A stretch of DNA of 64,000 bases from Eubacteriales bacterium (GTDB lineage: Bacteria; Bacillota; Clostridia; Oscillospirales; CAG-272): positions 18,980-82,979 of the forward strand of contig JAZSIF010000001.1 of NCBI GenBank assembly GCA_045533675.1, written 5' to 3'. Each line of letters begins with the position of its first letter. The first letter of the stretch is position 1. The position numbers were made by a program, and so were the translations under genes. Below are positions 1-64,000 of the stretch, in pieces. The notes under the pieces are model-generated. The model made no database searches. It was given only the letters and a program-made list of their open reading frames with translations, and was not told where the DNA came from.

Positions 1-1290
1 CACCTTACCCACACCGTGCATCAGGTTCAACAGATAGTTGATGGATGCGAAGATGTCATCCTTTGTAATATGCTTGGGGCAGAGCTCTGCCATTCTCTCC
101 TTGACGAGAGCCTTGAGCGCATCCACGTCGCCCTCGCTCTGCTCGAGAATTTCGAGAAGAACGGGCAGCTTTACCTTCTCGGTAATGCCGCAATCGGTCA
201 GATCGTAGCCAAGAACACACTTAGGACGGATGGTGTTGTTGGAGAACACCTTAATAACCTGTCCGTTGTCCAGCTTCAGCATGACGGAGTTGATGCCCGC
301 ATCCTCGATCGCGTGTGCCTTCTCGTTGTCCAAAAGGGTATCCGCCGAGAAGATCACCTCTCCCGTCAGAGGGCTGACGGCATCCTCAGCCAACACATGG
401 CCGCGGATACGGGAGTGGATCGCCATTTTTTTATCAAACTTATATCGACCGACGGGGGCGATGTCGTACCGCTTCGCGTCGAAGAAATAGTTCTTGATCA
501 GCTGCTGCGCGGGCTCTACCAAGGGGGGCTCTCCGGGACGGAGCTTCTTGTAGATCTCCTTGAGCGCTTCAATGCCGGGGGTGGAGCTGTTCTGGGATGC
601 CAAAAGCTCGCTCTCATCCTTATCAAAGGTAGCGGTCAGCATCTCCTCTTCCCCAAACAAACCGTAAATATCCTCACGTGTCTCAATGCCCAACGCGCGA
701 ACAAACATCGTCAAGGGAAGCTTACGGGTTTTATCGATTCTCACGTAGAGGACACCGTTGGCATCCACCTCGTACTCCAGCCATGCTCCGCGATACGGGA
801 TGATCGTTGTGCTATACGTCTCCTTGCCCGCCTTATCGATGGCATCGGCATAGTACATACCGGGCGAACGGATGATCTGTGATACGATCACTCGCTCCGC
901 GCCATTAATCACGAAGGTACCCGTCTCGGTCATAATGGGGAAATCGCCCATGAAGATGTCGGTCTGCTTGACCTCACCCGTTGCCTTGTTGGTCAGACGA
1001 ACGTTGACCTTCAAGGGCGCGGCATAGTTGGCATCCCGCTCCTTGCACTCCTCTACCGTATATTTCGGCTTCTGGTCGATCGAGTAGGAAACAAACTCAA
1101 TGACAAGATTGTCCGAATGGTCGGTAATGGGAGATACGTCACGAAGGACCTCCATCAGTCCCTCTTCCAAAAACCACTTAAAGGACTTTGTCTGAACCTC
1201 CACAAGGTTGGGAAGCTCATACGTGAATTTGGACTTCGCAAAGCTCATTCTCGTGTTTTGACCAAGCTTCTGTTCTTTTACATTCACCAT
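1..1290 (-). CDS. rpoB: DNA-directed RNA polymerase beta subunit, N-terminal part (runs off left edge)
   Basis: Not in the ORF track because it is open at the window edge. Manual minus-strand translation from the ATG at 1290 gives MVNVKEQKLGQNTRMSFAKSKFTYELPNLVEVQTKSFKWFLEEGL...FMGDFPIMTETGTFVINGAERVIVSQIIRSPG, the conserved RpoB N-terminus. The + ORF 16..882 is its antisense shadow. Confidence 0.9.
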   Translation of the reverse strand, partial: MVNVKEQKLGQNTRMSFAKSKFTYELPNLVEVQTKSFKWFLEEGLMEVLRDVSPITDHSDNLVIEFVSYSIDQKPKYTVEECKERDANYAAPLKVNVRLTNKATGEVKQTDIFMGDFPIMTETGTFVINGAERVIVSQIIRSPGMYYADAIDKAGKETYSTTIIPYRGAWLEYEVDANGVLYVRIDKTRKLPLTMFVRALGIETREDIYGLFGEEEMLTATFDKDESELLASQNSSTPGIEALKEIYKKLRPGEPPLVEPAQQLIKNYFFDAKRYDIAPVGRYKFDKKMAIHSRIRGHVLAEDAVSPLTGEVIFSADTLLDNEKAHAIEDAGINSVMLKLDNGQVIKVFSNNTIRPKCVLGYDLTDCGITEKVKLPVLLEILEQSEGDVDALKALVKERMAELCPKHITKDDIFASINYLLNLMHGVGKV

Positions 1291-1451
1291 TGATACATCG
1301 CTCCATTCCAATGTAATACCGCAGGGAATATCCCCTTGGCGGATCTTTGCCGCCTACGCCCGCACGTATAAAATAAAATACGAAAAGTTCCCGGATCCCG
1401 TATCCTTTTTTCCTCATTTGGGCATAGTGAGCAATTATATTGCAGTTTACT

Positions 1452-1480
1452 ATTATAGCACGCTTATCAAGCTTTGTCAA
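1452..1480 (-). promoter_or_regulatory. sigma-A type promoter for rpoB
   Basis: Minus strand TTGACA (1480-1475), 17-nt spacer, TATAAT (1457-1452). It lies about 160 nt upstream of the rpoB ATG. Confidence 0.5.
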
Positions 1481-1587
1481 GTTATTTTTTCAAAAAAGTT
1501 TCACTTTTTTCATATTTTTTCCTTTTTGGGAAATTCTTCCCCGCTCTTTTCTCATAAAAAATATTTTTACTTTTTTTCAAAAACCTA

Positions 1588-1616
1588 TTGCAATTTAAAT
1601 CGGTTTGTGGTATTAT
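1588..1616 (+). promoter_or_regulatory. sigma-A type promoter for rpsT
   Basis: TTGCAA (1588-1593), 17-nt spacer ending in TGg, TATTAT (1611-1616). This is an extended -10 layout. Confidence 0.55.
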
Positions 1617-1702
1617 ATGTAAATGTATGGACGAAGACGGGCGTACCCTCTCATACGCACCGCTCAGACAGATTTTACAATTCTTTACGGAGGTGAAAAT
1701 CA

Positions 1703-1963
1703 ATGCCGAATATCAAAAGCGCAAAGAAGCGTGTTCTGGTTACCGAAGCTAAGACCATGCAGAACAAAATGTTCCGTTCTCAGCTGAAGACCGACATCAA
1801 GAAATACCAGGCTGCTTTGGCTGCCGGCGATGCCGCTCTTGCTCAGGAAACCTACAAGGCCGCTGTCAAGAAGATCGATCAGGCTGCCGCACGCGGAATC
1901 ATTCATAAGAATGCTGCCGCTCACAAGAAGAGCCAGTTTACCAAAGCACTCAACAATATGTAA
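1703..1963 (+). CDS. rpsT: 30S ribosomal protein S20
   Basis: 86 aa beginning MPNIKSAKKRVLVTEAKTMQNKMFRSQLKT..., typical S20. RBS GGAGGTG lies upstream. Confidence 0.95.
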   Translation: MPNIKSAKKRVLVTEAKTMQNKMFRSQLKTDIKKYQAALAAGDAALAQETYKAAVKKIDQAAARGIIHKNAAAHKKSQFTKALNNM

Positions 1964-1965
1964 TG

Positions 1966-2006
1966 ATAACCGTGCATAGTTCTCACCGCTATGTACGGTT
2001 ATTTTA
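1966..2006 (+). terminator. intrinsic terminator after rpsT
   Basis: 12-bp stem ATAACCGTGCAT / ATGTACGGTTAT (11/12 paired) followed by TTTTACT. Confidence 0.55.
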
Positions 2007-2028
2007 CTATTCACACAAAAGGAGTATC

Positions 2029-2952
2029 ATGATCTACAAAAATATTACGGAGCTTGTGGGACACACTCCCCTGTTCTGTCCCGAAGCCCTCATTAAAAAA
2101 GAAGGCTTGCGGGCAAGGATCCTTTGTAAGCTTGAATGCTTCAATCCCGCGGGAAGCGCCAAGGATCGGGTTGCCGCCGCCATGATCGCCGACGCGGAAG
2201 CACGCGGGATTCTGCGGTCCGACTCGGTGATCGTGGAGCCTACCAGCGGAAACACGGGAATCGGCCTGTCCGCCATTGCCGCCTCACGGGGATATCGGGT
2301 GATCCTGACCATGCCCGAGACCATGAGCGTAGAGCGCCGCCGTCTGCTTTCCATGTACGGTGCCGAGATCGTGCTCACCGATGGCTCTCTCGGGATGAAG
2401 GGCTCCATTGAAAAGGCGCGGGAGATCGCCGCAACGGTACCCCATGCGTGGATTCCCTCTCAATTTGAGAATCCCGCCAACCCAAGCGCCCATGAAGCCG
2501 CCACCGCTCCCGAAATTTGGAAGGATACCGACGGCAACGTCGACATCTTCGTGGCAGGTGTGGGAACGGGAGGCACTCTGTCGGGAGTGGGCAGGTATTT
2601 GAAGCAAAGAAATCCCAACATCCGTGTCGTTGCCGTTGAGCCCGCGGCCTCGCCCCTGCTCTCTGAGGGACGGGCTGGGTCTCACGGTCTGCAAGGGATC
2701 GGCGCCAACTTTATCCCCGATAATCTTGACCGATCGGTCATCGACGAAATTCTCCCCGTTACCGAGGAACAGGCTTATGCCGCGGGAAGAGCCTTGGCAG
2801 GCACCGAGGGCATTCTTTGCGGGATTACGTCGGGTGCCGCGCTCCACGCTGCCCTTGCGCTGGCAAGGAGACCCGAAAATGAGGAAAAGACCATCGTCTG
2901 CCTCCTTCCCGACACGGGCGACCGTTATCTTTCCACCTCGTATTTTCTCTAA
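2029..2952 (+). CDS. cysK: cysteine synthase A (O-acetylserine sulfhydrylase)
   Basis: MIYKNITELVGHTPLF..., with CFNPAGSAKDR (PLP lysine) and PTSGNTGIGLS motifs. The start is set at the internal ATG preceded by AAAAGGAG. The track ORF begins earlier, at 1963. Confidence 0.9.
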   Translation: MIYKNITELVGHTPLFCPEALIKKEGLRARILCKLECFNPAGSAKDRVAAAMIADAEARGILRSDSVIVEPTSGNTGIGLSAIAASRGYRVILTMPETMSVERRRLLSMYGAEIVLTDGSLGMKGSIEKAREIAATVPHAWIPSQFENPANPSAHEAATAPEIWKDTDGNVDIFVAGVGTGGTLSGVGRYLKQRNPNIRVVAVEPAASPLLSEGRAGSHGLQGIGANFIPDNLDRSVIDEILPVTEEQAYAAGRALAGTEGILCGITSGAALHAALALARRPENEEKTIVCLLPDTGDRYLSTSYFL

Positions 2953-2983
2953 TATAAAATAATGAAGTAAAGGAGAAGCAACC

Positions 2984-4636
2984 ATGACAGAATGGATCTT
3001 AACAAAAGCCGATTTTTCCGACCATCCCGCTCTGGATTTTGAGCGAATCATGCGCCGCTGCCGTACCGAGGGAGTCCGCCGCTTGGTGGTACCCAAGGAT
3101 ACCTATTTGATCGAGGCGGATTACTGTGCCCAAGCATATCTGACGGTCTCCAATCACGGCCACAACGGCCCCAAGCGAATCGCCTTCCTCATTGAGGATA
3201 TGGAGGATTTTGAAATTGATTTCTCGGGCTCGCTTTTGATGTGCCACGGGATCCTGACCCCATTTGTCCTGCTCCGCTCCAAAAATATCCGCATTAAGGG
3301 TGTTCGCCTGGACAGCGACTTTACCCAGGCAATGGAGGCACGTGTGATTGCTCACAACGAGGATGGTTCTGTCGATTTAGAGCCCATCCGAGGCATGGAT
3401 GGCTTTAAAATTCTTGGAGGCTTACTGTTCTGCAAGCGTGCCAGCTTTCCCGGCGATCTCCAGCCTATGCATATGCAGGTAGAATTCCGTCCCGACACGG
3501 GCGAAATCGAATACGGAACAGGAGATCACACCTTTAATGTGAATCCCTCGGAAATGAAATTTGAGCAATTGGAGAACGGAAATCTCCGTTGTCACGGCAT
3601 CAAGCGGATGCCCCCCATTGGCAATGTTCTTATCTTCATGGGCTCTCGCCGTGTGGGTTCGGGCTTCTTCTTAGAGGAGTGTGACGGAGTGACCCTTTCC
3701 GACGTGATCGTTTACGCCTGCTACGGCATGGCATATATTGCCCAAATGTCGAAGAATCTTAGCCTTTCGGACTTCCACACCAAGCGCGCCGAGGGTCGCT
3801 ATCTGTCCGCCAACGCGGATGCCACCCATTTCGTCAACTGCTCGGGTGACGTGCTCGTGGAAAATTGCTCTTTTGAGGGTCAGCTGGACGATGCCTTGAA
3901 CATCCACGGGATGTACACCCGTGTCATGGAGGTCAAGGGTCGTGAGCTCTTGCTCCGCCAGATGCACATTGAAGCCACGGGCATCCGCATCTTCCATGCG
4001 GGAGATAGAATCCGCGCTCTGCCCACCGATACGCTGATCCCCTATGAAGAACACACCATCGAATCGGTGGAATACATCAACGACCGACTTTGCCGTCTGA
4101 CCCTTGATGGCTCGGCAGAGGGCATCTCCGTTGGTGACGACATCGAAAACATCAGCGCCTCGGCAAACCTGATCTTCCGAAAGAACGTGGTACAGAACAA
4201 CCGTGCCCGCGGTATGCTGATCGCCAACATCGGCACCTCTCTCATCGAGGACTGCTATTTCCACACCTCCGGCTCCTCCGTAAAGTTAGAGTGTGACGGA
4301 GAATACTGGTTTGAGTCGGGCGGAGTGGGCGAGCTGACCATCCGAGGATGCACCTTTGACCGCTGTCTCCACGGCAAATGGGGCAAAGCGATTATCGAGG
4401 CACAAAAGCGAAAGGCAGTCAAGGAAGATGCTTACTTCCACCGCCGTGTCGTCATCGAAAGCAATGACTTTATTATGTATAGCGACGGCGTGGCGCAGCT
4501 CAACAACACTGAGGAATTTGTGTTCCAAAACAACCGCATCACCCCCGCGGAAGGCTTTACTCCTTGCGTAAAAGCAACCCACATCCGCACCCTTGAGGTT
4601 CAGCCCGACGTGGCTCTGAATCCCGTGGAGGCATAA
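2984..4636 (+). CDS. right-handed parallel beta-helix repeat protein (possible glycoside hydrolase)
   Basis: 550 aa with repeated ...N.V..N....G..I... turns, for example IFRKNVVQNNRARGMLIAN and IEDCYFHTSGSSVKLE. There is no signal peptide. The family assignment is by eye only. Confidence 0.45.
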   Translation: MTEWILTKADFSDHPALDFERIMRRCRTEGVRRLVVPKDTYLIEADYCAQAYLTVSNHGHNGPKRIAFLIEDMEDFEIDFSGSLLMCHGILTPFVLLRSKNIRIKGVRLDSDFTQAMEARVIAHNEDGSVDLEPIRGMDGFKILGGLLFCKRASFPGDLQPMHMQVEFRPDTGEIEYGTGDHTFNVNPSEMKFEQLENGNLRCHGIKRMPPIGNVLIFMGSRRVGSGFFLEECDGVTLSDVIVYACYGMAYIAQMSKNLSLSDFHTKRAEGRYLSANADATHFVNCSGDVLVENCSFEGQLDDALNIHGMYTRVMEVKGRELLLRQMHIEATGIRIFHAGDRIRALPTDTLIPYEEHTIESVEYINDRLCRLTLDGSAEGISVGDDIENISASANLIFRKNVVQNNRARGMLIANIGTSLIEDCYFHTSGSSVKLECDGEYWFESGGVGELTIRGCTFDRCLHGKWGKAIIEAQKRKAVKEDAYFHRRVVIESNDFIMYSDGVAQLNNTEEFVFQNNRITPAEGFTPCVKATHIRTLEVQPDVALNPVEA

Positions 4637-4647
4637 AGGCATAAAAC

Positions 4648-4866
4648 AAAAGAAATCCGTCGGTAGCGTAGTTAGCTGTCCGACGGATTTCTTCCTTAAA
4701 AAATATTCAGTTACACGGCACACAAGGACGAGGAGTGTTTGTCAATCCTTAGAAATAATTTGTATAAAAGTTTTTGCGGAGCAGCATGAACTGCAAGTTC
4801 ATGCCCCGTAGCGAAGCAGAGGTGGTTTTCTAAAAAGCGACAAAACGCGTCCTCTCGTCCGCGCAA
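4648..4866 (+). repeat. intergenic repeat family copy A (hairpin H, middle M, tail T, plus a 43-nt insertion)
   Basis: AGAAATCCGTCGG..CCGACGGATTTCT hairpin, then TTAAAAAATATTCAGTTACACGGCACACAA, then TTTGTATAAAAGTTTTTGCGGAGC[insert]TTTTCTAAAAAGCGAC. It is homologous to the copies at 15.5, 38.7, 45.5-45.8 and 49.7 kb. Confidence 0.7.
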
Positions 4867-4867
4867 C

Positions 4868-5839
4868 CTATTCAAACCTTTTCCCCTGATATGTGCTTCT
4901 TTCAAAAAGAAGCTTATCAATGTCGTTGATCACCGACACCTTTTTGCGACTCCACTCGGGAGCAAGAAGATCGTCCCCCATACCGTCCCCCGTTACACGG
5001 GCGATGACCGTCTCGGGAGGAAGGAGCTCCAGAGCATCTACCACCAGCTCTACGTATTTCTCCTTTTCGAGAGGGGCGTACTTTCCCTCCTCGTAAAGGG
5101 TAGCTAAAGCGGTATTCCGCAGCACGTGCAACAGATGTATCTTCACCTGATCGGGACGAAGCTCTGCCACTTGACGGACCGATTCCAACATTTCGGCGCG
5201 GTCTTCTCCCGGAAGACCGAAAATCAGGTGGACACAAATCCCGATCTTGTCCGACGTATTCCGCAATCGGCGGTATCCCGCGAGAAAATCGGCAAAGGTA
5301 TGTCCTCGATTGATCAATTCCGCGGTTTTGTCATGTACGGTCTGGAGCCCTAATTCCACGGTGAGCGCCGTCCGCTCGGCAAGGTCGGCAAGATATGCCG
5401 CCACTTCGCCCTCCAGGCAATCCGCGCGGGTGGCGATATTCAGTCCCACTGCCCCCGGAAGGGTCAGCGCTTCCTCAAAAAGCTCTCTCAGACGAGTCAC
5501 GGGCGCATAGGTATTGGTGTGCGCTTGAAAATAAGGAATACACCGCTCCACGCTCCATTTGGAGCCGAGCGCTTCACGGACACGCCGATATTGCTCACCA
5601 ATCGGCAGTGTGGGACTTTCGGCAAAATCGCCGCTTCCCCGCCCCGAGCAATAGATACAACCGCCCACACCGCATCGCCCGTCAATATTGGGACAGGTAA
5701 ATCCTCCGTCCAAGGGGATCTTCGCGCATTTGCCGCCAAAGGTCTTACGCAAATAATAATCGTAGGTATGGTAGCGCTTGTTGGTATCGGTATAGGGAAA
5801 AGGATTGGACGTTCTTTGGTTGATCTTCTTCATTCTCAT
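4868..5839 (-). CDS. TIGR01212-family radical SAM protein
   Basis: 323 aa containing FTCPNIDGRCGVGGCIYCS (Cys cluster) with a YhcC-like overall layout. Confidence 0.8.
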   Translation of the reverse strand: MRMKKINQRTSNPFPYTDTNKRYHTYDYYLRKTFGGKCAKIPLDGGFTCPNIDGRCGVGGCIYCSGRGSGDFAESPTLPIGEQYRRVREALGSKWSVERCIPYFQAHTNTYAPVTRLRELFEEALTLPGAVGLNIATRADCLEGEVAAYLADLAERTALTVELGLQTVHDKTAELINRGHTFADFLAGYRRLRNTSDKIGICVHLIFGLPGEDRAEMLESVRQVAELRPDQVKIHLLHVLRNTALATLYEEGKYAPLEKEKYVELVVDALELLPPETVIARVTGDGMGDDLLAPEWSRKKVSVINDIDKLLFERSTYQGKRFE

Positions 5840-5906
5840 CCTCTTCCATTCAAAACAATTTAAAAAGGGAATCCTTGGGATTCCCTTTCATTATACTTTA
5901 GACATC

Positions 5907-7190
5907 TTATTTTGTCAAGAGCTTTTCGAGCACGGCAAGGCGCACACAGACGGTCAGAACCTCCATGGCTTCACGAAGCGCTTCGTTGGTCGGGAAGGAG
6001 GGGGCAATACGGATGTTGCTGTCCTCGGGGTCCTTTCCGTAAGGATAGGTCGCTCCCACCGTGGTCAGCACCACGCCCGCCTCACGGCAGAGGGCATACA
6101 CTCGCTTGGCGCATCCGTTCTCTACGTACAGGCTGACGAAGTAGCCGCCGCGGGGCTTGGTCCATCTTGCGGCACCGGTGTCTCCCAAATCGGCAGTGAG
6201 AACCTCATCCACGATCTCAAACTTGGGACGAAGGATCTCCGCCAGCTTCATCATATGACGGTGAACGTTCTCGGCGTTCTTGAAATACTTTACGTGGCGA
6301 AGCTGGTTGAGCTTGTCGTGTCCGATGGTCTGGATCGACATGATCTTCTTGATCTGCGCAAGATTGGGCTCGGATGCCGCCATGATCGCCACACCCGCTC
6401 CTGGGAAAGAGATCTTAGAGGTGGAGGCAAAGTAGAACACTCTGTCCTCGGTTCCGCGCTTGCGGCACTCGGCAAAAATATCGAGGAGAACGTCTCCGCC
6501 CTCTTCATACAGCTCGTGAATGGCATAGGCATTATCCCAAAAGATACGGAAGTCGGGAGCCGCCGTTTTCATTGCCGCCAAGCGTCGAACGGTTTCATCG
6601 GAATAGGTATATCCGTCAGGATTGGAATACTTGGGGTTACACCAAATGCCCTTGATGGAAGGGTCCTTGGCTACCAAAGCTTCCACCTCATCCATGTCGG
6701 GACCCGTTTTCAGCATCCGCACGGGGATCATTTCCACTCCCAAGGACTCGGTCACGGCAAAGTGACGGTCATATCCCGGAACGGGACAGAGGAAGCGAAC
6801 CTTGTCTTCCTTTCCCCAGGGACGCTCGCTTCCTACCACACCGTAGAGCATGGCACGGGCGACCGAATCGTACATTAAGTTAAGGGACGCGTTTCCGCCT
6901 ACCAGAATATATTCCTCAGGGATTCCCAAAATCTCCGAGAAGAGACGCTTCGTCTCGGGCAGACCGTCCATGATCCCGTAGTTTCGGCAATCAAAGCCAG
7001 CCTCACTCCTGCAATCCTCCGTGGTGCTCATGCAGGTCAGCATATCGTTTACCAAATCCAGTTGGGCACTGCTCGGCTTTCCTCTGGAAAGATCAAGGGA
7101 GAGCTTCTTTGCGAGAATTTCCTCGTACTTCTTCTCCACCGCTGCCTTTTCTGCCAGCAAGCCCTCGGTCGTCATCTCAAAATAATTCAT
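5907..7190 (-). CDS. PLP-dependent aminotransferase (class I/II fold)
   Basis: [12 protein letters not shown]...[15 protein letters not shown]...[12 protein letters not shown] (PLP-Lys context). The start is chosen at the ATG with GGAGGA 6 nt upstream. The track ORF starts 12 codons earlier. Confidence 0.8.
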
Positions 7191-7242
7191 TGGTTTCCTC
7201 CGTCGCATCTCTATATCCGATGCCATTTCTTCATACCGTTAT

Positions 7243-7271
7243 ATTATATCACAACCTTTCGGAAAAAGCAA
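7243..7271 (-). promoter_or_regulatory. sigma-A type promoter for the aminotransferase gene
   Basis: Minus strand TTGCTT, 17-nt spacer ending TGa, then TATAAT. Confidence 0.5.
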
Positions 7272-7314
7272 GATTTATTTTTAATTTTTGCAAAAAATTC
7301 ACATTTTATACGAA

Positions 7315-9741
7315 TTATTTCTGTTTTTCCCAAAATCTTCGGACAATTTCTGCAAGAGACGGAGCATTTCCTGCATATTGGACATGCTGCCAATGGTTCG
7401 GGAACAGGTGGCGGTATTTGGGTGTGGCATATCGATCATCCACAAGAACCGCCACTCCTCGGTCGCTGTCCCGACGAATGACCCGTCCCACCGCTTGAAG
7501 CACACGGTTCATTCCGGGATAGGTATAGGCATAGTCGTAGCCCTCGCCCACCGTCTCGTCGAAATGCTCCTCAATGATATTTCTCTCATTGGACATAGCA
7601 GGCAGACCCACACCGAAGATGATCGAACCGATCAGGCGACTGCCCGGAAGGTCTACCCCCTCGGAAAAAGCGCCGCCCATCACACAAAAGCCCACACGCA
7701 AATGTCCCATATCGTTACGGAACGCCCCGAGAAACTCCTCTCGCTCTACTCTCCCCATTCCCTGTTTTTGTACCACGGTCTCCACGTTGGGATATTTTCG
7801 GCGGAAGGCATTCCACACACCCGTCAGGCACTCATAGGACGGAAAGTAGGCAATATAATTTCCCGCCTTGGCACTGACCGTAGCGGCGATCGCCGTGGCA
7901 TAACGGGAAAAGCTCTTCTTTCGGTCCTCCATACGCAGGCTCAGGTAATCCGCCACCGCTACGCATAGTCCCTCGGGATCAAAGGGAGACGGAAGCGACA
8001 CACTGTGGGATCGTTTTCCCCCGCCTAAAACGTCGCAGAAATATTCGGGCGGCGTCAACGTTGCCGAAAACAGAATAGCGGCATGGGCTCGGTGAAGGAG
8101 CGCGTTCATGATTGAGGACGGATCGAGGCAATAGGTTTTGACCGTCGTATCACCGCCGTACAATTCCACGTAGCATCGAAATCCCCGATCAAAATGCTCG
8201 CTGACCGCCAAATAGCGTTTCACCGAGGACACCAATCGATGAACCTCACCCGACAGTATATGCCCGCGGTTTTCCCGAAGCCACTCCTCGCATTTTTTAC
8301 GAAGGGTATCCAGCTCCCGCTCAAATTCCGAGAGAGGCTCTCTTCCCAAATAAAAGCCCTGCTCATGCCCCTTTTCATCCTTGGTCAGACCGTCCCGACA
8401 AAGGGCTTTGAGCCGACTCATATGAATCACCACCGGAGTGAGTGCCAAGGAGAGCTTTTCTTCCTCTACCAAGAGCGAAGCAAAACGCTCCAGCTCCGAG
8501 CGGCGAATAGATGCCGAATACATCTCCCTTGCCCGATCGGCAAGATTGTGCGCCTCATCAATAAGAAACACGTAACGCTCCTCTTCTCCCTCGGCGGGCT
8601 TCCTTGAAAAATACCGTCTAAAGTAGACCATGGGATCAAAGGCATAGTTATAGTCACAGATGATCATATCACAACGCTCCGAAAGATCGAGGGAAAGCTC
8701 ATAGGGGCAGATGCCGTATTTCTTCGCTACCTCTACGACCCTTGCGGTGGGATATCCGTATCCCTCCGACAAAAGCTCCTCGATTGCCAGCGGGGCTCGG
8801 TCATAATATCCCCTTGCCCGCTCACAGTCTTGAGGATTGCAGGGATTATGCCCTCCATCTCCCGCCATTCTCGCGGGGCAGACACAGAGCTGTTCCTTAG
8901 CGGTGATCATCACTGTCCGCAGATTCACCCCCGCCTCCTTCAGCTTTGCCGCCGCGCGATAGGCTTCCCGTCCCGTAGCGGTCTTGGCGGTAAGATAAAA
9001 AATCTTTTCGATCTTTCTCTCACCCAATGCCCGCACAGCGGGATAGAGAGAGGACATAGTCTTTCCCGTTCCCGTAGGAGCTTCTACAAACAGCCGCTGT
9101 CCCCGACGGATGGCACCGTACACCTCTCGGATCATGATTTCCTGTCCCTCTCGAAGCTCGGGATATGGAAAAGGAGCCCTTGCCGCCGCCGGGAGGTCCT
9201 CAATCTCACGGAGGATCATTCGCTTGGCGCTGCTCTCCATGCGCAAAAGCCAATCCGAGACAAGCAGGCGAAGCTCGTCCACGGAATACCGATACTCAAA
9301 ATATTTCCGCTCCTCGGTATCAGGATTCAGGTAGGTGATCCTTGCCCGTATCGCCTCCCTCTCCTCCTTCAAGGCAAGAGCGTGCGCGTAAAGACGCATC
9401 TCGGTCAGGAGAAGCTCATCAGGGGGCAAGCGGAAGCCGTATCCCTTGCGAAAAGAGACTGTATCTACCGTAGGTTCTCCGTCCGAGCGGATAATCCCGT
9501 CCGCAATACCGCTGACGGTAAAATAGATTCCACCCGACAGGGCGGTAAAGGAAAGAGGAACCTCGGGATGATAATAGCCCTTTACGTCCTTTTGTAGAAG
9601 AGCGTGGATCTTAGAAGCCGACAAATGACCGCGGGTCGAAAAATCCCGCACGTGTCCGCCAAGATCGCCGCCTCCCGCCACCGCGAGCGCAAGCTCCTCT
9701 ATCGTCACTTCGACGGCGGTCCTGTTTTGATCGTATCGCAT
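7315..9741 (-). CDS. DinG/XPD (Rad3)-family ATP-dependent DNA helicase with an extra N-terminal domain
   Basis: Walker A FVEAPTGTGKT, DEAH-like FLIDEAHNL, and a 4-Cys Fe-S insert CVCPARMAGDGGHNPCNPQDC. The C-terminal helicase motifs include GAFSEGVDLPG and QAVGRVIRR. The start is taken at MRYDQ (AAGGAGG 6 nt upstream), because the track's MERRNL is encoded by the RBS itself. Confidence 0.8.
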   Translation of the reverse strand: MRYDQNRTAVEVTIEELALAVAGGGDLGGHVRDFSTRGHLSASKIHALLQKDVKGYYHPEVPLSFTALSGGIYFTVSGIADGIIRSDGEPTVDTVSFRKGYGFRLPPDELLLTEMRLYAHALALKEEREAIRARITYLNPDTEERKYFEYRYSVDELRLLVSDWLLRMESSAKRMILREIEDLPAAARAPFPYPELREGQEIMIREVYGAIRRGQRLFVEAPTGTGKTMSSLYPAVRALGERKIEKIFYLTAKTATGREAYRAAAKLKEAGVNLRTVMITAKEQLCVCPARMAGDGGHNPCNPQDCERARGYYDRAPLAIEELLSEGYGYPTARVVEVAKKYGICPYELSLDLSERCDMIICDYNYAFDPMVYFRRYFSRKPAEGEEERYVFLIDEAHNLADRAREMYSASIRRSELERFASLLVEEEKLSLALTPVVIHMSRLKALCRDGLTKDEKGHEQGFYLGREPLSEFERELDTLRKKCEEWLRENRGHILSGEVHRLVSSVKRYLAVSEHFDRGFRCYVELYGGDTTVKTYCLDPSSIMNALLHRAHAAILFSATLTPPEYFCDVLGGGKRSHSVSLPSPFDPEGLCVAVADYLSLRMEDRKKSFSRYATAIAATVSAKAGNYIAYFPSYECLTGVWNAFRRKYPNVETVVQKQGMGRVEREEFLGAFRNDMGHLRVGFCVMGGAFSEGVDLPGSRLIGSIIFGVGLPAMSNERNIIEEHFDETVGEGYDYAYTYPGMNRVLQAVGRVIRRDSDRGVAVLVDDRYATPKYRHLFPNHWQHVQYAGNAPSLAEIVRRFWEKQK

Positions 9742-9915
9742 GAGGTTCCTCCTTTCCATACCGTTCTTTCCATTATTATATCATGCCCCCGACTCTTCCG
9801 TCAAGAGCGAACAGGAACTTCCCCTCCCCGAATTTCCATATTTTTAGGGGTACCAATTTCTCTCCATCGGGATTATAATTGTAATACGAAACTCTTACCG
9901 GAAAGGAATCATCCT

Positions 9916-10542
9916 ATGGATATGATTATGATCAGCGACCGCAAGCTCAAGGTCATGCTGACACAAAAGGATTTGGACGGGTATGGGGTCAATACCGAGG
10001 ACTTGGATTATGCCAATACCGAGACCAAACGGATGCTATGGGACATCCTCAACACCGCCAAAAAAAACATCCGCTTCAATACCGACGGTCAGCGGGTGCT
10101 CTTGCAGCTCTTCCCCTCCCGTGACGGGGGCTGTGAAATATTTGTTTGCAAGCTGGGCGCTCTCCCCGCGAGCCATTCGGAAGACCCCGCCGAGCTGTTC
10201 GCCGAACCCATCCTGCATTGCAAACGGGGACACCATTCCGCCGCACCGCCCGACCGAAAGGGAACCTTCCGTTTTGAATCCTTGGATTGGCTTCTGACGG
10301 TCTGCCGCCGTCTGTTTGATATCGGTTACGGCGGGGAAAGTGTCGCCTACGTGGGAGATGACCGCTTCTACTATCTGCTGCTGGACGGCATGGACACCAC
10401 GGGGTATTTGCCTTTAGATGAATTTTCCTTTATTAAGGAATACGGTACATCCGAATCCACCGAGGGTGCCCTTCACTTTCTCTCCGAGCACGGCACCCTC
10501 ATTTGCTCTGCCGACGCGGTGGCGACCCTCGGTTCCCTTTAA
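9916..10542 (+). CDS. mecA: adaptor protein MecA-like
   Basis: MDMIMISDRKLKVMLTQKDLDGYGVNTEDLDYANTETKRMLWDIL... matches the MecA N-domain pattern. The long 5' extension of track ORF 9604.. is unsupported. Confidence 0.7.
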   Translation: MDMIMISDRKLKVMLTQKDLDGYGVNTEDLDYANTETKRMLWDILNTAKKNIRFNTDGQRVLLQLFPSRDGGCEIFVCKLGALPASHSEDPAELFAEPILHCKRGHHSAAPPDRKGTFRFESLDWLLTVCRRLFDIGYGGESVAYVGDDRFYYLLLDGMDTTGYLPLDEFSFIKEYGTSESTEGALHFLSEHGTLICSADAVATLGSL

Positions 10543-10607
10543 CCGATTGAAAACGAAACGCATATACTGGCAGGGAATCCAATTGACAAAGAAAGGAATC
10601 GCTGTCT

Positions 10608-10967
10608 ATGAACGAACCCTCAAAGGACACCTCCACGGGGTATCTGCTCGTCAGGGTCTCTACCGCCCAAGGAGCTATCCCCTTGGAAAATGCCGCCGTC
10701 AACATTCGCGGCGGAGCTGCCGAGGACTCGGGAATCCTCTATTCTCTGCGTACCGACCGAGACGGAAAGACCCAAACCGTAGCGCTGCCTACCCCCGCCC
10801 TTTCCCTTTCGGAGACTCCGCAAGCGGAAACGCCCTACGCGGTCTACAACGTAGACGTCTTTCGCGAGGGGTACCTGCCTCTTTTCTTCCATAACGTTCC
10901 CGTTTTCCCCTCGGTTATTTCTATTCAGCCCGCTGTCATGGTCCCCGATCCCGACTCCCCCTTGTAA
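10608..10967 (+). CDS. carboxypeptidase-regulatory-like (beta-sandwich) domain protein
   Basis: 119 aa with GYLLVRVSTAQGAIPLENAAVNIRG...TDRDGKT, resembling CarboxypepD_reg-type domains. Confidence 0.45.
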   Translation: MNEPSKDTSTGYLLVRVSTAQGAIPLENAAVNIRGGAAEDSGILYSLRTDRDGKTQTVALPTPALSLSETPQAETPYAVYNVDVFREGYLPLFFHNVPVFPSVISIQPAVMVPDPDSPL

Positions 10968-10987
10968 TTCAGAGGAAAGGAGTAGCC

Positions 10988-12388
10988 ATGAATCAAAATC
11001 TCCCCGTCATCCCCGAAACCGTTACCGTCCATTTGGGCGCTCCCTCGGAGAACGCTCCCAACGTAACCGTCCCCTTCCTCGAATACATCACCAACGTCGC
11101 TTCCAGCGAAATCTATCCCACCTGGCCCGAGAACGCGATCCGAGCCAATATTTACGCGCAAATCTCCTTTGTCCTGAACCGTATTTATACCGAGTATTAC
11201 CGCATTCGGGGCTACGACTTTGACATTACCAATAATACCGCCTACGATCAGTATTTTGTCAAGGATCGGGATTATTTTGAAAACGTTGCCGCCATTGCCG
11301 CCGAAATATTTGATACCTATATCGTGCGGCAAGGAAGCGTGGAGCCACTCTTCGCCCAATATTGTAACGGCACCACCGTCACCTGTCCCGGGCTTTCCCA
11401 ATGGGGGACCGTCTCCCTTGCCAATCAGGGATACACACCTTACGAAATTCTGCAATACTATTACGGCGACGACATCAATCTGGTCACTGACACGCCCGTC
11501 ATGAACGTCTCAAGCTCCCTGCCTGACCGACTTCTGCGGCTGGGAACGGCAGGAGACGACGTGCGGCAAATTCAGATCCGACTGAATCGGATTTCCGACA
11601 ACTATCCCTCGATCCCAAAAATCGCTCTGCCCGACGGTGTTTTCTCCTTTGACACCGAGGCGGCGGTACGGCGGTTTCAGGAGATCTTTTCCCTGCCCGC
11701 GGACGGCATCGTAGGAAAATCCACCTGGTACGCCATTCAGTTTATCTACAACGCAGTCAAGCGTCTCAACGAGCTGGACTCCGAGGGGATTACGCTTGAC
11801 GAGGTCACGCAACAATACACAGAGCTCCTCTCCCTCGGCTCTCAAGGCTTAGAGGTGCAGAACGTACAGTATCTGCTTTCCTACCTCTCCGCCTTTTACA
11901 ACGAGATCCCACCCGTCACCATTGACGGGATCTTCGGTCCCTCTACCGACAGCGCCGTCCGCGCGGCGCAATCCCTCTTTGATCTCCCCGTCACGGGAGA
12001 GGTGGATTTCGCTACCTGGGACGTTCTTTACCGAACCTACCTCGGCTTTCTTGCCACCATTCCCTTTCAGTACGTGGAGGGAAATATTCTTCCCTATCCC
12101 GGTGTTCCCTTGCGTCTTGGATCGGAGGATGATTCGGTTCGTGTGCTTCAGGAATACCTCAACTTTATCGCAAGATCCGACGACCGTATTCCCGAAACGG
12201 GTGTTACCGGTTATTTTGGGCAGAGAACCCGTCAATCGGTAATCGCCTTTCAGGAAGCGGCAGGCATCCCCCCTACCGGAACGGTAGCCAGCGTCACCTG
12301 GAACGCCATTGCCGACCGTTACAGCGACCTCTATAACGGCTCCCGTCTTGGGGAAGGACAGTATCCCGGCTATGAGGTCGGACGATAA
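10988..12388 (+). CDS. SleC-like / SpoIID-LytB-like cortex-lytic enzyme with three PG_binding_1 repeats
   Basis: The N-domain reads VASSEIYPTWPENAIRANIYAQISFVLNRIY...LSQWG. It is followed by three repeats of the pattern L.LGS.G..V..LQ..L....DG.FG..T..AV..FQ. Confidence 0.6.
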   Translation: MNQNLPVIPETVTVHLGAPSENAPNVTVPFLEYITNVASSEIYPTWPENAIRANIYAQISFVLNRIYTEYYRIRGYDFDITNNTAYDQYFVKDRDYFENVAAIAAEIFDTYIVRQGSVEPLFAQYCNGTTVTCPGLSQWGTVSLANQGYTPYEILQYYYGDDINLVTDTPVMNVSSSLPDRLLRLGTAGDDVRQIQIRLNRISDNYPSIPKIALPDGVFSFDTEAAVRRFQEIFSLPADGIVGKSTWYAIQFIYNAVKRLNELDSEGITLDEVTQQYTELLSLGSQGLEVQNVQYLLSYLSAFYNEIPPVTIDGIFGPSTDSAVRAAQSLFDLPVTGEVDFATWDVLYRTYLGFLATIPFQYVEGNILPYPGVPLRLGSEDDSVRVLQEYLNFIARSDDRIPETGVTGYFGQRTRQSVIAFQEAAGIPPTGTVASVTWNAIADRYSDLYNGSRLGEGQYPGYEVGR

Positions 12389-12405
12389 CTTGGAAAGGAG
12401 ACGGT

Positions 12406-12924
12406 ATGGATCAACCAATCACCAATCGGGATGCCATTCGTAATCTGCAACGGTATCTGAGAAGAGTCTCTTATGAAGACAATCGCATCATTCCCGTCCC
12501 CATTGACGGGGTCTTCGACGACAGGACCGAGGAAGCGCTTTTGGCATTTCAAGGAAAAATGAACCTTCCAAAAACAGGACGTGCCGACGAAGAGACCTGG
12601 AATCTGCTTTTTTCGGAATATGACCGCCTGAAAAAAGAACAGGACCTGCGTGTTCCCATCGACTTTTTTCCTCCCTCCCCCGAAAATTACGAGAGCGTAC
12701 CGGGAGAGAGAGGAGCCTTCATCACCCTTTTGCAATTCATGTTAGGGGAGCTGACGCTGGTCTACGATGCCTATTCCCCTCCCCCTTTGACAGGGGTATT
12801 TGACGAGGACACGGAAGAGGCGCTGCTTCGCTTTCAAGCCATCCACGGACTTCCCCCCACGGGGCGGCTGAATCGAAACACATGGAACCGATTGTCCGAG
12901 GAATACCGAAATTATCTTACTTAA
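12406..12924 (+). CDS. peptidoglycan-binding domain protein (2 x PG_binding_1)
   Basis: IRNLQRYLRRVS...IDGVFDDRTEEALLAFQ and LQFMLGEL...LTGVFDEDTEEALLRFQ. Confidence 0.7.
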   Translation: MDQPITNRDAIRNLQRYLRRVSYEDNRIIPVPIDGVFDDRTEEALLAFQGKMNLPKTGRADEETWNLLFSEYDRLKKEQDLRVPIDFFPPSPENYESVPGERGAFITLLQFMLGELTLVYDAYSPPPLTGVFDEDTEEALLRFQAIHGLPPTGRLNRNTWNRLSEEYRNYLT

Positions 12925-13068
12925 AAAGCGTTTTCTCTCCGAGCAAGTTTTCCGCTTTCTCTGCGTACAATAAAAAGAAGAACCCCCGTCTTTCCGATTA
13001 AACCACACAAGGAGGGGCAATAATTTCACTGAATCCATCGGGAGAAATAGAAGGGTGCAAAGATCATT

Positions 13069-15504
13069 ATGTCAAACAAATTCACACAAAAAGCGCAAAA
13101 CACACTCAATTTGGCTCTCACTTTTGCCAGAGAGCTGGGACACAGCTACGTAGGCTCCGAGCATCTTCTCTTGGGACTGGTATCCGAAAAGGACAGCATA
13201 GCCTCTCGTCTGCTTGCCGCTCGGGGAGCGGATGCCGCGCGGATCCGCCAAAGCATTGCCGACGTATCGGGAGTAGGCTCCCAGAGCTTTGTCCGCGCGT
13301 CCGATATGACCCCCAGAGCCAAAAAGATCATTGAGGGTTCGGCAGCCGAATCTCATAAGAGCGGGAGCCGTTACATCGGGACCGAGCATCTTCTCATGGC
13401 GCTTCTTCGGGAAAAGGATTCCGTAGGAGTACGGCTTTTGGAATCCGAGGGAATCCCTTCCGAGGAGCTGATGGACGACGTGGACACTTATCTGAATACA
13501 TCTGTAGAGAAGGCGCCCCGTTCCGCCTCCCCCGAAAAGGAGGAAAAGCTGAAGATCAAGGGAGCTCCCGTACTCAGCTCCTACGGACGAGATCTGACCG
13601 AACGGGCAAAGGAGGGGCGAATTGACCCTATCATCGGGAGAGATTCCGAAACCGAACGGCTCATTCGCATTCTCTCTCGCCGACAAAAAAACAATCCCTG
13701 TCTGATTGGAGAACCCGGTGTGGGCAAGACCGCCGTGGTGGAGGGACTTGCCGAGCGGATCGTCAATGGCAGCGTACCTCCCACCCTTCGGGACAGACGC
13801 ATCGTTACCTTGGATATTTCCTCTATGATCGCGGGAGCAAAATACCGAGGAGAATTTGAGGAACGCCTCAAAAACGTCATGGAGGAGGTTCGCCGCAATC
13901 CCGACATTATCCTGTTCATCGATGAGATTCACGTCATCATTGGCGCGGGTGCCGCTGAGGGAGCGGTGGATGCCGCTAACATCCTAAAGCCCGCTCTTGC
14001 CAGAGGAGAATTGCAGATGATCGGTGCCACGACCTTAGCGGAATACCGTTCTCATATAGAAAAGGACGCGGCTCTGGAGCGCCGTTTTCAATCGGTTCAC
14101 GTACAGGAACCATCCGAGGAAGCCGCAAAAGAAATTCTCAGGGGGCTTCGGGAACGCTATGAGGAACATCACGGACTGCGAATTTCCGATGAAGCCATCG
14201 AGGCGGCGGTTTCCCTCTCGGTCCGCTATCTTCCCGACCGTTTTCTGCCCGACAAAGCCATTGACCTCATTGATGAGGCGGCGGCGGGAGTCCGTATTGC
14301 CGCTGAGGAGCTCCCCTCCGCATTACAACCCTTGGAGGATGAACTGAAGGCGCTCTCCCTCCAAATGGAGGAAGCCATTTTGGCAAGGGATTTTGAAGAA
14401 GCGGCAAGGATACGCGACCGAGAACGGCAAATGAAGGAGGAGCTTATCGAAGAAAAGCAACGTGTATCCTCCAACGCAAAGGGGGCTCTTTCTGTTTCCG
14501 CCTACGACGTTGCCGACGTCATCACCAGATGGACGGGAATTCCCGTCAGCAATCTTTTGGCGGATGAAAGTGAAAAGCTTCTGCGTTTAGAGGATACCCT
14601 CAAAGAGCGTGTGATCGGACAGGACGAAGCCATTGCCTCCCTTTCCCGCGCCATTCGTCGGGGACGGTTGGGACTCAAGCATCCAAAACGTCCCATTGGC
14701 TCCTTTATCTTTCTCGGGCAGAGCGGTGTGGGAAAGACCGAGCTTGCCCGCGCGCTTTCCGAGCAATTGTTTGGCAGCAGAGACTCTCTCATTCGATTGG
14801 ATATGTCGGAGTATATGGAGAAGCACAGCGTGTCCCGTCTCATCGGGTCCCCGCCGGGTTATGTGGGCTACGAGGAAGGCGGACAGCTCACCGAGCGGGT
14901 ACGCCGCCGTCCCTATTCGGTCATTCTGTTTGACGAGATGGAAAAAGCGCACCCTGACGTATTCAATCTCTTGCTTCAGGTCTTAGAGGACGGTGTCCTG
15001 ACCGATTCCAAAGGCAGACGGGTGGATTTCTCCAATACCGTTCTCATCATGACCTCCAATCTCGGATGCTCCCCCGAGGACCGAAGAAAGACGGTAGGCT
15101 TTACCCTTTTTGACTCAGAGCAAGAGAACGAACGGGAAAAGCTGATCTCCACGCTTCGGGAACGCTTCCGAGGAGAATTTCTCAACCGTGTAGACGAGAT
15201 CCTGCTTTTCCGTCCCTTAGACAAAAGAGATCTAACCAAAATTGCCGAAGCCTTATTAGAGCAGATCGGTCAGCGAGCCGGACAATTGGGGATCACCCTG
15301 TCCTTTGATTCCTCAGTCGCCTCCTTCCTTGCGGACACCTCTTCTGCCACCTTGGGCGGTGCCCGACCCCTGCGCGGGCTTGCGGTCCGACAAGTCGAAG
15401 ATCCTCTGTCCACAGCCCTCCTTGAAAAACGTTTTCAGTCGGGAGACTCGGTCTGTGCCTTCGTTCCCGCGGGAAAAGGAGAGATCGTATTTGAAAAATG
15501 TTAG
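13069..15504 (+). CDS. clpC: ATP-dependent Clp protease ATP-binding subunit ClpC
   Basis: 811 aa with Clp_N repeats and two AAA+ modules (GEPGVGKTA and GQSGVGKTE). There is also a UVR-like linker, [13 protein letters not shown]. Confidence 0.93.
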
Positions 15505-15540
15505 TTTAGATTTTATAGAAATTTCAGCTTTCTTGTTTTT

Positions 15541-15640
15541 GGTACACCGTGTAACTTTATAGAATTTATCTATGGACGAAGCCCGTCGGACCGCATTGCC
15601 CTCGCATGCTTCCGACGGATTTCTTTTAAATATTTTTTCT
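15541..15640 (-). repeat. intergenic repeat family copy B (M + H, inverted, no T)
   Basis: GGTACACCGTGTAACTTTATAGAATTTATCTATGGACGAAGCCCGTCGG...CCGACGGATTTCTTTT aligns with copies D-left and E. Confidence 0.6.
15583..15627 (+). terminator. intrinsic terminator after clpC (the repeat-family hairpin)
   Basis: CCGTCGGA ... TCCGACGG stem followed by ATTTCTTTT. Confidence 0.7.
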
Positions 15641-15718
15641 TTCCGTCCATTTGTTTACATTGCGTTCAAAAATTAGGTATATAATGTATATAATGTTGTA
15701 TGAAATAAAGGATTTTCT

Positions 15719-16552
15719 ATGAAATCAACACGTAACACGCTTCGCATTTATGGGCTCACCCTTTTGGGAGCCACGCTGCTTTTGATCCTCCTTCGGTGTC
15801 TCGATCTGTTTTTGTTCTTTGACAAGGAGATCGGGTATTATCAGAGAGACGCATTCCTTCCCATCGCGGAGATCATCCTGCTGTTCGCGGCGCCTGCCGC
15901 TCTGTTGGTTGCCTCCATCCTTTGGCTTCGCCGTCTGTCCGTAAGCTATGAAGAAACGAATCCCATCGTTCTCCGTCTTTCGGCATTGCTTGCCTCGCTC
16001 TTTTCCCTGGCATACACCGTTCTGTCTCTCATGGGGCAGACCGAGGACACTTCTCTCACCGCGCGGCTTCTTTTGGTTTGCTCCATGATCACGGCAATCT
16101 ATTTTCTACTGAACGCAAGCAAGAGCGCCGCCCCCGCGCTTCCCCGTTTTCTCACGGGTGTGGGCATGGTCCTCTTCCTCCTGTTCTCCCTGGGAAGCTG
16201 CTATTTTGACCCTACGGTACAAATGAACGCCCCCGACAAGCTCCTCTTTTTGGTCGCCTGCCTCTCGGGTATGCTATTTACCGCCGAAGAGCTTCGGATC
16301 TTTGCGGAGGTTCCAAAAAGCGGACGGTATTTCTTCTCTATGGGATGCGCCGTTTTCTTTCTCGGAGTTTCATCGATTCCCACCCTGATCGGCGTTTCCC
16401 TCGGCGCGATGGAGCCCGCCTCCTGGCATCTCTCTTGCATCGTTCTGTTCGGAATGTTCTTATATGCCGTCACCCGTATGCTTCTGATTGTTTTCTCCTC
16501 GAAGAAAACCGAAAGAGTCTCTGCCGAGCAACCCGCCGACCAAGAGGAATGA
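15719..16552 (+). CDS. polytopic membrane protein, unknown function
   Basis: 277 aa with about 8 hydrophobic segments and an acidic C-terminal tail. A TTTACA/TATAAT-like promoter lies at 15652-15700. Confidence 0.55.
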   Translation: MKSTRNTLRIYGLTLLGATLLLILLRCLDLFLFFDKEIGYYQRDAFLPIAEIILLFAAPAALLVASILWLRRLSVSYEETNPIVLRLSALLASLFSLAYTVLSLMGQTEDTSLTARLLLVCSMITAIYFLLNASKSAAPALPRFLTGVGMVLFLLFSLGSCYFDPTVQMNAPDKLLFLVACLSGMLFTAEELRIFAEVPKSGRYFFSMGCAVFFLGVSSIPTLIGVSLGAMEPASWHLSCIVLFGMFLYAVTRMLLIVFSSKKTERVSAEQPADQEE

Positions 16553-16589
16553 GTTCCTCTCCCTCATCCATTCAACAAGGAGTAACACC

Positions 16590-17153
16590 ATGAGCGCCAA
16601 TGATCGAATCCAATGGCTTCACAAAAAAATAATTGCGGGCTGTTATCCCAATGCCTCACACCTTTCCGAGCGCTTTGAGATCTCCCACCGCCAGGCACAG
16701 CGTGACGTGGAGTATCTGCGGAAGGACTTAGAGGCTCCCTTGCGGTATTGCTCCAAGAAAAAGGGATACTACTACGACGGAGATTTTATGCTTCCTCTTC
16801 TTCTCGAAGCGGAAAACGATACCGACTATCAGGACGTGGTATCGGGACTTCGGGCATTCAACGATCTGTCTGCCGTTCGCTCCATCGTCCAGCTTCAGCT
16901 TCCCTATTCGGCAACGCTGGAGATCACCGATAAAATGACGGTCATGAATCTGCGTGCCTTTATCGTAGGCGAGGAGCCTCATCACCGCTACCGCTGTGAA
17001 TTTCCCAGCGTGGAGCTCTTCCTCGGTATTGCCGTGTCCGCCGATGCCGACGTTCGCATCATTTCCCCGGACTGGCTTCGGGTCAAGCTGGTGGATTTTG
17101 CCAAGCGAATCTTAGAGAGAAATCAAGTAGAAGAGGATGAAGAGGAGGCTTGA
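16590..17153 (+). CDS. HTH transcriptional regulator, YafY-like but short
   Basis: MSANDRIQWLHKKIIAGCYPNASHLSERFEISHRQAQRDVEYLR is HTH_11-like. The C-terminus ADADVRIISPDWLRVKLVDFAKRILE is WCX-like. The start is set at the ATG after AAGGAG. Confidence 0.6.
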   Translation: MSANDRIQWLHKKIIAGCYPNASHLSERFEISHRQAQRDVEYLRKDLEAPLRYCSKKKGYYYDGDFMLPLLLEAENDTDYQDVVSGLRAFNDLSAVRSIVQLQLPYSATLEITDKMTVMNLRAFIVGEEPHHRYRCEFPSVELFLGIAVSADADVRIISPDWLRVKLVDFAKRILERNQVEEDEEEA

Positions 17154-17206
17154 CACGCCTCCTCCTTCCTTTTCTAAAAATATTTTAAAAACTTTTCAAA
17201 AACCTA

Positions 17207-17234
17207 TTGACAAATCAATTTTTCATGGTATAAT
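17207..17234 (+). promoter_or_regulatory. sigma-A promoter for rplJL
   Basis: TTGACA (17207-12), 16-nt spacer ending TGg, TATAAT (17229-34). Confidence 0.65.
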
Positions 17235-17239
17235 ATTTG

Positions 17240-17405
17240 ATGTTATCCAAAGACAGCAGGTCTCCGTAAAGGCAAATGCCTCCCTGCCGAGGACAAGATC
17301 AATGAAATATTCTTTTCGTTATCTTTCTTCGCGCAAGGACTATGTCTTTCGGAAGAAAGTTTTTTATTTCCTGCTTACACATTTTCACATGGGAGGTGAA
17401 AGAAA
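17240..17405 (+). promoter_or_regulatory. ribosomal protein L10 leader with attenuator terminator
   Basis: A roughly 165-nt 5' UTR before rplJ, ending in the hairpin CTTTCTTC(17323-30)...GAAGAAAG(17352-59) plus TTTTTT. The position and architecture fit the Firmicute L10 leader. Confidence 0.55.
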
Positions 17406-17954
17406 GTGGCTAGCAAATCCATTCTTGAACAGAAGCAAGCGATTGTTGCGGATCTGGCGGAGCAACTGAAGAATTCTCCTGCGGGTGTTGTCGTTAACTA
17501 CCAGGGTATCACCGTGGATGCTGATACGAAGATGCGTAAGGCTCTCCGTGAGGCAGGCGTTAAGTACACCGTTATGAAGAACTCCATGACCGGCAGAGCT
17601 TGTGACGAGGTAGGTCTTGGCGATATGAAGCAGTACCTGACCGGTATGACCGCTATCGCAATCGGAACCACCGACGCAGTCGCTCCTGCAAAGGTCCTCA
17701 AGGAGTACGCAGAGAAGATCGAATCCTTCGAGATTCTGGCAGGTTACCTTGACGGAAAGGTAGTGGACAAGGATACGGTCCTCTATCTGGCGGACATTCC
17801 TTCGAAGGAAGTCCTCATCGCAAAGTTGCTCGGAAGCATCAAGTCCCCTCTGTACGGTCTTGCATACGCTCTCCAGGCAGTCGTCGACAGAGACGGCGAG
17901 GCAGCCCCCGAGGCTGCAACCGAAGCTGCTCCCGAGGCAGCAACCGAGGCTTAA
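17406..17954 (+). CDS. rplJ: 50S ribosomal protein L10
   Basis: GTG start after GGAGGTG. Sequence SILEQKQAIVADLAEQLKNSPAGVVVNYQGITV. The C-tail carries the repeat EAAPEAAT x2. Confidence 0.95.
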   Translation: MASKSILEQKQAIVADLAEQLKNSPAGVVVNYQGITVDADTKMRKALREAGVKYTVMKNSMTGRACDEVGLGDMKQYLTGMTAIAIGTTDAVAPAKVLKEYAEKIESFEILAGYLDGKVVDKDTVLYLADIPSKEVLIAKLLGSIKSPLYGLAYALQAVVDRDGEAAPEAATEAAPEAATEA

Positions 17955-18027
17955 TTACCGCCTCAATATTTTATGCGTCTTAACGCAAATTTAAATTTAT
18001 TGATTCCGATTAAGGAGGAACACGAAA

Positions 18028-18408
18028 ATGGCATCTGAAAAGATCACTAACATTCTTGAAGAGATCAAGTCTCTCACCATCATTGAGCTCGCTGACCTGG
18101 TAAAGGCAGTTGAGGAAGAGTTCGGCGTATCCGCAGCAGCTCCCGTAGGCGTTGTCGCAGCAGCTGGCGCTGCAGCAGCTCCCGCGGCTGAGGAGAAGAC
18201 CGAGTTTGACGTAGTGCTGAAGTCCTTCGGCGCTAAGAAGCTGGACGTTATCAAGGCAGTTCGCGAGATCACAGGTCTGGGTCTGAAGGAAGCTAAGGAA
18301 ATGGTTGAGGGCGCTCCCAAGACCGTTAAGGAAGGCGTTTCCAAGGACGAGGCTGAGTCTGTTAAGAAGGCTCTCGAAGAGGCTGGCGCTGAGGTTGAGG
18401 TTAAGTAA
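18028..18408 (+). CDS. rplL: 50S ribosomal protein L7/L12
   Basis: [34 protein letters not shown]...Ala-rich hinge...[13 protein letters not shown]. Confidence 0.95.
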
Positions 18409-18427
18409 TTTAACCCTTCCCTACATA

Positions 18428-18459
18428 AAAAGGATGCGGAAAATCCGCATCCTTTTTAT
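18428..18459 (+). terminator. intrinsic terminator after rplL
   Basis: AGGATGCGGA AAA TCCGCATCCT followed by TTTTT. Confidence 0.8.
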
Positions 18460-18513
18460 GTTTTAAAACAAATTTATCAGCATTATAAACAATTGTAAAG
18501 CCACAGAAGAAAT

Positions 18514-18552
18514 CAAAAAAGCTCTTGTTCCGTTTGGAACAAGAGCTTTTTC
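18514..18552 (-). terminator. intrinsic (bidirectional) terminator after the distal ftsZ
   Basis: AGCTCTTGTTCC gttt GGAACAAGAGCT flanked by an A-run and a T-run. Confidence 0.75.
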
Positions 18553-18561
18553 ATCATTCAA

Positions 18562-19632
18562 TCAAAACAGATTTCCGAGAATCGAGTCAACCAGATCCTC
18601 GTTCTTCTTTGGCTCTTCCTTGGGAGCCTCCTCCGCGGGAGCTTCCTTGGAAACGACTTCCTCAATGGGAGTTGCCTCCTGATCAAAGCCTGCGGCAACG
18701 ATGGTAATTCTCATCTCATCCTCAAGCTCGTTGTCAAATGCCACACCGAAGATCACGCTTGCCTCGGCATTGCACTCGGAGGAGATCATAGAAGCAGCCA
18801 GATCCACATCCTCCAGACCCACGTCGGGAGAAGCGGAAATACTGATGATGATTCCCTTCGCGCCCTTGATCGAGGTCTCGAGCAACGGGCTGGAGATCGC
18901 CATGCCTGCGGCAACCTGTGCCTTATCCTTACCTGTTGCGCTGCCAACGCCCATGTATGCCTTGCCGGAGTTGGCAATGACAGAAGTAACGTCAGCAAAG
19001 TCGATGTTGATAAATCCGGGAACGTTAATGAGATCGGAGATGCTCTGTACCGCACGGCGAAGCACCTCGTCTGCCTCGGTGAACGCATTCATGAGAGTAA
19101 TGCGGGTATCGGTAACCAGCTTCAGTCTCTCGTTGGGAATGACCACCAAGGAGTCTACGTAAGGAGCAAGCTCGGCAATTCCCTCATTGGCGCGGTCCAT
19201 CTTCTTGCGACCCTCAAACTGGAAGGGAGTGGTCACCACACCCACCGTAAGGATCTCCATTTCCTGCGCCAGTCTTGCTACCACGGGGGTAGCGCCCGTA
19301 CCGGTTCCGCCGCCCATACCCGCTGTGATAAAGATCATGTCTGCACCCGAAAGCAGCTTCTTAAGCTCATTGACCGCTTCCTCAGCGGCTCTCTCGCCGA
19401 TCTCGGGGTTGGAGCCCGCGCCGAAGCCATTGGTAATCTTTTCACCGATCACCAGCTGGGTGGTCGCCTTACATCTTCTGAGCGCCTGCTTGTCCGTGTT
19501 GATGGCGATAAAGTCCACGCCCTTTACACCTGCGGCGATCATACGGTTGATGGCATTGTTTCCGCCTCCGCCTACACCGACTACCTTAATCTTTACGCCG
19601 TAATCCATTACGCTATCCTGTTCAAAAGCCAT
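18562..19632 (-). CDS. ftsZ: cell division GTPase FtsZ, distal copy
   Basis: 356 aa with [37 protein letters not shown], a disordered PAEEAPKEEPKK linker and the tail DLVDSILGNLF. RBS AGGAGG is 7 nt upstream. Confidence 0.93.
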   Translation of the reverse strand: MAFEQDSVMDYGVKIKVVGVGGGGNNAINRMIAAGVKGVDFIAINTDKQALRRCKATTQLVIGEKITNGFGAGSNPEIGERAAEEAVNELKKLLSGADMIFITAGMGGGTGTGATPVVARLAQEMEILTVGVVTTPFQFEGRKKMDRANEGIAELAPYVDSLVVIPNERLKLVTDTRITLMNAFTEADEVLRRAVQSISDLINVPGFINIDFADVTSVIANSGKAYMGVGSATGKDKAQVAAGMAISSPLLETSIKGAKGIIISISASPDVGLEDVDLAASMISSECNAEASVIFGVAFDNELEDEMRITIVAAGFDQEATPIEEVVSKEAPAEEAPKEEPKKNEDLVDSILGNLF

Positions 19633-19703
19633 ATCTTTGCCTCCTATCGTCCGACCCTTGGGTCAGCCCATCCTTCTCTATTAAACTATCCTTACGTTCC
19701 TGA

Positions 19704-20792
19704 TCAAACACCGAACATGGAGCCGAGGAAATCATCCAGATCCACATCCGCCTTCTTTGCGGGTGCTTCCTCTACCTTAGGAGCTTCCTCTGCTTTAAGA
19801 GCTTCCTCTGCCGCCTTGGGAGCTTCCTCTGCCATATCCTTGGAGAAGCCCGTAGCGATGAGGGTGATTCTCATTTCATCCTCCAGCTCGGGATCAAAGG
19901 CTACACCGAAGATCACGTTGGCATCGGGATTGCACTCGTTGGTCACCATGGTACAAGCCACGTCTACGTCGGCAAGTCCCACGTCGGGAGACGCGGTAAT
20001 ACTCAAAATGATACCCGTAGCGCCCTTGATGGAGGTGTCGAGGAGAGGGCTGGAGATCGCCATCTTTGCCGCGTTCTCTGCCTTGTCCTTACCCGACGCG
20101 CTACCGATACCCATATGTGCCAGACCAGAGCGGTACATAACCGAGGTCACGTCCGCAAAGTCCAAATTGATCACACCCTCAATGTTGATCAGCTCGGAAA
20201 TGCTCTGTACGGCACGGCGAAGCACGTCGTCAGCCTCGGAGAAGGCGTTGAAGAGCGTGATTCTTGTATCCGATACCAAACGGAGTCTCTCGTTGGGGAT
20301 CACCACTAAGGAGTCTACGTACTGGCGAAGCTCGTCGATACCCTGAAGTGCCTGATCCATTCTGCGCTTGGACTCAAAGGCAAAGGGGGTGGTTACCACG
20401 CCGACGGTGAGAATATCCATTTCGTGGGCGATTCTTGCCACCACGGGAGCAGCGCCCGTACCCGTTCCGCCGCCCATGCCCGCGGTAATAAATACCATAT
20501 CCGCACCTGCCAGCACGGTCTTAATCTGCTCAATGGATTCCTCCGCGGAGCGCTCACCGATGGATGGGTTGGCACCCGCGCCAAAGCCCTTGGTGATCTT
20601 TTCTCCAATGACGATCTGCGTAGGCGCTACCGAATTTTTCAGCGCCTGACGATCGGTATTGATGGTAATAAACTCGACGCCCTGTACGCCCGACCGAATC
20701 ATACGGTTGACTGCGTTATTTCCGCCTCCGCCAACGCCGACCACCTTAATACAAACGCCGCTCTCAAAGCTTTCGTCACGTTCAAAACTCAT
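19704..20792 (-). CDS. ftsZ: cell division GTPase FtsZ, proximal copy
   Basis: 362 aa from MSFERDE (GGAGGAG 6 nt upstream; the track adds MEEIN). It has [37 protein letters not shown], an [14 protein letters not shown] linker and the tail [12 protein letters not shown]. Confidence 0.93.
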
Positions 20793-20845
20793 GTTGATCT
20801 CCTCCAAATCTTCCTTACGATCGAAATCATAAAATATACATATAT

Positions 20846-20874
20846 ATCATAATATATTTTTCTGTTTTTTTCAA
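20846..20874 (-). promoter_or_regulatory. candidate promoter for the ftsZ pair
   Basis: Minus strand TTGAAA, 17-nt spacer, TATGAT, in a very AT-rich 230-bp gap. Confidence 0.4.
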
Positions 20875-20937
20875 TACCTTTTTTGAAATTTTTCAAGAAT
20901 TTTCACTTTTTTTTTGCCGAAAAATCGAATTTTTCGC

Positions 20938-20976
20938 AAAAAACAAAAAATCGGTTGAAATTCAGGCTTCAACCGA
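20938..20976 (-). terminator. intrinsic terminator after ftsQ
   Basis: Minus strand TCGGTTGAA gcctgaat TTCAACCGA followed by TTTTTTGTTTTTTG. Confidence 0.7.
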
Positions 20977-21021
20977 CATTTTGTTATGAGTTTTTTCAGT
21001 GACCACAACATATGGTGGTAT

Positions 21022-21825
21022 CTACTGAGATTTGCTCTCGCTGTCTTCGGGAACGACAGGAGGCATTTTGACCGAAACAGCAATAGGATCGTCCGAATTT
21101 TCCGCCGTGATCTCACCGCTCTCGGCACCCGCCAAGCGATCCGATACCAGCACCACTCCGACCTGCTCCAGTTTATAGGAAAGCTCCTCCGCACTGCCGA
21201 GCTTTACCGTGAATTTTTCGTCCACTACCAAGCGGATATTTCGTCTGTCCACCACATTGACCTCGCTCATGCGTCCAAAGTAGGAGCAGGAGCGAATGGT
21301 GTCGATGATCTCCAGCGTTCGGCGAAGCTCATTCTCATCCTCCGCAAAGGAGGGGACAGATCCCGCGATCACTCGTTGAACGTCGGGAAGAATGAGGCGG
21401 GTCATTCCCTCGGTAGACTCGATCTCGTCAATGACCAACAGATTTTCATTGAGGGCATACTTCCCTCCCGATATTTCAATGTACCAGGGGGTAAATCGCT
21501 CGGTAATCACCACCTTGAGTCGGTTGGGGAATATTGGACGTAGTTCCAAATTTAAAAGAAAGGGAAATTCTTTGAGCATTCGCTCCTTGATGGCATCGCT
21601 GTCAAGGTCATAGAGCCAATCCTTCCCACCAAGGTTCAAGCCCTCAATGAGCAGCTCCTCGCTGTATCTTCCTTCACCCTCGATCTCGATGACACCCACC
21701 GTGCAAAAGCGTTTGACAACGGACGCGCAGGAAAGGATCGCCAATGCGCACAATATGATCATCACCATCAGAAGAATCGCTCTACGGATGTTGACACCTT
21801 CCCACCTGGTCCCGTTTCTCTTCAC
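21022..21825 (-). CDS. ftsQ: cell division protein FtsQ/DivIB (POTRA domain)
   Basis: 267 aa with one N-terminal TM segment (ILLMVMIILCALAILSCA), then VIEIEGEGRYSEELLIEGL... (POTRA-like). Its position between murG and ftsZ also fits. Confidence 0.8.
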   Translation of the reverse strand: MKRNGTRWEGVNIRRAILLMVMIILCALAILSCASVVKRFCTVGVIEIEGEGRYSEELLIEGLNLGGKDWLYDLDSDAIKERMLKEFPFLLNLELRPIFPNRLKVVITERFTPWYIEISGGKYALNENLLVIDEIESTEGMTRLILPDVQRVIAGSVPSFAEDENELRRTLEIIDTIRSCSYFGRMSEVNVVDRRNIRLVVDEKFTVKLGSAEELSYKLEQVGVVLVSDRLAGAESGEITAENSDDPIAVSVKMPPVVPEDSESKSQ

Positions 21826-21853
21826 GGTACACTCTCCTTTCCTTTATCGTCTT

Positions 21854-22969
21854 TTACTTTCTTTTCACGAGCTTCTGAATTTCTCCCCAGATTTTCCGAT
21901 TCACCTCGGGATCGGCAAACATTTTCACCGATTCGCTCATGCTCGTTCGGATCTCCTCGTTCTCCACGATTTTTCGGACCGAATCCAGCATCAGGTCCAT
22001 ATTCAACTCCATCTCCTCCAAAAGGATCGCCGCCCCACGGTCCGCCAACACCTTGGCGTTTTTATACTGGTGGTTATCGGCAACGTTGGGAGACGGAATG
22101 AGAATGGCGGGCTTTCCCATAATGGCAAGCTCGGTCAGAGTCATCGCTCCTGCCCGACAGATCACAAGGTCCGCCGCCGCCATATGCAAGGGCATGTCGT
22201 AAATATAGTCCTTCAGCACCAATCTCTCGTTTCGTTCCAGACCATATGCCGCAAAGATGGCTCTCGCGTTCTCATAGCCCCGAGCGCCGCCCGAATGGAA
22301 GTGCATCACGTCCGATCGGACCGAGGAAAATTCCTTCATAACTCCAATCGCAGCCTCGTTGATCTTCTGCGCCCCAAGGCTTCCGCCGAAGGACAGGATC
22401 ACGTGCTTCACGGAATGGGGAATGCCCAATTTCTTTCGTGCCTCCTCCTTGCTGACCATTCCGTAGGAAGACCTGAGAGGATTTCCCACGCAAACCACCT
22501 TCCCCTTTTCGGTCAGGAGGTCCTTGGTCTCTCGGAAGTTGGTCAGAATCACATCCACCTTCTTTTGCAGCTGACGCACCGCCACGCCGGGAAGCGCGTT
22601 GGATTCGTGGACCATATTGGGAATCCCCATAGAAATCGCCGCCCGCAAAAGAGGCCAGCAAACGTATCCTCCCGTTCCGATGACCAGATCGGGCTTGAAC
22701 TCCTTGATGATTTTCTTCGCGTGGGAGGGAGACGTCATTACATAATAGGCGGTTTTAAGATTGGAAAGGGACAAGGAACGGCGAAGCCCTTGGATTTTTA
22801 CGTGATACATGGGGTACCCTTCTCTGCCCACCAGCTTGTTTTCAATGCCACGTTCGGTGCCCACAAAGGCAATCTCTGCATGGGGTACGTTCATTTTAAT
22901 AATATCGGCAATGGCAAGAGCGGGATTGACGTGTCCGCCTGTACCGCCGCCTGTCAGTAATACTCTCAT
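21854..22969 (-). CDS. murG: UDP-GlcNAc:lipid I GlcNAc transferase MurG
   Basis: MRVLLTGGGTGGHVNPALAIAD... Confidence 0.93.
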   Translation of the reverse strand: MRVLLTGGGTGGHVNPALAIADIIKMNVPHAEIAFVGTERGIENKLVGREGYPMYHVKIQGLRRSLSLSNLKTAYYVMTSPSHAKKIIKEFKPDLVIGTGGYVCWPLLRAAISMGIPNMVHESNALPGVAVRQLQKKVDVILTNFRETKDLLTEKGKVVCVGNPLRSSYGMVSKEEARKKLGIPHSVKHVILSFGGSLGAQKINEAAIGVMKEFSSVRSDVMHFHSGGARGYENARAIFAAYGLERNERLVLKDYIYDMPLHMAAADLVICRAGAMTLTELAIMGKPAILIPSPNVADNHQYKNAKVLADRGAAILLEEMELNMDLMLDSVRKIVENEEIRTSMSESVKMFADPEVNRKIWGEIQKLVKRK

Positions 22970-22989
22970 TTGTCTCTATCCTTTCGGGT

Positions 22990-24297
22990 CTATTTTTTTT
23001 GCGAGGAATACCGTGAGATCGACAAAATAATTCCGATCTCAAAGATCTGCAACATCAATGAGGAACCTCCCGTGCTGAAAAAGGGCAAGGAAATTCCCGT
23101 GTTCGGCATCATGTTCGTCACTACGGCGATATTCATGGCGACCTGCAAAGCGATCTTAAAGGTCAAGCCCCATACCGCAAGGGCTGAAAATTTATCGGGG
23201 GCTTTCTGCCCGATACGGATGCCCCGCCAAATAAGAAGTCCAAACAAGAGGGTAACCAGGAAGGCTCCCACGAATCCGAGCTCCTCGCAGATGATGGTAA
23301 AAATGAAGTCATTTTGCGGCTGAGACACATAGCCGAATTTTTGTCGGCTGTATCCTAGCCCCAAACCGAAAAATCCACCCGAGCCAATGGCGTACATTCC
23401 CTGCAAGGTTTGCCAAGCAGAACCCAGAGGGTCTGCCTCCTCTAAATTCCACCAAATTTCCACACGGGTCTGGGCATAGTCGGACACGAGGATCAGAAAC
23501 ACACCTGCCACGGCGATGATACCGAGAAAGATGGCAAGATATTTCACGCGTGTCCCGCCCAAATACATGACCACAAGACCGAGCATGCCCACGATCATCA
23601 GTCCCGAAATATGCCGCTCCAGAGCGACCAAAGCGCAGATCACGCCGATGATGCCCATGGGAACCAAAAAGCCGTGCTTGAGGCTTCCGCCGAACTTTCC
23701 CGTGGAGGTGATCTTTTTTTCATACTTCGACATATAGAGCGCCAGCACCAGTACCACCGCCATTTTGGCGATCTCGGAGGGCTGGAGCGTGAAAAAGCCT
23801 AAGTCAATCCAACGCTGCGCCACACCCTCTGCCGCACCGATGACCAGCACCAAAAGCAAGAGGAACATGGAGACGGCATACGCGCCCACGCCAAAGACCC
23901 GCCAAAACCAAGGACGGGCAAAGGCAACGAAAAACGCGGTCACCGCCGTCGCAATGACAGCAAACAAGATGTACCGCCACAGATAATAGGTGGCGCTGTC
24001 ATAATTGCGCTCGGCATATACCGCGCTTGCGCTGTATGACATGATTGCTCCAAAGCAAAGGAGAAGGACCGCCCAAAGAAGAAACCAGCCGTCAATGCCT
24101 CCCTTTTCCAAGGGGGCACTCTCGTCTTCTTTTTTGGCGGGTGTCAAGGGCTCGGTAAACGCCGGGTCCTTTTCCACCATTCTTTGCTCCTGCCTCTCGC
24201 GAAAGAGGGCAAGCTTGCCATTCAGCTTCGATGTGTGTTTCGGTTGTTCGGGCAGATCCCGTTTTTGATTCTCTTGGTTTTCCTTCAAAATCGGCAC
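22990..24297 (-). CDS. ftsW: SEDS-family FtsW/SpoVE
   Basis: 435 aa and about 10 TM segments, containing GSGGFFGLGLGYSRQKFGYVSQPQNDFIF. There is a roughly 70-aa charged N-terminal extension. Confidence 0.88.
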   Translation of the reverse strand: MPILKENQENQKRDLPEQPKHTSKLNGKLALFRERQEQRMVEKDPAFTEPLTPAKKEDESAPLEKGGIDGWFLLWAVLLLCFGAIMSYSASAVYAERNYDSATYYLWRYILFAVIATAVTAFFVAFARPWFWRVFGVGAYAVSMFLLLLVLVIGAAEGVAQRWIDLGFFTLQPSEIAKMAVVLVLALYMSKYEKKITSTGKFGGSLKHGFLVPMGIIGVICALVALERHISGLMIVGMLGLVVMYLGGTRVKYLAIFLGIIAVAGVFLILVSDYAQTRVEIWWNLEEADPLGSAWQTLQGMYAIGSGGFFGLGLGYSRQKFGYVSQPQNDFIFTIICEELGFVGAFLVTLLFGLLIWRGIRIGQKAPDKFSALAVWGLTFKIALQVAMNIAVVTNMMPNTGISLPFFSTGGSSLMLQIFEIGIILSISRYSSQKK

Positions 24298-24329
24298 CTT
24301 CCCTTCTTATTTTCTGTTTCAGGCACTCC

Positions 24330-25322
24330 TCAGAGCGCAAACCATGCCGCAAGGCAGCATAGAGCCGTCACAATTGAGAAGACCGTGACCACCTTCGCCT
24401 CGCTCCATCCGCATTTTTCAAAGTGATGATGGATGGGCGCCATTTTAAAGATTCGCTTATTGCGAAGCTTGAAGCTCCCTACCTGCAGCATCACCGATAC
24501 GGATTCCATAATATACACGAAGCCCACGATGAATACGAGCATGGGCTCGTTGATGATAAACACCGCTCCCGTCACCACACCTCCGAGGAAGAGAGAACCA
24601 GTGTCTCCCATAAACACCTTGGCGGGATGCAGATTATAAATGAGAAATCCGACCATACCGCCCACAAGCGCCCCCGAAAGGAGGGTCAGGGAATCGTGCA
24701 GGTACTGGATTCCCACAAAGCCGAAGAAGCAGAAGACCACAAGGGTCACGGTGCTTGCCAGTCCGTCGATGCCGTCGGTAAGGTTGACACTGTTGACAAC
24801 ACCCACGATGACAAACATGGCAAAGACGTAGTAAAGAATCCCAAGCTCCACGTAAATATCAGTAAAGGGGATATGGAGCATGGTATCAATGTTTCCGAAT
24901 TTCTGCATAAGGAAAATATACGCCACCGCCGCGATGATCTGAAGCAGAGCCTTTTGATATGCCTTCAAGCCTTGATTCTGCTTTTTCATCAGCTTGCAGT
25001 AGTCATCCACAAAGCCGATCATGCCGTTCATGACCGCCAAAGAAAGGGTCAATGCCAAGGGGATCAGCTGACTCTGCTCTCCACGGCAAAGATAGTACAC
25101 CAAAAAGCCAAGCAGGCACAGGAGAATCGCTAAAATAAAGCAGATGCCTCCCATGGTAGGCGTTCCCGCCTTACTCTTGTGCCAATTGGGACCCAGCTCA
25201 TAGATCACCTGTCCCACCTTTTTTTCTCTCAGCTTGGGAATGATGAAGCGCCCCAGCACCGCAGTCAGCAAAAAGCACACTGCCGCCGCCAGTCCGAATT
25301 GTATCCATTGCTCCTTCATCAT
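24330..25322 (-). CDS. mraY: phospho-N-acetylmuramoyl-pentapeptide transferase MraY
   Basis: Contains [31 protein letters not shown] and APIHHHFE. Confidence 0.93.
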
Positions 25323-25344
25323 TTGTCTCCCATCTTATCCGTCT

Positions 25345-26787
25345 TTAGGCTGAAAGCCGCTGACTGTTTTCCTTCAAATACTGAATAATGCGCTCCGCGG
25401 CAGCTCCTCTGCTTGCCTTGACCAAAAGCGTATCTCCTTGACGCAGAGTTCCCAAGAGCATCTCGCCGCTCAGCTCAGGCGAGCGGGTATCGGCATTGCG
25501 ATACATCAACTCGGGGTCCATTCCGCCAAGGATCGCACCCATGGCAATCTGCTCGGCAGACTGTCCAAAGGTATATAAAAGCTCACCGCCCATACGGGCA
25601 AAGTACAGCCCTGTCTCCTCGTGAAATTTTTCTGCATCGCTTCCCAGCTCATACATATCCCCAAGCACTGCCGCCATTCTGCCGCTTCCCTTTCTTTCGG
25701 AAAGGCTGTGGAGCACACGAATCGCCGCGCGCATGGATTCGGGGCTTGCGTTGTAGCAATCCTCGATAATGGTGATCCCACCGATCTCATAGATGTTCTG
25801 TCTCATGCCCACGGGACGGTAGCACATGAGTCCATGCGCGATCGCCTGATCGGACAGATTCATACGCACGCCCACCGCAAACGCGAAGAGGGCGGCATAG
25901 ATATTGTGACGGCCCATGGTGGGGATGGTCACGTCCTTTACGGTCTTACCGAAATATTCTACGTCAAATACAGTTTTTCCGATCTCCTCGCGGATATTCA
26001 CCGCGCGGAAATCACATTCGCTATCGATGCCCACAAATACGGGGATTTTGTTGCCCGTGGGGTAGCAACGAAGCAAGGGCTCGTCGCCGTTGAGAAGTAG
26101 CGCGCCGCCCTCCTTGAGTCCTGCCATGATCTCCATTTTGGCATGGCAGATGTTTTCACGGGAGCCAAGATGCTCCATGTGAGAAGAACCGATGGTGGTC
26201 ACAATGGCTATGTCGGGCTCGGCAATGCGGGACATATATTCGATCTCGCCGAAATCGCTCATGCCCATCTCCAGCACCGATACCTCGGTATCATTCTGCA
26301 TGGAAAGGAGAGACAGAGGCATACCGAGGGTACTGTTGTAGTTTCCTTCGGTCTTATGCACGCGAAACGCTTCGCCAAGCACTGCCGCCACAAATTCCTT
26401 GGTGGTGGTTTTGCCTACACTTCCCGTAATCGCGACCTTTCTGTGGTTCAAACGGCGGTCGTATGCCTTGGCAAGCTCGCCGATGGCGCGTAAGGAATCC
26501 TCTACGACAACCGCCACGTATTTGTGATCCATGGTTTCGGGAATTCTCTCACACAGCACGCAGGCGTTGCCCGAGGAAACGGCGGCGCCGATATAGTCAT
26601 GACCGTCCACACGCTCCCCGCCAAGGGCTACAAAGAGGGTACCCTCTGCCGCCTCACGGGAGTCGGTGCAGACCGAACGAAAAGGAAGATTCCGATTGAT
26701 CTCGCCGCCCACGCAGCACAAAAGACCGCCGCAAATCTGAGCAAGCTCTGCCATCGTCAAGCTGTTACATCCTACGTTGACCTTCAT
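25345..26787 (-). CDS. murF: UDP-MurNAc-tripeptide--D-Ala-D-Ala ligase MurF
   Basis: ITGSVGKTTTKE and a Mur ligase layout. The start is set at MKVNVG (GGGAGGG upstream). The track begins at a GTG 10 codons earlier. Confidence 0.9.
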   Translation of the reverse strand: MKVNVGCNSLTMAELAQICGGLLCCVGGEINRNLPFRSVCTDSREAAEGTLFVALGGERVDGHDYIGAAVSSGNACVLCERIPETMDHKYVAVVVEDSLRAIGELAKAYDRRLNHRKVAITGSVGKTTTKEFVAAVLGEAFRVHKTEGNYNSTLGMPLSLLSMQNDTEVSVLEMGMSDFGEIEYMSRIAEPDIAIVTTIGSSHMEHLGSRENICHAKMEIMAGLKEGGALLLNGDEPLLRCYPTGNKIPVFVGIDSECDFRAVNIREEIGKTVFDVEYFGKTVKDVTIPTMGRHNIYAALFAFAVGVRMNLSDQAIAHGLMCYRPVGMRQNIYEIGGITIIEDCYNASPESMRAAIRVLHSLSERKGSGRMAAVLGDMYELGSDAEKFHEETGLYFARMGGELLYTFGQSAEQIAMGAILGGMDPELMYRNADTRSPELSGEMLLGTLRQGDTLLVKASRGAAAERIIQYLKENSQRLSA

Positions 26788-26818
26788 TCGTTTCTTCCCT
26801 CCCGAGCATTCGCTCACT

Positions 26819-28321
26819 TTATTTCTGATATCCTTCTATCCGTCTGCGATAAGCCTTCCGAAGAATCTCTCGCTCGTCAAAGGGGATCCGTCCCTGTTCG
26901 TTGATCTCGTACTGTTCGTGTCCCTTGCCCGCTAAGAGAAGAATGTCTCCCCGTCCGGCAAGCGATACTGCCCATTCAATGGCTTCGCCTCGGTCGGCGA
27001 TCACCGCATGAGGCTTTTCCTTGTCGATCCCCCGCAAGACATCTGAGAGGATATGCTCTCTTGCCTCTCCCCTGGGGTTATCCGAGGTCAGGATCACGAA
27101 ATCCGCATAGGCGGATGCGATCCGTCCCATTTGCTCCCGTTTGCCTCGGTCTCGCTCGCCGCCGCATCCGAAGAGCAAAAGAAGTCTACCTCCGCCCGCA
27201 CGGAGCGGAAGCAGGGTTTTGAGTATTTTTTCAAGGGCATCGGGGGTGTGGGCGTAATCAATGACCGCCGAGAACTCCGCGGGCGGCTCGAAGCGCACTT
27301 GCTCCATTCTCCCCGTGACCCCCGAGGTCTTTTCAAAAACCTTGAGGATTTTCTCGGGAGCCATTCCCTCCCCCATGGCGACTGCCGCCGCCAGCGTTGC
27401 GTTGATGATCGAAAAATTGCCGGGAATCGACAACCGCGCGGGGTAGCTGCCCACGGGTGTTTTCAGCACAAATCGGCTGCCGCTCATTCCCGTACTCTCC
27501 ACGCGGAGAGCGCAAAAGTCCCCCTCTTCCGTCGAACAGGTCAAAAAAGGAATCGTCAGCTCCTTCGCCAGTCGGCGGATATAAGGATCGTCTATGAATA
27601 AGACCGCTCCTTGGCACCTTGTGAAGAGCCTCCGTTTGGCTTGAAAGTAATCCTCCATCGTGCCATGAAAGTCCAAATGATCCTGTGTCAGATTGGTAAA
27701 TACCGCCCACCGAAATTCGATGGCATCCACACGGGAGAGGGAGAGCGCATGGGAGGAAACCTCCATTATCACGTATTCCACTCCGTCCGCCGCCATCTGG
27801 GCAAGCATTCTGTAAAGCACCTCGGGATCGGGCGTTGTCATATTCGCTAAAGGGTCGCTTCCCCGCGGGGTAAGCATCCGTCCGCCCGCCGAACGGCATT
27901 CCACCGTTCCGATCACGCCGCATATCCTTCCCCACGCTTCGAGAAGCTCCCGAATAAGAAAGGTGACCGACGTTTTTCCGTTGGTTCCCGTCACGCCGAT
28001 GATCTTCAGGCGACCGACGGGGTTTCCGTACCACGCGTTATAGAGCAAAGCAGCCGCATTCCTTGTGTTCTTAAGCACGATCCATGCTGCGGCACCACCC
28101 ACACACACGTCACACACTTGCTCTGCCACTATAACCGAGGCACCTCTTATCATTGCCTCCACCGCAAACTCATGTCCGTCCAAGCGGGTCCCCTTCATGC
28201 AAATGAACAGGCTTCCCGCGCTCACTCTCCGAGAGTCGGTGGCAATGTCTGTAATTTCAATCTCTCCCAGCTCGGGAGGGTAACCAAGTCCGGCTCTGCC
28301 GAACAATTCAAACAGCTTCAT
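26819..28321 (-). CDS. murE: UDP-MurNAc-L-Ala-D-Glu--meso-DAP ligase MurE
   Basis: VTGTNGKTS is present, and the DNPR motif (TSDNPRGE) implies meso-DAP. The start is at MKLFELF (GGAGG upstream). The track GTG at 28354 is also possible. Confidence 0.9.
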   Translation of the reverse strand: MKLFELFGRAGLGYPPELGEIEITDIATDSRRVSAGSLFICMKGTRLDGHEFAVEAMIRGASVIVAEQVCDVCVGGAAAWIVLKNTRNAAALLYNAWYGNPVGRLKIIGVTGTNGKTSVTFLIRELLEAWGRICGVIGTVECRSAGGRMLTPRGSDPLANMTTPDPEVLYRMLAQMAADGVEYVIMEVSSHALSLSRVDAIEFRWAVFTNLTQDHLDFHGTMEDYFQAKRRLFTRCQGAVLFIDDPYIRRLAKELTIPFLTCSTEEGDFCALRVESTGMSGSRFVLKTPVGSYPARLSIPGNFSIINATLAAAVAMGEGMAPEKILKVFEKTSGVTGRMEQVRFEPPAEFSAVIDYAHTPDALEKILKTLLPLRAGGGRLLLLFGCGGERDRGKREQMGRIASAYADFVILTSDNPRGEAREHILSDVLRGIDKEKPHAVIADRGEAIEWAVSLAGRGDILLLAGKGHEQYEINEQGRIPFDEREILRKAYRRRIEGYQK

Positions 28322-28375
28322 CTCTGCCTCCGAGGAACTTGTGTTTTCTTTCACTTCCTCGGCGCACAGCCTTTT

Positions 28376-31039
28376 TTATTCCAGATCGTCGTCCGCGACC
28401 ATGGAACGGAATTTCAGGGTAATGACCGTTCCCGGCTTCACCATAGCTCCGGGCTCTACCGACTGGGCATAAACCTCCGCGTCGGCACCTCTGGTCCCTT
28501 CGATTTTCACATTCAGATTCAATCCCATCAGACGGGCATTGGCGTAGGTTGCGTTTTTTCCCACAAGATCGGGCATCTGAACGGTCTCGGCGGGAGTGGC
28601 ATCCCCTACGTAAAGGATGATCTTTCCCGTATCCTTTTGTACGTAACTGCCCGACGCGGGGCTCTGCGCTTTGACAATACTGCCCTCGGTCACGTCGCCG
28701 ATGATCTCGTATTTGAGACCCATCTTGGTGATAGACTCAATGGCCTTGTTCACGCTCCAGGTACGCCAGCTTCCTACCTTGGTTGCCAGCTTTGCCTCCT
28801 CCTCGGCGGTGTAAATGGCTTCCACACCCAGGTAAGGCAAAATATTTTTCAGTGCCGCGCCCACGTAAGGAGCGGCGACCGTACTTCCGTACATTCCCTT
28901 TTGAGGATCGTCCACCATAATGAGAATGGCGACCTCGGGATCGTCAGCGGGGGCATATGCCACCGTGGAGCAGACGTATGCGTCGGGGAACGTAAGCTTA
29001 ATCACGTCGCCCTTGACCGCGTATATGCCTTGACTCACCGATTGGTCCTTCACCGTACCGTAAATGCCGGTCCCCTCAATGGTGAAATTCAAGCCCGCAG
29101 CCTTGAGAAGCGCCTTGGCACGGTCGAGACTGATCCCCGTCAGCTTGGGAACCTTGACACTCGCCTTGGCGTTCTCCTTGGTAAAGAGAACCACAATCCC
29201 GTTTTCCTTTACCATTTTGGTACCCTCTTGGGGGTTTTGCGAAAGGATCTGAGCATCGTCATTCCCGTCGCCCGCAATTTCCACACGAAGCCCCGCGGCT
29301 TCCAGTGCCGTTTTTGCCTCAGCGAGGGTCATCCCCACGTAGCTTTCCAAAGTAACCGTGGAATGTCCCGTCTCTTTTTTCTCAGAGGTTCCCGTTTTCG
29401 CGGCAACCCGATAGCCCGCCACATAGGCGTTTTTCGCTCCGCCATTGCCCGAAACACCCTCCTCAAGCATCTCGGAGATGGTCTTACAGACCTCTTCGCT
29501 GACCACGGTTCTCTTAACCTCAGCCTTATGCTGATAGATCACGTTTCCCGCCTTGTCGGTGATCTTCTCCACAAGGTAGGGGGTCATCAGCGTGCCGTTG
29601 TTGGCAACCGCCGACACCGCCATGATCTGTTGCAGGGGGGTTACGTTGAAGTTCTGACCGAAGGCGTAGATCGCAAGGTCAAGCTCGGTCTGAAGGTCGA
29701 AGGGTCCAACTCCCTCACCGGGCAGGTCAATGCCCGTTTTTTCCTTATATCCAAACGCCTTATGGTACTGCTTGTAGGTATCAATGCCAACAAGCTCTCC
29801 CAAAGTCATGAACCATACGTTGCAGGATTGCTGCAAGCCCTCGGAAAAGGTCAGGCTTCCGTGACCCTTGCGCTGGTGGCAATGGATCACCTGTCCAAGG
29901 ACGGTCTTATGTCCGGGGCAATACACGCTCCCAGGGATCCCGTCTTTTCTCTCCTCCAGCGCCATGGCGGAGGTGATGATCTTAAAGGTAGAACCGGGAA
30001 TATAGCTCTCAGTCACGGCTTTATTGGACCAGGTCTCGGTCAGGAGCTTCATTTGAAGCGCGCTGTATTCCTCGCTCCCTGCCGTGTAGCCGCTGGACGC
30101 AAGCGCATTCTTTGCCGCTTCATCCATCTCCCAAGGATTGTTCAAATCAAAAGGAGAGGAGGTTGCCATGGCAAGCACCGCGCCTGTCTTGACGTCTACC
30201 ACAATGCCACAGGCACGGTTCATAGCGATATTATCCTCTGCCGTAGCCGCCAGCTGCTCTTCCAGATAGGTCTGAATGGTTGCGTCAATGGTGGTGGTCA
30301 GATCGTAGCCGTCCACGGCTTCGATACAGTTGGCGTAATCAAAGGGCATCACGTTTCCGTAAGAGTCTCTTGCGGTGACGTAATATCCGTCCACACCCTT
30401 GAGATAATCGTTGTATTGGTATTCCAATCCGTAAAGCCCTACGCCGTCATTGCTCGTAAAGCCAATGGCATGAGCGGCAAGGCTGTTCCCGGGGTAATAT
30501 CTTGTGTTTTGCGCTTCCAAATAGATCATCGTGCCGAGTCCATGCTCGTCGATGTATCCACGGATGCGATCGGCGGTCTCTTCGTCCACCTTTCGGGCAA
30601 TGGTTCGGTCCAGATATTTGGAATATTCCACGATCTGATGATAGACCGTATCGTATTCCACGCCATCCAGCAGCTCGGAAAGTCCCCTTGCCACCAGATC
30701 GGGATAATCAGTCGCGTCTCCCTCCTCAACCTCGCTTTGGGCGGTCTTGATACCCGAGGGAGAAACGAACACACGGTAGGTGGTAATGTTGGTCGCCAGT
30801 ACCTTTCCGTTTCGATCATAGATCTTTCCCCGATTGGCGGGGATGGGGGTCTCGGTTGTGATCTGATCGAGCACCTTCCCTTGATATTTTTTAAAATCTA
30901 CGGTCTGAACCAAAAGGATACGGATGAGAAGAACGACGAAGACAGCGAGAATGACGATGCCGAGCGCGGTCGATCGCTTGATCGCCGACCCTTGGATCGA
31001 ACGTTTCACCATTCTGTTCCTCCCTTCCGATTTCTTCAA
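28376..31039 (-). CDS. class B penicillin-binding protein (PBP2B/SpoVD-like) with four PASTA domains, two of them nested
   Basis: N-terminal TM and dimerisation domain, then GSTFK (SxxK), QQSCN (SxN) and AKTGT (KTG). Two PASTA units follow directly after KTGTSEKKE, before the TPase resumes at YVCSTVAYAPADDPEVAILIMVDDPQ. Two more PASTA units sit at the C-terminus. Confidence 0.9.
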   Translation of the reverse strand: MKKSEGRNRMVKRSIQGSAIKRSTALGIVILAVFVVLLIRILLVQTVDFKKYQGKVLDQITTETPIPANRGKIYDRNGKVLATNITTYRVFVSPSGIKTAQSEVEEGDATDYPDLVARGLSELLDGVEYDTVYHQIVEYSKYLDRTIARKVDEETADRIRGYIDEHGLGTMIYLEAQNTRYYPGNSLAAHAIGFTSNDGVGLYGLEYQYNDYLKGVDGYYVTARDSYGNVMPFDYANCIEAVDGYDLTTTIDATIQTYLEEQLAATAEDNIAMNRACGIVVDVKTGAVLAMATSSPFDLNNPWEMDEAAKNALASSGYTAGSEEYSALQMKLLTETWSNKAVTESYIPGSTFKIITSAMALEERKDGIPGSVYCPGHKTVLGQVIHCHQRKGHGSLTFSEGLQQSCNVWFMTLGELVGIDTYKQYHKAFGYKEKTGIDLPGEGVGPFDLQTELDLAIYAFGQNFNVTPLQQIMAVSAVANNGTLMTPYLVEKITDKAGNVIYQHKAEVKRTVVSEEVCKTISEMLEEGVSGNGGAKNAYVAGYRVAAKTGTSEKKETGHSTVTLESYVGMTLAEAKTALEAAGLRVEIAGDGNDDAQILSQNPQEGTKMVKENGIVVLFTKENAKASVKVPKLTGISLDRAKALLKAAGLNFTIEGTGIYGTVKDQSVSQGIYAVKGDVIKLTFPDAYVCSTVAYAPADDPEVAILIMVDDPQKGMYGSTVAAPYVGAALKNILPYLGVEAIYTAEEEAKLATKVGSWRTWSVNKAIESITKMGLKYEIIGDVTEGSIVKAQSPASGSYVQKDTGKIILYVGDATPAETVQMPDLVGKNATYANARLMGLNLNVKIEGTRGADAEVYAQSVEPGAMVKPGTVITLKFRSMVADDDLE

Positions 31040-31090
31040 AATTTTCTTTGAAACGATAGTATTATATGAGAAGCGGAAGGCTTATATTCG

Positions 31091-31906
31091 TCAGTCCAGA
31101 GTGATCCCGAAGGCAGCCAGGAGCGTGGCAAGTCCCACGTTTTGCGGCTTCTTTTCCTCGGGAGCGATGATCTGCTCTTCCCCTTTGGGTTCGAGATATT
31201 CGTTGTCGGCATATTTGCGGGCAATCATTCCAAGGCTCTTTGCGTCCTTGGCGATCTCTTCAGCATCGTATTTCAGATCAAGCGCGGCTTCCAGCTCCAC
31301 TTGCTCCGCTTCCAGCTTCTGAATGGTCGCTTGCGTCTTTCCCACCTTTCCCGAGGCACTCCCCAGCATGACCGATCCGCTGACGATGAGTCCCAAGGAA
31401 ATGGTGAACACGGCGATTCCCGAGAGAACCGAAGCGGGGAGCTTAAACCGTTTGCCCTCGGTCCGTCCCTCCTTGCGCTCAACGGGAAACCATTCCACTG
31501 CCAGTTTCTTCAATGCCGACTTTGCTTGTGCTAAATGACCCTCCTTTCCGTTTGGCTCGGAGCCGATCCGTCCGCCCGAAGCGGAGGCTCTTCTCTGAGG
31601 AACGGCGGGGCTTCTCTGTATGGCAGGCATGTAAAACGCTCTGCGTGTTTTGAAGTAACGAATGAAATCATCGGAGGTCATGTATTTGCTGCCTTGATAC
31701 TCACCGCTGCGATAGCGATCGGCAATCTTGCTCTCGGCATCAAACAGAGTGTATGCTTCGGGAGCCATGCCCCGAACCTCTGCCTCTCTGGCTGTCTGAC
31801 TCGCAAGCTCTCCCTTTACGTTTTCCGAAAAGCCTCTGCCTCTGTAACGGCGGCGAAGCTCCTCCAGACAACGACCGTAGGAATCGTTCATTTGTTCAAC
31901 AGCCAT
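31091..31906 (-). CDS. FtsL-position bitopic coiled-coil protein with a long cytoplasmic N-extension
   Basis: 271 aa with one TM segment (VLSGIAVFTISLGLIVSGSVMLG). This is followed by the FtsL-like IQKLEAEQVELEAALDLKYDAEEIAKDAKSLGM. It lies between rsmH and the PBP gene. Confidence 0.5.
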   Translation of the reverse strand: MAVEQMNDSYGRCLEELRRRYRGRGFSENVKGELASQTAREAEVRGMAPEAYTLFDAESKIADRYRSGEYQGSKYMTSDDFIRYFKTRRAFYMPAIQRSPAVPQRRASASGGRIGSEPNGKEGHLAQAKSALKKLAVEWFPVERKEGRTEGKRFKLPASVLSGIAVFTISLGLIVSGSVMLGSASGKVGKTQATIQKLEAEQVELEAALDLKYDAEEIAKDAKSLGMIARKYADNEYLEPKGEEQIIAPEEKKPQNVGLATLLAAFGITLD

Positions 31907-31969
31907 CTTTCAACCTCCTGTGCCGCTCATGCGGCTTTTTTCTGACAATTTATCTTCGAAAACAAACCT

Positions 31970-32908
31970 TCAAAGCTTTTCCGCTACCCGAAGCTTTGCG
32001 CTACGAGAGCGGGGGTTTTCCTCCAGCTCCTCTTTTGAGGGGAGGATTGGCTTGCGGCTGATCACTCGTACCTGAGGTTTCTTTCCGCATACGCAGATGG
32101 GAAAGTCCTTTGGGCATTCACACCCTTTGGCAAGGTCCGCAAAAGTCTGCTTCACAATACGGTCCTCCAAGGAATGGAAGGTGATGATGGCAATGCGGCC
32201 GCCCGGATTCAGAAGCGATACCGCATCCCGAATGGCAGGCTCGATCACGTCCAATTCTCCGTTCACCTCAATGCGGATGGCTTGAAAGCTCCGCTTGGCG
32301 GGGTGATGTCCCCCTTCTCTCGCCGCGGGGGGCATGGAATATTTAATCAGGTCACTGAGCTCGGCGGTGGTTTCAATGGGCTTTTTCGCTCTCGCCCGCA
32401 CGATCGCCGCCGCAATGGCAGGAGCGAACCGTTCCTCGCCGTACTCAAACAAAATCCTTTTCAGTTGCGCTTCGCTGTACTCGTTGACCACCCGATAAGC
32501 ATCAAGACTTCTTCTTGCGTCCATCCTCATGTCAAGAGGTGCGTCCGCTTGGTAGGAAAATCCTCGCTCGGGAGTGTCCAGCTGATAGGAGGAAACACCA
32601 AGGTCCAAGAGAAGCCCGTCGATCCCGCCAATCTCCAACTCCCCGCAGACTCTCGCGAGCTCCGAGAAATTGCTCCTGACCACCTTGGCTCTCTCTCCGA
32701 GGGGTGCCAGCTTTGCGCTTGCCGCGGCAATGGCGGCGGCATCCTGATCAATGGCGATCAATCTACCCTTTGTCAGACGGGAGGCAATTTCATAGGAGTG
32801 ACCGCCGCCACCGGCGGTACCGTCCACGTAGATGCCATCCTCTCGAATGTTCAATCCTTCTATGCACTCATTCAGTAAGACCGAACGATGAGAAAATTCT
32901 TGGCTCAT
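31970..32908 (-). CDS. rsmH: 16S rRNA m4C1402 methyltransferase RsmH
   Basis: HRSVLLNECIEGLNIREDGIYVDGTAGGGGHS. Confidence 0.93.
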   Translation of the reverse strand: MSQEFSHRSVLLNECIEGLNIREDGIYVDGTAGGGGHSYEIASRLTKGRLIAIDQDAAAIAAASAKLAPLGERAKVVRSNFSELARVCGELEIGGIDGLLLDLGVSSYQLDTPERGFSYQADAPLDMRMDARRSLDAYRVVNEYSEAQLKRILFEYGEERFAPAIAAAIVRARAKKPIETTAELSDLIKYSMPPAAREGGHHPAKRSFQAIRIEVNGELDVIEPAIRDAVSLLNPGGRIAIITFHSLEDRIVKQTFADLAKGCECPKDFPICVCGKKPQVRVISRKPILPSKEELEENPRSRSAKLRVAEKL

Positions 32909-32917
32909 ATCCGCTCC

Positions 32918-33340
32918 TTAGAGTCCAAAGGATTCGAGCAGATCCTTCATACCTGCCAGATCCTCTTCCTCGACCATTGCGGCGTAGTTCACGTCGGACC
33001 AGATCTCGGCATATCCGCCGCATCCCACGATCACCGCGTTCTTTTCCAGCTCCGCATGGGCAATCAAATCGGGAGTCAGGACGATTCTGCCCTGGGAATC
33101 GGCGCTGACCTGCGCGGCATTTCGGCTGAGAGCTCGAATGATCCGATCCTTGTCCTTGCCGTCCAGCTTTTTAATAGGCTCAATGTAGGCATCCCATTCC
33201 GCCATGGAATAGACACGGAGGCAACGCTCACGAATGCTTTTGGATACCACGAAGAATTCCCCCAGCTCTTCTCTGTGCTTGGAAGGAATGAAAATTCTGT
33301 TTTTGGGGTCTAAGCTATGCTTGTATTCGCCCGACAGCAT
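32918..33340 (-). CDS. mraZ: transcriptional regulator MraZ
   Basis: 140 aa with two SpoVT-AbrB halves: SLDPKNRIFIPSKHR and ADSQGRIVLTPDL. Confidence 0.93.
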   Translation of the reverse strand: MLSGEYKHSLDPKNRIFIPSKHREELGEFFVVSKSIRERCLRVYSMAEWDAYIEPIKKLDGKDKDRIIRALSRNAAQVSADSQGRIVLTPDLIAHAELEKNAVIVGCGGYAEIWSDVNYAAMVEEEDLAGMKDLLESFGL

Positions 33341-33459
33341 GGTATTTGCCTCCTTTCGTTTTTCTGCCGCTCACACGTTTTTGGGGCTGCGCCCTCTTGC
33401 GCGCGTACGCGTATAATAATCGGTAGCGATTTTCCGCTACCCGTTTTCTTTGTTTCCTC

Positions 33460-33515
33460 GGTGGTTTCGGGGTGGTTTTCGCTACACTTTGCTACACTTT
33501 CCACCATTTCGCCCC
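33460..33515 (-). promoter_or_regulatory. candidate MraZ operator: 10-bp phased direct repeats in the mraZ leader
   Basis: The minus strand reads GTGGGgcgaaatGGTGGAAAGTGTAGCAAAGTGTAGCGAAAACCACCCCGAAACCACC. On the plus strand GCTACACTTT is exactly tandem at 33481-33500. The repeats lie just downstream of the -10. Confidence 0.45.
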
Positions 33516-33529
33516 ACTCGGATGGTATT

Positions 33530-33558
33530 ATTATAACTGATAACGGTTTTTTTGGCAA
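33530..33558 (-). promoter_or_regulatory. Pmra-like promoter for the dcw operon
   Basis: Minus strand TTGCCA, 17-nt spacer, TATAAT, about 190 nt upstream of the mraZ ATG. Confidence 0.55.
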
Positions 33559-33779
33559 GAGGAAATTGAAAATTTTCCAAATATTTTTTTAAAAAAAGTG
33601 ATTTTTTTCGTGCTTTTTTTCAAAAAGTGTCGAAAAGTGCCGTACATGTTCGCTTTCATCACTGAATTTACATTTTTTTACAATTTTATGGTTTTTGATG
33701 GATAAGCAGGATATTTGTCCTCTTTGCGTTCAGTTTTTCTTGCTTCGACAGGAAGTAACTCATGTCCTACAAATTATAC

Positions 33780-33810
33780 AAATAAAAGAAGAGCGACCTT
33801 GCGGTCGCTC
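33780..33810 (-). terminator. intrinsic terminator belonging to the rubrerythrin stump
   Basis: Minus strand GAGCGACC gcaa GGTCGCTC followed by TTCTTTTATTT. Confidence 0.6.
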
Positions 33811-33850
33811 TTCGGTGCGTTAAAGCCTTATGTTACTTGACTTTTCAGTA

Positions 33851-33925
33851 TTACTTGAAGTATCTGTTAAGTACGCCCTCGAGACTCAGCCGTGACGAAC
33901 CTCGTCGCGGTAGCTTCTCGTGTGC
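33851..33925 (-). pseudogene. 3'-terminal remnant of a rubrerythrin-family gene (frameshifted, no 5' part)
   Basis: The nucleotide sequence aligns to the 3' end of the intact rbr at 34815. Shared blocks are TTA...GAAGTATCT, GCCGTG, CCTCGTCGCG and CTCGTG. Translation gives ..HEKL / RDEVRHG / SLEGVLNRYFK* in three different frames, against [23 protein letters not shown]. Confidence 0.6.
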
Positions 33926-34339
33926 TTCAAAGCAAAAAGCTTTGCGATGCTTGGAATTGGATAACTTTTCCGCTTCCGATCATGGCTACAAAAAACTTCA
34001 TTTCATGTCATAAAATTTGATTTTCTTTAGGCGCAGCTTCTTTTTTCATTGCGTCTCGATAAACGAAGAAATAAATGATACTTCCAACAAAGGTACTCAG
34101 CGGAAGACCGATGAAAAGAAAGAACACTGTTTTTTGCAAAGGCCATACAAACCATGACCAACAGCTTCTGATTGGTATATTCGCAACATTTACGCAAACA
34201 CTTCCCTTTTAGCATTCGCAAAAGAAGCTTTTTGAGCTATAATATGTGTATCAGAAAGCTTCCAATTTTCAGGCTTCCAAAATTGAGGCTTTTTTCGAGA
34301 GCCCAATGACAAACATTCCACAAAACTTCCACAAAATAT

Positions 34340-34385
34340 GAGAAAAAGAGGGTAAGCCGAAGCTTACCCTCTTGGTGTTTTATTG
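34340..34385 (-). terminator. intrinsic (bidirectional) terminator after rubredoxin
   Basis: 12-bp stem AAGAGGGTAAGC cgaa GCTTACCCTCTT with T-runs on both strands. Confidence 0.75.
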
Positions 34386-34387
34386 GA

Positions 34388-34543
34388 TTACTCCTCTACC
34401 TCGAATGCGTCCTTGTCAAGACCGCAGACGGGGCAGGTGAAGTCGGCGGGGATATCCTCCCAAGCCGTGCCTGGTGCGATTCCGTTATCAGGATCGCCCT
34501 TGGCGGGATCGTATTCATAGCCGCAGGGGCATACGTATTTCAT
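34388..34543 (-). CDS. rubredoxin (atypical first knuckle CPCG)
   Basis: Below the track length cutoff, so translated manually: [51 protein letters not shown] (51 aa). Confidence 0.85.
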
Positions 34544-34577
34544 GGGCGTTTCTCCTTTTCCTTTGGTAGTTTTTCGA

Positions 34578-34778
34578 TTACTTTGCCATCATGATCTCGG
34601 AGATGAGATCCAAGACCTTTTGGTGGCAACCGCCGCATCCCGTGGAGCAATGGGTCACCTTCTGCACGTCCTCGAATGCCTCAAGGACCGAGCCGAAATC
34701 CTTATGTGTGTCAAGCGCGTTGGCAATATCCGCGTAGCTTACCTGCTTGCAGTTGCAAACCATGTAATTCTCTTGCAT
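34578..34778 (-). CDS. BFD-like [2Fe-2S]-binding domain protein
   Basis: 66 aa with the C.C...C..C pattern (VCNCKQV....CSTGCGGCH). Confidence 0.7.
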
Positions 34779-34814
34779 TGTCTTTCTCCTTCCATGATGG
34801 AAATGTAATGTGAA

Positions 34815-35360
34815 TTAGCCGAAGTATCTCTGAAGCAGTCCCTCAAACGCCTTGCCGTGTCTTGCCTCGTCGCGAGCCATCTCGTGAACGGTGTCGTGGA
34901 TCGCGTCGAGATTGAGAGCCTTTGCTCTCTTTGCGAGGTCAAACTTGCCCTCGGTCGCGCCGTTCTCGGCGGCAACTCTCATCTCCAGATTCTTCTTGGT
35001 AGAAGCAGTTACAACCTCACCCAGAAGCTCAGCGAACTTTGCGGCATGCTCCGCCTCCTCGTAGGCTGCCTTCTCCCAGTACAGACCGATCTCGGGGTAG
35101 CCCTCACGGTGAGCCACTCTTGCCATTGCCAGGTACATACCTACCTCGGTGCACTCGCCCTGGAAGTTCGCGCGAAGGTCCATGATGATATCCTCGGGAG
35201 CACCCTCAGCTACGCCGACTACATGCTCAGCTGCCCAAGACAGCTTATTCTCTTCCATCTTATTGAACTTATCAGCGGGAACCTTGCACTGGGGGCATCT
35301 CTCGGGAGCAGCGTCTCCCTCGTGAACGTAACCACATACAGAACATACAAATTTTGCCAT
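34815..35360 (-). CDS. rbr: reverse rubrerythrin (N-terminal rubredoxin-like domain plus di-iron four-helix bundle)
   Basis: [22 protein letters not shown], then [14 protein letters not shown]...EEAEHAAKF...EGK...[11 protein letters not shown] (ExxH motifs). Confidence 0.92.
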
Positions 35361-35396
35361 AATTTAAATCTCCTTTTAAATATTAAATAAAATTTT

Positions 35397-35798
35397 TTAG
35401 GTTTCAGATTGTGTGCCGCGACATTTTTCGCAGACACCGATGAATTCCAGGTGGCAATCCTCCAAGAGAAAGCCCTCGCACCCCTCTGCCTTTGCGGTAA
35501 TCGATTCATCGTCCACCTCGGTATGGACATCCGCCACGGCACCGCAACAGCGGCAGGTCACGTGGTAATGCCGTCCTAAGGTGATATCGAATCGGTCATT
35601 CGCCTCGGTCAGCTTGAGTCTTTGGATCCTTCCCTCCTCGGCAGCCTCCGCCAACAGTCGGTAAACCGTCGCGCGGCTGATTCCCGGATACTTCTCCTGC
35701 ACCGCCTCGTACACCATTCCGGCGGAGGGGTGATTGTTCATGCTGCAAAAGACATCGGAAACGATTCTCTTTTGCAGGGTATTTCGTTGCTGTTTCAT
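35397..35798 (-). CDS. perR: Fur-family regulator, PerR-like
   Basis: 133 aa with HPSAGMVYEAV...ISRATVYRLL and HYHVTCRCCG...CEKC. It is the first gene of an oxidative-stress operon. Confidence 0.8.
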   Translation of the reverse strand: MKQQRNTLQKRIVSDVFCSMNNHPSAGMVYEAVQEKYPGISRATVYRLLAEAAEEGRIQRLKLTEANDRFDITLGRHYHVTCRCCGAVADVHTEVDDESITAKAEGCEGFLLEDCHLEFIGVCEKCRGTQSET

Positions 35799-35812
35799 AA
35801 TACTCCATCCTT

Positions 35813-35829
35813 ATTGAGAATCATTCTTT
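35813..35829 (-). promoter_or_regulatory. Fur/PerR-box-like palindrome between the -10 and the perR RBS
   Basis: TTGAGAATCATTCTTTA with a perfect AGAAT-C-ATTCT core (35817-35827), in a 7-1-7 layout. Confidence 0.45.
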
Positions 35830-35840
35830 ATTGTGTCTAT

Positions 35841-35869
35841 ATTATAACATGTCCTTTTTCACTTGTCAA
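35841..35869 (-). promoter_or_regulatory. sigma-A promoter of the perR operon
   Basis: Minus strand TTGACA, 17-nt spacer, TATAAT. Confidence 0.65.
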
Positions 35870-35899
35870 TAGTTTTTTGAAAAATTTTTAAAAAAATTT

Positions 35900-35932
35900 T
35901 TTAAAAGAAAAGAGCCGTGAAAACACGGCTCT
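35900..35932 (-). terminator. intrinsic terminator after oadG-like gene
   Basis: Minus strand AGAGCCGTG tttt CACGGCTCT followed by TTTCTTTTAA. Confidence 0.7.
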
Positions 35933-35942
35933 TCTGTGGGGA

Positions 35943-36116
35943 TCATTCCCCGTCCTTTTGTTGTTTCTTTGCCTCGATTTTGCCAAAAATGGCATTCAGA
36001 GCATAGACCGACAGAATGATCACGCCGATGACAACGAAAATGCAAAGCATTCCCTTCCACATATACTGGAGAGATTCAAAGAAACGGTTCATATCAATAT
36101 TCGAAAACAGGTTCAT
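35943..36116 (-). CDS. OadG-like small membrane subunit of a Na+-translocating decarboxylase
   Basis: Below the track cutoff, so translated manually: MNLFSNIDMNRFFESLQYMWKGMLCIFVVIGVIILSVYALNAIFGKIEAKKQQKDGE (57 aa). It has one TM segment and RBS GAGGAGGG. It sits 18 nt after oadB. Confidence 0.55.
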   Translation of the reverse strand: MNLFSNIDMNRFFESLQYMWKGMLCIFVVIGVIILSVYALNAIFGKIEAKKQQKDGE

Positions 36117-36134
36117 TATTACGTTCCCTCCTCA

Positions 36135-37244
36135 TTAAAGCATAAAGCTTAGGATCAATCCGCCCGCGATGACCGAGGCGATCTGTCCCGATACGTTGAC
36201 ACCGATGGAATGCATCAGAAGGAAGTTTTGAGGATCCTCTTTCAGACCCATCTTATGGACGACACGTCCCGACATGGGGAATGCCGAGATACCCGCCGCG
36301 CCGATCATGGGATTGATCTTGTTCTTCTTGGAGAAGAGGTTGATCACCTTAGCGACCAAAATTCCGCCTACCGTATCGAAGATAAAGGCAAAGAGTCCGA
36401 GTCCGAGGATGAGAAGGGTTGCGGGCTGGAGGAACTTTGCCGCCGTCATCTGGGTCGCCACGGTAATACCGAGGAAGATGGTAATCAGGTTCGCCAGAAC
36501 CTTTTGCGCCGTCTCCGAAAGAGAGTTCAACACACCGCACTCACGGATCAGGTTACCGAACATCAAAAATCCGAGAAGGTCAATGGATTCGGGAGCGACC
36601 AGTCCCGCGATCACGGTGATCACGATGGGGAACATGATTCTTGTGGTCTTGGATACGCTTTTCGGTTTATAGGGCATCCGAATCAGACGCTCCTTCTTGG
36701 TGGTCATCATCTTGATAATGGGAGGCTGAATGACGGGCACCAATGCCATATAGGAATATGCCGCCACCATAATCGCTCCCGTAATGGTAGACGCGTCACC
36801 CAGCAGCTTCTGTGCCACCACGATGGCGGTAGGACCGTCTGCCGCGCCGATGATACCGATGGATGCCGCCTCGGGCAGAGTAAAGAAGATGGATGCCAGG
36901 CTAAAGGTAAAGAAGATACCGAACTGCGCCGCCGCGCCGAAGATCATCAGCTTGGGGTTCGACAGAATCGGTCCGAAGTCGATCATCGCGCCGATACCGA
37001 TGAAGAGGATCAAGGGGAACAGCTCGTTTTTGATTCCCGCGTCAAACAGCGTCGACAGCGCTCCGTCGTACACGGCGGGAATGTTGACAATGATCGCTCC
37101 CAAGCCCATGGGCAGAAGCAGTGTGGGTTCCATGTCCTTTTTGATGGCAAGGAAGATCAATAAGCCGCCAATCAGCCACATGACCACTCTCTGCCAGCCG
37201 CCGTCCGAGAACAGATCAAGGACACCCTCGTAAAGAATTTCCAT
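36135..37244 (-). CDS. oadB: sodium ion-translocating decarboxylase beta subunit
   Basis: 369 aa, polytopic, with PLILFIGIGAMIDFGP, GIIGAADGPTAI and GAAGISAFPMSGR. Confidence 0.88.
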   Translation of the reverse strand: MEILYEGVLDLFSDGGWQRVVMWLIGGLLIFLAIKKDMEPTLLLPMGLGAIIVNIPAVYDGALSTLFDAGIKNELFPLILFIGIGAMIDFGPILSNPKLMIFGAAAQFGIFFTFSLASIFFTLPEAASIGIIGAADGPTAIVVAQKLLGDASTITGAIMVAAYSYMALVPVIQPPIIKMMTTKKERLIRMPYKPKSVSKTTRIMFPIVITVIAGLVAPESIDLLGFLMFGNLIRECGVLNSLSETAQKVLANLITIFLGITVATQMTAAKFLQPATLLILGLGLFAFIFDTVGGILVAKVINLFSKKNKINPMIGAAGISAFPMSGRVVHKMGLKEDPQNFLLMHSIGVNVSGQIASVIAGGLILSFML

Positions 37245-37279
37245 TTGTTTTTCCTTTCTCTATATAATTCTTATTTGGT

Positions 37280-38431
37280 TCACATCACAAATTGCATCGT
37301 GCAAAACGCGGCATAGACACAAAGAAGCAGAATGCCCTGAACGCGGGAAAGCTTGCCGCGAATGAGAGCGGGGACGGTCAAAAGAAGCATGACGCCCAGC
37401 ATCACGGGAATATCCAGCACCAAGGATGCGGCAATGCCGCCGACGGTGGCTTCCGCGGGAACAAGGAAGGGAGAAATCGTGGTTGCGACACCGCTGACCA
37501 ATACCAGGTTGAAAAGGTTCGCTCCGATGATATTTCCGAGAGACAGCGCTCCGTGTCCCTTGGCAAGAGCCGTAATCGCCGTCACGAGCTCGGGCAGAGA
37601 CGTGCCAAGTGCCACAAAGGTCAGTCCGATCACCGTATCGGGAACTCCCATCGTTTCCGCAATATAGGTACCGCTATCCACCAGAAGATTGGCGCCGCCC
37701 GCAATGACCGCCGCGCCGACGATCAGGAACAGGACCTCACGTAGCATGGTAATTCCCTTGCCTGCCTGATTGCGAATCAGTGCCACTACGGCATACACAA
37801 GGAAGAGTACCATCATAACCACGCCGATATAGCGCATCATTCCGCCCTTGTAGATCATAAAGCCGCCGCCCACAAAGGCAACCAGCGCCTCGATCACAAG
37901 GCCTTTAATAGAAAGGAAAAATTCCTCCGTCTCCTCCTGCGTCTCACACTCGGAAAGTGCCTCCATCTCTGTACCGCTTCCCTTCTTCATGGAAAGCATG
38001 GTGCAGACCATGTAAACGAAGAAGCCGCAAAGCAGAACGATGCCCACCCAACGGGTGAATTCGCCCATCAGATATGCCACCAGAACGTAGAATACCGCCG
38101 CGCCGAAGAAGAAGGACACGGGCAGGATCAGCGCCTTACGGTCCGCTTTGCCCGGCTTGATGGCAATGGTCAGTGCCGCGATCAGTGAGGTGTTACAGAT
38201 AATCGAGCCTACGGCATTGCCGTATGCCATACCGCCCGAGCCTGCCATGGCACCCTGCGCGGACACCATCACCTCGGGCAGCGTCGTTCCGATAGACACC
38301 ACCGTGGCGCCGATCAGAAGCTCAGGCAGACGAAAACGACGGGCAATTCCCGACGCGCTGTCCACAAACCAGTCGCCTCCCTTGATCAACATCAATAGTC
38401 CGATCACAAACAAGAGGATTTGAAGTAACAT
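37280..38431 (-). CDS. CaCA-family cation/Na+ antiporter (YrbG-like)
   Basis: Two alpha-repeats, GTTLPEVMVS and GTSLPELVTA. The start is at MLLQILLFVIG (AAAGGAG upstream). The track adds 21 unsupported codons. Confidence 0.88.
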   Translation of the reverse strand: MLLQILLFVIGLLMLIKGGDWFVDSASGIARRFRLPELLIGATVVSIGTTLPEVMVSAQGAMAGSGGMAYGNAVGSIICNTSLIAALTIAIKPGKADRKALILPVSFFFGAAVFYVLVAYLMGEFTRWVGIVLLCGFFVYMVCTMLSMKKGSGTEMEALSECETQEETEEFFLSIKGLVIEALVAFVGGGFMIYKGGMMRYIGVVMMVLFLVYAVVALIRNQAGKGITMLREVLFLIVGAAVIAGGANLLVDSGTYIAETMGVPDTVIGLTFVALGTSLPELVTAITALAKGHGALSLGNIIGANLFNLVLVSGVATTISPFLVPAEATVGGIAASLVLDIPVMLGVMLLLTVPALIRGKLSRVQGILLLCVYAAFCTMQFVM

Positions 38432-38481
38432 TGTTTTTCTCCTTTTTACGTTTTGTATACCTTTTATCTTTATTTTTGCAT

Positions 38482-38616
38482 AAAAAAAGCTCAATATATG
38501 GCTCTTGCGGCTTCCATATATTGAGTCTGGTTCTTTAAAGCAAGCCAGGTCTTATGACCATGCTGTTGACTTGCTACGCGCGAAACATCCGCACGCCACT
38601 ACTCCCTCAAACTTAC
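38482..38616 (-). promoter_or_regulatory. candidate yybP-ykoY (Mn2+) type riboswitch with terminator
   Basis: The leader RNA reads ..GAGGGAGUAGUGGCGUGCGGAUGUUUCGCGCGUAGCAAGUCAACAGCAUGGUCAUAAGACCUGGCUUGCU... It ends in the 12-bp terminator CUCAAUAUAUGG..CCAUAUAUUGAG plus U7. GGGAGUAG, GUCAACA and AAGACC resemble conserved yybP-ykoY blocks. Confidence 0.45.
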
Positions 38617-38622
38617 CTATTT

Positions 38623-38651
38623 ATTATATAAAGAAATTTCGCTCTTGTCAA
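38623..38651 (-). promoter_or_regulatory. sigma-A promoter of the riboswitch-CaCA-oadBG unit
   Basis: Minus strand TTGACA, 17-nt spacer, TATAAT. Confidence 0.65.
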
Positions 38652-38685
38652 GAGTTTTTTTAAAAAGATTGAATTTTCTTTCCTT

Positions 38686-38835
38686 AAAAAAGAAATCCGT
38701 CGGTGGTGCCAAAGGCGCCGACGGATTTCAGCCTTAGAAAAAATATCTTATACGGTACACAATGACCACAGCCCTGCTGAGAAAGCCAAAAACGTTTTGT
38801 TGTAAGTTTTTGCGGAGCTTTTTTCAAAAAGCGCG
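38686..38835 (+). repeat. intergenic repeat family copy C (H-M-T)
   Basis: AGAAATCCGTCGG..CCGACGGATTTC, then TTAGAAAAAATATCTTATACGGTACACAATG, then TTGTTGTAAGTTTTTGCGGAGCTTTTTTCAAAAAGCG. It lies immediately 3' of asd. Confidence 0.7.
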
Positions 38836-38858
38836 AGAAATCCTTTTCTCAGCTATCC

Positions 38859-39935
38859 TTAATTGAAGTAACCCTCTCTGTACAAAAGCTCGGCGATCAG
38901 TACAGCGCCGCCAGCGGCACCGCGGAGCGTGTTGTGAGACAGACCCACGAACTTGTAATCGTAGATCTTATCCTCACGAAGTCTGCCCACGGTTACGCCC
39001 ATGCCGCCGTAGATATCACGGTCGAGAGCAGCCTGGGGACGGTTGTCTTCCTCAAAATAGGTAATGAACTGCTCGGGGGCATTGGGAAGTCCAAGCTCCT
39101 GGGGCTTACCCTTGAATTCAGCCCATGCCTTGAGGATTTCCTCCTTCGTGGGCTTATTCTCGAATTTCACGAACACAGCGGCGGTATGACCGTCGGTCAC
39201 GGGCACGCGAATGCACTGAGTGGTGATGACGGGCGCGTCAGCCTTGACAATCTCGCCGTTCTCAACCTTACCCCAAACGCGCAGGGGCTCCTGCTCGCTC
39301 TTCTCTTCCTCGCCGCCGATGAAGGGGATCACGTTATCGATCATTTCGGGCCACTCGCGGAACGTCTTGCCCGCGCCCGAAATTGCCTGATAGGTGGTAG
39401 CCACCACTTCCTTGATGCCATACTTGCGCAGAGGCGTCAGGGCGGGTACATAGGACTGAATGGAGCAGTTGGGCTTGACGGCAATGAATCCGCGCTTGGT
39501 TCCGAGACGCTTTCTCTGTGCCTCGATGACTGCCAGATGCTCGTCGTTGATCTCGGGAATCACCATGGGAACATCAGGCGTCCAACGGTTTGCGGAGTTA
39601 TTGGAGACCACGGGAATCTCTGCCTTGGCATATGCCTCCTCCAGCGCCTTAATCTCATCCTTTTTCATATCCACGGCACAGAACACAAACTGACAGAGCT
39701 TGCCCATCTCGTCGATCCTTGCCGCATCCAGCACGGGCATCTTCTTATATTTCTCGGGCATGGGAGTCTTCATCTTCCAACGAGCGCCCACTGCCTCCTC
39801 ATAGGTCTTTCCCGCGGAGCGAGCCGAAGCCGCCAGCGCCGCTACCTCAAAATAGGGGTGATTCTCCAGCAGGGTCAGGAATCTCTGTCCTACCATACCC
39901 GTGGCGCCAACCACGCCAACCTTCATCTTTTCCAT
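38859..39935 (-). CDS. asd: aspartate-semialdehyde dehydrogenase
   Basis: MKVGVVGATGMVGQRF..., with the active-site region KPNCSIQS. Confidence 0.92.
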   Translation of the reverse strand: MEKMKVGVVGATGMVGQRFLTLLENHPYFEVAALAASARSAGKTYEEAVGARWKMKTPMPEKYKKMPVLDAARIDEMGKLCQFVFCAVDMKKDEIKALEEAYAKAEIPVVSNNSANRWTPDVPMVIPEINDEHLAVIEAQRKRLGTKRGFIAVKPNCSIQSYVPALTPLRKYGIKEVVATTYQAISGAGKTFREWPEMIDNVIPFIGGEEEKSEQEPLRVWGKVENGEIVKADAPVITTQCIRVPVTDGHTAAVFVKFENKPTKEEILKAWAEFKGKPQELGLPNAPEQFITYFEEDNRPQAALDRDIYGGMGVTVGRLREDKIYDYKFVGLSHNTLRGAAGGAVLIAELLYREGYFN

Positions 39936-39977
39936 GGTCGATCTCCTTTTTCCATATGAAATAAAACACTTGTCAAT

Positions 39978-40006
39978 ATGATATCATATTCTTCTGAAAA
40001 AATCAA
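39978..40006 (-). promoter_or_regulatory. promoter of asd, overlapping a 16-bp perfect palindrome
   Basis: Minus strand TTGATT, 17-nt spacer ending TGa, TATCAT. The palindrome AATATGATATCATATT spans 39975-39990. Confidence 0.5.
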
Positions 40007-40074
40007 GAATTTTTCTTTGTGAAAATGTAGAATGTTGCCGATTTCTCGGATGTCCTTTTGTATACCTGTGATAA

Positions 40075-40938
40075 TTATGGTCCAATGAGCTGTCCGTAAA
40101 GCTCATTGCGGGAAACCCCCAACGCCTTTGCCGCCGCCTTAATGGCCTCGTTTCGACTCATGCCCTCCGCCTGAAAACGCGCCACCGCCTCGGCGGGAGT
40201 CATGGTGCCCACACCTTCGGCTGACCCTTTTTTAGAAGTACCTCCCTCTACCACCAGCACGTATTCCCCGCGGGGCTCCTTTTCCTCATAATATGCCACC
40301 GCTTCAGAAAGGGTCATGCGAAGCACCTCCTCGTTGAGCTTGGTCAGCTCACGGCAAAGCGCGATCCGTCGATCCCCTCCCAAGGTCTTTTCCAGATCCG
40401 AGAGCGTGGTACGGAGCTTATGAGGAGCCTCATGAAGCAAAAAAGTTCTCGTCTCCTCCGCGAGAAGCGCAAGCCGTTCTCTTCTCTCCTTCTTCGGAAC
40501 GGGCAAAAAGCCCTCAAAGGAAAAGCGAGCCGTGGGCAGTCCCGAAAGAGTCAGTGCCACCACCATGGCGCAGGCGCCGGGAAGCGAGGTCACGGGGATC
40601 CCCTTTTCCACGCACAGCGCCACCAGATCCTCCCCCGGGTCGGAAATGGCGGGGGTACCCGCGTCGGTCACAAGGGCGCAGGATTCTCCGTCCAGCAGCC
40701 GCTTTGCAATGTCCTCCCCTCTTTCGCGGCGGTTGTGCTCATGGTAGGACACCATGGGCTTAGATATTCCGAAGTGGGTGAGAAGCCGCATGGAATTTCT
40801 CGTATCCTCCGCCGCAATGAAATCTACCTCCCGAAGAGTCTTGAGGGCTCGCTCGGAAAGATCGGACAGGTTTCCGATGGGAGTGGCGACCAAATATAGC
40901 GTACCACCCTTGATCTGATTTTTTTCGTGTTCGGTCAT
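40075..40938 (-). CDS. rsmI: 16S rRNA 2'-O-methyltransferase (C1402) RsmI
   Basis: GTLYLVATPIGNLSDLSERALKTLREVDFIAAEDTR. Confidence 0.92.
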   Translation of the reverse strand: MTEHEKNQIKGGTLYLVATPIGNLSDLSERALKTLREVDFIAAEDTRNSMRLLTHFGISKPMVSYHEHNRRERGEDIAKRLLDGESCALVTDAGTPAISDPGEDLVALCVEKGIPVTSLPGACAMVVALTLSGLPTARFSFEGFLPVPKKERRERLALLAEETRTFLLHEAPHKLRTTLSDLEKTLGGDRRIALCRELTKLNEEVLRMTLSEAVAYYEEKEPRGEYVLVVEGGTSKKGSAEGVGTMTPAEAVARFQAEGMSRNEAIKAAAKALGVSRNELYGQLIGP

Positions 40939-41015
40939 GGTCTTCTCCTATCGTCACGGCATTCCCTCTCCCCGCATATACTGAACCGCGAAGAAACAAT
41001 GGAAAGGAACCGCTT

Positions 41016-41579
41016 ATGGCAATTAAAATTTATATTGATCAGGGGCATAACCCCTACAATCCCAACGCGGGCGCGGAAGGAAACGGTCTGCGTGAGCAGG
41101 ATCTTGTGTACGAGATCGGCGTGCGTCTCGCCGCTCTGCTCCGTGCCAACGACAATTTTGAGGTCCGTCTCTCCCGTCCCACTGAGGATGTCGTCATCGG
41201 CTCATCCAATGCCGAGAGTCTTCGGCTTCGGGTAAACGACGCCAACTCCTGGGGAGCGGATTATTTCATCAGCTTGCACACCAACGCCTCCTCGAATCCC
41301 TCGGCTACGGGCACGGAAGCCTTTGCCTATTCCCGTCCCTCCGCCGCTTTTTCTCTCGGCGAGGATATTCTCAGGGAGCTGAGTCAAGCCACAGGTCTCC
41401 GCAATCGCGGCATGCAGGTGCGCACGGGGCTTTACGTTCTTCGGCGTACCGCCATGCCCGCCGTTCTCGTGGAGCTTGGATTTATCACCAATCCCGAGGA
41501 CGCGCGGCTGATGCTGGAGGAGCCTCAGCTCTTCGCGCAGGGAATTTATCAGGGCATTCTTGATTATACGGGAGTATAG
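41016..41579 (+). CDS. N-acetylmuramoyl-L-alanine amidase (Amidase_3), no signal peptide
   Basis: IYIDQGHN..., ADYFISLHTNA and PAVLVELGFITNPEDA. Confidence 0.85.
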   Translation: MAIKIYIDQGHNPYNPNAGAEGNGLREQDLVYEIGVRLAALLRANDNFEVRLSRPTEDVVIGSSNAESLRLRVNDANSWGADYFISLHTNASSNPSATGTEAFAYSRPSAAFSLGEDILRELSQATGLRNRGMQVRTGLYVLRRTAMPAVLVELGFITNPEDARLMLEEPQLFAQGIYQGILDYTGV

Positions 41580-41581
41580 GC

Positions 41582-43654
<2,073 letters not shown>

Positions 43655-43857
43655 TCAACAGATATATTATACCACATCTTCCCGTTTTTCGCAAGTTATT
43701 TCGGGATTTATTTTTATAAATCACAACCGAATCCAAGCAGTGACCGCCGTTCCCGACGGTCCGAAGAAACGAGTCGCCGCTCCGCTCGCATTTCTTTCCC
43801 CATCCCCGCATGATTTCTCTCCCTCGCTCATAAGCATAGACCAAGAGGATTTGGGAG

Positions 43858-44856
43858 GTGGCGGTCGTGCGGGCTTTATTTACTCTACTTACCTTTCTTT
43901 TGGTTTTGGTAAACGGATGGACCGATGCCCCAAACGCCATTGCGTGCTGTGTAGGCACTCGATCGCTGTCCCCCTCCCGTGCCGTCATGCTGGCTGCCAT
44001 CTCCAATTTCGCGGGGGCGACTCTGATGGCACTTTTGCACACGGGCGTTGCCGAAACCCTCTTTGGACTTGCGGATTTCGGTGAGAATCCCGACTTGGCG
44101 CTTCGGGGCCTCTGCGCCGCCCTTTTGGTGGTGGTGCTTTGGGGAACGGTCGCCTGGATGTTCGGACTTCCCACCAGTGAGAGCCATGCGCTGATCTCCG
44201 CTATGACGGGTGCCTCGTTGGCGCTTTGCGGGGATGCCTCCGTCATACAAGGAGAGGAATGGAGCAAGGTTCTTTGGGGACTCCTTCTCACCACCGTTCC
44301 CGCCTGTCTTTTGGGCTTTCTCCTCAACCGCCTGCTTCAAGGGTTGCTGCGGAACGCAGAACGGAGGCGCGCCACGACCTATTTTACCCGTGCCCAAAGA
44401 TTCTCCGCGGCAGGCAACGCGTTTCTGCACGGAGCGCAGGATTCCCAAAAATTTATGGGGGTGTATCTTCTCGGTCTCTCTCTCTTTCGCGGCAACGGCT
44501 CCTTTGAGGGGCAGATCCCACTTTCATTGGCATTGGCTGTATCTGCCGTCATGAGCTTGGGGACTCTTTTAGGCGGCTCGCGGATCATCAAAAAGATCGG
44601 ATGCGATCTGGTAGAGATGGATGCGGTCAGCGGATCGGTGGCAGATGCCGCCTCGGCGGCATCTCTGTTGCTCTGCTCTCTTTTGGGCATCCCCGCAAGC
44701 ACCACCCATTCCAAGTCCTCTGCCATGATCGGAACGGGACTCTGTCGAAAAGGAAGGGTGGACCCGTCCATTGCGGGACAGCTGTTGGGAGCTTGGGGGC
44801 TAACCTTTCCCGCCTGCGGCGTCCTCGGTTTTTTATTGACCCGAATAATCCTATGA
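43858..44856 (+). CDS. inorganic phosphate transporter, PiT family
   Basis: NGWTDAPNAIA near the N-terminus and STTHSKSSAMIG near the C-terminus. GTG start. Confidence 0.85.
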   Translation: MAVVRALFTLLTFLLVLVNGWTDAPNAIACCVGTRSLSPSRAVMLAAISNFAGATLMALLHTGVAETLFGLADFGENPDLALRGLCAALLVVVLWGTVAWMFGLPTSESHALISAMTGASLALCGDASVIQGEEWSKVLWGLLLTTVPACLLGFLLNRLLQGLLRNAERRRATTYFTRAQRFSAAGNAFLHGAQDSQKFMGVYLLGLSLFRGNGSFEGQIPLSLALAVSAVMSLGTLLGGSRIIKKIGCDLVEMDAVSGSVADAASAASLLLCSLLGIPASTTHSKSSAMIGTGLCRKGRVDPSIAGQLLGAWGLTFPACGVLGFLLTRIIL

Positions 44857-44895
44857 CCCGTCCAATCATCGAATGAATCGAAAGAGAGGAAACGC

Positions 44896-45456
44896 ATGTC
44901 AAAATACGATTACTTTGGTGCCTTAGAATCCCTTTCCGAGCTGTCGGCAAGGGCAGTGGAGGCGGCTTGCTCCTACCCCCGTCGAAAAGCGACCGATCCG
45001 CCCTCCGCCCTGCGGCGTGCCTGTGACCGAACGGTGTGTGAGCTGGAGGATACCCTCTTTTCGGATTTCCTCCCTCCTATGGAGCGGGAGACCCTCGCCG
45101 CCTGCGCCCATTGCCTTTCTCACGTGGTAAACGAGGCGACCGAGCTGCTCGCCGCCACGCCCCAAGACTCCCGCAAAAATGAGGAGGGCCTTGTTTGTAT
45201 TCGTTTGGCGGCACTGCTTCGGGACACCGTAAGAATGCTCCAAAAAATTTCAAAGCCCAACGTGCTCCCCCGTACCCAAGCCTTTCGGGAACTGCTCACC
45301 GAGGCTCGGGAAGCCCACGAGCATATGCTCGCCTGTCTGCGCGCGGGCGCTCTTCCCCGCTCCATGGCAACCGCCATCATTCAAACGGGACGTCTCCGCA
45401 ATACCCTCTCCGAAGCCTTTGACTGTGTGGTCGAGGTGATGTTGGAAAATATTTGA
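44896..45456 (+). CDS. DUF47/PhoU-like helical protein paired with PiT
   Basis: 186 aa, all-helical, adjacent to PiT. The assignment rests on context and weak pattern only. Confidence 0.55.
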   Translation: MSKYDYFGALESLSELSARAVEAACSYPRRKATDPPSALRRACDRTVCELEDTLFSDFLPPMERETLAACAHCLSHVVNEATELLAATPQDSRKNEEGLVCIRLAALLRDTVRMLQKISKPNVLPRTQAFRELLTEAREAHEHMLACLRAGALPRSMATAIIQTGRLRNTLSEAFDCVVEVMLENI

Positions 45457-45483
45457 TAATAGTTAGTTAAGAGGGGGTTTTTG

Positions 45484-45627
45484 GGTCGCTTTTGAAAAAG
45501 CTCCGCAAAACTTTCATACAATGTTTTTCTTATATCACCTTTCTTGATTTGGTGTACCATGAAATTTTAACTTCTTTCTCTAAGGTAGAAACCAGACGGA
45601 CGGCTGCTGCGCCACCGCCTGGTTTCT
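45484..45627 (-). repeat. intergenic repeat family copy D-left (T-M-H, inverted)
   Basis: GGGTCGCTTTTGAAAAAGCTCCGCAAAACTTTCATACAA...GGTGTACCATGAAATTTTAACTTCTTTCTCTAAGGTAGAAACCAGACGG..CCGCCTGGTTTCT. Confidence 0.75.
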
Positions 45628-45642
45628 TAATTTTTAATAAAA

Positions 45643-45792
45643 AGAAATCCGTCGGGACGCAGCAGGGTCCGACGGATTTCTACATTAGAGAAAAAATATT
45701 CAGTTATACAGCACACAATGCGTAGAACGTGATGTAAAATAACCTATAATTTGTATGAAAGTTTTTGCGGAGCTTTTTTCAAAAAGCGACCC
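45643..45792 (+). repeat. intergenic repeat family copy D-right (H-M-T)
   Basis: AGAAATCCGTCGG..CCGACGGATTTCT ACATTAGAGAAAAAATATTCAGTTATACAGCACACAATG...TTGTATGAAAGTTTTTGCGGAGCTTTTTTCAAAAAGCGACCC. Its tail is the reverse complement of the D-left head, apart from three homopolymer-length differences. Confidence 0.75.
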
Positions 45793-45823
45793 GCATCCCC
45801 GCATCCCCGCATCCCCGCGTCCC
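45790..45823 (-). repeat. octamer tandem array (CCGCATCC-type), G-tracts on the minus strand
   Basis: Plus strand CCC GCAT CCCC GCAT CCCC GCAT CCCC GCGT CCC. That is five C-runs with 4-nt spacers, between the AraC stop codon and repeat copy D-right. Confidence 0.8.
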
Positions 45824-45837
45824 TCGCGTCATCTCAA

Positions 45838-46806
45838 CTAACTCCCCCGCCGATAGCGGTTTGGGGTCACACCATAGCGTTTTTTAAATTCCTTGTGGAA
45901 ATAGCTGGAATTTTCGTAGCCCACGCGGTTCATGATCTCGCCCACGGGCATGGCGGTGGAGCCAAGGAGGGAGCGGGCGGTCTCGAAGCGTTCCCGCAGA
46001 AGGAGCTGTTTAAAGCTCTCTCCGAATTTTTTCTCGATCCAACGGCTCAGATAGGAGGGAGAAAGTCCCATCATAGCCGCCGCCTCGGTCAGCGTTGCGG
46101 TGCTATAAGAGGTCTTGATATAATTCAGGAGTCTCCTCTGCATCCGATCGGAATAGTGTTCGGCGGGAGGATGCTCCTCCCCTCCGAGGGAAACAAGGTA
46201 ACAAAGGAGCAGAGAAAGAGACTGGCGCAAAAGATATCCGTCGGTGTTGCCCTCACAGATCACCGTCCCCACAAGGGTCTCCATGAGATTGCGGACGGCA
46301 ATGCTCTCCTTGGCGGACAGCCGAAGATAGGAAAGCCCCTCACGGTCCAGGAGCGAGGCAAAGGTTGCCGTGGGAAGAGGCGATCCCTCCCCCATACCGC
46401 GAAGCAGCTGCTCAAAGAGATCGGAAGAAATGATCAGATTCACACCGATGTCGTCCGCACCCGTTTCCAAAACCGAATGCTCGGTATGTCTGCCAAAGAG
46501 GATCAGCTCGTCGGTATCCAAGGGAATCCTCTCGCCCCCCACGTCGTGGGTAATGCATCCGTGACAGACGTACATGATCTCGATAAAATCATGAGAGTGA
46601 GTGGGAAAGGAGCGAAAGCGAGGGTGCATCCGCAGACAGACGGGCGCAGTCTCCTCTCCCGAAACCAGATGGGACACCTTGCGGCGCTCCACGATAAACC
46701 GACCCGATTTCCCGTAAAGATTACGGGGGGTGGGGTTCTGTTCCACCAAAATATATTGTTCCTCCTCGGTCAGGTGCGAAAGCTGTTCCAGAATCCTTGC
46801 GTCCAT
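45838..46806 (-). CDS. AraC-family regulator (cupin sensor plus HTH), probable rhamnose regulator
   Basis: FPTHSHDFIEIMYVCHG (cupin) and a C-terminal AraC HTH (GYENSSYFHKEFKKRYGVTP). It is divergent from rhaBA. The start is at MDARIL (GGGAGGAG upstream). Confidence 0.85.
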   Translation of the reverse strand: MDARILEQLSHLTEEEQYILVEQNPTPRNLYGKSGRFIVERRKVSHLVSGEETAPVCLRMHPRFRSFPTHSHDFIEIMYVCHGCITHDVGGERIPLDTDELILFGRHTEHSVLETGADDIGVNLIISSDLFEQLLRGMGEGSPLPTATFASLLDREGLSYLRLSAKESIAVRNLMETLVGTVICEGNTDGYLLRQSLSLLLCYLVSLGGEEHPPAEHYSDRMQRRLLNYIKTSYSTATLTEAAAMMGLSPSYLSRWIEKKFGESFKQLLLRERFETARSLLGSTAMPVGEIMNRVGYENSSYFHKEFKKRYGVTPNRYRRGS

Positions 46807-46977
46807 TTCTCTCCTCCCTTTCCCTCTTTTCTTCATTCTACCACAAATTTGGTTGGAAATCAAGTTATAAATGTCAAAAAAAGACATAAATGAAGTAAAA
46901 AAACGACCTTATTTTTCCAGAACATGTATGTTACAATATAGATGTATAAAATTTAAACCATGATAGGAGGACACACC

Positions 46978-48372
46978 ATGACCACATATTATCTTGCCGT
47001 AGATATCGGCGCATCCTCGGGACGGCATATTCTCGGTTGGATGGAAAACGGAAAAATTCAATTAGAGGAGATCTATCGCTTCCCCAACGGGACGAGCCTT
47101 AGGAACGGTCACCAATGCTGGGACCACCAGGGACTCTTCTCTCATATCGTAGCGGGACTCAAGAAAGCAAAGGAGATCGGAAAGGTTCCCTCCTACCTCG
47201 GAATCGACACCTGGGGCGTTGACTTCCTGCTCCTCGATAAGGCGGGCAAGGTCATTGGCGATTCGGTGGGCTACCGCGACAAGCGAACCGAGGGCATGGA
47301 CGCTGAGGTCTACAAGCTTCTTCCCGAGACTGAGCTTTACGCGCGCACGGGTATTCAGAAGCAGCTTTACAATACGGTATATCAGCTCATGGCACTGAAA
47401 ACGCAAAACCCCGAGCAGCTGGAGGCGGCAGAGACCTTCCTCATGATGCCCGACTATCTGAACTACCGTTTGACGGGTGTGGCGCATCAGGAATACACCA
47501 ACGCCACCACCTCTCAGCTTGTGAACATCGAGACAGGCGAATGGGATCTCGAGATCATTGAGAAGCTGGGCTATCCCACAAAGCTCTTCAAAAACAAGCT
47601 CTCCATGCCCGGTGAGGCGGTGGGCAAGCTTTCCCCCGAGATCGCCGCCGAAATCGGCTATGACCTGACCGTCATTCATCCCGCCTCCCACGATACAGGC
47701 TCTGCCGTTCTGGCGGTTCCCACCAACTCCGACAACGTGGCGTACCTCAGCTCGGGCACTTGGTCGCTGATGGGCATTGAGAGACTCGTTCCCGACTCCT
47801 CGGCAGAGGCTTGCGCCCACAACTTTACCAACGAGGGCGGCGTAAATCACCGCTTCCGCTTCCTCAAGAACATCATGGGACTGTGGATCATTCAGTCCAT
47901 TCGCAAGGAGCTGGGCGGTAAGTACACCTTTGCCGAGCTTTGCGACATGGCAACCGCGCTGGGCGATACCCCTTATCGCATTGACGTGAACGATCACAGC
48001 TTCTTAGCCCCCGACAGCATGATGGATGCCATCCGCGCTTACTGCAAGGCTCCCGAAATGCCTCTGGATCACATGTTGGTCGCCGTGTACCGAGGACTTG
48101 CCGAGTGCTATGCCGAGACCATCCGTGAGATCACCGAAATGACGGGCAAAGCACCTGACGCGCTCCACATCATCGGCGGCGGAAGCAAGGACGACTACCT
48201 CAACGAGCTGACCGCCAAGGCGCTGGGGCTTCCCGTTTACGCTGGCCCCACCGAGGCGACCGCCATCGGAAACCTTCTCGCTCAGATGTTAGGTACGGGT
48301 GTTTTCTCCTCCATCGCAGAGGCAAGAGAAACGGTATTCGCTTCCTTTGACGTGAAGAAGATCAATGCATAA
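46978..48372 (+). CDS. rhaB: rhamnulokinase
   Basis: YLAVDIGASSGRHILG, FGGY kinase layout. The start is set after AGGAGGA. Confidence 0.88.
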   Translation: MTTYYLAVDIGASSGRHILGWMENGKIQLEEIYRFPNGTSLRNGHQCWDHQGLFSHIVAGLKKAKEIGKVPSYLGIDTWGVDFLLLDKAGKVIGDSVGYRDKRTEGMDAEVYKLLPETELYARTGIQKQLYNTVYQLMALKTQNPEQLEAAETFLMMPDYLNYRLTGVAHQEYTNATTSQLVNIETGEWDLEIIEKLGYPTKLFKNKLSMPGEAVGKLSPEIAAEIGYDLTVIHPASHDTGSAVLAVPTNSDNVAYLSSGTWSLMGIERLVPDSSAEACAHNFTNEGGVNHRFRFLKNIMGLWIIQSIRKELGGKYTFAELCDMATALGDTPYRIDVNDHSFLAPDSMMDAIRAYCKAPEMPLDHMLVAVYRGLAECYAETIREITEMTGKAPDALHIIGGGSKDDYLNELTAKALGLPVYAGPTEATAIGNLLAQMLGTGVFSSIAEARETVFASFDVKKINA

Positions 48373-48403
48373 TTTTTGAATTACATATTAAAGGAGAACG
48401 ATC

Positions 48404-49648
48404 ATGAATCAGGAATACGCAATCGCGAAAGCGAAATTTGCCACACTTGGCATTGACACCGACAAGGTGATCAACGATTTAAAGGAAATTCCCGTATCTC
48501 TGCACTGCTGGCAGGGCGACGACGTAAAGGGCTTCGACTTTGACGGCGACCTGAGCGGCGGTATTCAGACCACGGGTAACTACCCCGGACGCGCGCGCAA
48601 TCCCGAAGAGCTGATGGCGGACATGGACAAGGTATTTTCTCTGGACGGCGGTAAGCACAAGCTCAATCTCCACGCTTGCTACGCGATTTTCGAAAAGGGC
48701 GAGTGGGCAGACCGTGACGCTCTCGAGCCCAAGCACTTCGCGAAGTGGGTCGAGTTTGCCAAGGCTCGCGGCATGGGTATCGACTTTAACCCCACCTTCT
48801 TCTCTCACCCCAAGGCAGACGGACTGACCCTGTCCTCTCCCAATGAGGAGATCCGCGCCTTCTGGGTACGCCACGGTCAGGCTTGCCTGCGCATTGCCGA
48901 GTATTTTGCCAACGAGACGGGTATTCCCTGTGTCATGAACGTATGGATCCCCGACGGATACAAGGACATTCCCGCCGACCGCTTCTCTCCCAGAGCAAGA
49001 TTCGCAAAATCCATGGATGAGATCCTTGGCATCGGCTACGACCGTGAAAAGGTTTTGGTCTGCCTGGAATCCAAGGTGTTCGGTATCGGTCTGGAATCCT
49101 ACACCGTCGGCTCCGCTGAGTTCGGTCTCGGCTACGTTCTCAGCCGCGGCATCGTTCCGCTGATGGACAACGGTCACTACCATCCCACCGAGATGGTGTC
49201 CGACAAGATCTCTTCCATGCTCCTCTTCTCCAAGAAGCTGGCGCTTCACGTGACCCGCGCCGTTCGTTGGGACAGTGACCACGTGATCCGTCTGGACGAC
49301 GAAACCAAGGAGATCGCCAAGGAGATCGTGGCAAGCGGAAGAATTGACGACATTGCCATCGCTCTCGATTACTTCGACGCAAGCATCAACCGCATTGCCG
49401 CTTGGACCATTGGTCTGCGCAACTTCCGCAAGGCGCTTCTCATTGCCATGCTGACACCCAATGCCGAGCTCGCGAAGCTCCAGAGCGAGGGTCGCTTCAC
49501 TGAGCTGATGATGCTTCAGGAGGAGCTGAAGGGATATCCTTGGGGCGCTGTTTGGGATGAGTACTGCGCACAGTGCGGCGTGAAGGGCGACGACTGGTAC
49601 GCTGAGGTCGCCGAGTACGAGAAGAACGTATTGGCGAAAAGAGCGTAA
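48404..49648 (+). CDS. rhaA: L-rhamnose isomerase
   Basis: 414 aa with SLHCWQGDDVKGF, HKLNLHACYA and NGHYHPTE. Confidence 0.92.
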   Translation: MNQEYAIAKAKFATLGIDTDKVINDLKEIPVSLHCWQGDDVKGFDFDGDLSGGIQTTGNYPGRARNPEELMADMDKVFSLDGGKHKLNLHACYAIFEKGEWADRDALEPKHFAKWVEFAKARGMGIDFNPTFFSHPKADGLTLSSPNEEIRAFWVRHGQACLRIAEYFANETGIPCVMNVWIPDGYKDIPADRFSPRARFAKSMDEILGIGYDREKVLVCLESKVFGIGLESYTVGSAEFGLGYVLSRGIVPLMDNGHYHPTEMVSDKISSMLLFSKKLALHVTRAVRWDSDHVIRLDDETKEIAKEIVASGRIDDIAIALDYFDASINRIAAWTIGLRNFRKALLIAMLTPNAELAKLQSEGRFTELMMLQEELKGYPWGAVWDEYCAQCGVKGDDWYAEVAEYEKNVLAKRA

Positions 49649-49649
49649 G

Positions 49650-49792
49650 GAGACGCGGGAACGCGGGAACGCGATTTTACGCTTTTTAGAAAAAAGCTTG
49701 GCAAAAACTTTTATACAAATTATGGTTTATGTTACATCACGTCCTACGCGTGGTGTACCGTGTAGCTGAATGTTTTTCTCTGAGGAAACCGA
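49650..49792 (-). repeat. intergenic repeat family copy E (octamers-T-M, inverted, hairpin lost)
   Basis: GACGCGGGAACGCGGGAACGCG, then CGCTTTTTAGAAAAAAGCTTGGCAAAAACTTTTATACAA, then ..GGTGTACCGTGTAGCTGAATGTTTTTCTCTGAGGAAACCGACC. It abuts the ATG of the next gene. Confidence 0.65.
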
Positions 49793-49794
49793 CC

Positions 49795-50577
49795 ATGTTT
49801 GATTTTCATTTACATACCACCGTCTCCTTTGACGGTATCAGCACCGCGAGGGATATGGCGCATACAGCCGCCGACCGAGGACTTTGCGAGATCTGCTTCA
49901 CCGACCATGCCGATTTTCTCTATGAGCGGGGCGGCACGCAGCTCTACGATCTCTCCGAATATTCCCGTGCCTATGACCATTTGGAGGTTCCCTCTTTGAC
50001 CATTCGTCGAGGGACCGAGCTGGGGCTTGCCGCGTGGAGCGTGGATGCCTCCGAGAAATTTCTCGCGGAGCGCCCCTACGATTTCGTCATTGGCTCGGTC
50101 CACTACACCGAGTTCGGCGACCCTTATTATCCCGCGTTTTGGGAGGGACGTTCGAGCAAAGCCGCCTTCCTTTGTTATTTAGAGGAGGTTTTGCGATGCG
50201 TCAAGCTCCATGAGAATTTTGACGTGCTCGGTCACCTGACCTACGTGTGCAAATCCGCTCACAATCCTACGCACGAGCCTGTGCGTTACGAGGATTTTCG
50301 TGAGATCACCGACGAGATCCTTCGCGTTCTCGTGAGAAAGGGTAAGGGCTTGGAGGTCAACACCAGCGGAGTGGACAAAGCGGGGGCGCTTCTTCCCTCG
50401 GAGAAATTCTTGCGCCGCTTCCGTGAGCTTGGCGGCGAGATCGTCACCGTAGGCTCGGATGCCCACGACGTAACCCGTGTGGGGCAGTATGTGGACGATG
50501 CCATGGAGCTTCTGCGGGACGTCTTCGGTTACGTCTGCACCTTTGCGGAAAGAAAGCCCATCTTCCATAAGCTGTAA
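49795..50577 (+). CDS. PHP-domain histidinol-phosphatase-family protein
   Basis: MFDFHLHTTVSFDG...CFTDHADF...GSVHY...LGHL...GSDAH, a PHP metal-ligand pattern. The track ORF start at 49729 lies inside the repeat and is rejected. Confidence 0.8.
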   Translation: MFDFHLHTTVSFDGISTARDMAHTAADRGLCEICFTDHADFLYERGGTQLYDLSEYSRAYDHLEVPSLTIRRGTELGLAAWSVDASEKFLAERPYDFVIGSVHYTEFGDPYYPAFWEGRSSKAAFLCYLEEVLRCVKLHENFDVLGHLTYVCKSAHNPTHEPVRYEDFREITDEILRVLVRKGKGLEVNTSGVDKAGALLPSEKFLRRFRELGGEIVTVGSDAHDVTRVGQYVDDAMELLRDVFGYVCTFAERKPIFHKL

Positions 50578-50622
50578 TAAATATTTTCTCAAAAATAAAC
50601 ACAGCGGGAGCAAGCCCCCGCC

Positions 50623-50656
50623 GAAAAAAGCCGAGTCGCTGTGACTCGGCTTTTTA
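50623..50656. terminator. bidirectional intrinsic terminator
   Basis: AAAAAAGCCGAGTC gctgtg GACTCGGCTTTTT, between convergent genes. Confidence 0.75.
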
Positions 50657-50670
50657 TTCTTCTTTATGCT

Positions 50671-50982
50671 TCATTCTTTTTTGGCTCTTGCTTCCGCTTT
50701 TGCCTTCTTGGTATCGTCAATGAGCTTGACCTGCGCCTTGATCTGACGGCGAACCTCGTCCAGCTCGTCAATGATGGGCGCAATCCGCTCCGCCATGGAT
50801 TCCTCGGTCTTGATCTGGCGGTAGGTCAGCTTGCCCAGTTCCTTATATTTCTTGTCACGCTTGATCTCCAGCGACTTCAGCTTGATCCGCATTGCCGCGC
50901 TGTCCGCAAGCTCCCCCGTGGTCTTTACGGCTTTGTCCGCCACCACCTTTACGTTTTCCTTGATCGCTTCCCAGTTTGCCAT
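50671..50982 (-). CDS. small coiled-coil protein, unknown function
   Basis: 103 aa from MANWEAIKENVKVVADK (AAAGGAG upstream), highly charged and helical. Confidence 0.5.
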   Translation of the reverse strand: MANWEAIKENVKVVADKAVKTTGELADSAAMRIKLKSLEIKRDKKYKELGKLTYRQIKTEESMAERIAPIIDELDEVRRQIKAQVKLIDDTKKAKAEARAKKE

Positions 50983-51099
50983 GATCGCTCTCCTTTCAAA
51001 ATACCCTTCTTTTCTATTATACAACAAAAAGATCGGCTTGTAAAGTAGGAGAATAAAAATTCTTTGATACGCAAATCCTAATCAAAAAAGGAAAAGAGG

Positions 51100-51561
51100 A
51101 TGTTTTCCATGCAGTTAGACAAGAAGGAATACGAAAAGTACGTAGCGGCACACGCTAAAAAATCCCCCCTTTTCAGGGATTCTCTGCGGGCATTCCTCGT
51201 GGGTGGCGGGATCTGCGCCACGGCGGAGGGGCTTTGCCGCCTTTATCAGATGACGGGAATTTCCAAGGAGGACGCGGGAACGTGGACCTCTGTCTCCCTC
51301 GTTTTTGTGGCGGTTCTTCTCACCGCCATCGGAATTTTTGACAAGATTGCCCGCTTTGCGGGGGCAGGTACCCTCGTACCAATTACGGGCTTTGCCAATG
51401 CGGTCGCCTCCCCCGCCATCGACAGCCGAGCCGAGGGAATCGTGCTTGGGATCGGCGCCAAAATCTTTACCGTGGCGGGTCCCGTCCTTCTTTACGGCAC
51501 GCTGGCGGGAACTCTCTACGGTGTGGTGTATTATTTTTGGGGGTTATTAGGGGTTAGTTAA
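51100..51561 (+). CDS. spoVAC: stage V sporulation protein AC
   Basis: AFLVGGGICATAEGL...GAGTLVPITGFANAV...AGPVLLYG. The start may instead be the ATG at 51109. Confidence 0.85.
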   Translation: MFSMQLDKKEYEKYVAAHAKKSPLFRDSLRAFLVGGGICATAEGLCRLYQMTGISKEDAGTWTSVSLVFVAVLLTAIGIFDKIARFAGAGTLVPITGFANAVASPAIDSRAEGIVLGIGAKIFTVAGPVLLYGTLAGTLYGVVYYFWGLLGVS

Positions 51562-51620
51562 GAAAACAAAAGAGACGCGTTTCGCGCTTTTTCAAAAGCG
51601 CGAAAAAAATCTCTTCCAAA

Positions 51621-52130
51621 CTAACCAACCTCCCTCTTCACCGCCTTCAGAAAGGAATTCCTGTCATGTGTCACACCCATGACCACGTATCGACCGGAGC
51701 GATAGATTGCGATCTCTTCGCCGAGGGGGGCGTGTTCGGTATGCCGAAGCGCCACCCTGAGAGTGTCCATACGGGACAGACACAAGGCATACACCCTTCT
51801 CGCGTGGTCCTTCGAGGGAGCGCGGAACACGGCGATCTCCAGGGGGACGGCAAAGGAAGACAGATACATGGAAAATTCACAGAGTCGGATGTCCTCCTCA
51901 CCCTCCTCGCCATACATCGCGCGCAAAAGCGCCGAAGGCGGATATCCCTTACTCCCCTCCTCAACCCCCGAACGGTAGATCTCCCCTTTTGGAAGAGCAT
52001 CCTCTTCTCCCATCAGCTCCGACAGGACCGTGTCGGGGCTTTCTTTATTTCGCGCGCACCCCACAAGCATGACCACCGCCGAAAGAAGCAAAAGACAGAA
52101 TCGGCAAAAATATCCCCGTTCCCTTTTCAT
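51621..52130 (-). CDS. putative lipoprotein
   Basis: Signal peptide with lipobox LLLLSAVVMLVGC. 169 aa. Confidence 0.6.
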   Translation of the reverse strand: MKRERGYFCRFCLLLLSAVVMLVGCARNKESPDTVLSELMGEEDALPKGEIYRSGVEEGSKGYPPSALLRAMYGEEGEEDIRLCEFSMYLSSFAVPLEIAVFRAPSKDHARRVYALCLSRMDTLRVALRHTEHAPLGEEIAIYRSGRYVVMGVTHDRNSFLKAVKREVG

Positions 52131-52176
52131 GGCTCTCCTCCGTTTTTTCTACCATTATACGGGGGGGAAGCCCCTT

Positions 52177-52758
52177 TTATTCCCGAACCCCCTTTCGTCC
52201 CGAAACCTGCCAAAGGGTCGCGGACAGAATGCGCATATCCGTAAAGAATCCCATCTGCCGCACGTAACGCGCGTCGTATGCAGCCTTTGTTCGGTCATCC
52301 AGCTCGTCTCTGCCCCGAATCTGCGCCAGTCCCGTCAACCCGGGGCGAATCCGATCCACACCGTAACGGTGGCGCATTTCGTGTATCGATTTTTCATGAG
52401 GGATCAGGGGACGGGGTCCCACAAGGCTCATGTCCCCCTTGAGTATGTTGAACAGCTGAGGAAGCTCGTCCAAACTGGAACGCCGCAAAAGCCGCCCCAC
52501 GGGCGTGACCCAATTTTTGCGGTCCCCCAGCTCTGAGGAGGGGCAATTTTCGGGTGCCCCCACCCGCATGGTACGAAATTTATAGCAAACAAAGAAATTC
52601 CCGTTTCTCCCTACTCGCTCCTGGCGAAAAATGACTCCCCCCTCGGTGCTCACAGATATCAAAAGAGCGATGATACCCATAGGAAGAAGCAAGAAAAAAA
52701 GCAAGACCGCCGAGAAAACAAGATCGGCTCCCCGCTTGAAGCCCGCATATCTTCCCAT
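52177..52758 (-). CDS. small bacterial sugar transferase (polyprenyl-phosphate hexose-1-phosphate transferase)
   Basis: FKRGADLVFS...KFRTM...DELPQLFNILKGDMSLVGPRP. The start is at MGRYAG (AAGGGGGTGG upstream). Confidence 0.88.
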   Translation of the reverse strand: MGRYAGFKRGADLVFSAVLLFFLLLPMGIIALLISVSTEGGVIFRQERVGRNGNFFVCYKFRTMRVGAPENCPSSELGDRKNWVTPVGRLLRRSSLDELPQLFNILKGDMSLVGPRPLIPHEKSIHEMRHRYGVDRIRPGLTGLAQIRGRDELDDRTKAAYDARYVRQMGFFTDMRILSATLWQVSGRKGVRE

Positions 52759-52836
52759 ATACCCACCCCCTTTTCCTTTAGGGTTTGCTCTTTTGGGAGA
52801 ATCATACAATAAATATTCCCCCGTAAACGGGTTAAG

Positions 52837-52862
52837 CAAAAAAGCCTTCCTCCGAGAGGAAG
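52837..52862 (-). terminator. terminator-like hairpin inside the sugar-transferase leader (possible attenuator)
   Basis: Minus strand CCTTCCTC tcg GAGGAAGG followed by CTTTTTTGC, about 80 nt upstream of the start codon. Confidence 0.45.
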
Positions 52863-53097
52863 GGGGACCGCTTGCGGTGGAAGGAGCCTGCGATATTTTA
52901 ACTTTTTCTCTCGCCTCGTCGCAACTGCTTGATTGACATTTCGCACTCTCCCTCAGTCAGCCTACATACTCCGCTTCGCTCCGTGGCAGGTTTGCTTTGC
53001 AAACATTGCGGCTGCCAGCTCCCTCCCGGAGGGAGCCTTTGACACAAAAACATTCTACACTATTTTTTTGTTTTCTGCTCATCGGCAAAGCCTCCAT

Positions 53098-53127
53098 AAA
53101 ACCCCGCCACTATGGCGGGGTTTTCGG
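53098..53127. terminator. GC-rich hairpin with flanking U/A runs
   Basis: AAAACCCCGCC actat GGCGGGGTTTT. Confidence 0.45.
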
Positions 53128-53263
53128 GATACAAAAACGTAGGGCGGGAGCAAGCCCCGCCCTACGGCGTTTGAAGGTTGCCGTTCGTTGTAGTGTCTCG
53201 TTTCCACTAAAGCTTGACAATGTCTTTGCGTGTCATTTTGAACACAGACCCGCAAAGCATATG

Positions 53264-53293
53264 AAAAAGGATCGATTCACTCGATCCTTTTTT
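53264..53293 (-). terminator. intrinsic terminator after the activase/dehydratase-like operon
   Basis: AAAAAGGATCGA ttcac TCGATCCTTTTTT. Confidence 0.7.
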
Positions 53294-53305
53294 GATATAC
53301 CTTCC

Positions 53306-54544
53306 TCATTCCGATCGGTTTGCCAGCATCAGCTTGAGGCGATTTTCCTGATTGACGGCGGTAGCGCCCGCGTCATAGTCAATGGCAACGATATTGATAT
53401 CGGGATTTTTCTCCTTGAGCAGCCGCATCATTCCCTTTCCGCAGATGTGATTGGGCAAGCACCCAAAGGGCTGCGCGCAAACGATATTCTTCACACCCGT
53501 CTCCGACAGCTCTAACATCTCGGCGGTAAGGAGCCACCCCTCTCCCATTTTCGCGCCGATTCCGATATATCCCTTCACCAATGTCACGGTATGGTCAAAG
53601 GGCGTAGGGGCCGGGAAATCCGACCCACTCTTAATACATTCAATCAGATCCTTCTGCTTGCGCAGAAAGAAGCGGTAGACCATTCGCCAAAATCGGTATT
53701 GCTTCCTGTTCTTTCCCAAAATCTCGGTATCCATCATATTATTATAGAAACAATAGAGGCAGAAATCCAGAAGCCCCGGAACCGTAACCTCTGCCCCCTC
53801 TTTGACTAAGAATTCCTCCAAATTGTTATTTGCCAAGGGGGAATATTTCACAAAGATCTCTCCCACGATCCCCACTCGCGCCTTATGCTCCTCCGCCCGA
53901 GGAATACGCTGAAAATCCGCAAGAATCTTCGAGTAATTTTCCTTTGCCTTGCGATAGGATATCTTCCTTCCCGCGCCCAGCTCCCTTGCCAGACGTTCGG
54001 TCCACAGCTCTGCCAAAGCGTCGCTGTCCCCCTCGCGGATCTCATAGCTGCGGCAATGGTTCCTCAGAAGCATCAATAGATCGGCATAGAGAATGGCATG
54101 CAGAAGTCGGCGGATCATGGACATGGACAATCGAAAGCCCGGATGGTCCTCCAGCCCCGACAGGCTCATGGAGATCACGGGAACGTACCCGAAGCCCGCC
54201 TTTTCCAATGCCTTGCGCAAAAGATTGATGTAGTTGGACGCGCGGCAGCCGCCCCCCGTCTGGAAAAGAATCAGCGCCGTTTTATGGGGATCGTATGCCC
54301 CGCTCCGCAAGGCATCGATAAATTGACCGATAACCAATACGGCGGGATAGCAGGTGTCGTTGTGGACGTATTTCAAGCCCGTCTCCTTAATGCGCTGACC
54401 TGTGGTGGTGAGGAGCTCGGCTTTCAGCCCAAAGCTTTTGAACACCTTGCAGATGAGTGTAAAATGCATGGGAAGCATATTGGGAACCAGGATGGTATAA
54501 TCCTTTTTCATTTCTTCCGTAAAAGGAATATAATTCTTTTCCAT
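53306..54544 (-). CDS. 2-hydroxyacyl-CoA-dehydratase-related protein (activase-associated, unknown substrate)
   Basis: 412 aa with HNDTCYPAVLVIGQ, LFQTGGGCRASNY and AQPFGCLPNH, typical of the family co-encoded with BcrA/HgdC-like activases. Confidence 0.65.
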   Translation of the reverse strand: MEKNYIPFTEEMKKDYTILVPNMLPMHFTLICKVFKSFGLKAELLTTTGQRIKETGLKYVHNDTCYPAVLVIGQFIDALRSGAYDPHKTALILFQTGGGCRASNYINLLRKALEKAGFGYVPVISMSLSGLEDHPGFRLSMSMIRRLLHAILYADLLMLLRNHCRSYEIREGDSDALAELWTERLARELGAGRKISYRKAKENYSKILADFQRIPRAEEHKARVGIVGEIFVKYSPLANNNLEEFLVKEGAEVTVPGLLDFCLYCFYNNMMDTEILGKNRKQYRFWRMVYRFFLRKQKDLIECIKSGSDFPAPTPFDHTVTLVKGYIGIGAKMGEGWLLTAEMLELSETGVKNIVCAQPFGCLPNHICGKGMMRLLKEKNPDINIVAIDYDAGATAVNQENRLKLMLANRSE

Positions 54545-54555
54545 TCCGTTCCTCC

Positions 54556-57483
54556 TTACTGCTCAAGGGCGCCCAAAAGGCTTCTCAAACGAATTCGTAC
54601 CGCACCCAGATTGGTGATCTCGTCAATTTTAATTTGTGTATAGAATTTTCCCTTCTTTTCCAAAATGGATCGGACCTCGTCGGTGGTAATGGCATCCACA
54701 CCGCACCCGAAGGACACCAACTGTACAAGCTCGGCATTTTCGGTTTCCGTTACAAAGCGGGCGGCACGGTAAAGACGGGCATGGTAGGTCCATTGATTCA
54801 GCACACGCACAGGCTGACGCTCGGTCAAATGGCACACACTGTCCTCACTGACCGCACAGAACCCGAGGGAGGTCGCCAGCTTGTCAATCCCGTGTCCGAT
54901 CTCGGCATCCACATGATAGGGTCTGCCCGCCAATACCATCAGCCGCATCCCCTTCTCGCGGGCATATGCCACGGCTCTCTCTCCTTCTCGGCGCACACTC
55001 GCCATGTACGCGTCATACAGAGAAAATCCGTATTCGACCGCCCGGCGCACCTCTCCCTTTTCAATGCCTCGGAAAAAGTCGGAAAGATAACGGAAAAGCC
55101 CTCGGCAAAGCTCCTTGTGGCTATTGATATTCAGATAGGGATACAAAAACTTGACCCCCGAGAGTGCATCCATATTGCCCTGCAACAGCTCTGAATAATA
55201 TGCCACCACGGGGCAATTGTAGTGATTGTCCGAATGCTTCTCGTCAATATTATAGGAAAGACACGGATAGAACACGGCATCCACACCCTTCGCCACCAGC
55301 TCCTCCACGTGTCCGTGCATGATCTTTGCGGGATAGCAGGCGGTATCCGAGGGGATTGAGAACTGTCCCTTTTCGTAGGTCCCGCGATTGGACATATCCG
55401 ACACCACCACATGAAAACCAAGAGCCTTGAAAATCCCGTACCAAAGCGGCAGCAGCTCGTACATTCCCAGTGCCAGCGGAAGTCCCACCGTCCCCCTCTT
55501 TCCCTCATCCGAGGGATAACGTCGGGAAAGGGTGGTCAGATACTCTCTCTTAAAGGCATGGAGATTGGGGATCTCTTCTCCCGCCGCCTCAAGACCCAGT
55601 CCCTTTTGACACTGGTTACCCGAAATGAGAGGCTTGCCCTCGGAAAATTGATTGACGGTCAGGTGGCATTGGTTGGCGCACCCTTTGCATACCGTGGATT
55701 TGGAGGTATGCTCAAAGGTGGCAAGCGCCTCCTTTTTCAGAATGGCGCTTTCCGATAGGCGCATGGAATAGAGTGCCGCGCCGTATGCCCCCATCAGCCC
55801 CGCAATGGCGGGACGGATCACCTCACGCCCAAGCTCCATTTCAAAAGCGCGAAGCACGGCGTCGTTGTAAAAGGTACCGCCCTGTACCACAATATGCTCT
55901 CCCAGCTCCTCCGCGCTCCCCGCGCGGATCACCTTATAGATGGCATTCTTCACCACACTCACCGAAAGCCCTGCGGAAATATCCTCCACCGTCGCGCCGT
56001 CTCGTTGCGACTGCTTCACCGAGGAGTTCATAAACACGGTACAGCGGCTGCCCAGATTCACAGGCGCCGTCCCGAACAATCCCCGTTTGGCAAACTCGTC
56101 GATCTCATAGCCCATGGAACGGGCAAAGGTCTCGATAAAGGAACCGCATCCCGAGGAGCAAGCCTCGTTGAGCATGATGCTGTCAATGGCACCGTTGCGA
56201 ATACGGAAGCATTTGATGTCCTGTCCGTCGATGTCCAGAATAAAATCCACCGAGGGGAGAAAATGCTTGGCGGCGGTATAGTGAGCAATGGTCTCCACAA
56301 GCCCCATATCCATATGGAAGGCGTGCTTGATCAGCTCCTCCCCATAGCCCGTCACCGCACTGCCCGCAAGGGTGATACAGTCGCCGCACAGCTCGTAGAT
56401 CTTTTCAAGCTGCTCCTTGACGATGCTGACGGGATTGCCCCGATTGGAGCTGTAATATGTATAAAGCAGCTCCCGCTCCTCGGACAGAAGCACCATTTTG
56501 GTGGTGGTGCTTCCGCAATCCACACCGAGCCATGCCCGTCCACTGTATTCCTCAATGGGGCGTCTCTTCACGTCCGCCTTGAGGTGGCGGAGACGGAACT
56601 CCCCGTATTGCTCCCGATCCTCAAACAAGGGAGGAAGTCGGTTTGCGGTGGAGCCGGTGGTCAGCTGTCCTCGAATGGCTTCGATCAAGGAAGGAAGCTC
56701 AAAGAGCCTTCCCGTTTTCTCGGCATAGATCGCCGCACCCATGGCAACGGCATATCTGCCGTACTCGGGGAAGATCGCCTCCTCATCGGAAAGCCCCAAG
56801 GTCTCACGGAAGCGCTGACGAAGTCCCCGACAGTAATAGAGGGGACCTCCGAGAAAAAGCACCTTTCCGTGAATTCGTCTTCCCTGCGCCAAGCCCGCAA
56901 TGGTCTGATTGACCACCGCTTGATAGATGCTTGCCGCCACGTCCTCCTTTCTCGCTCCCTGATTCAAGAGGGGCTGAATGTCGGTTTTGGCAAACACACC
57001 GCAACGGGAGGCAATAGGATAAATTCTATGATAGTCCAAACTCACACGGTCCATTTCGTCGGCATCCAAATCGAGAAGCGTCGCCATCTGGTCGATGAAC
57101 GCGCCCGTTCCGCCCGCGCAGCTTCCGTTCATGCGCTCGTCGGTACCGCCCTCGAAGAAGATGATCTTGGCATCCTCTCCGCCCAGCTCAATGACAGCTG
57201 TGGCATCGGGCTCCATGCGCTTGACCACCTCTCCCGTGGCAAACACCTCCTGCACAAAGGGGATGTCGCATGCCTCGGAAAGTCCCAGTCCCGCCGAGCC
57301 GGAAATAGCCGCCGTAAACTGCTTGCCCTCCAAAAGAGGAGCTAGCTCGGTCAGCATCTCCAGGGCTTTGCCGCGAACCTGGGACATGTGCCGCTCATAT
57401 TTTTCGTATATAACTCGCCCGTCCTCGACCAAGACCGTTTTAACGGTGGTCGAACCAATGTCGATTCCCAACGAATACAACAT
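54556..57483 (-). CDS. fused double BadF/BadG/BcrA/BcrD-type ATPase (activase) plus dehydratase-related C-domain
   Basis: Two actin-fold ATPase starts, LGIDIGSTTVKTVLV and LGVDCGSTTTKMVLL. A Cys-rich CKGCANQCHLT..GNQCQKG segment and a roughly 350-aa C-domain follow. Confidence 0.8.
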   Translation of the reverse strand: MLYSLGIDIGSTTVKTVLVEDGRVIYEKYERHMSQVRGKALEMLTELAPLLEGKQFTAAISGSAGLGLSEACDIPFVQEVFATGEVVKRMEPDATAVIELGGEDAKIIFFEGGTDERMNGSCAGGTGAFIDQMATLLDLDADEMDRVSLDYHRIYPIASRCGVFAKTDIQPLLNQGARKEDVAASIYQAVVNQTIAGLAQGRRIHGKVLFLGGPLYYCRGLRQRFRETLGLSDEEAIFPEYGRYAVAMGAAIYAEKTGRLFELPSLIEAIRGQLTTGSTANRLPPLFEDREQYGEFRLRHLKADVKRRPIEEYSGRAWLGVDCGSTTTKMVLLSEERELLYTYYSSNRGNPVSIVKEQLEKIYELCGDCITLAGSAVTGYGEELIKHAFHMDMGLVETIAHYTAAKHFLPSVDFILDIDGQDIKCFRIRNGAIDSIMLNEACSSGCGSFIETFARSMGYEIDEFAKRGLFGTAPVNLGSRCTVFMNSSVKQSQRDGATVEDISAGLSVSVVKNAIYKVIRAGSAEELGEHIVVQGGTFYNDAVLRAFEMELGREVIRPAIAGLMGAYGAALYSMRLSESAILKKEALATFEHTSKSTVCKGCANQCHLTVNQFSEGKPLISGNQCQKGLGLEAAGEEIPNLHAFKREYLTTLSRRYPSDEGKRGTVGLPLALGMYELLPLWYGIFKALGFHVVVSDMSNRGTYEKGQFSIPSDTACYPAKIMHGHVEELVAKGVDAVFYPCLSYNIDEKHSDNHYNCPVVAYYSELLQGNMDALSGVKFLYPYLNINSHKELCRGLFRYLSDFFRGIEKGEVRRAVEYGFSLYDAYMASVRREGERAVAYAREKGMRLMVLAGRPYHVDAEIGHGIDKLATSLGFCAVSEDSVCHLTERQPVRVLNQWTYHARLYRAARFVTETENAELVQLVSFGCGVDAITTDEVRSILEKKGKFYTQIKIDEITNLGAVRIRLRSLLGALEQ

Positions 57484-57524
57484 GTAAAACTCCTTTTTCT
57501 TTCACATTTGGGCAAAGGCCTTGA

Positions 57525-59441
57525 TTACTCCAACTCAAACGCTCCCGTATAGAGCTGATAATATTTTCCCTTCTCCTCAATGAGCTTTTCGTGACTTCCC
57601 CGCTCAATGATCTGTCCATGCTCGAGAACCATGATCACGTCGGAATTTCTGACAGTGGAGAGTCTATGCGCGATCACAAAGACGGTACGTCCCTTCATGA
57701 GGGCATCCATTCCCCTCTGCACCTGCGCCTCGGTTCGGGTATCAATGGAGGAGGTCGCCTCATCCATAATCATGACGGGAGGATCCGCCACCGCCGCGCG
57801 GGCAATGGACAGAAGCTGCCGCTGACCCTGAGACAGATTGGCGCCGCCCTCGGTCAGCATGGTTTGATAGCCGTCGGGCAGACGGGTGATAAACTCATCC
57901 GCATGTGCCAGCTTCGCGGCGCGGACGCACTCCTCGTCAGTAGCGTCCAGCTTTCCATAACGGATATTTTCCATGACCGTACCCGTAAACAAATTGGTAT
58001 CCTGAAGCACAATGCCAAGAGACCGACGAAGATCGGCTTTCTTGATCTTGTTGATATTGATGCCGTCGTAACGGATTTTTCCGTCGTCAATGTCGTAAAA
58101 GCGGTTAATGAGATTGGTAATGGTGGTTTTCCCCGCACCCGTCGCTCCCACAAACGCAACCTTTTGCCCCGGCTCCGCATACAGGGTAATATCCCGAAGC
58201 ACCGTCTTTTCGGGAGTATATCCGAAGTCCATGCGCTCAATGCGAACGTCTCCCCGAAGTCGGGTATAGGTCACGCTTCCGTCCGCCGCGTGGGGGTGTC
58301 TCCATGCCCACATACCCGTGCGCTCTTCACATTCCACAAGAGTCCCGCTTTCCTCCCGAACGTTGACCAATGTCACGTAGCCCTCGTCCTTCTCGGGCTC
58401 CTCATCCATGAGAGAAAAGATCCGTCCCGCTCCCGCCATTGCCATCACAATGGAATTCATCTGCTGGGAGACCTGACTGATATTGTTGGTAAACTGGCGG
58501 GTAATGTTCAGAAACGGAAGCACCACGGCAATCCCCATTGCCTTCCCCGACAGGGAAAGGTTGGGGGCGCCCACAATGATCAATGCTCCCCCCACAAAGG
58601 CGACGAGGACGTACAGAATATTTCCGATATTTCCCATAATGGGCATCAAAATGTTGGCAAATCGGTTGGCGCTGGTGGCGTCGGCGCACAGCTGCTCGTT
58701 GACCTGATCAAAGTCCTTACAGCTCTGCTTTTCGTGACAGAAAGCCTTGACCACCTTCTGTCCGTGCATCATTTCCTCCACAAAGCCCTCGGTCTTTGCC
58801 ATGGACTTCTGCTGTCTGAGGAAGTAGTGAGCGCTCCGCCCGCCGATCTTCTTCGTGACCAGCGTCATCGCGACCACGCCGCCTGCCATCACCAGTGCCA
58901 TCCAAAAGCTGAGATACAGCATATTGAAGATCAACAACAGGAGGATCAACGCCGAACTGAGGATCTGCGGAAGACTTTGGGAAACAAGCTGGCGAAGGGT
59001 GTCAATATCGTTGGTATAATAGGACATAATATCCCCGTGAGGATGGGTATCGAAATAGCGAAGAGGAAGGGTCTCCATCTTCTTGAACATTCGTATACGG
59101 GTCTTGTGCAGAAAATCCTGGGTGACGATCGCCATAACGCGGGTGTAAACAAAGGAGGCGATCCATCCCGTGACGTAGATTGACAGCATGATGGCAACCG
59201 ACTGAAGCACTTGAACGCGGATCGATTCCCATCCGCCCCCATCCAGAGCTTTGGTGGCATAGGTGATAAAGGTAGTCAGAAACAGGCTGGCAACGGTAGA
59301 TGCCACCGAAACGAGAACTACGCAGACCGCCACAAGGATCAGTTGGGGCTTGTAATCGCGAAACAGCATCCCCAAAAGCCGCTTTAAGGTTCCTTTCTGC
59401 AAGGGAGGTCTTTTTTTCATATTCGCTTGGTTCTTGCTCAT
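57525..59441 (-). CDS. ABC exporter half-transporter (TMD-NBD)
   Basis: Walker A GATGAGKTT, signature LSQGQRQ, Walker B IMIMDEATS. Confidence 0.9.
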   Translation of the reverse strand: MSKNQANMKKRPPLQKGTLKRLLGMLFRDYKPQLILVAVCVVLVSVASTVASLFLTTFITYATKALDGGGWESIRVQVLQSVAIMLSIYVTGWIASFVYTRVMAIVTQDFLHKTRIRMFKKMETLPLRYFDTHPHGDIMSYYTNDIDTLRQLVSQSLPQILSSALILLLLIFNMLYLSFWMALVMAGGVVAMTLVTKKIGGRSAHYFLRQQKSMAKTEGFVEEMMHGQKVVKAFCHEKQSCKDFDQVNEQLCADATSANRFANILMPIMGNIGNILYVLVAFVGGALIIVGAPNLSLSGKAMGIAVVLPFLNITRQFTNNISQVSQQMNSIVMAMAGAGRIFSLMDEEPEKDEGYVTLVNVREESGTLVECEERTGMWAWRHPHAADGSVTYTRLRGDVRIERMDFGYTPEKTVLRDITLYAEPGQKVAFVGATGAGKTTITNLINRFYDIDDGKIRYDGININKIKKADLRRSLGIVLQDTNLFTGTVMENIRYGKLDATDEECVRAAKLAHADEFITRLPDGYQTMLTEGGANLSQGQRQLLSIARAAVADPPVMIMDEATSSIDTRTEAQVQRGMDALMKGRTVFVIAHRLSTVRNSDVIMVLEHGQIIERGSHEKLIEEKGKYYQLYTGAFELE

Positions 59442-61177
59442 TCAGCGTCCCCTCCCTTCGTCTGGGATTCATAGACCTCGCGGTAGATATCGCTGCTCTT
59501 CATAAGCTCCTCATGAGAGCCCATGGCAGCAATACGTCCGCCGTCCATGACAAGGATCTTATCGGCGTGCTCCACCGATGCGATCCGCTGCGCAATAATG
59601 ATCTTCGTAGTATCGGGGATCTCTTCCGCAAACGCCTTGCGAATGAGAGCATCGGTCTTGGTATCCACCGCGCTGGTGGAATCGTCGAGAATCAAAATCT
59701 TCGGCTTTCTCAGAAGCGCGCGGGCAATGCAGAGACGCTGCTTCTGACCGCCCGACACGTTGGTTCCCCCCTGCTCGATGTAGGTGTCGTACCCATCGGG
59801 AAGATTTTTGACAAATTCATCCGCCTGCGCCAGCCGACAAATGCGCTCCATTTCCTCGTCGGTGGCGTTGGGATCGCCCCAGCGAAGATTTTCCTTGATG
59901 GTTCCCGAGAATAGCACGTTCTTCTGCAACACCACCGCAACCTCCGTGCGAAGGGTATCCAGATCATAGGAACGAACGTCCTCGCCTCCCACGCGCACCA
60001 CACCCTCGGTGACATCGTAGAGACGGGAAATCAGCTGAATGAGCGAGGTCTTCCCCACACCCGTACCGCCAATAATTCCCACCGTTTCGCCCGAGGCGAT
60101 AGACAGATTGATGTCCGACAGAGCGTTCTTCTCCGCCTTCTCGGAATAACGGAAGCTGACGTTTTCAAATTCAATGCGTCCGTCCTTCACGGAGCAAACG
60201 GGATGCTCGGGATTGAGAATGGTACTCTTCTCGTTCAATACCTCGGCGATTCTCGCCGCGGAAGCCACCGAAAGCACCATCATAACAATAATCATAGAGA
60301 GGAACATCAGACTCATCAAAATCTGCGCGCCGTAGGTCATGAGCGCCGACATCTCACCAATCTCCAAAGCGCTCTGATTGCTCTTGACGATCAATCGGGT
60401 ACCGAAAAAGCAGACCGAGATCATCAGCGCGTTAAAGGAGAACTGCATCAAGGGGCTATTCAGCGCCAGTAGCTTTTCCGCCTTAGTAAAGTCGCGGGCG
60501 ACCTCCCCCGAGGCGGCATGGAATTTTTTATTTTCGTAATCCTCGCGAACGTACGCCTTGACCACTCTCATGCCCCGCACGTTTTCCTGAATCGACTCGT
60601 TGAGTCGGTCGTATTTTTTAAATACGGAGCGGAAGATAGGATGGGCACTCTTCATAATGAGGAAGAGTCCGATCGCCAGAACGGGAACGATGACCGCAAA
60701 GCAAAGGGACATGGAGGGGCTGATGATGATCGCCATGACCAGCGCAAAAATCAGCATAAAAGGACAGCGCACCGCCGTACGAATAAGCATCATATATGCC
60801 ATCTGAACGTTGTTTACGTCGGTGGTCATACGGGTAACCAGACTGGATGTAGAAAACTTGTCGATATTGGAAAAGGAATAGTCCTGCACCGCATAGTAAA
60901 GATCATGGCGCAGATTCTTGGCAAAGCCACAGGCGGCAATCGAGCAATAGTGTCCCGCAAGAATGCCAAAGGTCAGAGAAAGAGCCGCTAAAGCCACCAA
61001 TAACAAACCGTATGTTACGATGACGGAAAGATCGCCCCCCTCTTCGATCCTTGAAACAAGCTTGGCGGTCACAAAGGGAATGATACATTCCACCACTACC
61101 TCGCAGGAAACCAAAATCGGTGTTAAAACCGAGGGCTTTTTATATTCTCGTATACTTCGTGCCAATGTTTTGATCAT
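59438..61177 (-). CDS. ABC exporter half-transporter (TMD-NBD), partner of the downstream gene
   Basis: GGTGVGKTS, VSGGQKQR and ILILDDSTS. It overlaps the partner gene by 4 nt (ATGA). The start at MIKTLARS is tentative. Confidence 0.88.
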   Translation of the reverse strand: MIKTLARSIREYKKPSVLTPILVSCEVVVECIIPFVTAKLVSRIEEGGDLSVIVTYGLLLVALAALSLTFGILAGHYCSIAACGFAKNLRHDLYYAVQDYSFSNIDKFSTSSLVTRMTTDVNNVQMAYMMLIRTAVRCPFMLIFALVMAIIISPSMSLCFAVIVPVLAIGLFLIMKSAHPIFRSVFKKYDRLNESIQENVRGMRVVKAYVREDYENKKFHAASGEVARDFTKAEKLLALNSPLMQFSFNALMISVCFFGTRLIVKSNQSALEIGEMSALMTYGAQILMSLMFLSMIIVMMVLSVASAARIAEVLNEKSTILNPEHPVCSVKDGRIEFENVSFRYSEKAEKNALSDINLSIASGETVGIIGGTGVGKTSLIQLISRLYDVTEGVVRVGGEDVRSYDLDTLRTEVAVVLQKNVLFSGTIKENLRWGDPNATDEEMERICRLAQADEFVKNLPDGYDTYIEQGGTNVSGGQKQRLCIARALLRKPKILILDDSTSAVDTKTDALIRKAFAEEIPDTTKIIIAQRIASVEHADKILVMDGGRIAAMGSHEELMKSSDIYREVYESQTKGGDAE

Positions 61178-61320
61178 TGCAAACAGATATCCTCCAAAAC
61201 ATAAAACTTCACATTTGATTATAATATGATTTTTTTGCATAGGTTCGTTTTCTTTGTAAACGAACTTTTAATATTCTCGGAACTTTTTCAACATTTTGCT
61301 TGTTTGAACGGGGAGCAAAC

Positions 61321-61351
61321 ACAAAAACGGGACCGCATCTGCGATCCCGTT
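61321..61351 (-). terminator. intrinsic terminator after rpsU
   Basis: Minus strand CGGGATCGCAgaTGCGGTCCCG followed by TTTTTGTGTTTG. Confidence 0.6.
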
Positions 61352-61374
61352 GATGTTTCATTTAGAAAAGAGAA

Positions 61375-61551
61375 TTACTTATACTTTCTCTTGCGAGCGG
61401 CTTCCGACTTTTTCTTGCGCTTTACGCTGGGCTTCTCATAGTGTTCTCTCTTGCGAAGCTCGGTGAGGACGCCGGAACGAGCCATTGCTCTCTTAAAGCG
61501 ACGAAGTGCGCTGTCCAGGGACTCGCCTTCTTTCACTCTGATTTCTGCCAT
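61375..61551 (-). CDS. rpsU: 30S ribosomal protein S21
   Basis: [48 protein letters not shown]. The start is set after GGAGGGAGGG. The track adds 12 codons. Confidence 0.93.
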
Positions 61552-61601
61552 TTCTGTTTTCCCTCCCTCCGCGATTGCCAGAGACAATTAAATCGGATTA
61601 C

Positions 61602-61630
61602 ATTATACACCATCCCCTCTTTCTTGTCAA
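61602..61630 (-). promoter_or_regulatory. sigma-A promoter for rpsU
   Basis: Minus strand TTGACA, 17-nt spacer, TATAAT. Confidence 0.65.
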
Positions 61631-61775
61631 CCCCTTTTTCGAAAATTTACCGAGATTTCCTTTTCTTTTCTTCGACAGACATCAAAAATGCGGATTTTCT
61701 CTCTTTCGCCCATGGAATAAGAACCTGTGATTCTCTCATATAGTTTACCGTGAACAAATCAGAAAGGAATCAGCT

Positions 61776-64000
61776 ATGACACGCACGGATCATCAGCAAA
61801 AAACAAAAGCCGGGGGACTCACCTCAGAGGAGGTCCTCCGCTCTCGGGAAGCAAACGGAAGCAATCGATTGAGCGAGACCGCAAGAAAGAGCTTTCTGCG
61901 CCACTTTTTCGGCAATCTCAACGACCCCGTCATCCGAATCCTCCTGATTGCTCTGGGGATCAATCTCTGCTTCGTGTTTCGGGGAGGAGACCCGATCGAG
62001 ACCCTGGGGATCGGGATTTCAGTCACACTGGCTACCCTGATCTCTACCCTGTCCGAACGAGGAAGCGAGGCAGCGTTCCGCCGTCTCTCCGAGGAATGGG
62101 GAAAAGGAAGTGTCCGCGTGTGGCGGGACGGTGTGCTTCGGGAGCTTCCCCTTGAGGAGCTGGTCGTGGGCGACCGCATCCTTGTCGCCGCGGGGGAGCA
62201 GATTCCCGCCGACGGACGCATGATCGCAGGCTCGATCCGCGTGGATCAATCCTCTATGACAGGAGAAAATCGGGAAATTCTCAAAAAGCCCTCCCCCGTC
62301 CGTACCCTTTCCCCCGAAAACGAGGGTGCCGTCCTTCGCGGGTGTCCCATTCTCACGGGAGAGGGCGAGGCAGAGGTGCTTGCGGTAGGAGATGATACCT
62401 TCCTCGGAAAGATTTCGCGGGAAATACGGCAAGAAACCCGTGAAAGTCCGCTCCGTGTTCGTCTTACCCGCCTTGCGGGGCAGATCAGCCGCTTCGGCTA
62501 CTGTGCCGCCTTTCTCTGCGCCCTTGCCTATCTTTTCAACATTTTTGTGTTGGACAGCGGCTTTGAGCTGTCCGTCATTTTCTCACGACTTCGGGATACC
62601 CCTTATCTTCTTCACCACCTTCTCCGCGCCCTGGTGTTGGGGCTAACCGTGGTGGTCATGAGCGTCCCCGAGGGACTGCCTATGATGATCGCCGTGGTCC
62701 TTTCCTCCAATATGCGCCGTATGATCAAGGACAACGTACTGGTCAGAAAGCCCGTTGGCATCGAGGCGGCGGGAAGCATGGACCTTCTCTTTACCGATAA
62801 AACGGGAACGCTCACTGAGGGAAAAATGAGCGTTGAACGCATTTTTTTGGCTGACGGAACCGAATACGGCTCCCCCTCGGAGCTTCGGCGGAACGCCCCG
62901 GCGGTTTTTCGCCTTTTTGACGCTTCCTGCCGCCATAATACCGCCTCCTCCATCGGTGCCGACGGGGTTCTTGGCGGCAACGCCACCGATCGGGCACTCC
63001 TCGAATCGGTCATGAAGCTTCCCCAAGAGGAATCCGTAACCACCACGGAACGAATTCCTTTTGACAGTACGAAGAAATATTCGGCGGTAGCCCTTCGCAT
63101 GCCCCGCGCCACCATTCTTCTAAAGGGAGCCCCCGAGCGACTCATCCCCCACCTTCGCTATGGCTACCGAAAAAACGGCGCCGCCGACTCCTTTGCCCCC
63201 CTTTCCTATGATTTCAGACGACGGCTTTCCCAATTGACCCAAAAGGGAGAGAGAGTGCTCCTTTTGGCAGAGGGAAATCGAATGCCAAAAAACGGTGACT
63301 TTGGCGAGCTGACCCTCATTGGCGCCGTTTCCCTTTCCGACCGTATCCGTCCCGAGGCGGCGGAATCGGTGCGCGTTCTCCGAGAAGCGGGTATTCAGAC
63401 CGTCATGATTACGGGCGATCACCCCGCCACGGCAGAAAGCATTGCCAAAGCCTGCGGAATTCTTTCCTCCGCCGAGTCCTTGATCCTTACCTCGGAGGAG
63501 CTGGGGGCGATGTCCGATAGTGACGTGATCCGAGCGCTTCCCCGTCTGGCAGTGGTCGCCAGAGCCCTTCCCTCGGACAAAAGCCGACTGGTGCGCCTGG
63601 CGCAAGAAGCAAAACGAGTGGTGGGAATGACGGGCGACGGTGTGAATGACGCTCCCGCTCTCAAGCTTTCCGACGTGGGCTTTTCCATGGGAAGCGGTAC
63701 GTTGGTGGCAAAGGATGCGGGGGACGTGATCATTCTTGACAACAATCTCTCCTCCATTACCCGTGCGGTCCTTTACGGGCGGACGATCTTTAAAAGCATC
63801 CGCAAATTTATTACGCTCCAATTGACCATGAACTTCTGTGCCGTGGGAGTCTCCATGATCGGTCCCTTCATCGGCTTCGATGCTCCCGTTACCATTACCC
63901 AAATGCTCTGGATCAACCTGATCATGGACACCCTTGGGGGACTTGCGTTTGCGGGCGAAGCGCCCTCGCCACGCTTTATGCGGGAAAAACCAAAAAAAAG
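61776..64000 (+). CDS. cation-translocating P-type ATPase (Ca2+/PMCA-like), 5' part; runs off the right edge
   Basis: Not in the track because it is open-ended. Manual translation gives MTRTDHQQKTKAGGLTSEEVLRSREANGSNRL.., with DKTGTLTEGKM near 62790 and TGDGVNDAPALK near 63630. Confidence 0.9.
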   Translation, partial: MTRTDHQQKTKAGGLTSEEVLRSREANGSNRLSETARKSFLRHFFGNLNDPVIRILLIALGINLCFVFRGGDPIETLGIGISVTLATLISTLSERGSEAAFRRLSEEWGKGSVRVWRDGVLRELPLEELVVGDRILVAAGEQIPADGRMIAGSIRVDQSSMTGENREILKKPSPVRTLSPENEGAVLRGCPILTGEGEAEVLAVGDDTFLGKISREIRQETRESPLRVRLTRLAGQISRFGYCAAFLCALAYLFNIFVLDSGFELSVIFSRLRDTPYLLHHLLRALVLGLTVVVMSVPEGLPMMIAVVLSSNMRRMIKDNVLVRKPVGIEAAGSMDLLFTDKTGTLTEGKMSVERIFLADGTEYGSPSELRRNAPAVFRLFDASCRHNTASSIGADGVLGGNATDRALLESVMKLPQEESVTTTERIPFDSTKKYSAVALRMPRATILLKGAPERLIPHLRYGYRKNGAADSFAPLSYDFRRRLSQLTQKGERVLLLAEGNRMPKNGDFGELTLIGAVSLSDRIRPEAAESVRVLREAGIQTVMITGDHPATAESIAKACGILSSAESLILTSEELGAMSDSDVIRALPRLAVVARALPSDKSRLVRLAQEAKRVVGMTGDGVNDAPALKLSDVGFSMGSGTLVAKDAGDVIILDNNLSSITRAVLYGRTIFKSIRKFITLQLTMNFCAVGVSMIGPFIGFDAPVTITQMLWINLIMDTLGGLAFAGEAPSPRFMREKPKK

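Follow-up and report, generated by a model that had tools for sequence, protein, structure and literature searches.

The window, the whole 64-kb stretch of DNA that was analysed, carries six copies of what is probably (at about 0.6) a lineage-specific family of modular small interspersed repeats of gut Clostridia, lying between the stop codon of a gene and its terminator. Each monomer would form the 3'UTR in the transcript of the upstream gene, and the hairpin and U-run at its end (H) would be the intrinsic terminator of that gene. Over evolutionary time the same gene ends would have acquired, lost, truncated and exchanged monomers, with the T and H ends staying near one consensus while the middle drifted, a combination more in keeping with a copied or mobile element than with fixed regulatory sites.

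Copies in the window and anatomy of a monomer

That the sequences form a true repeat family had been proposed in the original prediction and is borne out. All six claimed copies were recovered by nhmmer (E from 1e-30 to 1e-52), essentially where they had been placed, and a 23-nt T pattern matches the window three times against 0.00 expected in shuffles. The nhmmer search found no seventh copy in the window; a weak match at 17090-17186, within a gene, is due to chance. The copies are:

Copy A, 4631-4868 (parts within 4640-4867), minus strand: behind the stop codon of the radical-SAM gene (4868-4870); flank, T, M and H (4652-4691)
Copy B, 15468-15643 (parts within 15484-15640), plus strand: behind clpC; decayed T, M and H (15578-15623)
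Copy C, 38671-38862 (parts within 38680-38858), minus strand: behind the asd stop codon (38859-38861); flank, T, M and H (38692-38729)
Copy D, 45456-45641, plus strand: behind the 186-aa gene 44896-45456
Copy E, 45628-45822, minus strand: behind araC
Copy F, 49651-49810 (parts within 49649-49788), plus strand: behind the rhaA stop codon; flank, T and M, without H

A monomer is about 150-230 nt long and is composed of a 5' flank, T, M and H, in this order. The flank consists either of G-rich tandem repeats of about 8 nt or of a TTAGTTACGAC-type motif. T is a short hairpin (hairpin 1) followed by the motif TCCGCAAAAACTTTYATACAAA, M is variable with the 3' end TCTCTAAGGTAGAAA, and H is a hairpin of 12-13 bp followed by a U-run. 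The core of the element had been drawn at the right positions, but the element reaches further 5', the flank filling the interval back to the stop codon. Likewise, the H stem described as common to the copies is present as GAAATCCGTCGG in A, B, C and E, but the hairpin of D differs (GAAACCAGACGG...CCGCCTGGTTTC).

All six copies have the T-M-H orientation on the same strand as the preceding gene, so that the earlier claim on placement (each copy behind a stop codon, the transcript reading T, M, H) holds for every one of them. The flanking genes were correctly named as radical SAM, ClpC, Asd, AraC and RhaA according to Pfam. The label DUF47 for the gene at 44896-45456 (186 aa), however, is not supported by any Pfam match at E<=0.001; a PHO4/PiT gene adjoins it in the orthologous locus. 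The T module of copy A carries an insertion of about 48 nt with its own hairpin (GCATGAACTTGCAGTTCATGC), and the decayed T of copy B overlaps the final clpC codons. In copy F the flank has two GGGAACGC units, T is a GCTTGGC variant, and M is fused, at TCTCT/GAGGAAA, to the ribosome-binding site of a PHP-domain gene (ATG at 49795); the same site in L010 has a full T-M-H and an extra eutH gene. Solo H, T-only, tandem partial T and T with an insertion are among the modular variants seen in the family. A second MITE was seen nested next to a family copy. Metagenome contigs break within the element, as expected of a multicopy repeat.

The position of the monomers relative to genes is strict in the genome fragments from which orientation and placement were counted. 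Every copy with a determinable context abuts a stop codon, and most lie between convergent genes. The family-specific flank starts 0-10 nt past the stop codon, in most copies 0-2 nt, and the T core lies 33-85 nt from the stop codon in about 38 copies for which a co-oriented upstream gene is predicted, this gap being always filled by family-specific flank motifs. In two further copies (d = 4) the ORF terminates in the TGA of T itself. Single copies between same-direction genes are co-oriented with them in 6 of 6 cases (binomial p = 0.016). The genes bearing copies (radical SAM, clpC, asd, araC, rhaA, valS, rnhA) share no function. Such tight abutment of the stop codon is not explained by tolerated random insertion alone and hints at a function or a targeting mechanism.

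Structural constraint is found in the hairpins. The five H hairpins of the window fold at -21.6 to -26.4 kcal/mol (z -4.0 to -7.6; the extreme values, -26.4 and -7.6, belong to copy A) and are followed by UUUCUUUU-type tails. Compensatory double changes occur in 7 of the 9 pairs of the stem and 99.6% of cells are paired, values reached by none of 500 shuffles, while slid controls pair at 44-66%. No other terminator was found between the stop codon and H in the sequence of the sites of copies A-E. The proposal that H doubles as an intrinsic terminator thus fits in anatomy and evolutionary signature, at the level of prediction. Those genes are followed by no terminator-like structure other than H, which by position makes T and M part of the 3'UTR. 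Transcription would probably end at H.

Hairpin 1 of T was recovered by RNAalifold, which gave no conserved structure in M, and single-sequence folds of whole copies have no common structure beyond hairpin 1 and H. Inspection by eye suggests small hairpins in M that are specific to subfamilies. An extended hairpin between the 5' flank and TCCGCAAAAAC was considered and rejected: at least 4 bp can form in two thirds of copies, but shuffled flanks pair equally well (mean z -0.1). Short ORFs can be read on either strand, such as a 29-aa reverse ORF through T at copy E, but none is conserved on either: ATG is missing in around half of them, and the varying length of the homopolymers shifts the frame. 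Over-representation of GAGGACG or GGACGCG, of the uptake-sequence type, was not seen in the window.

T might alternatively be a promoter, T-M-H then being a free-standing small-RNA gene (promoter, RNA of about 110 nt and terminator) situated behind other genes. The short-homopolymer version of T contains TTGAAA-17 nt-TATACA, and four copies of subfamily 2 have an internal TTGAC[CT]-18-CATAAT. Moreover, in Ca. Flemingiibacterium MAGs T is joined to, and stands ahead of, a different conserved, covarying sequence of about 270 nt, whose L021 copy lies in a divergent intergenic region without a co-oriented upstream gene. However, consensus scans speak against T as a sigma-70 promoter: no promoter of this type is found at 45300-46000, and one is found in just 4 of 36 copies. 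In the putative -10 the invariant final T is missing, and its first base is C (CATACA) in half of the copies. The long-homopolymer version, copy E included, has a 19-nt spacer, and real promoters in these genomes are canonical (e.g. TTGACA-17-TATAAT in L010). Because there is no terminator between the upstream gene and T, read-through would cover the element anyway, and a promoter leaves the abutment of the stop codon unexplained. We therefore regard a small-RNA gene as very unlikely. T also resembles a sigma-E-like promoter (CATACA-T), a CodY box and a sigma-54 site, but none of these agrees with the conserved positions, and L030 retains hairpin 1 with sequences unrelated to them.

Two monomers between convergent genes

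The locus first flagged, between the convergent 186-aa and araC genes, contains copies D and E with their hairpins facing each other:

45454-45456, plus strand: stop codon TGA of the 186-aa gene 44896-45456 (ORF list and sequence)
45457-45485, plus strand: 5' flank of copy D, TAATAGTTAGTTAAGAGGGGGTTTTTGGG, with stops in all three frames and a TTAGTTA motif, then G5T5G3
45486-45523, plus strand: T module of copy D, hairpin 1 (GCTTTTGAAAAAGC, 45488-45501) and motif TCCGCAAAACTTTCATACAATG (alignments, RNAalifold)
45524-45587, plus strand: M module of copy D, variable, with the 3' end TTCTTTCTCTAAGGTA (alignment)
45588-45627, plus strand: H hairpin of copy D, GAAACCAGACGG...CCGCCTGGTTTC, predicted intrinsic terminator of the 186-aa gene
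45628-45643, no strand: A/T spacer of 16 nt, TTAATTTTTAATAAAA, giving U-rich tails to both hairpins (sequence)
45644-45680, minus strand: H hairpin of copy E, GAAATCCGTCGG...CCGACGGATTTC, predicted intrinsic terminator of araC (exact stem matches, covariation)
45681-45748, minus strand: M module of copy E (alignments)
45749-45790, minus strand: T module of copy E, hairpin 1 at 45772-45787
45791-45837, minus strand: 5' flank of copy E, three tandem GGGGATGC units (45792-45816), reaching the araC stop codon
45838-45840, minus strand: araC stop codon TAG (ORF list)

The flank type of copy D, with TTAGTTA and T-run, is found again in many family copies. Its hairpin folds at -21.6 kcal/mol (z -4.0) and is followed by UUAAUUUUU; that of copy E folds at -23.7 kcal/mol (z -6.1) and is followed by UUUUUAUU. 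With respect to M, copy D resembles the subfamily found behind araC in L031, and copy E is closest to copy F (50/62).

This locus had been described as one MITE with terminal inverted repeats of about 40 bp. According to such a reading, 45484-45823 would have moved as a single palindrome of about 340 bp with the two T modules (T, T') as its arms. The arms are indeed almost identical, 37 of 38 aligned bases (97%), so that the statement that they differ only by three homopolymer lengths is correct. Head-to-head pairs are common in related MAGs, those of L012 and L025 sharing one hairpin; pairs also occur between same-direction genes (L004, L020, L025), and a short palindromic T-Ma-Ma'-T' derivative is present in L023. 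However, the hairpins of D and E differ from each other and lie 16 nt apart, and their M modules (73% identity) belong to different subfamilies. The unit met most often is the monomer, which also stands by itself; the orthologous araC site in L030 and L031 holds the araC-side monomer only, and the closest relative has neither monomer. No direct repeats surround the D/E pair, and the G-rich flanks, being inverted along with the arms, are not direct target duplications. A single palindromic MITE is highly improbable. Since each copy has its own hairpin and identity falls from 97% in T to 73% in M, the flagged locus is two independent monomers placed hairpin to hairpin, one for each convergent gene.

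Turnover among relatives and possible roles

Related MAGs (RGIG5324, JAZOQX, Ca. Flemingiibacterium) contain more than 50 further copies. One T pattern retrieved 26 loci (L001-L026) from them, which hold more than 40 of the further copies by nhmmer. In at least eight genomes the T 28-mer mostly matches one consensus at 79-100% identity, the exceptions being two JAZOQX copies (64% and 71%), although its conservation in L001-L026 is inflated because these loci were retrieved by the T pattern. Four-fold-site identity between the compared genomes is 0.43-0.69.

Presence or absence of the element is polymorphic at the araC, rhaA and valS sites and at window 51562 (window, L006, L010, L015 and L027-L032). 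In the closest relative, L027 (91%), the ortholog of the 186-aa gene has the same GAAAATATTTGA end and the sequence diverges from the first base past the stop codon: the D/E site, equivalent to window 45457-45837, is an 85-bp intergenic region with one plain hairpin and without T-M, and only a solo consensus H lies behind rhaA. The outgroup L032 (AraC 62% identical, 21 kb) has no family member, and plain terminators follow its araC, rhaA and valS genes. Conversely, L028 to L031 carry an element behind araC with differing flank types and M subfamilies, and window 51562-51620 is a bare hairpin where L006 has a double copy. Copies at the araC site persist across genomes with 74-100% AraC identity. 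The old orthologous copies of L030 and L031 have diverged but keep hairpin 1 by means of different stem sequences (GGAACCTTTTGCAAAAGGTTCC, CTTGGGGACCTTCTTTCAAGAAGGTCCCCAAG, GCTTTCTTGAAAGAAAGC). At site B, the best ClpC homologues are 49-65% identical and therefore useless for orthology.

As the closest relative lacks T-M at two sites and other subfamilies occupy the same site elsewhere, the element has been gained, lost and replaced, with the proviso that the relatives are so diverged (synonymous sites near saturation) that intergenic DNA is unalignable and replacement is indistinguishable from divergence with indels. We infer that a process akin to transposition or recombination, directed at the 3' ends of genes, spread the family, T and H being presumably the parts recognised by the spreading machinery. 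No transposase was noticed beside any copy in the genome fragments. Direct repeats were not seen at monomer or dimer ends, and at the candidate empty sites (L027, L032, window 51562-51620) divergence is too great for a comparison base by base. The monomer has no terminal inverted repeats, the flank/T end being unrelated to the H end, and the classical MITE mechanism is therefore inapplicable.

A role for the host, compatible with a mobile origin, is possible although unlikely. The monomer would then be a 3'UTR module in which T (a hairpin with an A-rich single-stranded motif), the GGA/G-rich repeats abutting the stop codon and the Shine-Dalgarno-like TCTCTAAGGTAGAAA bind a protein or the ribosome, tuning the decay of the upstream gene's transcript, its termination or its translation termination. 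The originally suggested 3'UTR-derived sRNA and protein- or RNase-recognition module would be possibilities as well. In E. coli, REP hairpins located less than about 15 nt from the stop codon are reported to reduce the expression of the gene before it. Between genomes, the conservation of T and of the 3' end of M far exceeds that of synonymous sites; hairpin 1 is retained through unlike stems in L030 and L031, the flank repeats lie 0-2 nt past the stop codon and always contain GGA, and the araC-site copies are persistent. However, the carrier genes are unrelated in function, the closest relative manages without T-M at two sites, and orthologous sites hold different subfamilies instead of one conserved sequence. 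The absence of conserved structure in M and the flank-T pairing at shuffled level also argue against a host module, and conserved ends with a variable middle are equally typical of a selfish element.

Quite unlikely, but combining both roles, is a cassette aimed at gene ends by a dedicated mechanism and also used there. Flank and T would be read by the terminating ribosome or an RNA-binding protein, linking termination or decay to the translation of the upstream ORF. T itself would be portable, a module standing at the head of other structured RNAs as well in Ca. Flemingiibacterium. A dedicated placement mechanism would explain why different subfamilies occur at exactly the same gene ends across genomes.

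Comparison with known systems

The Rfam check that had been suggested gave the L10 leader at 17229-17374 as the only match in the window, and an Rfam E-value scan of 45400-45900 gave only generic hairpin (miRNA-type) matches far under threshold. No match to the family was found in phage, plasmid and viral collections; four viral matches to a 17-mer are unrelated hairpins. The repeats described here are a new family of a known kind, whose closest analogues are the pneumococcal SPRITE and the REP/BIME elements. Novelty is lower than originally implied because terminator-like interspersed repeats close to the 3' ends of CDSs had been described before (SPRITE, PMC3049150; REP, bioRxiv 10.64898/2026.03.23.713779).

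SPRITE (PMC3049150) is a pneumococcal non-coding interspersed repeat of less than 200 bp, with a stem-loop core and a U-rich tract behind it. Restricted to a narrow clade and without a known matching IS, it shows strong enrichment between convergent genes and near CDS 3' ends, and its co-option as a terminator has been proposed. The present family is likewise a terminator-like stem-loop repeat near CDS 3' ends, mostly between convergent genes. However, SPRITE, compared here by its description only, is AT-rich (28% GC) with an 18-bp duplex and a long U-tract unlike normal terminators, whereas H is a normal 12-13-bp hairpin containing GC. The present family also adds the G-rich tandem flank, the T hairpin and motif, and M upstream, and abuts the stop codon within 0-10 nt.

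REP/BIME elements (Enterobacteria, Pseudomonas; RAYT transposases) are similarly extragenic palindromes in 3'UTRs and between convergent genes, with mosaic combinations of modules in alternating orientation and locations that vary between strains. Roles as terminator or attenuator and as mRNA stabiliser are described for REP in the same preprint (bioRxiv 10.64898/2026.03.23.713779). REP, however, is a GC-rich palindrome of 20-40 nt with a conserved GTAG, usually without a U-run, and its termination is partly Rho-dependent; the present unit is four to five times longer, directional and devoid of the GTAG motif, and no RAYT gene was seen in the genome fragments. Correia/CREE (Neisseria), ERIC (Yersinia), bcr1 (Bacillus cereus group) and BOX (pneumococcus) elements resemble the family in being non-coding, of 100-400 bp, multicopy, intergenic, and modular or nested. 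As MITEs co-transcribed with neighbouring genes, they affect the transcripts containing them (review PMC10969869). Terminal inverted repeats and target-site duplications characterise classical MITEs, which insert either way round, in contrast to the present monomer, which has neither inverted ends nor detectable duplication and is strictly co-oriented with the upstream gene.

If the reading of a repeat family at gene ends is true, about one gene in nine (6 of the roughly 53 genes of the window) has a copied, exchangeable 3'UTR and terminator at its end, and a repeat family, not local evolution, shapes gene 3' ends in an uncultured clade of gut Clostridia. Such repeats break metagenome assemblies at gene ends, can be used as lineage markers and constitute a natural set of portable terminators for non-model Clostridia. 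The strict abutment of the stop codon and the common T module are less sharp in known families such as SPRITE and REP, and these two features could reveal a gene-end targeting mechanism or a translation-linked function of the 3'UTR.

Copies and anatomy of the element

The six places in the window at which the original prediction put a repeat align as one family in T-to-H orientation, as had been claimed. A profile built from this alignment detects exactly these six copies in the 64-kb window, with E values from 1e-30 to 1e-52:

Copy A: after the radical-SAM gene
Copy B: after clpC
Copy C: after asd
Copies D and E (45484-45823): between the convergent 186-aa gene and araC, D after the TGA of the former and E after the TAG of the latter
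Copy F: after rhaA

Pfam supports the names radical-SAM, ClpC, Asd, AraC and RhaA; the label DUF47, previously given to the 186-aa gene, was not confirmed, and in a relative this gene adjoins a PHO4/PiT gene. The only other matches of the profile in the window are reverse-strand hairpin echoes and short T-like fragments at 51584-51624 and 33612-33644. A broader profile (32-36 copies) gave no credible extra copy over the window, and a weak match at 17090-17186, inside a gene, was rejected. The 23-nt T pattern occurs three times in the window, against 0.00 expected.

The anatomy of a monomer was derived from 43 aligned copies. The order, starting from the stop codon of the co-oriented upstream gene, is 5' flank, T, M and H:

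5' flank, type i: 2-6 tandem G-rich units of ~8-11 nt, with GGA in every unit (GAGGACGC, GGGGATGC, GGGAACGC, GGAYGCGTTTA)
5' flank, type ii: TTAGTTACGAC...TTTTT motif
T: short hairpin GCTTTTTGAAAAAAGC, then the strongly conserved TCCGCAAAAACTTTYATACAAAWTAT
M: variable and subfamily-defining, with conserved islands CCTCGTC and TTGTGT; its 3' end is TTYTTTCTCTAAGGTAGAAA
H: 12-13-bp hairpin and T-run

The flank, of which these two types recur, begins 0-10 nt past the stop codon, mostly 0-2 nt. In some copies, copy A among them, an insertion of ~45 nt separates the two parts of T and forms a compensated hairpin of its own. Where a co-oriented upstream gene was predicted, ~38 copies have their T core 33-85 nt from the stop codon; two more (after rnhA in locus L023, and one in L012) have it 4 nt away, the predicted upstream ORF crossing the flank and ending at T's own TGA.

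Neighbouring genes were called with a simple codon-usage gene caller. The window alone is weak evidence on orientation because co-orientation is automatic between convergent genes. The larger sample supports the claim that the element follows a co-oriented gene: this holds for every T-bearing copy with a determinable upstream neighbour, apart from two T-only fragments (L014, L021) and, where a pair is flanked by genes of one direction (L004, L020, L025, L023), its second arm. Of the unpaired T-M-H or M-H copies flanked by genes of one direction, 6/6 point the same way as those genes (p = 0.016). No second terminator-like structure was found between stop codon and H, which by position places T and M in the 3'UTR; H is probably the terminator of its upstream gene.

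Two further stretches of the window were recorded. One (33380-34400) is a ~1-kb AT-rich, ORF-poor region with several hairpin terminators and T-like fragments, such as GTGCTTTTTTTCAAAAAGTG at 33611-33630, and is possibly left over from foreign or degraded DNA. The other (18562-20807, minus strand) holds two adjacent paralogous genes of 356 and 367 aa, which match at ~74% identity along stretches of 300 nt (repeat families D1 and D2).

Structural constraint and the double copy at 45484-45823

RNAalifold, applied to 32 copies, recovers only two helices, namely hairpin 1 in T, and H. The H stem shows changes on both sides at 7/9 pairs (CCGTCGG, CCATCGG, TTCTCGG, GTGATCGG, CCGCGG), and 99.6% of its cells are paired, compared with 44-66% in slid controls; 0/500 shuffles reach the observed values. 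All 34 variant cells are Watson-Crick double changes, with zero G-U pairs (Alignment A2, columns 196-204 / 247-255, 32 copies). This absence fits a hairpin needed on both DNA strands or at the DNA level, and would be unusual for constraint at the RNA level alone. The five H hairpins of the window have folding energies of -21.6 to -26.4 kcal/mol (z -4.0 to -7.6), and a U-rich tail comes after each. Hairpin 1 is for the most part invariant among near-consensus copies; in diverged genomes its place is taken by unrelated perfect hairpins or by the compensated stem GCTTTCTT/AAGAAAGC. Pairing of the flank with the TCCGCAAAAAC arm is frequent, yet no better than with shuffled flanks, and no common fold of M was found.

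In Candidatus Flemingiibacterium MAGs, T stands ahead of a different, GC-rich conserved sequence of ~270 nt (L021:5890-6160, L003:2530-2800, L002:7745-8000), which shows compensatory changes (e.g. TTGGGG...CCCCAA versus CCGGGG...CCCCGG), has no match in Rfam and may be an undescribed structured RNA. This arrangement, together with the short-homopolymer version of T reading TTGAAA-17-TATACA, speaks for an improbable reading in which T-M-H would be an sRNA gene with its own promoter in T. Against it, the final T that is conserved in -10 elements is missing, the long-homopolymer version (copy E) has a spacer of 19 nt, promoter scans find none at the D/E locus, and an internal promoter appears in only 4/36 copies.

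The D/E locus had been described as a MITE-like inverted double copy. The T modules of D and E do differ by three homopolymer lengths only, as stated, with 37/38 aligned bases the same; their M modules are identical at 47/64 positions, and their hairpins (45588-45627 and 45644-45680) are unlike in sequence and lie 16 nt apart, the A/T spacer being the U-tail for both. The locus is read as two juxtaposed monomers because monomers are the usual unit, because the M subfamilies differ (D is similar to the araC copy of contig L031, E to F and to a further two L031 copies), and because relatives carry the araC-side monomer only and the closest relative neither copy. Of the original interpretation, the 3'UTR-plus-terminator repeat family is supported and the MITE-like double copy is not. 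True shared-hairpin pairs at L012 and L025, and pairs between same-direction genes, speak for a single ~340-bp MITE, a reading that we consider very improbable for D/E; given such pairs, a dimeric form may also propagate.

A second, unrelated MITE-like repeat, with ~32-bp terminal inverted repeats TATAACGGGGCGTCGAGGACGTCGCCCCCTAC ... GTAGGGGGCGACGTCCTCGACGCCCCGTTATA, is placed directly after or between H hairpins, often at TTTATAA. Nested copies occur at L020:5385-5650, L011:2150-2350 and L031:11160-11450, and short forms at L006:1425-1460 and L019:3640-3665; it is absent from the window.

Gain and loss at orthologous gene ends

AraC homologs at 91, 87, 81, 75, 74 and 62% identity were each traced to their contig (L027-L032). 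Four-fold-degenerate site identity between these genomes and the window is only 0.43-0.69, so they represent different species or genera.

State of the element at orthologous sites (AraC identity in brackets)
araC, L032 (62%, outgroup): absent; no family member in 21 kb
araC, L031 (74%) and L030 (75%): diverged T-M-H
araC, L029 (81%): near-consensus T, flank type i; contig breaks inside element
araC, L028 (87%): near-consensus T, flank type ii; contig breaks inside element
araC, window: copy E
araC, L027 (91%, closest relative): intergenic region of 85 bp holding a single plain hairpin; both sides free of copies
rhaA, L032 and L031: plain terminators
rhaA, L030, L029 and L010/L028: T-M-H, with differing subfamilies and flank types
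rhaA, L027: solo consensus H, 18 nt past stop
rhaA, window: T-M fused to the following gene (copy F)
valS, L032: plain terminator
valS, L031: full element
valS, L015: M3'-H only

The window is without the eutH-family gene and promoter that separate rhaA from the PHP-domain gene in L010 (1047-2250) and L027. At the junction (TCTCT|GAGGAAA, 49782-49797), the element's TCTCTAAGG meets the GAGGAAA ribosome-binding site of the PHP gene, which suggests a microhomology deletion. Between the convergent genes 51100-51561 and 51621-52130, the window has only a short bidirectional-looking hairpin (CGCGCTTTTTCAAAAGCGCG, 51562-51620) resembling the outer half of T; in the RGIG5324 ortholog (L006:1261-1652) this site is occupied by a full double copy.

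These states indicate that, at gene ends which themselves stay fixed, the element has been acquired, lost, shortened and swapped. Among orthologous copies the older ones have moved away from the consensus, and young consensus copies alongside old decayed ones are the pattern that a propagating element would show. Less probably, though compatibly with a mobile origin, the element may be a host-functional 3'UTR module; the strongest hints of this are that T is conserved and that GGA-rich repeats abut the stop codon. Against this, the carrier genes have no function in common, the element is lost in the closest relative, and subfamilies turn over at orthologous sites.

Distribution and relation to known repeats

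An exact T-pattern scan of one genome per species gave 26 loci (L001-L026). Their sources are uncultured Clostridia MAGs, namely the sheep-colon 'Clostridia bacterium RGIG5324', 'Eubacteriales bacterium' JAZOQX01 and JAZSMX01, two Candidatus Flemingiibacterium MAGs and one human-gut MAG, apart from one chance match, which lies within a Lentisphaerae MAG gene. A profile search found more than 40 copies in these loci, many as head-to-head pairs. Near-consensus T is present in at least eight genomes, a count biased by ascertainment for L001-L026 and free of that bias for copies reached via AraC. Metagenome and MAG contigs often end inside the element, 70-240 nt past a stop codon (contig ends of L028, L029 and L030; locus ends of L005, L008, L016 and L023), so that short-read assemblies are interrupted by the repeat where genes end.

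No Rfam family matches the element at gathering or relaxed thresholds; the sole Rfam family in the window is the Ribosomal protein L10 leader (RF00557, 50.7 bits) at 17229-17374. A ~190-nt leader at 38495-38690 (minus strand), running from a TTGACA/TATAAT-like promoter to a Na+/Ca2+-exchanger-family gene (37280-38494), ends directly before the start codon in a terminator-like hairpin, CTCAATATATGG...CCATATATTGAG, with a T-run. It looks like a riboswitch or attenuator and has no Rfam match even at E<=1.

Searches of viral contigs, plasmids and phages gave no match to the element, and full-text literature searches gave no description of repeats in this lineage. The monomer does not have the terminal inverted repeats of a MITE; no direct repeats were seen at monomer or dimer ends, the available empty sites being too diverged for a base-by-base comparison of a target duplication. 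The element also falls outside the definition of REP, and it is accordingly classed as a new family within a known kind of repeat. The family is real, tidy to an unusual degree and apparently undescribed before, although the class to which it belongs has been recognised already; the abutment on the stop codon and the portable T module are what is most intriguing about it.

The nearest described kind is SPRITE of S. pneumoniae, an interspersed, terminator-like repeat whose enrichment is strongest between convergent genes and near CDS 3' termini; terminator co-option has been proposed for it, and no matching IS is known (PMC3049150). REP/BIME elements, which act both as terminators and as stabilisers, share the 3'UTR location and mosaic build (bioRxiv 10.64898/2026.03.23.713779). 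Correia, ERIC and BOX share co-transcription and modularity (PMC10969869). Compared with these, the present element is distinguished by a terminator hairpin of normal size, three extra upstream modules, G-rich tandem micro-repeats and an unusually sharp start at the stop codon.
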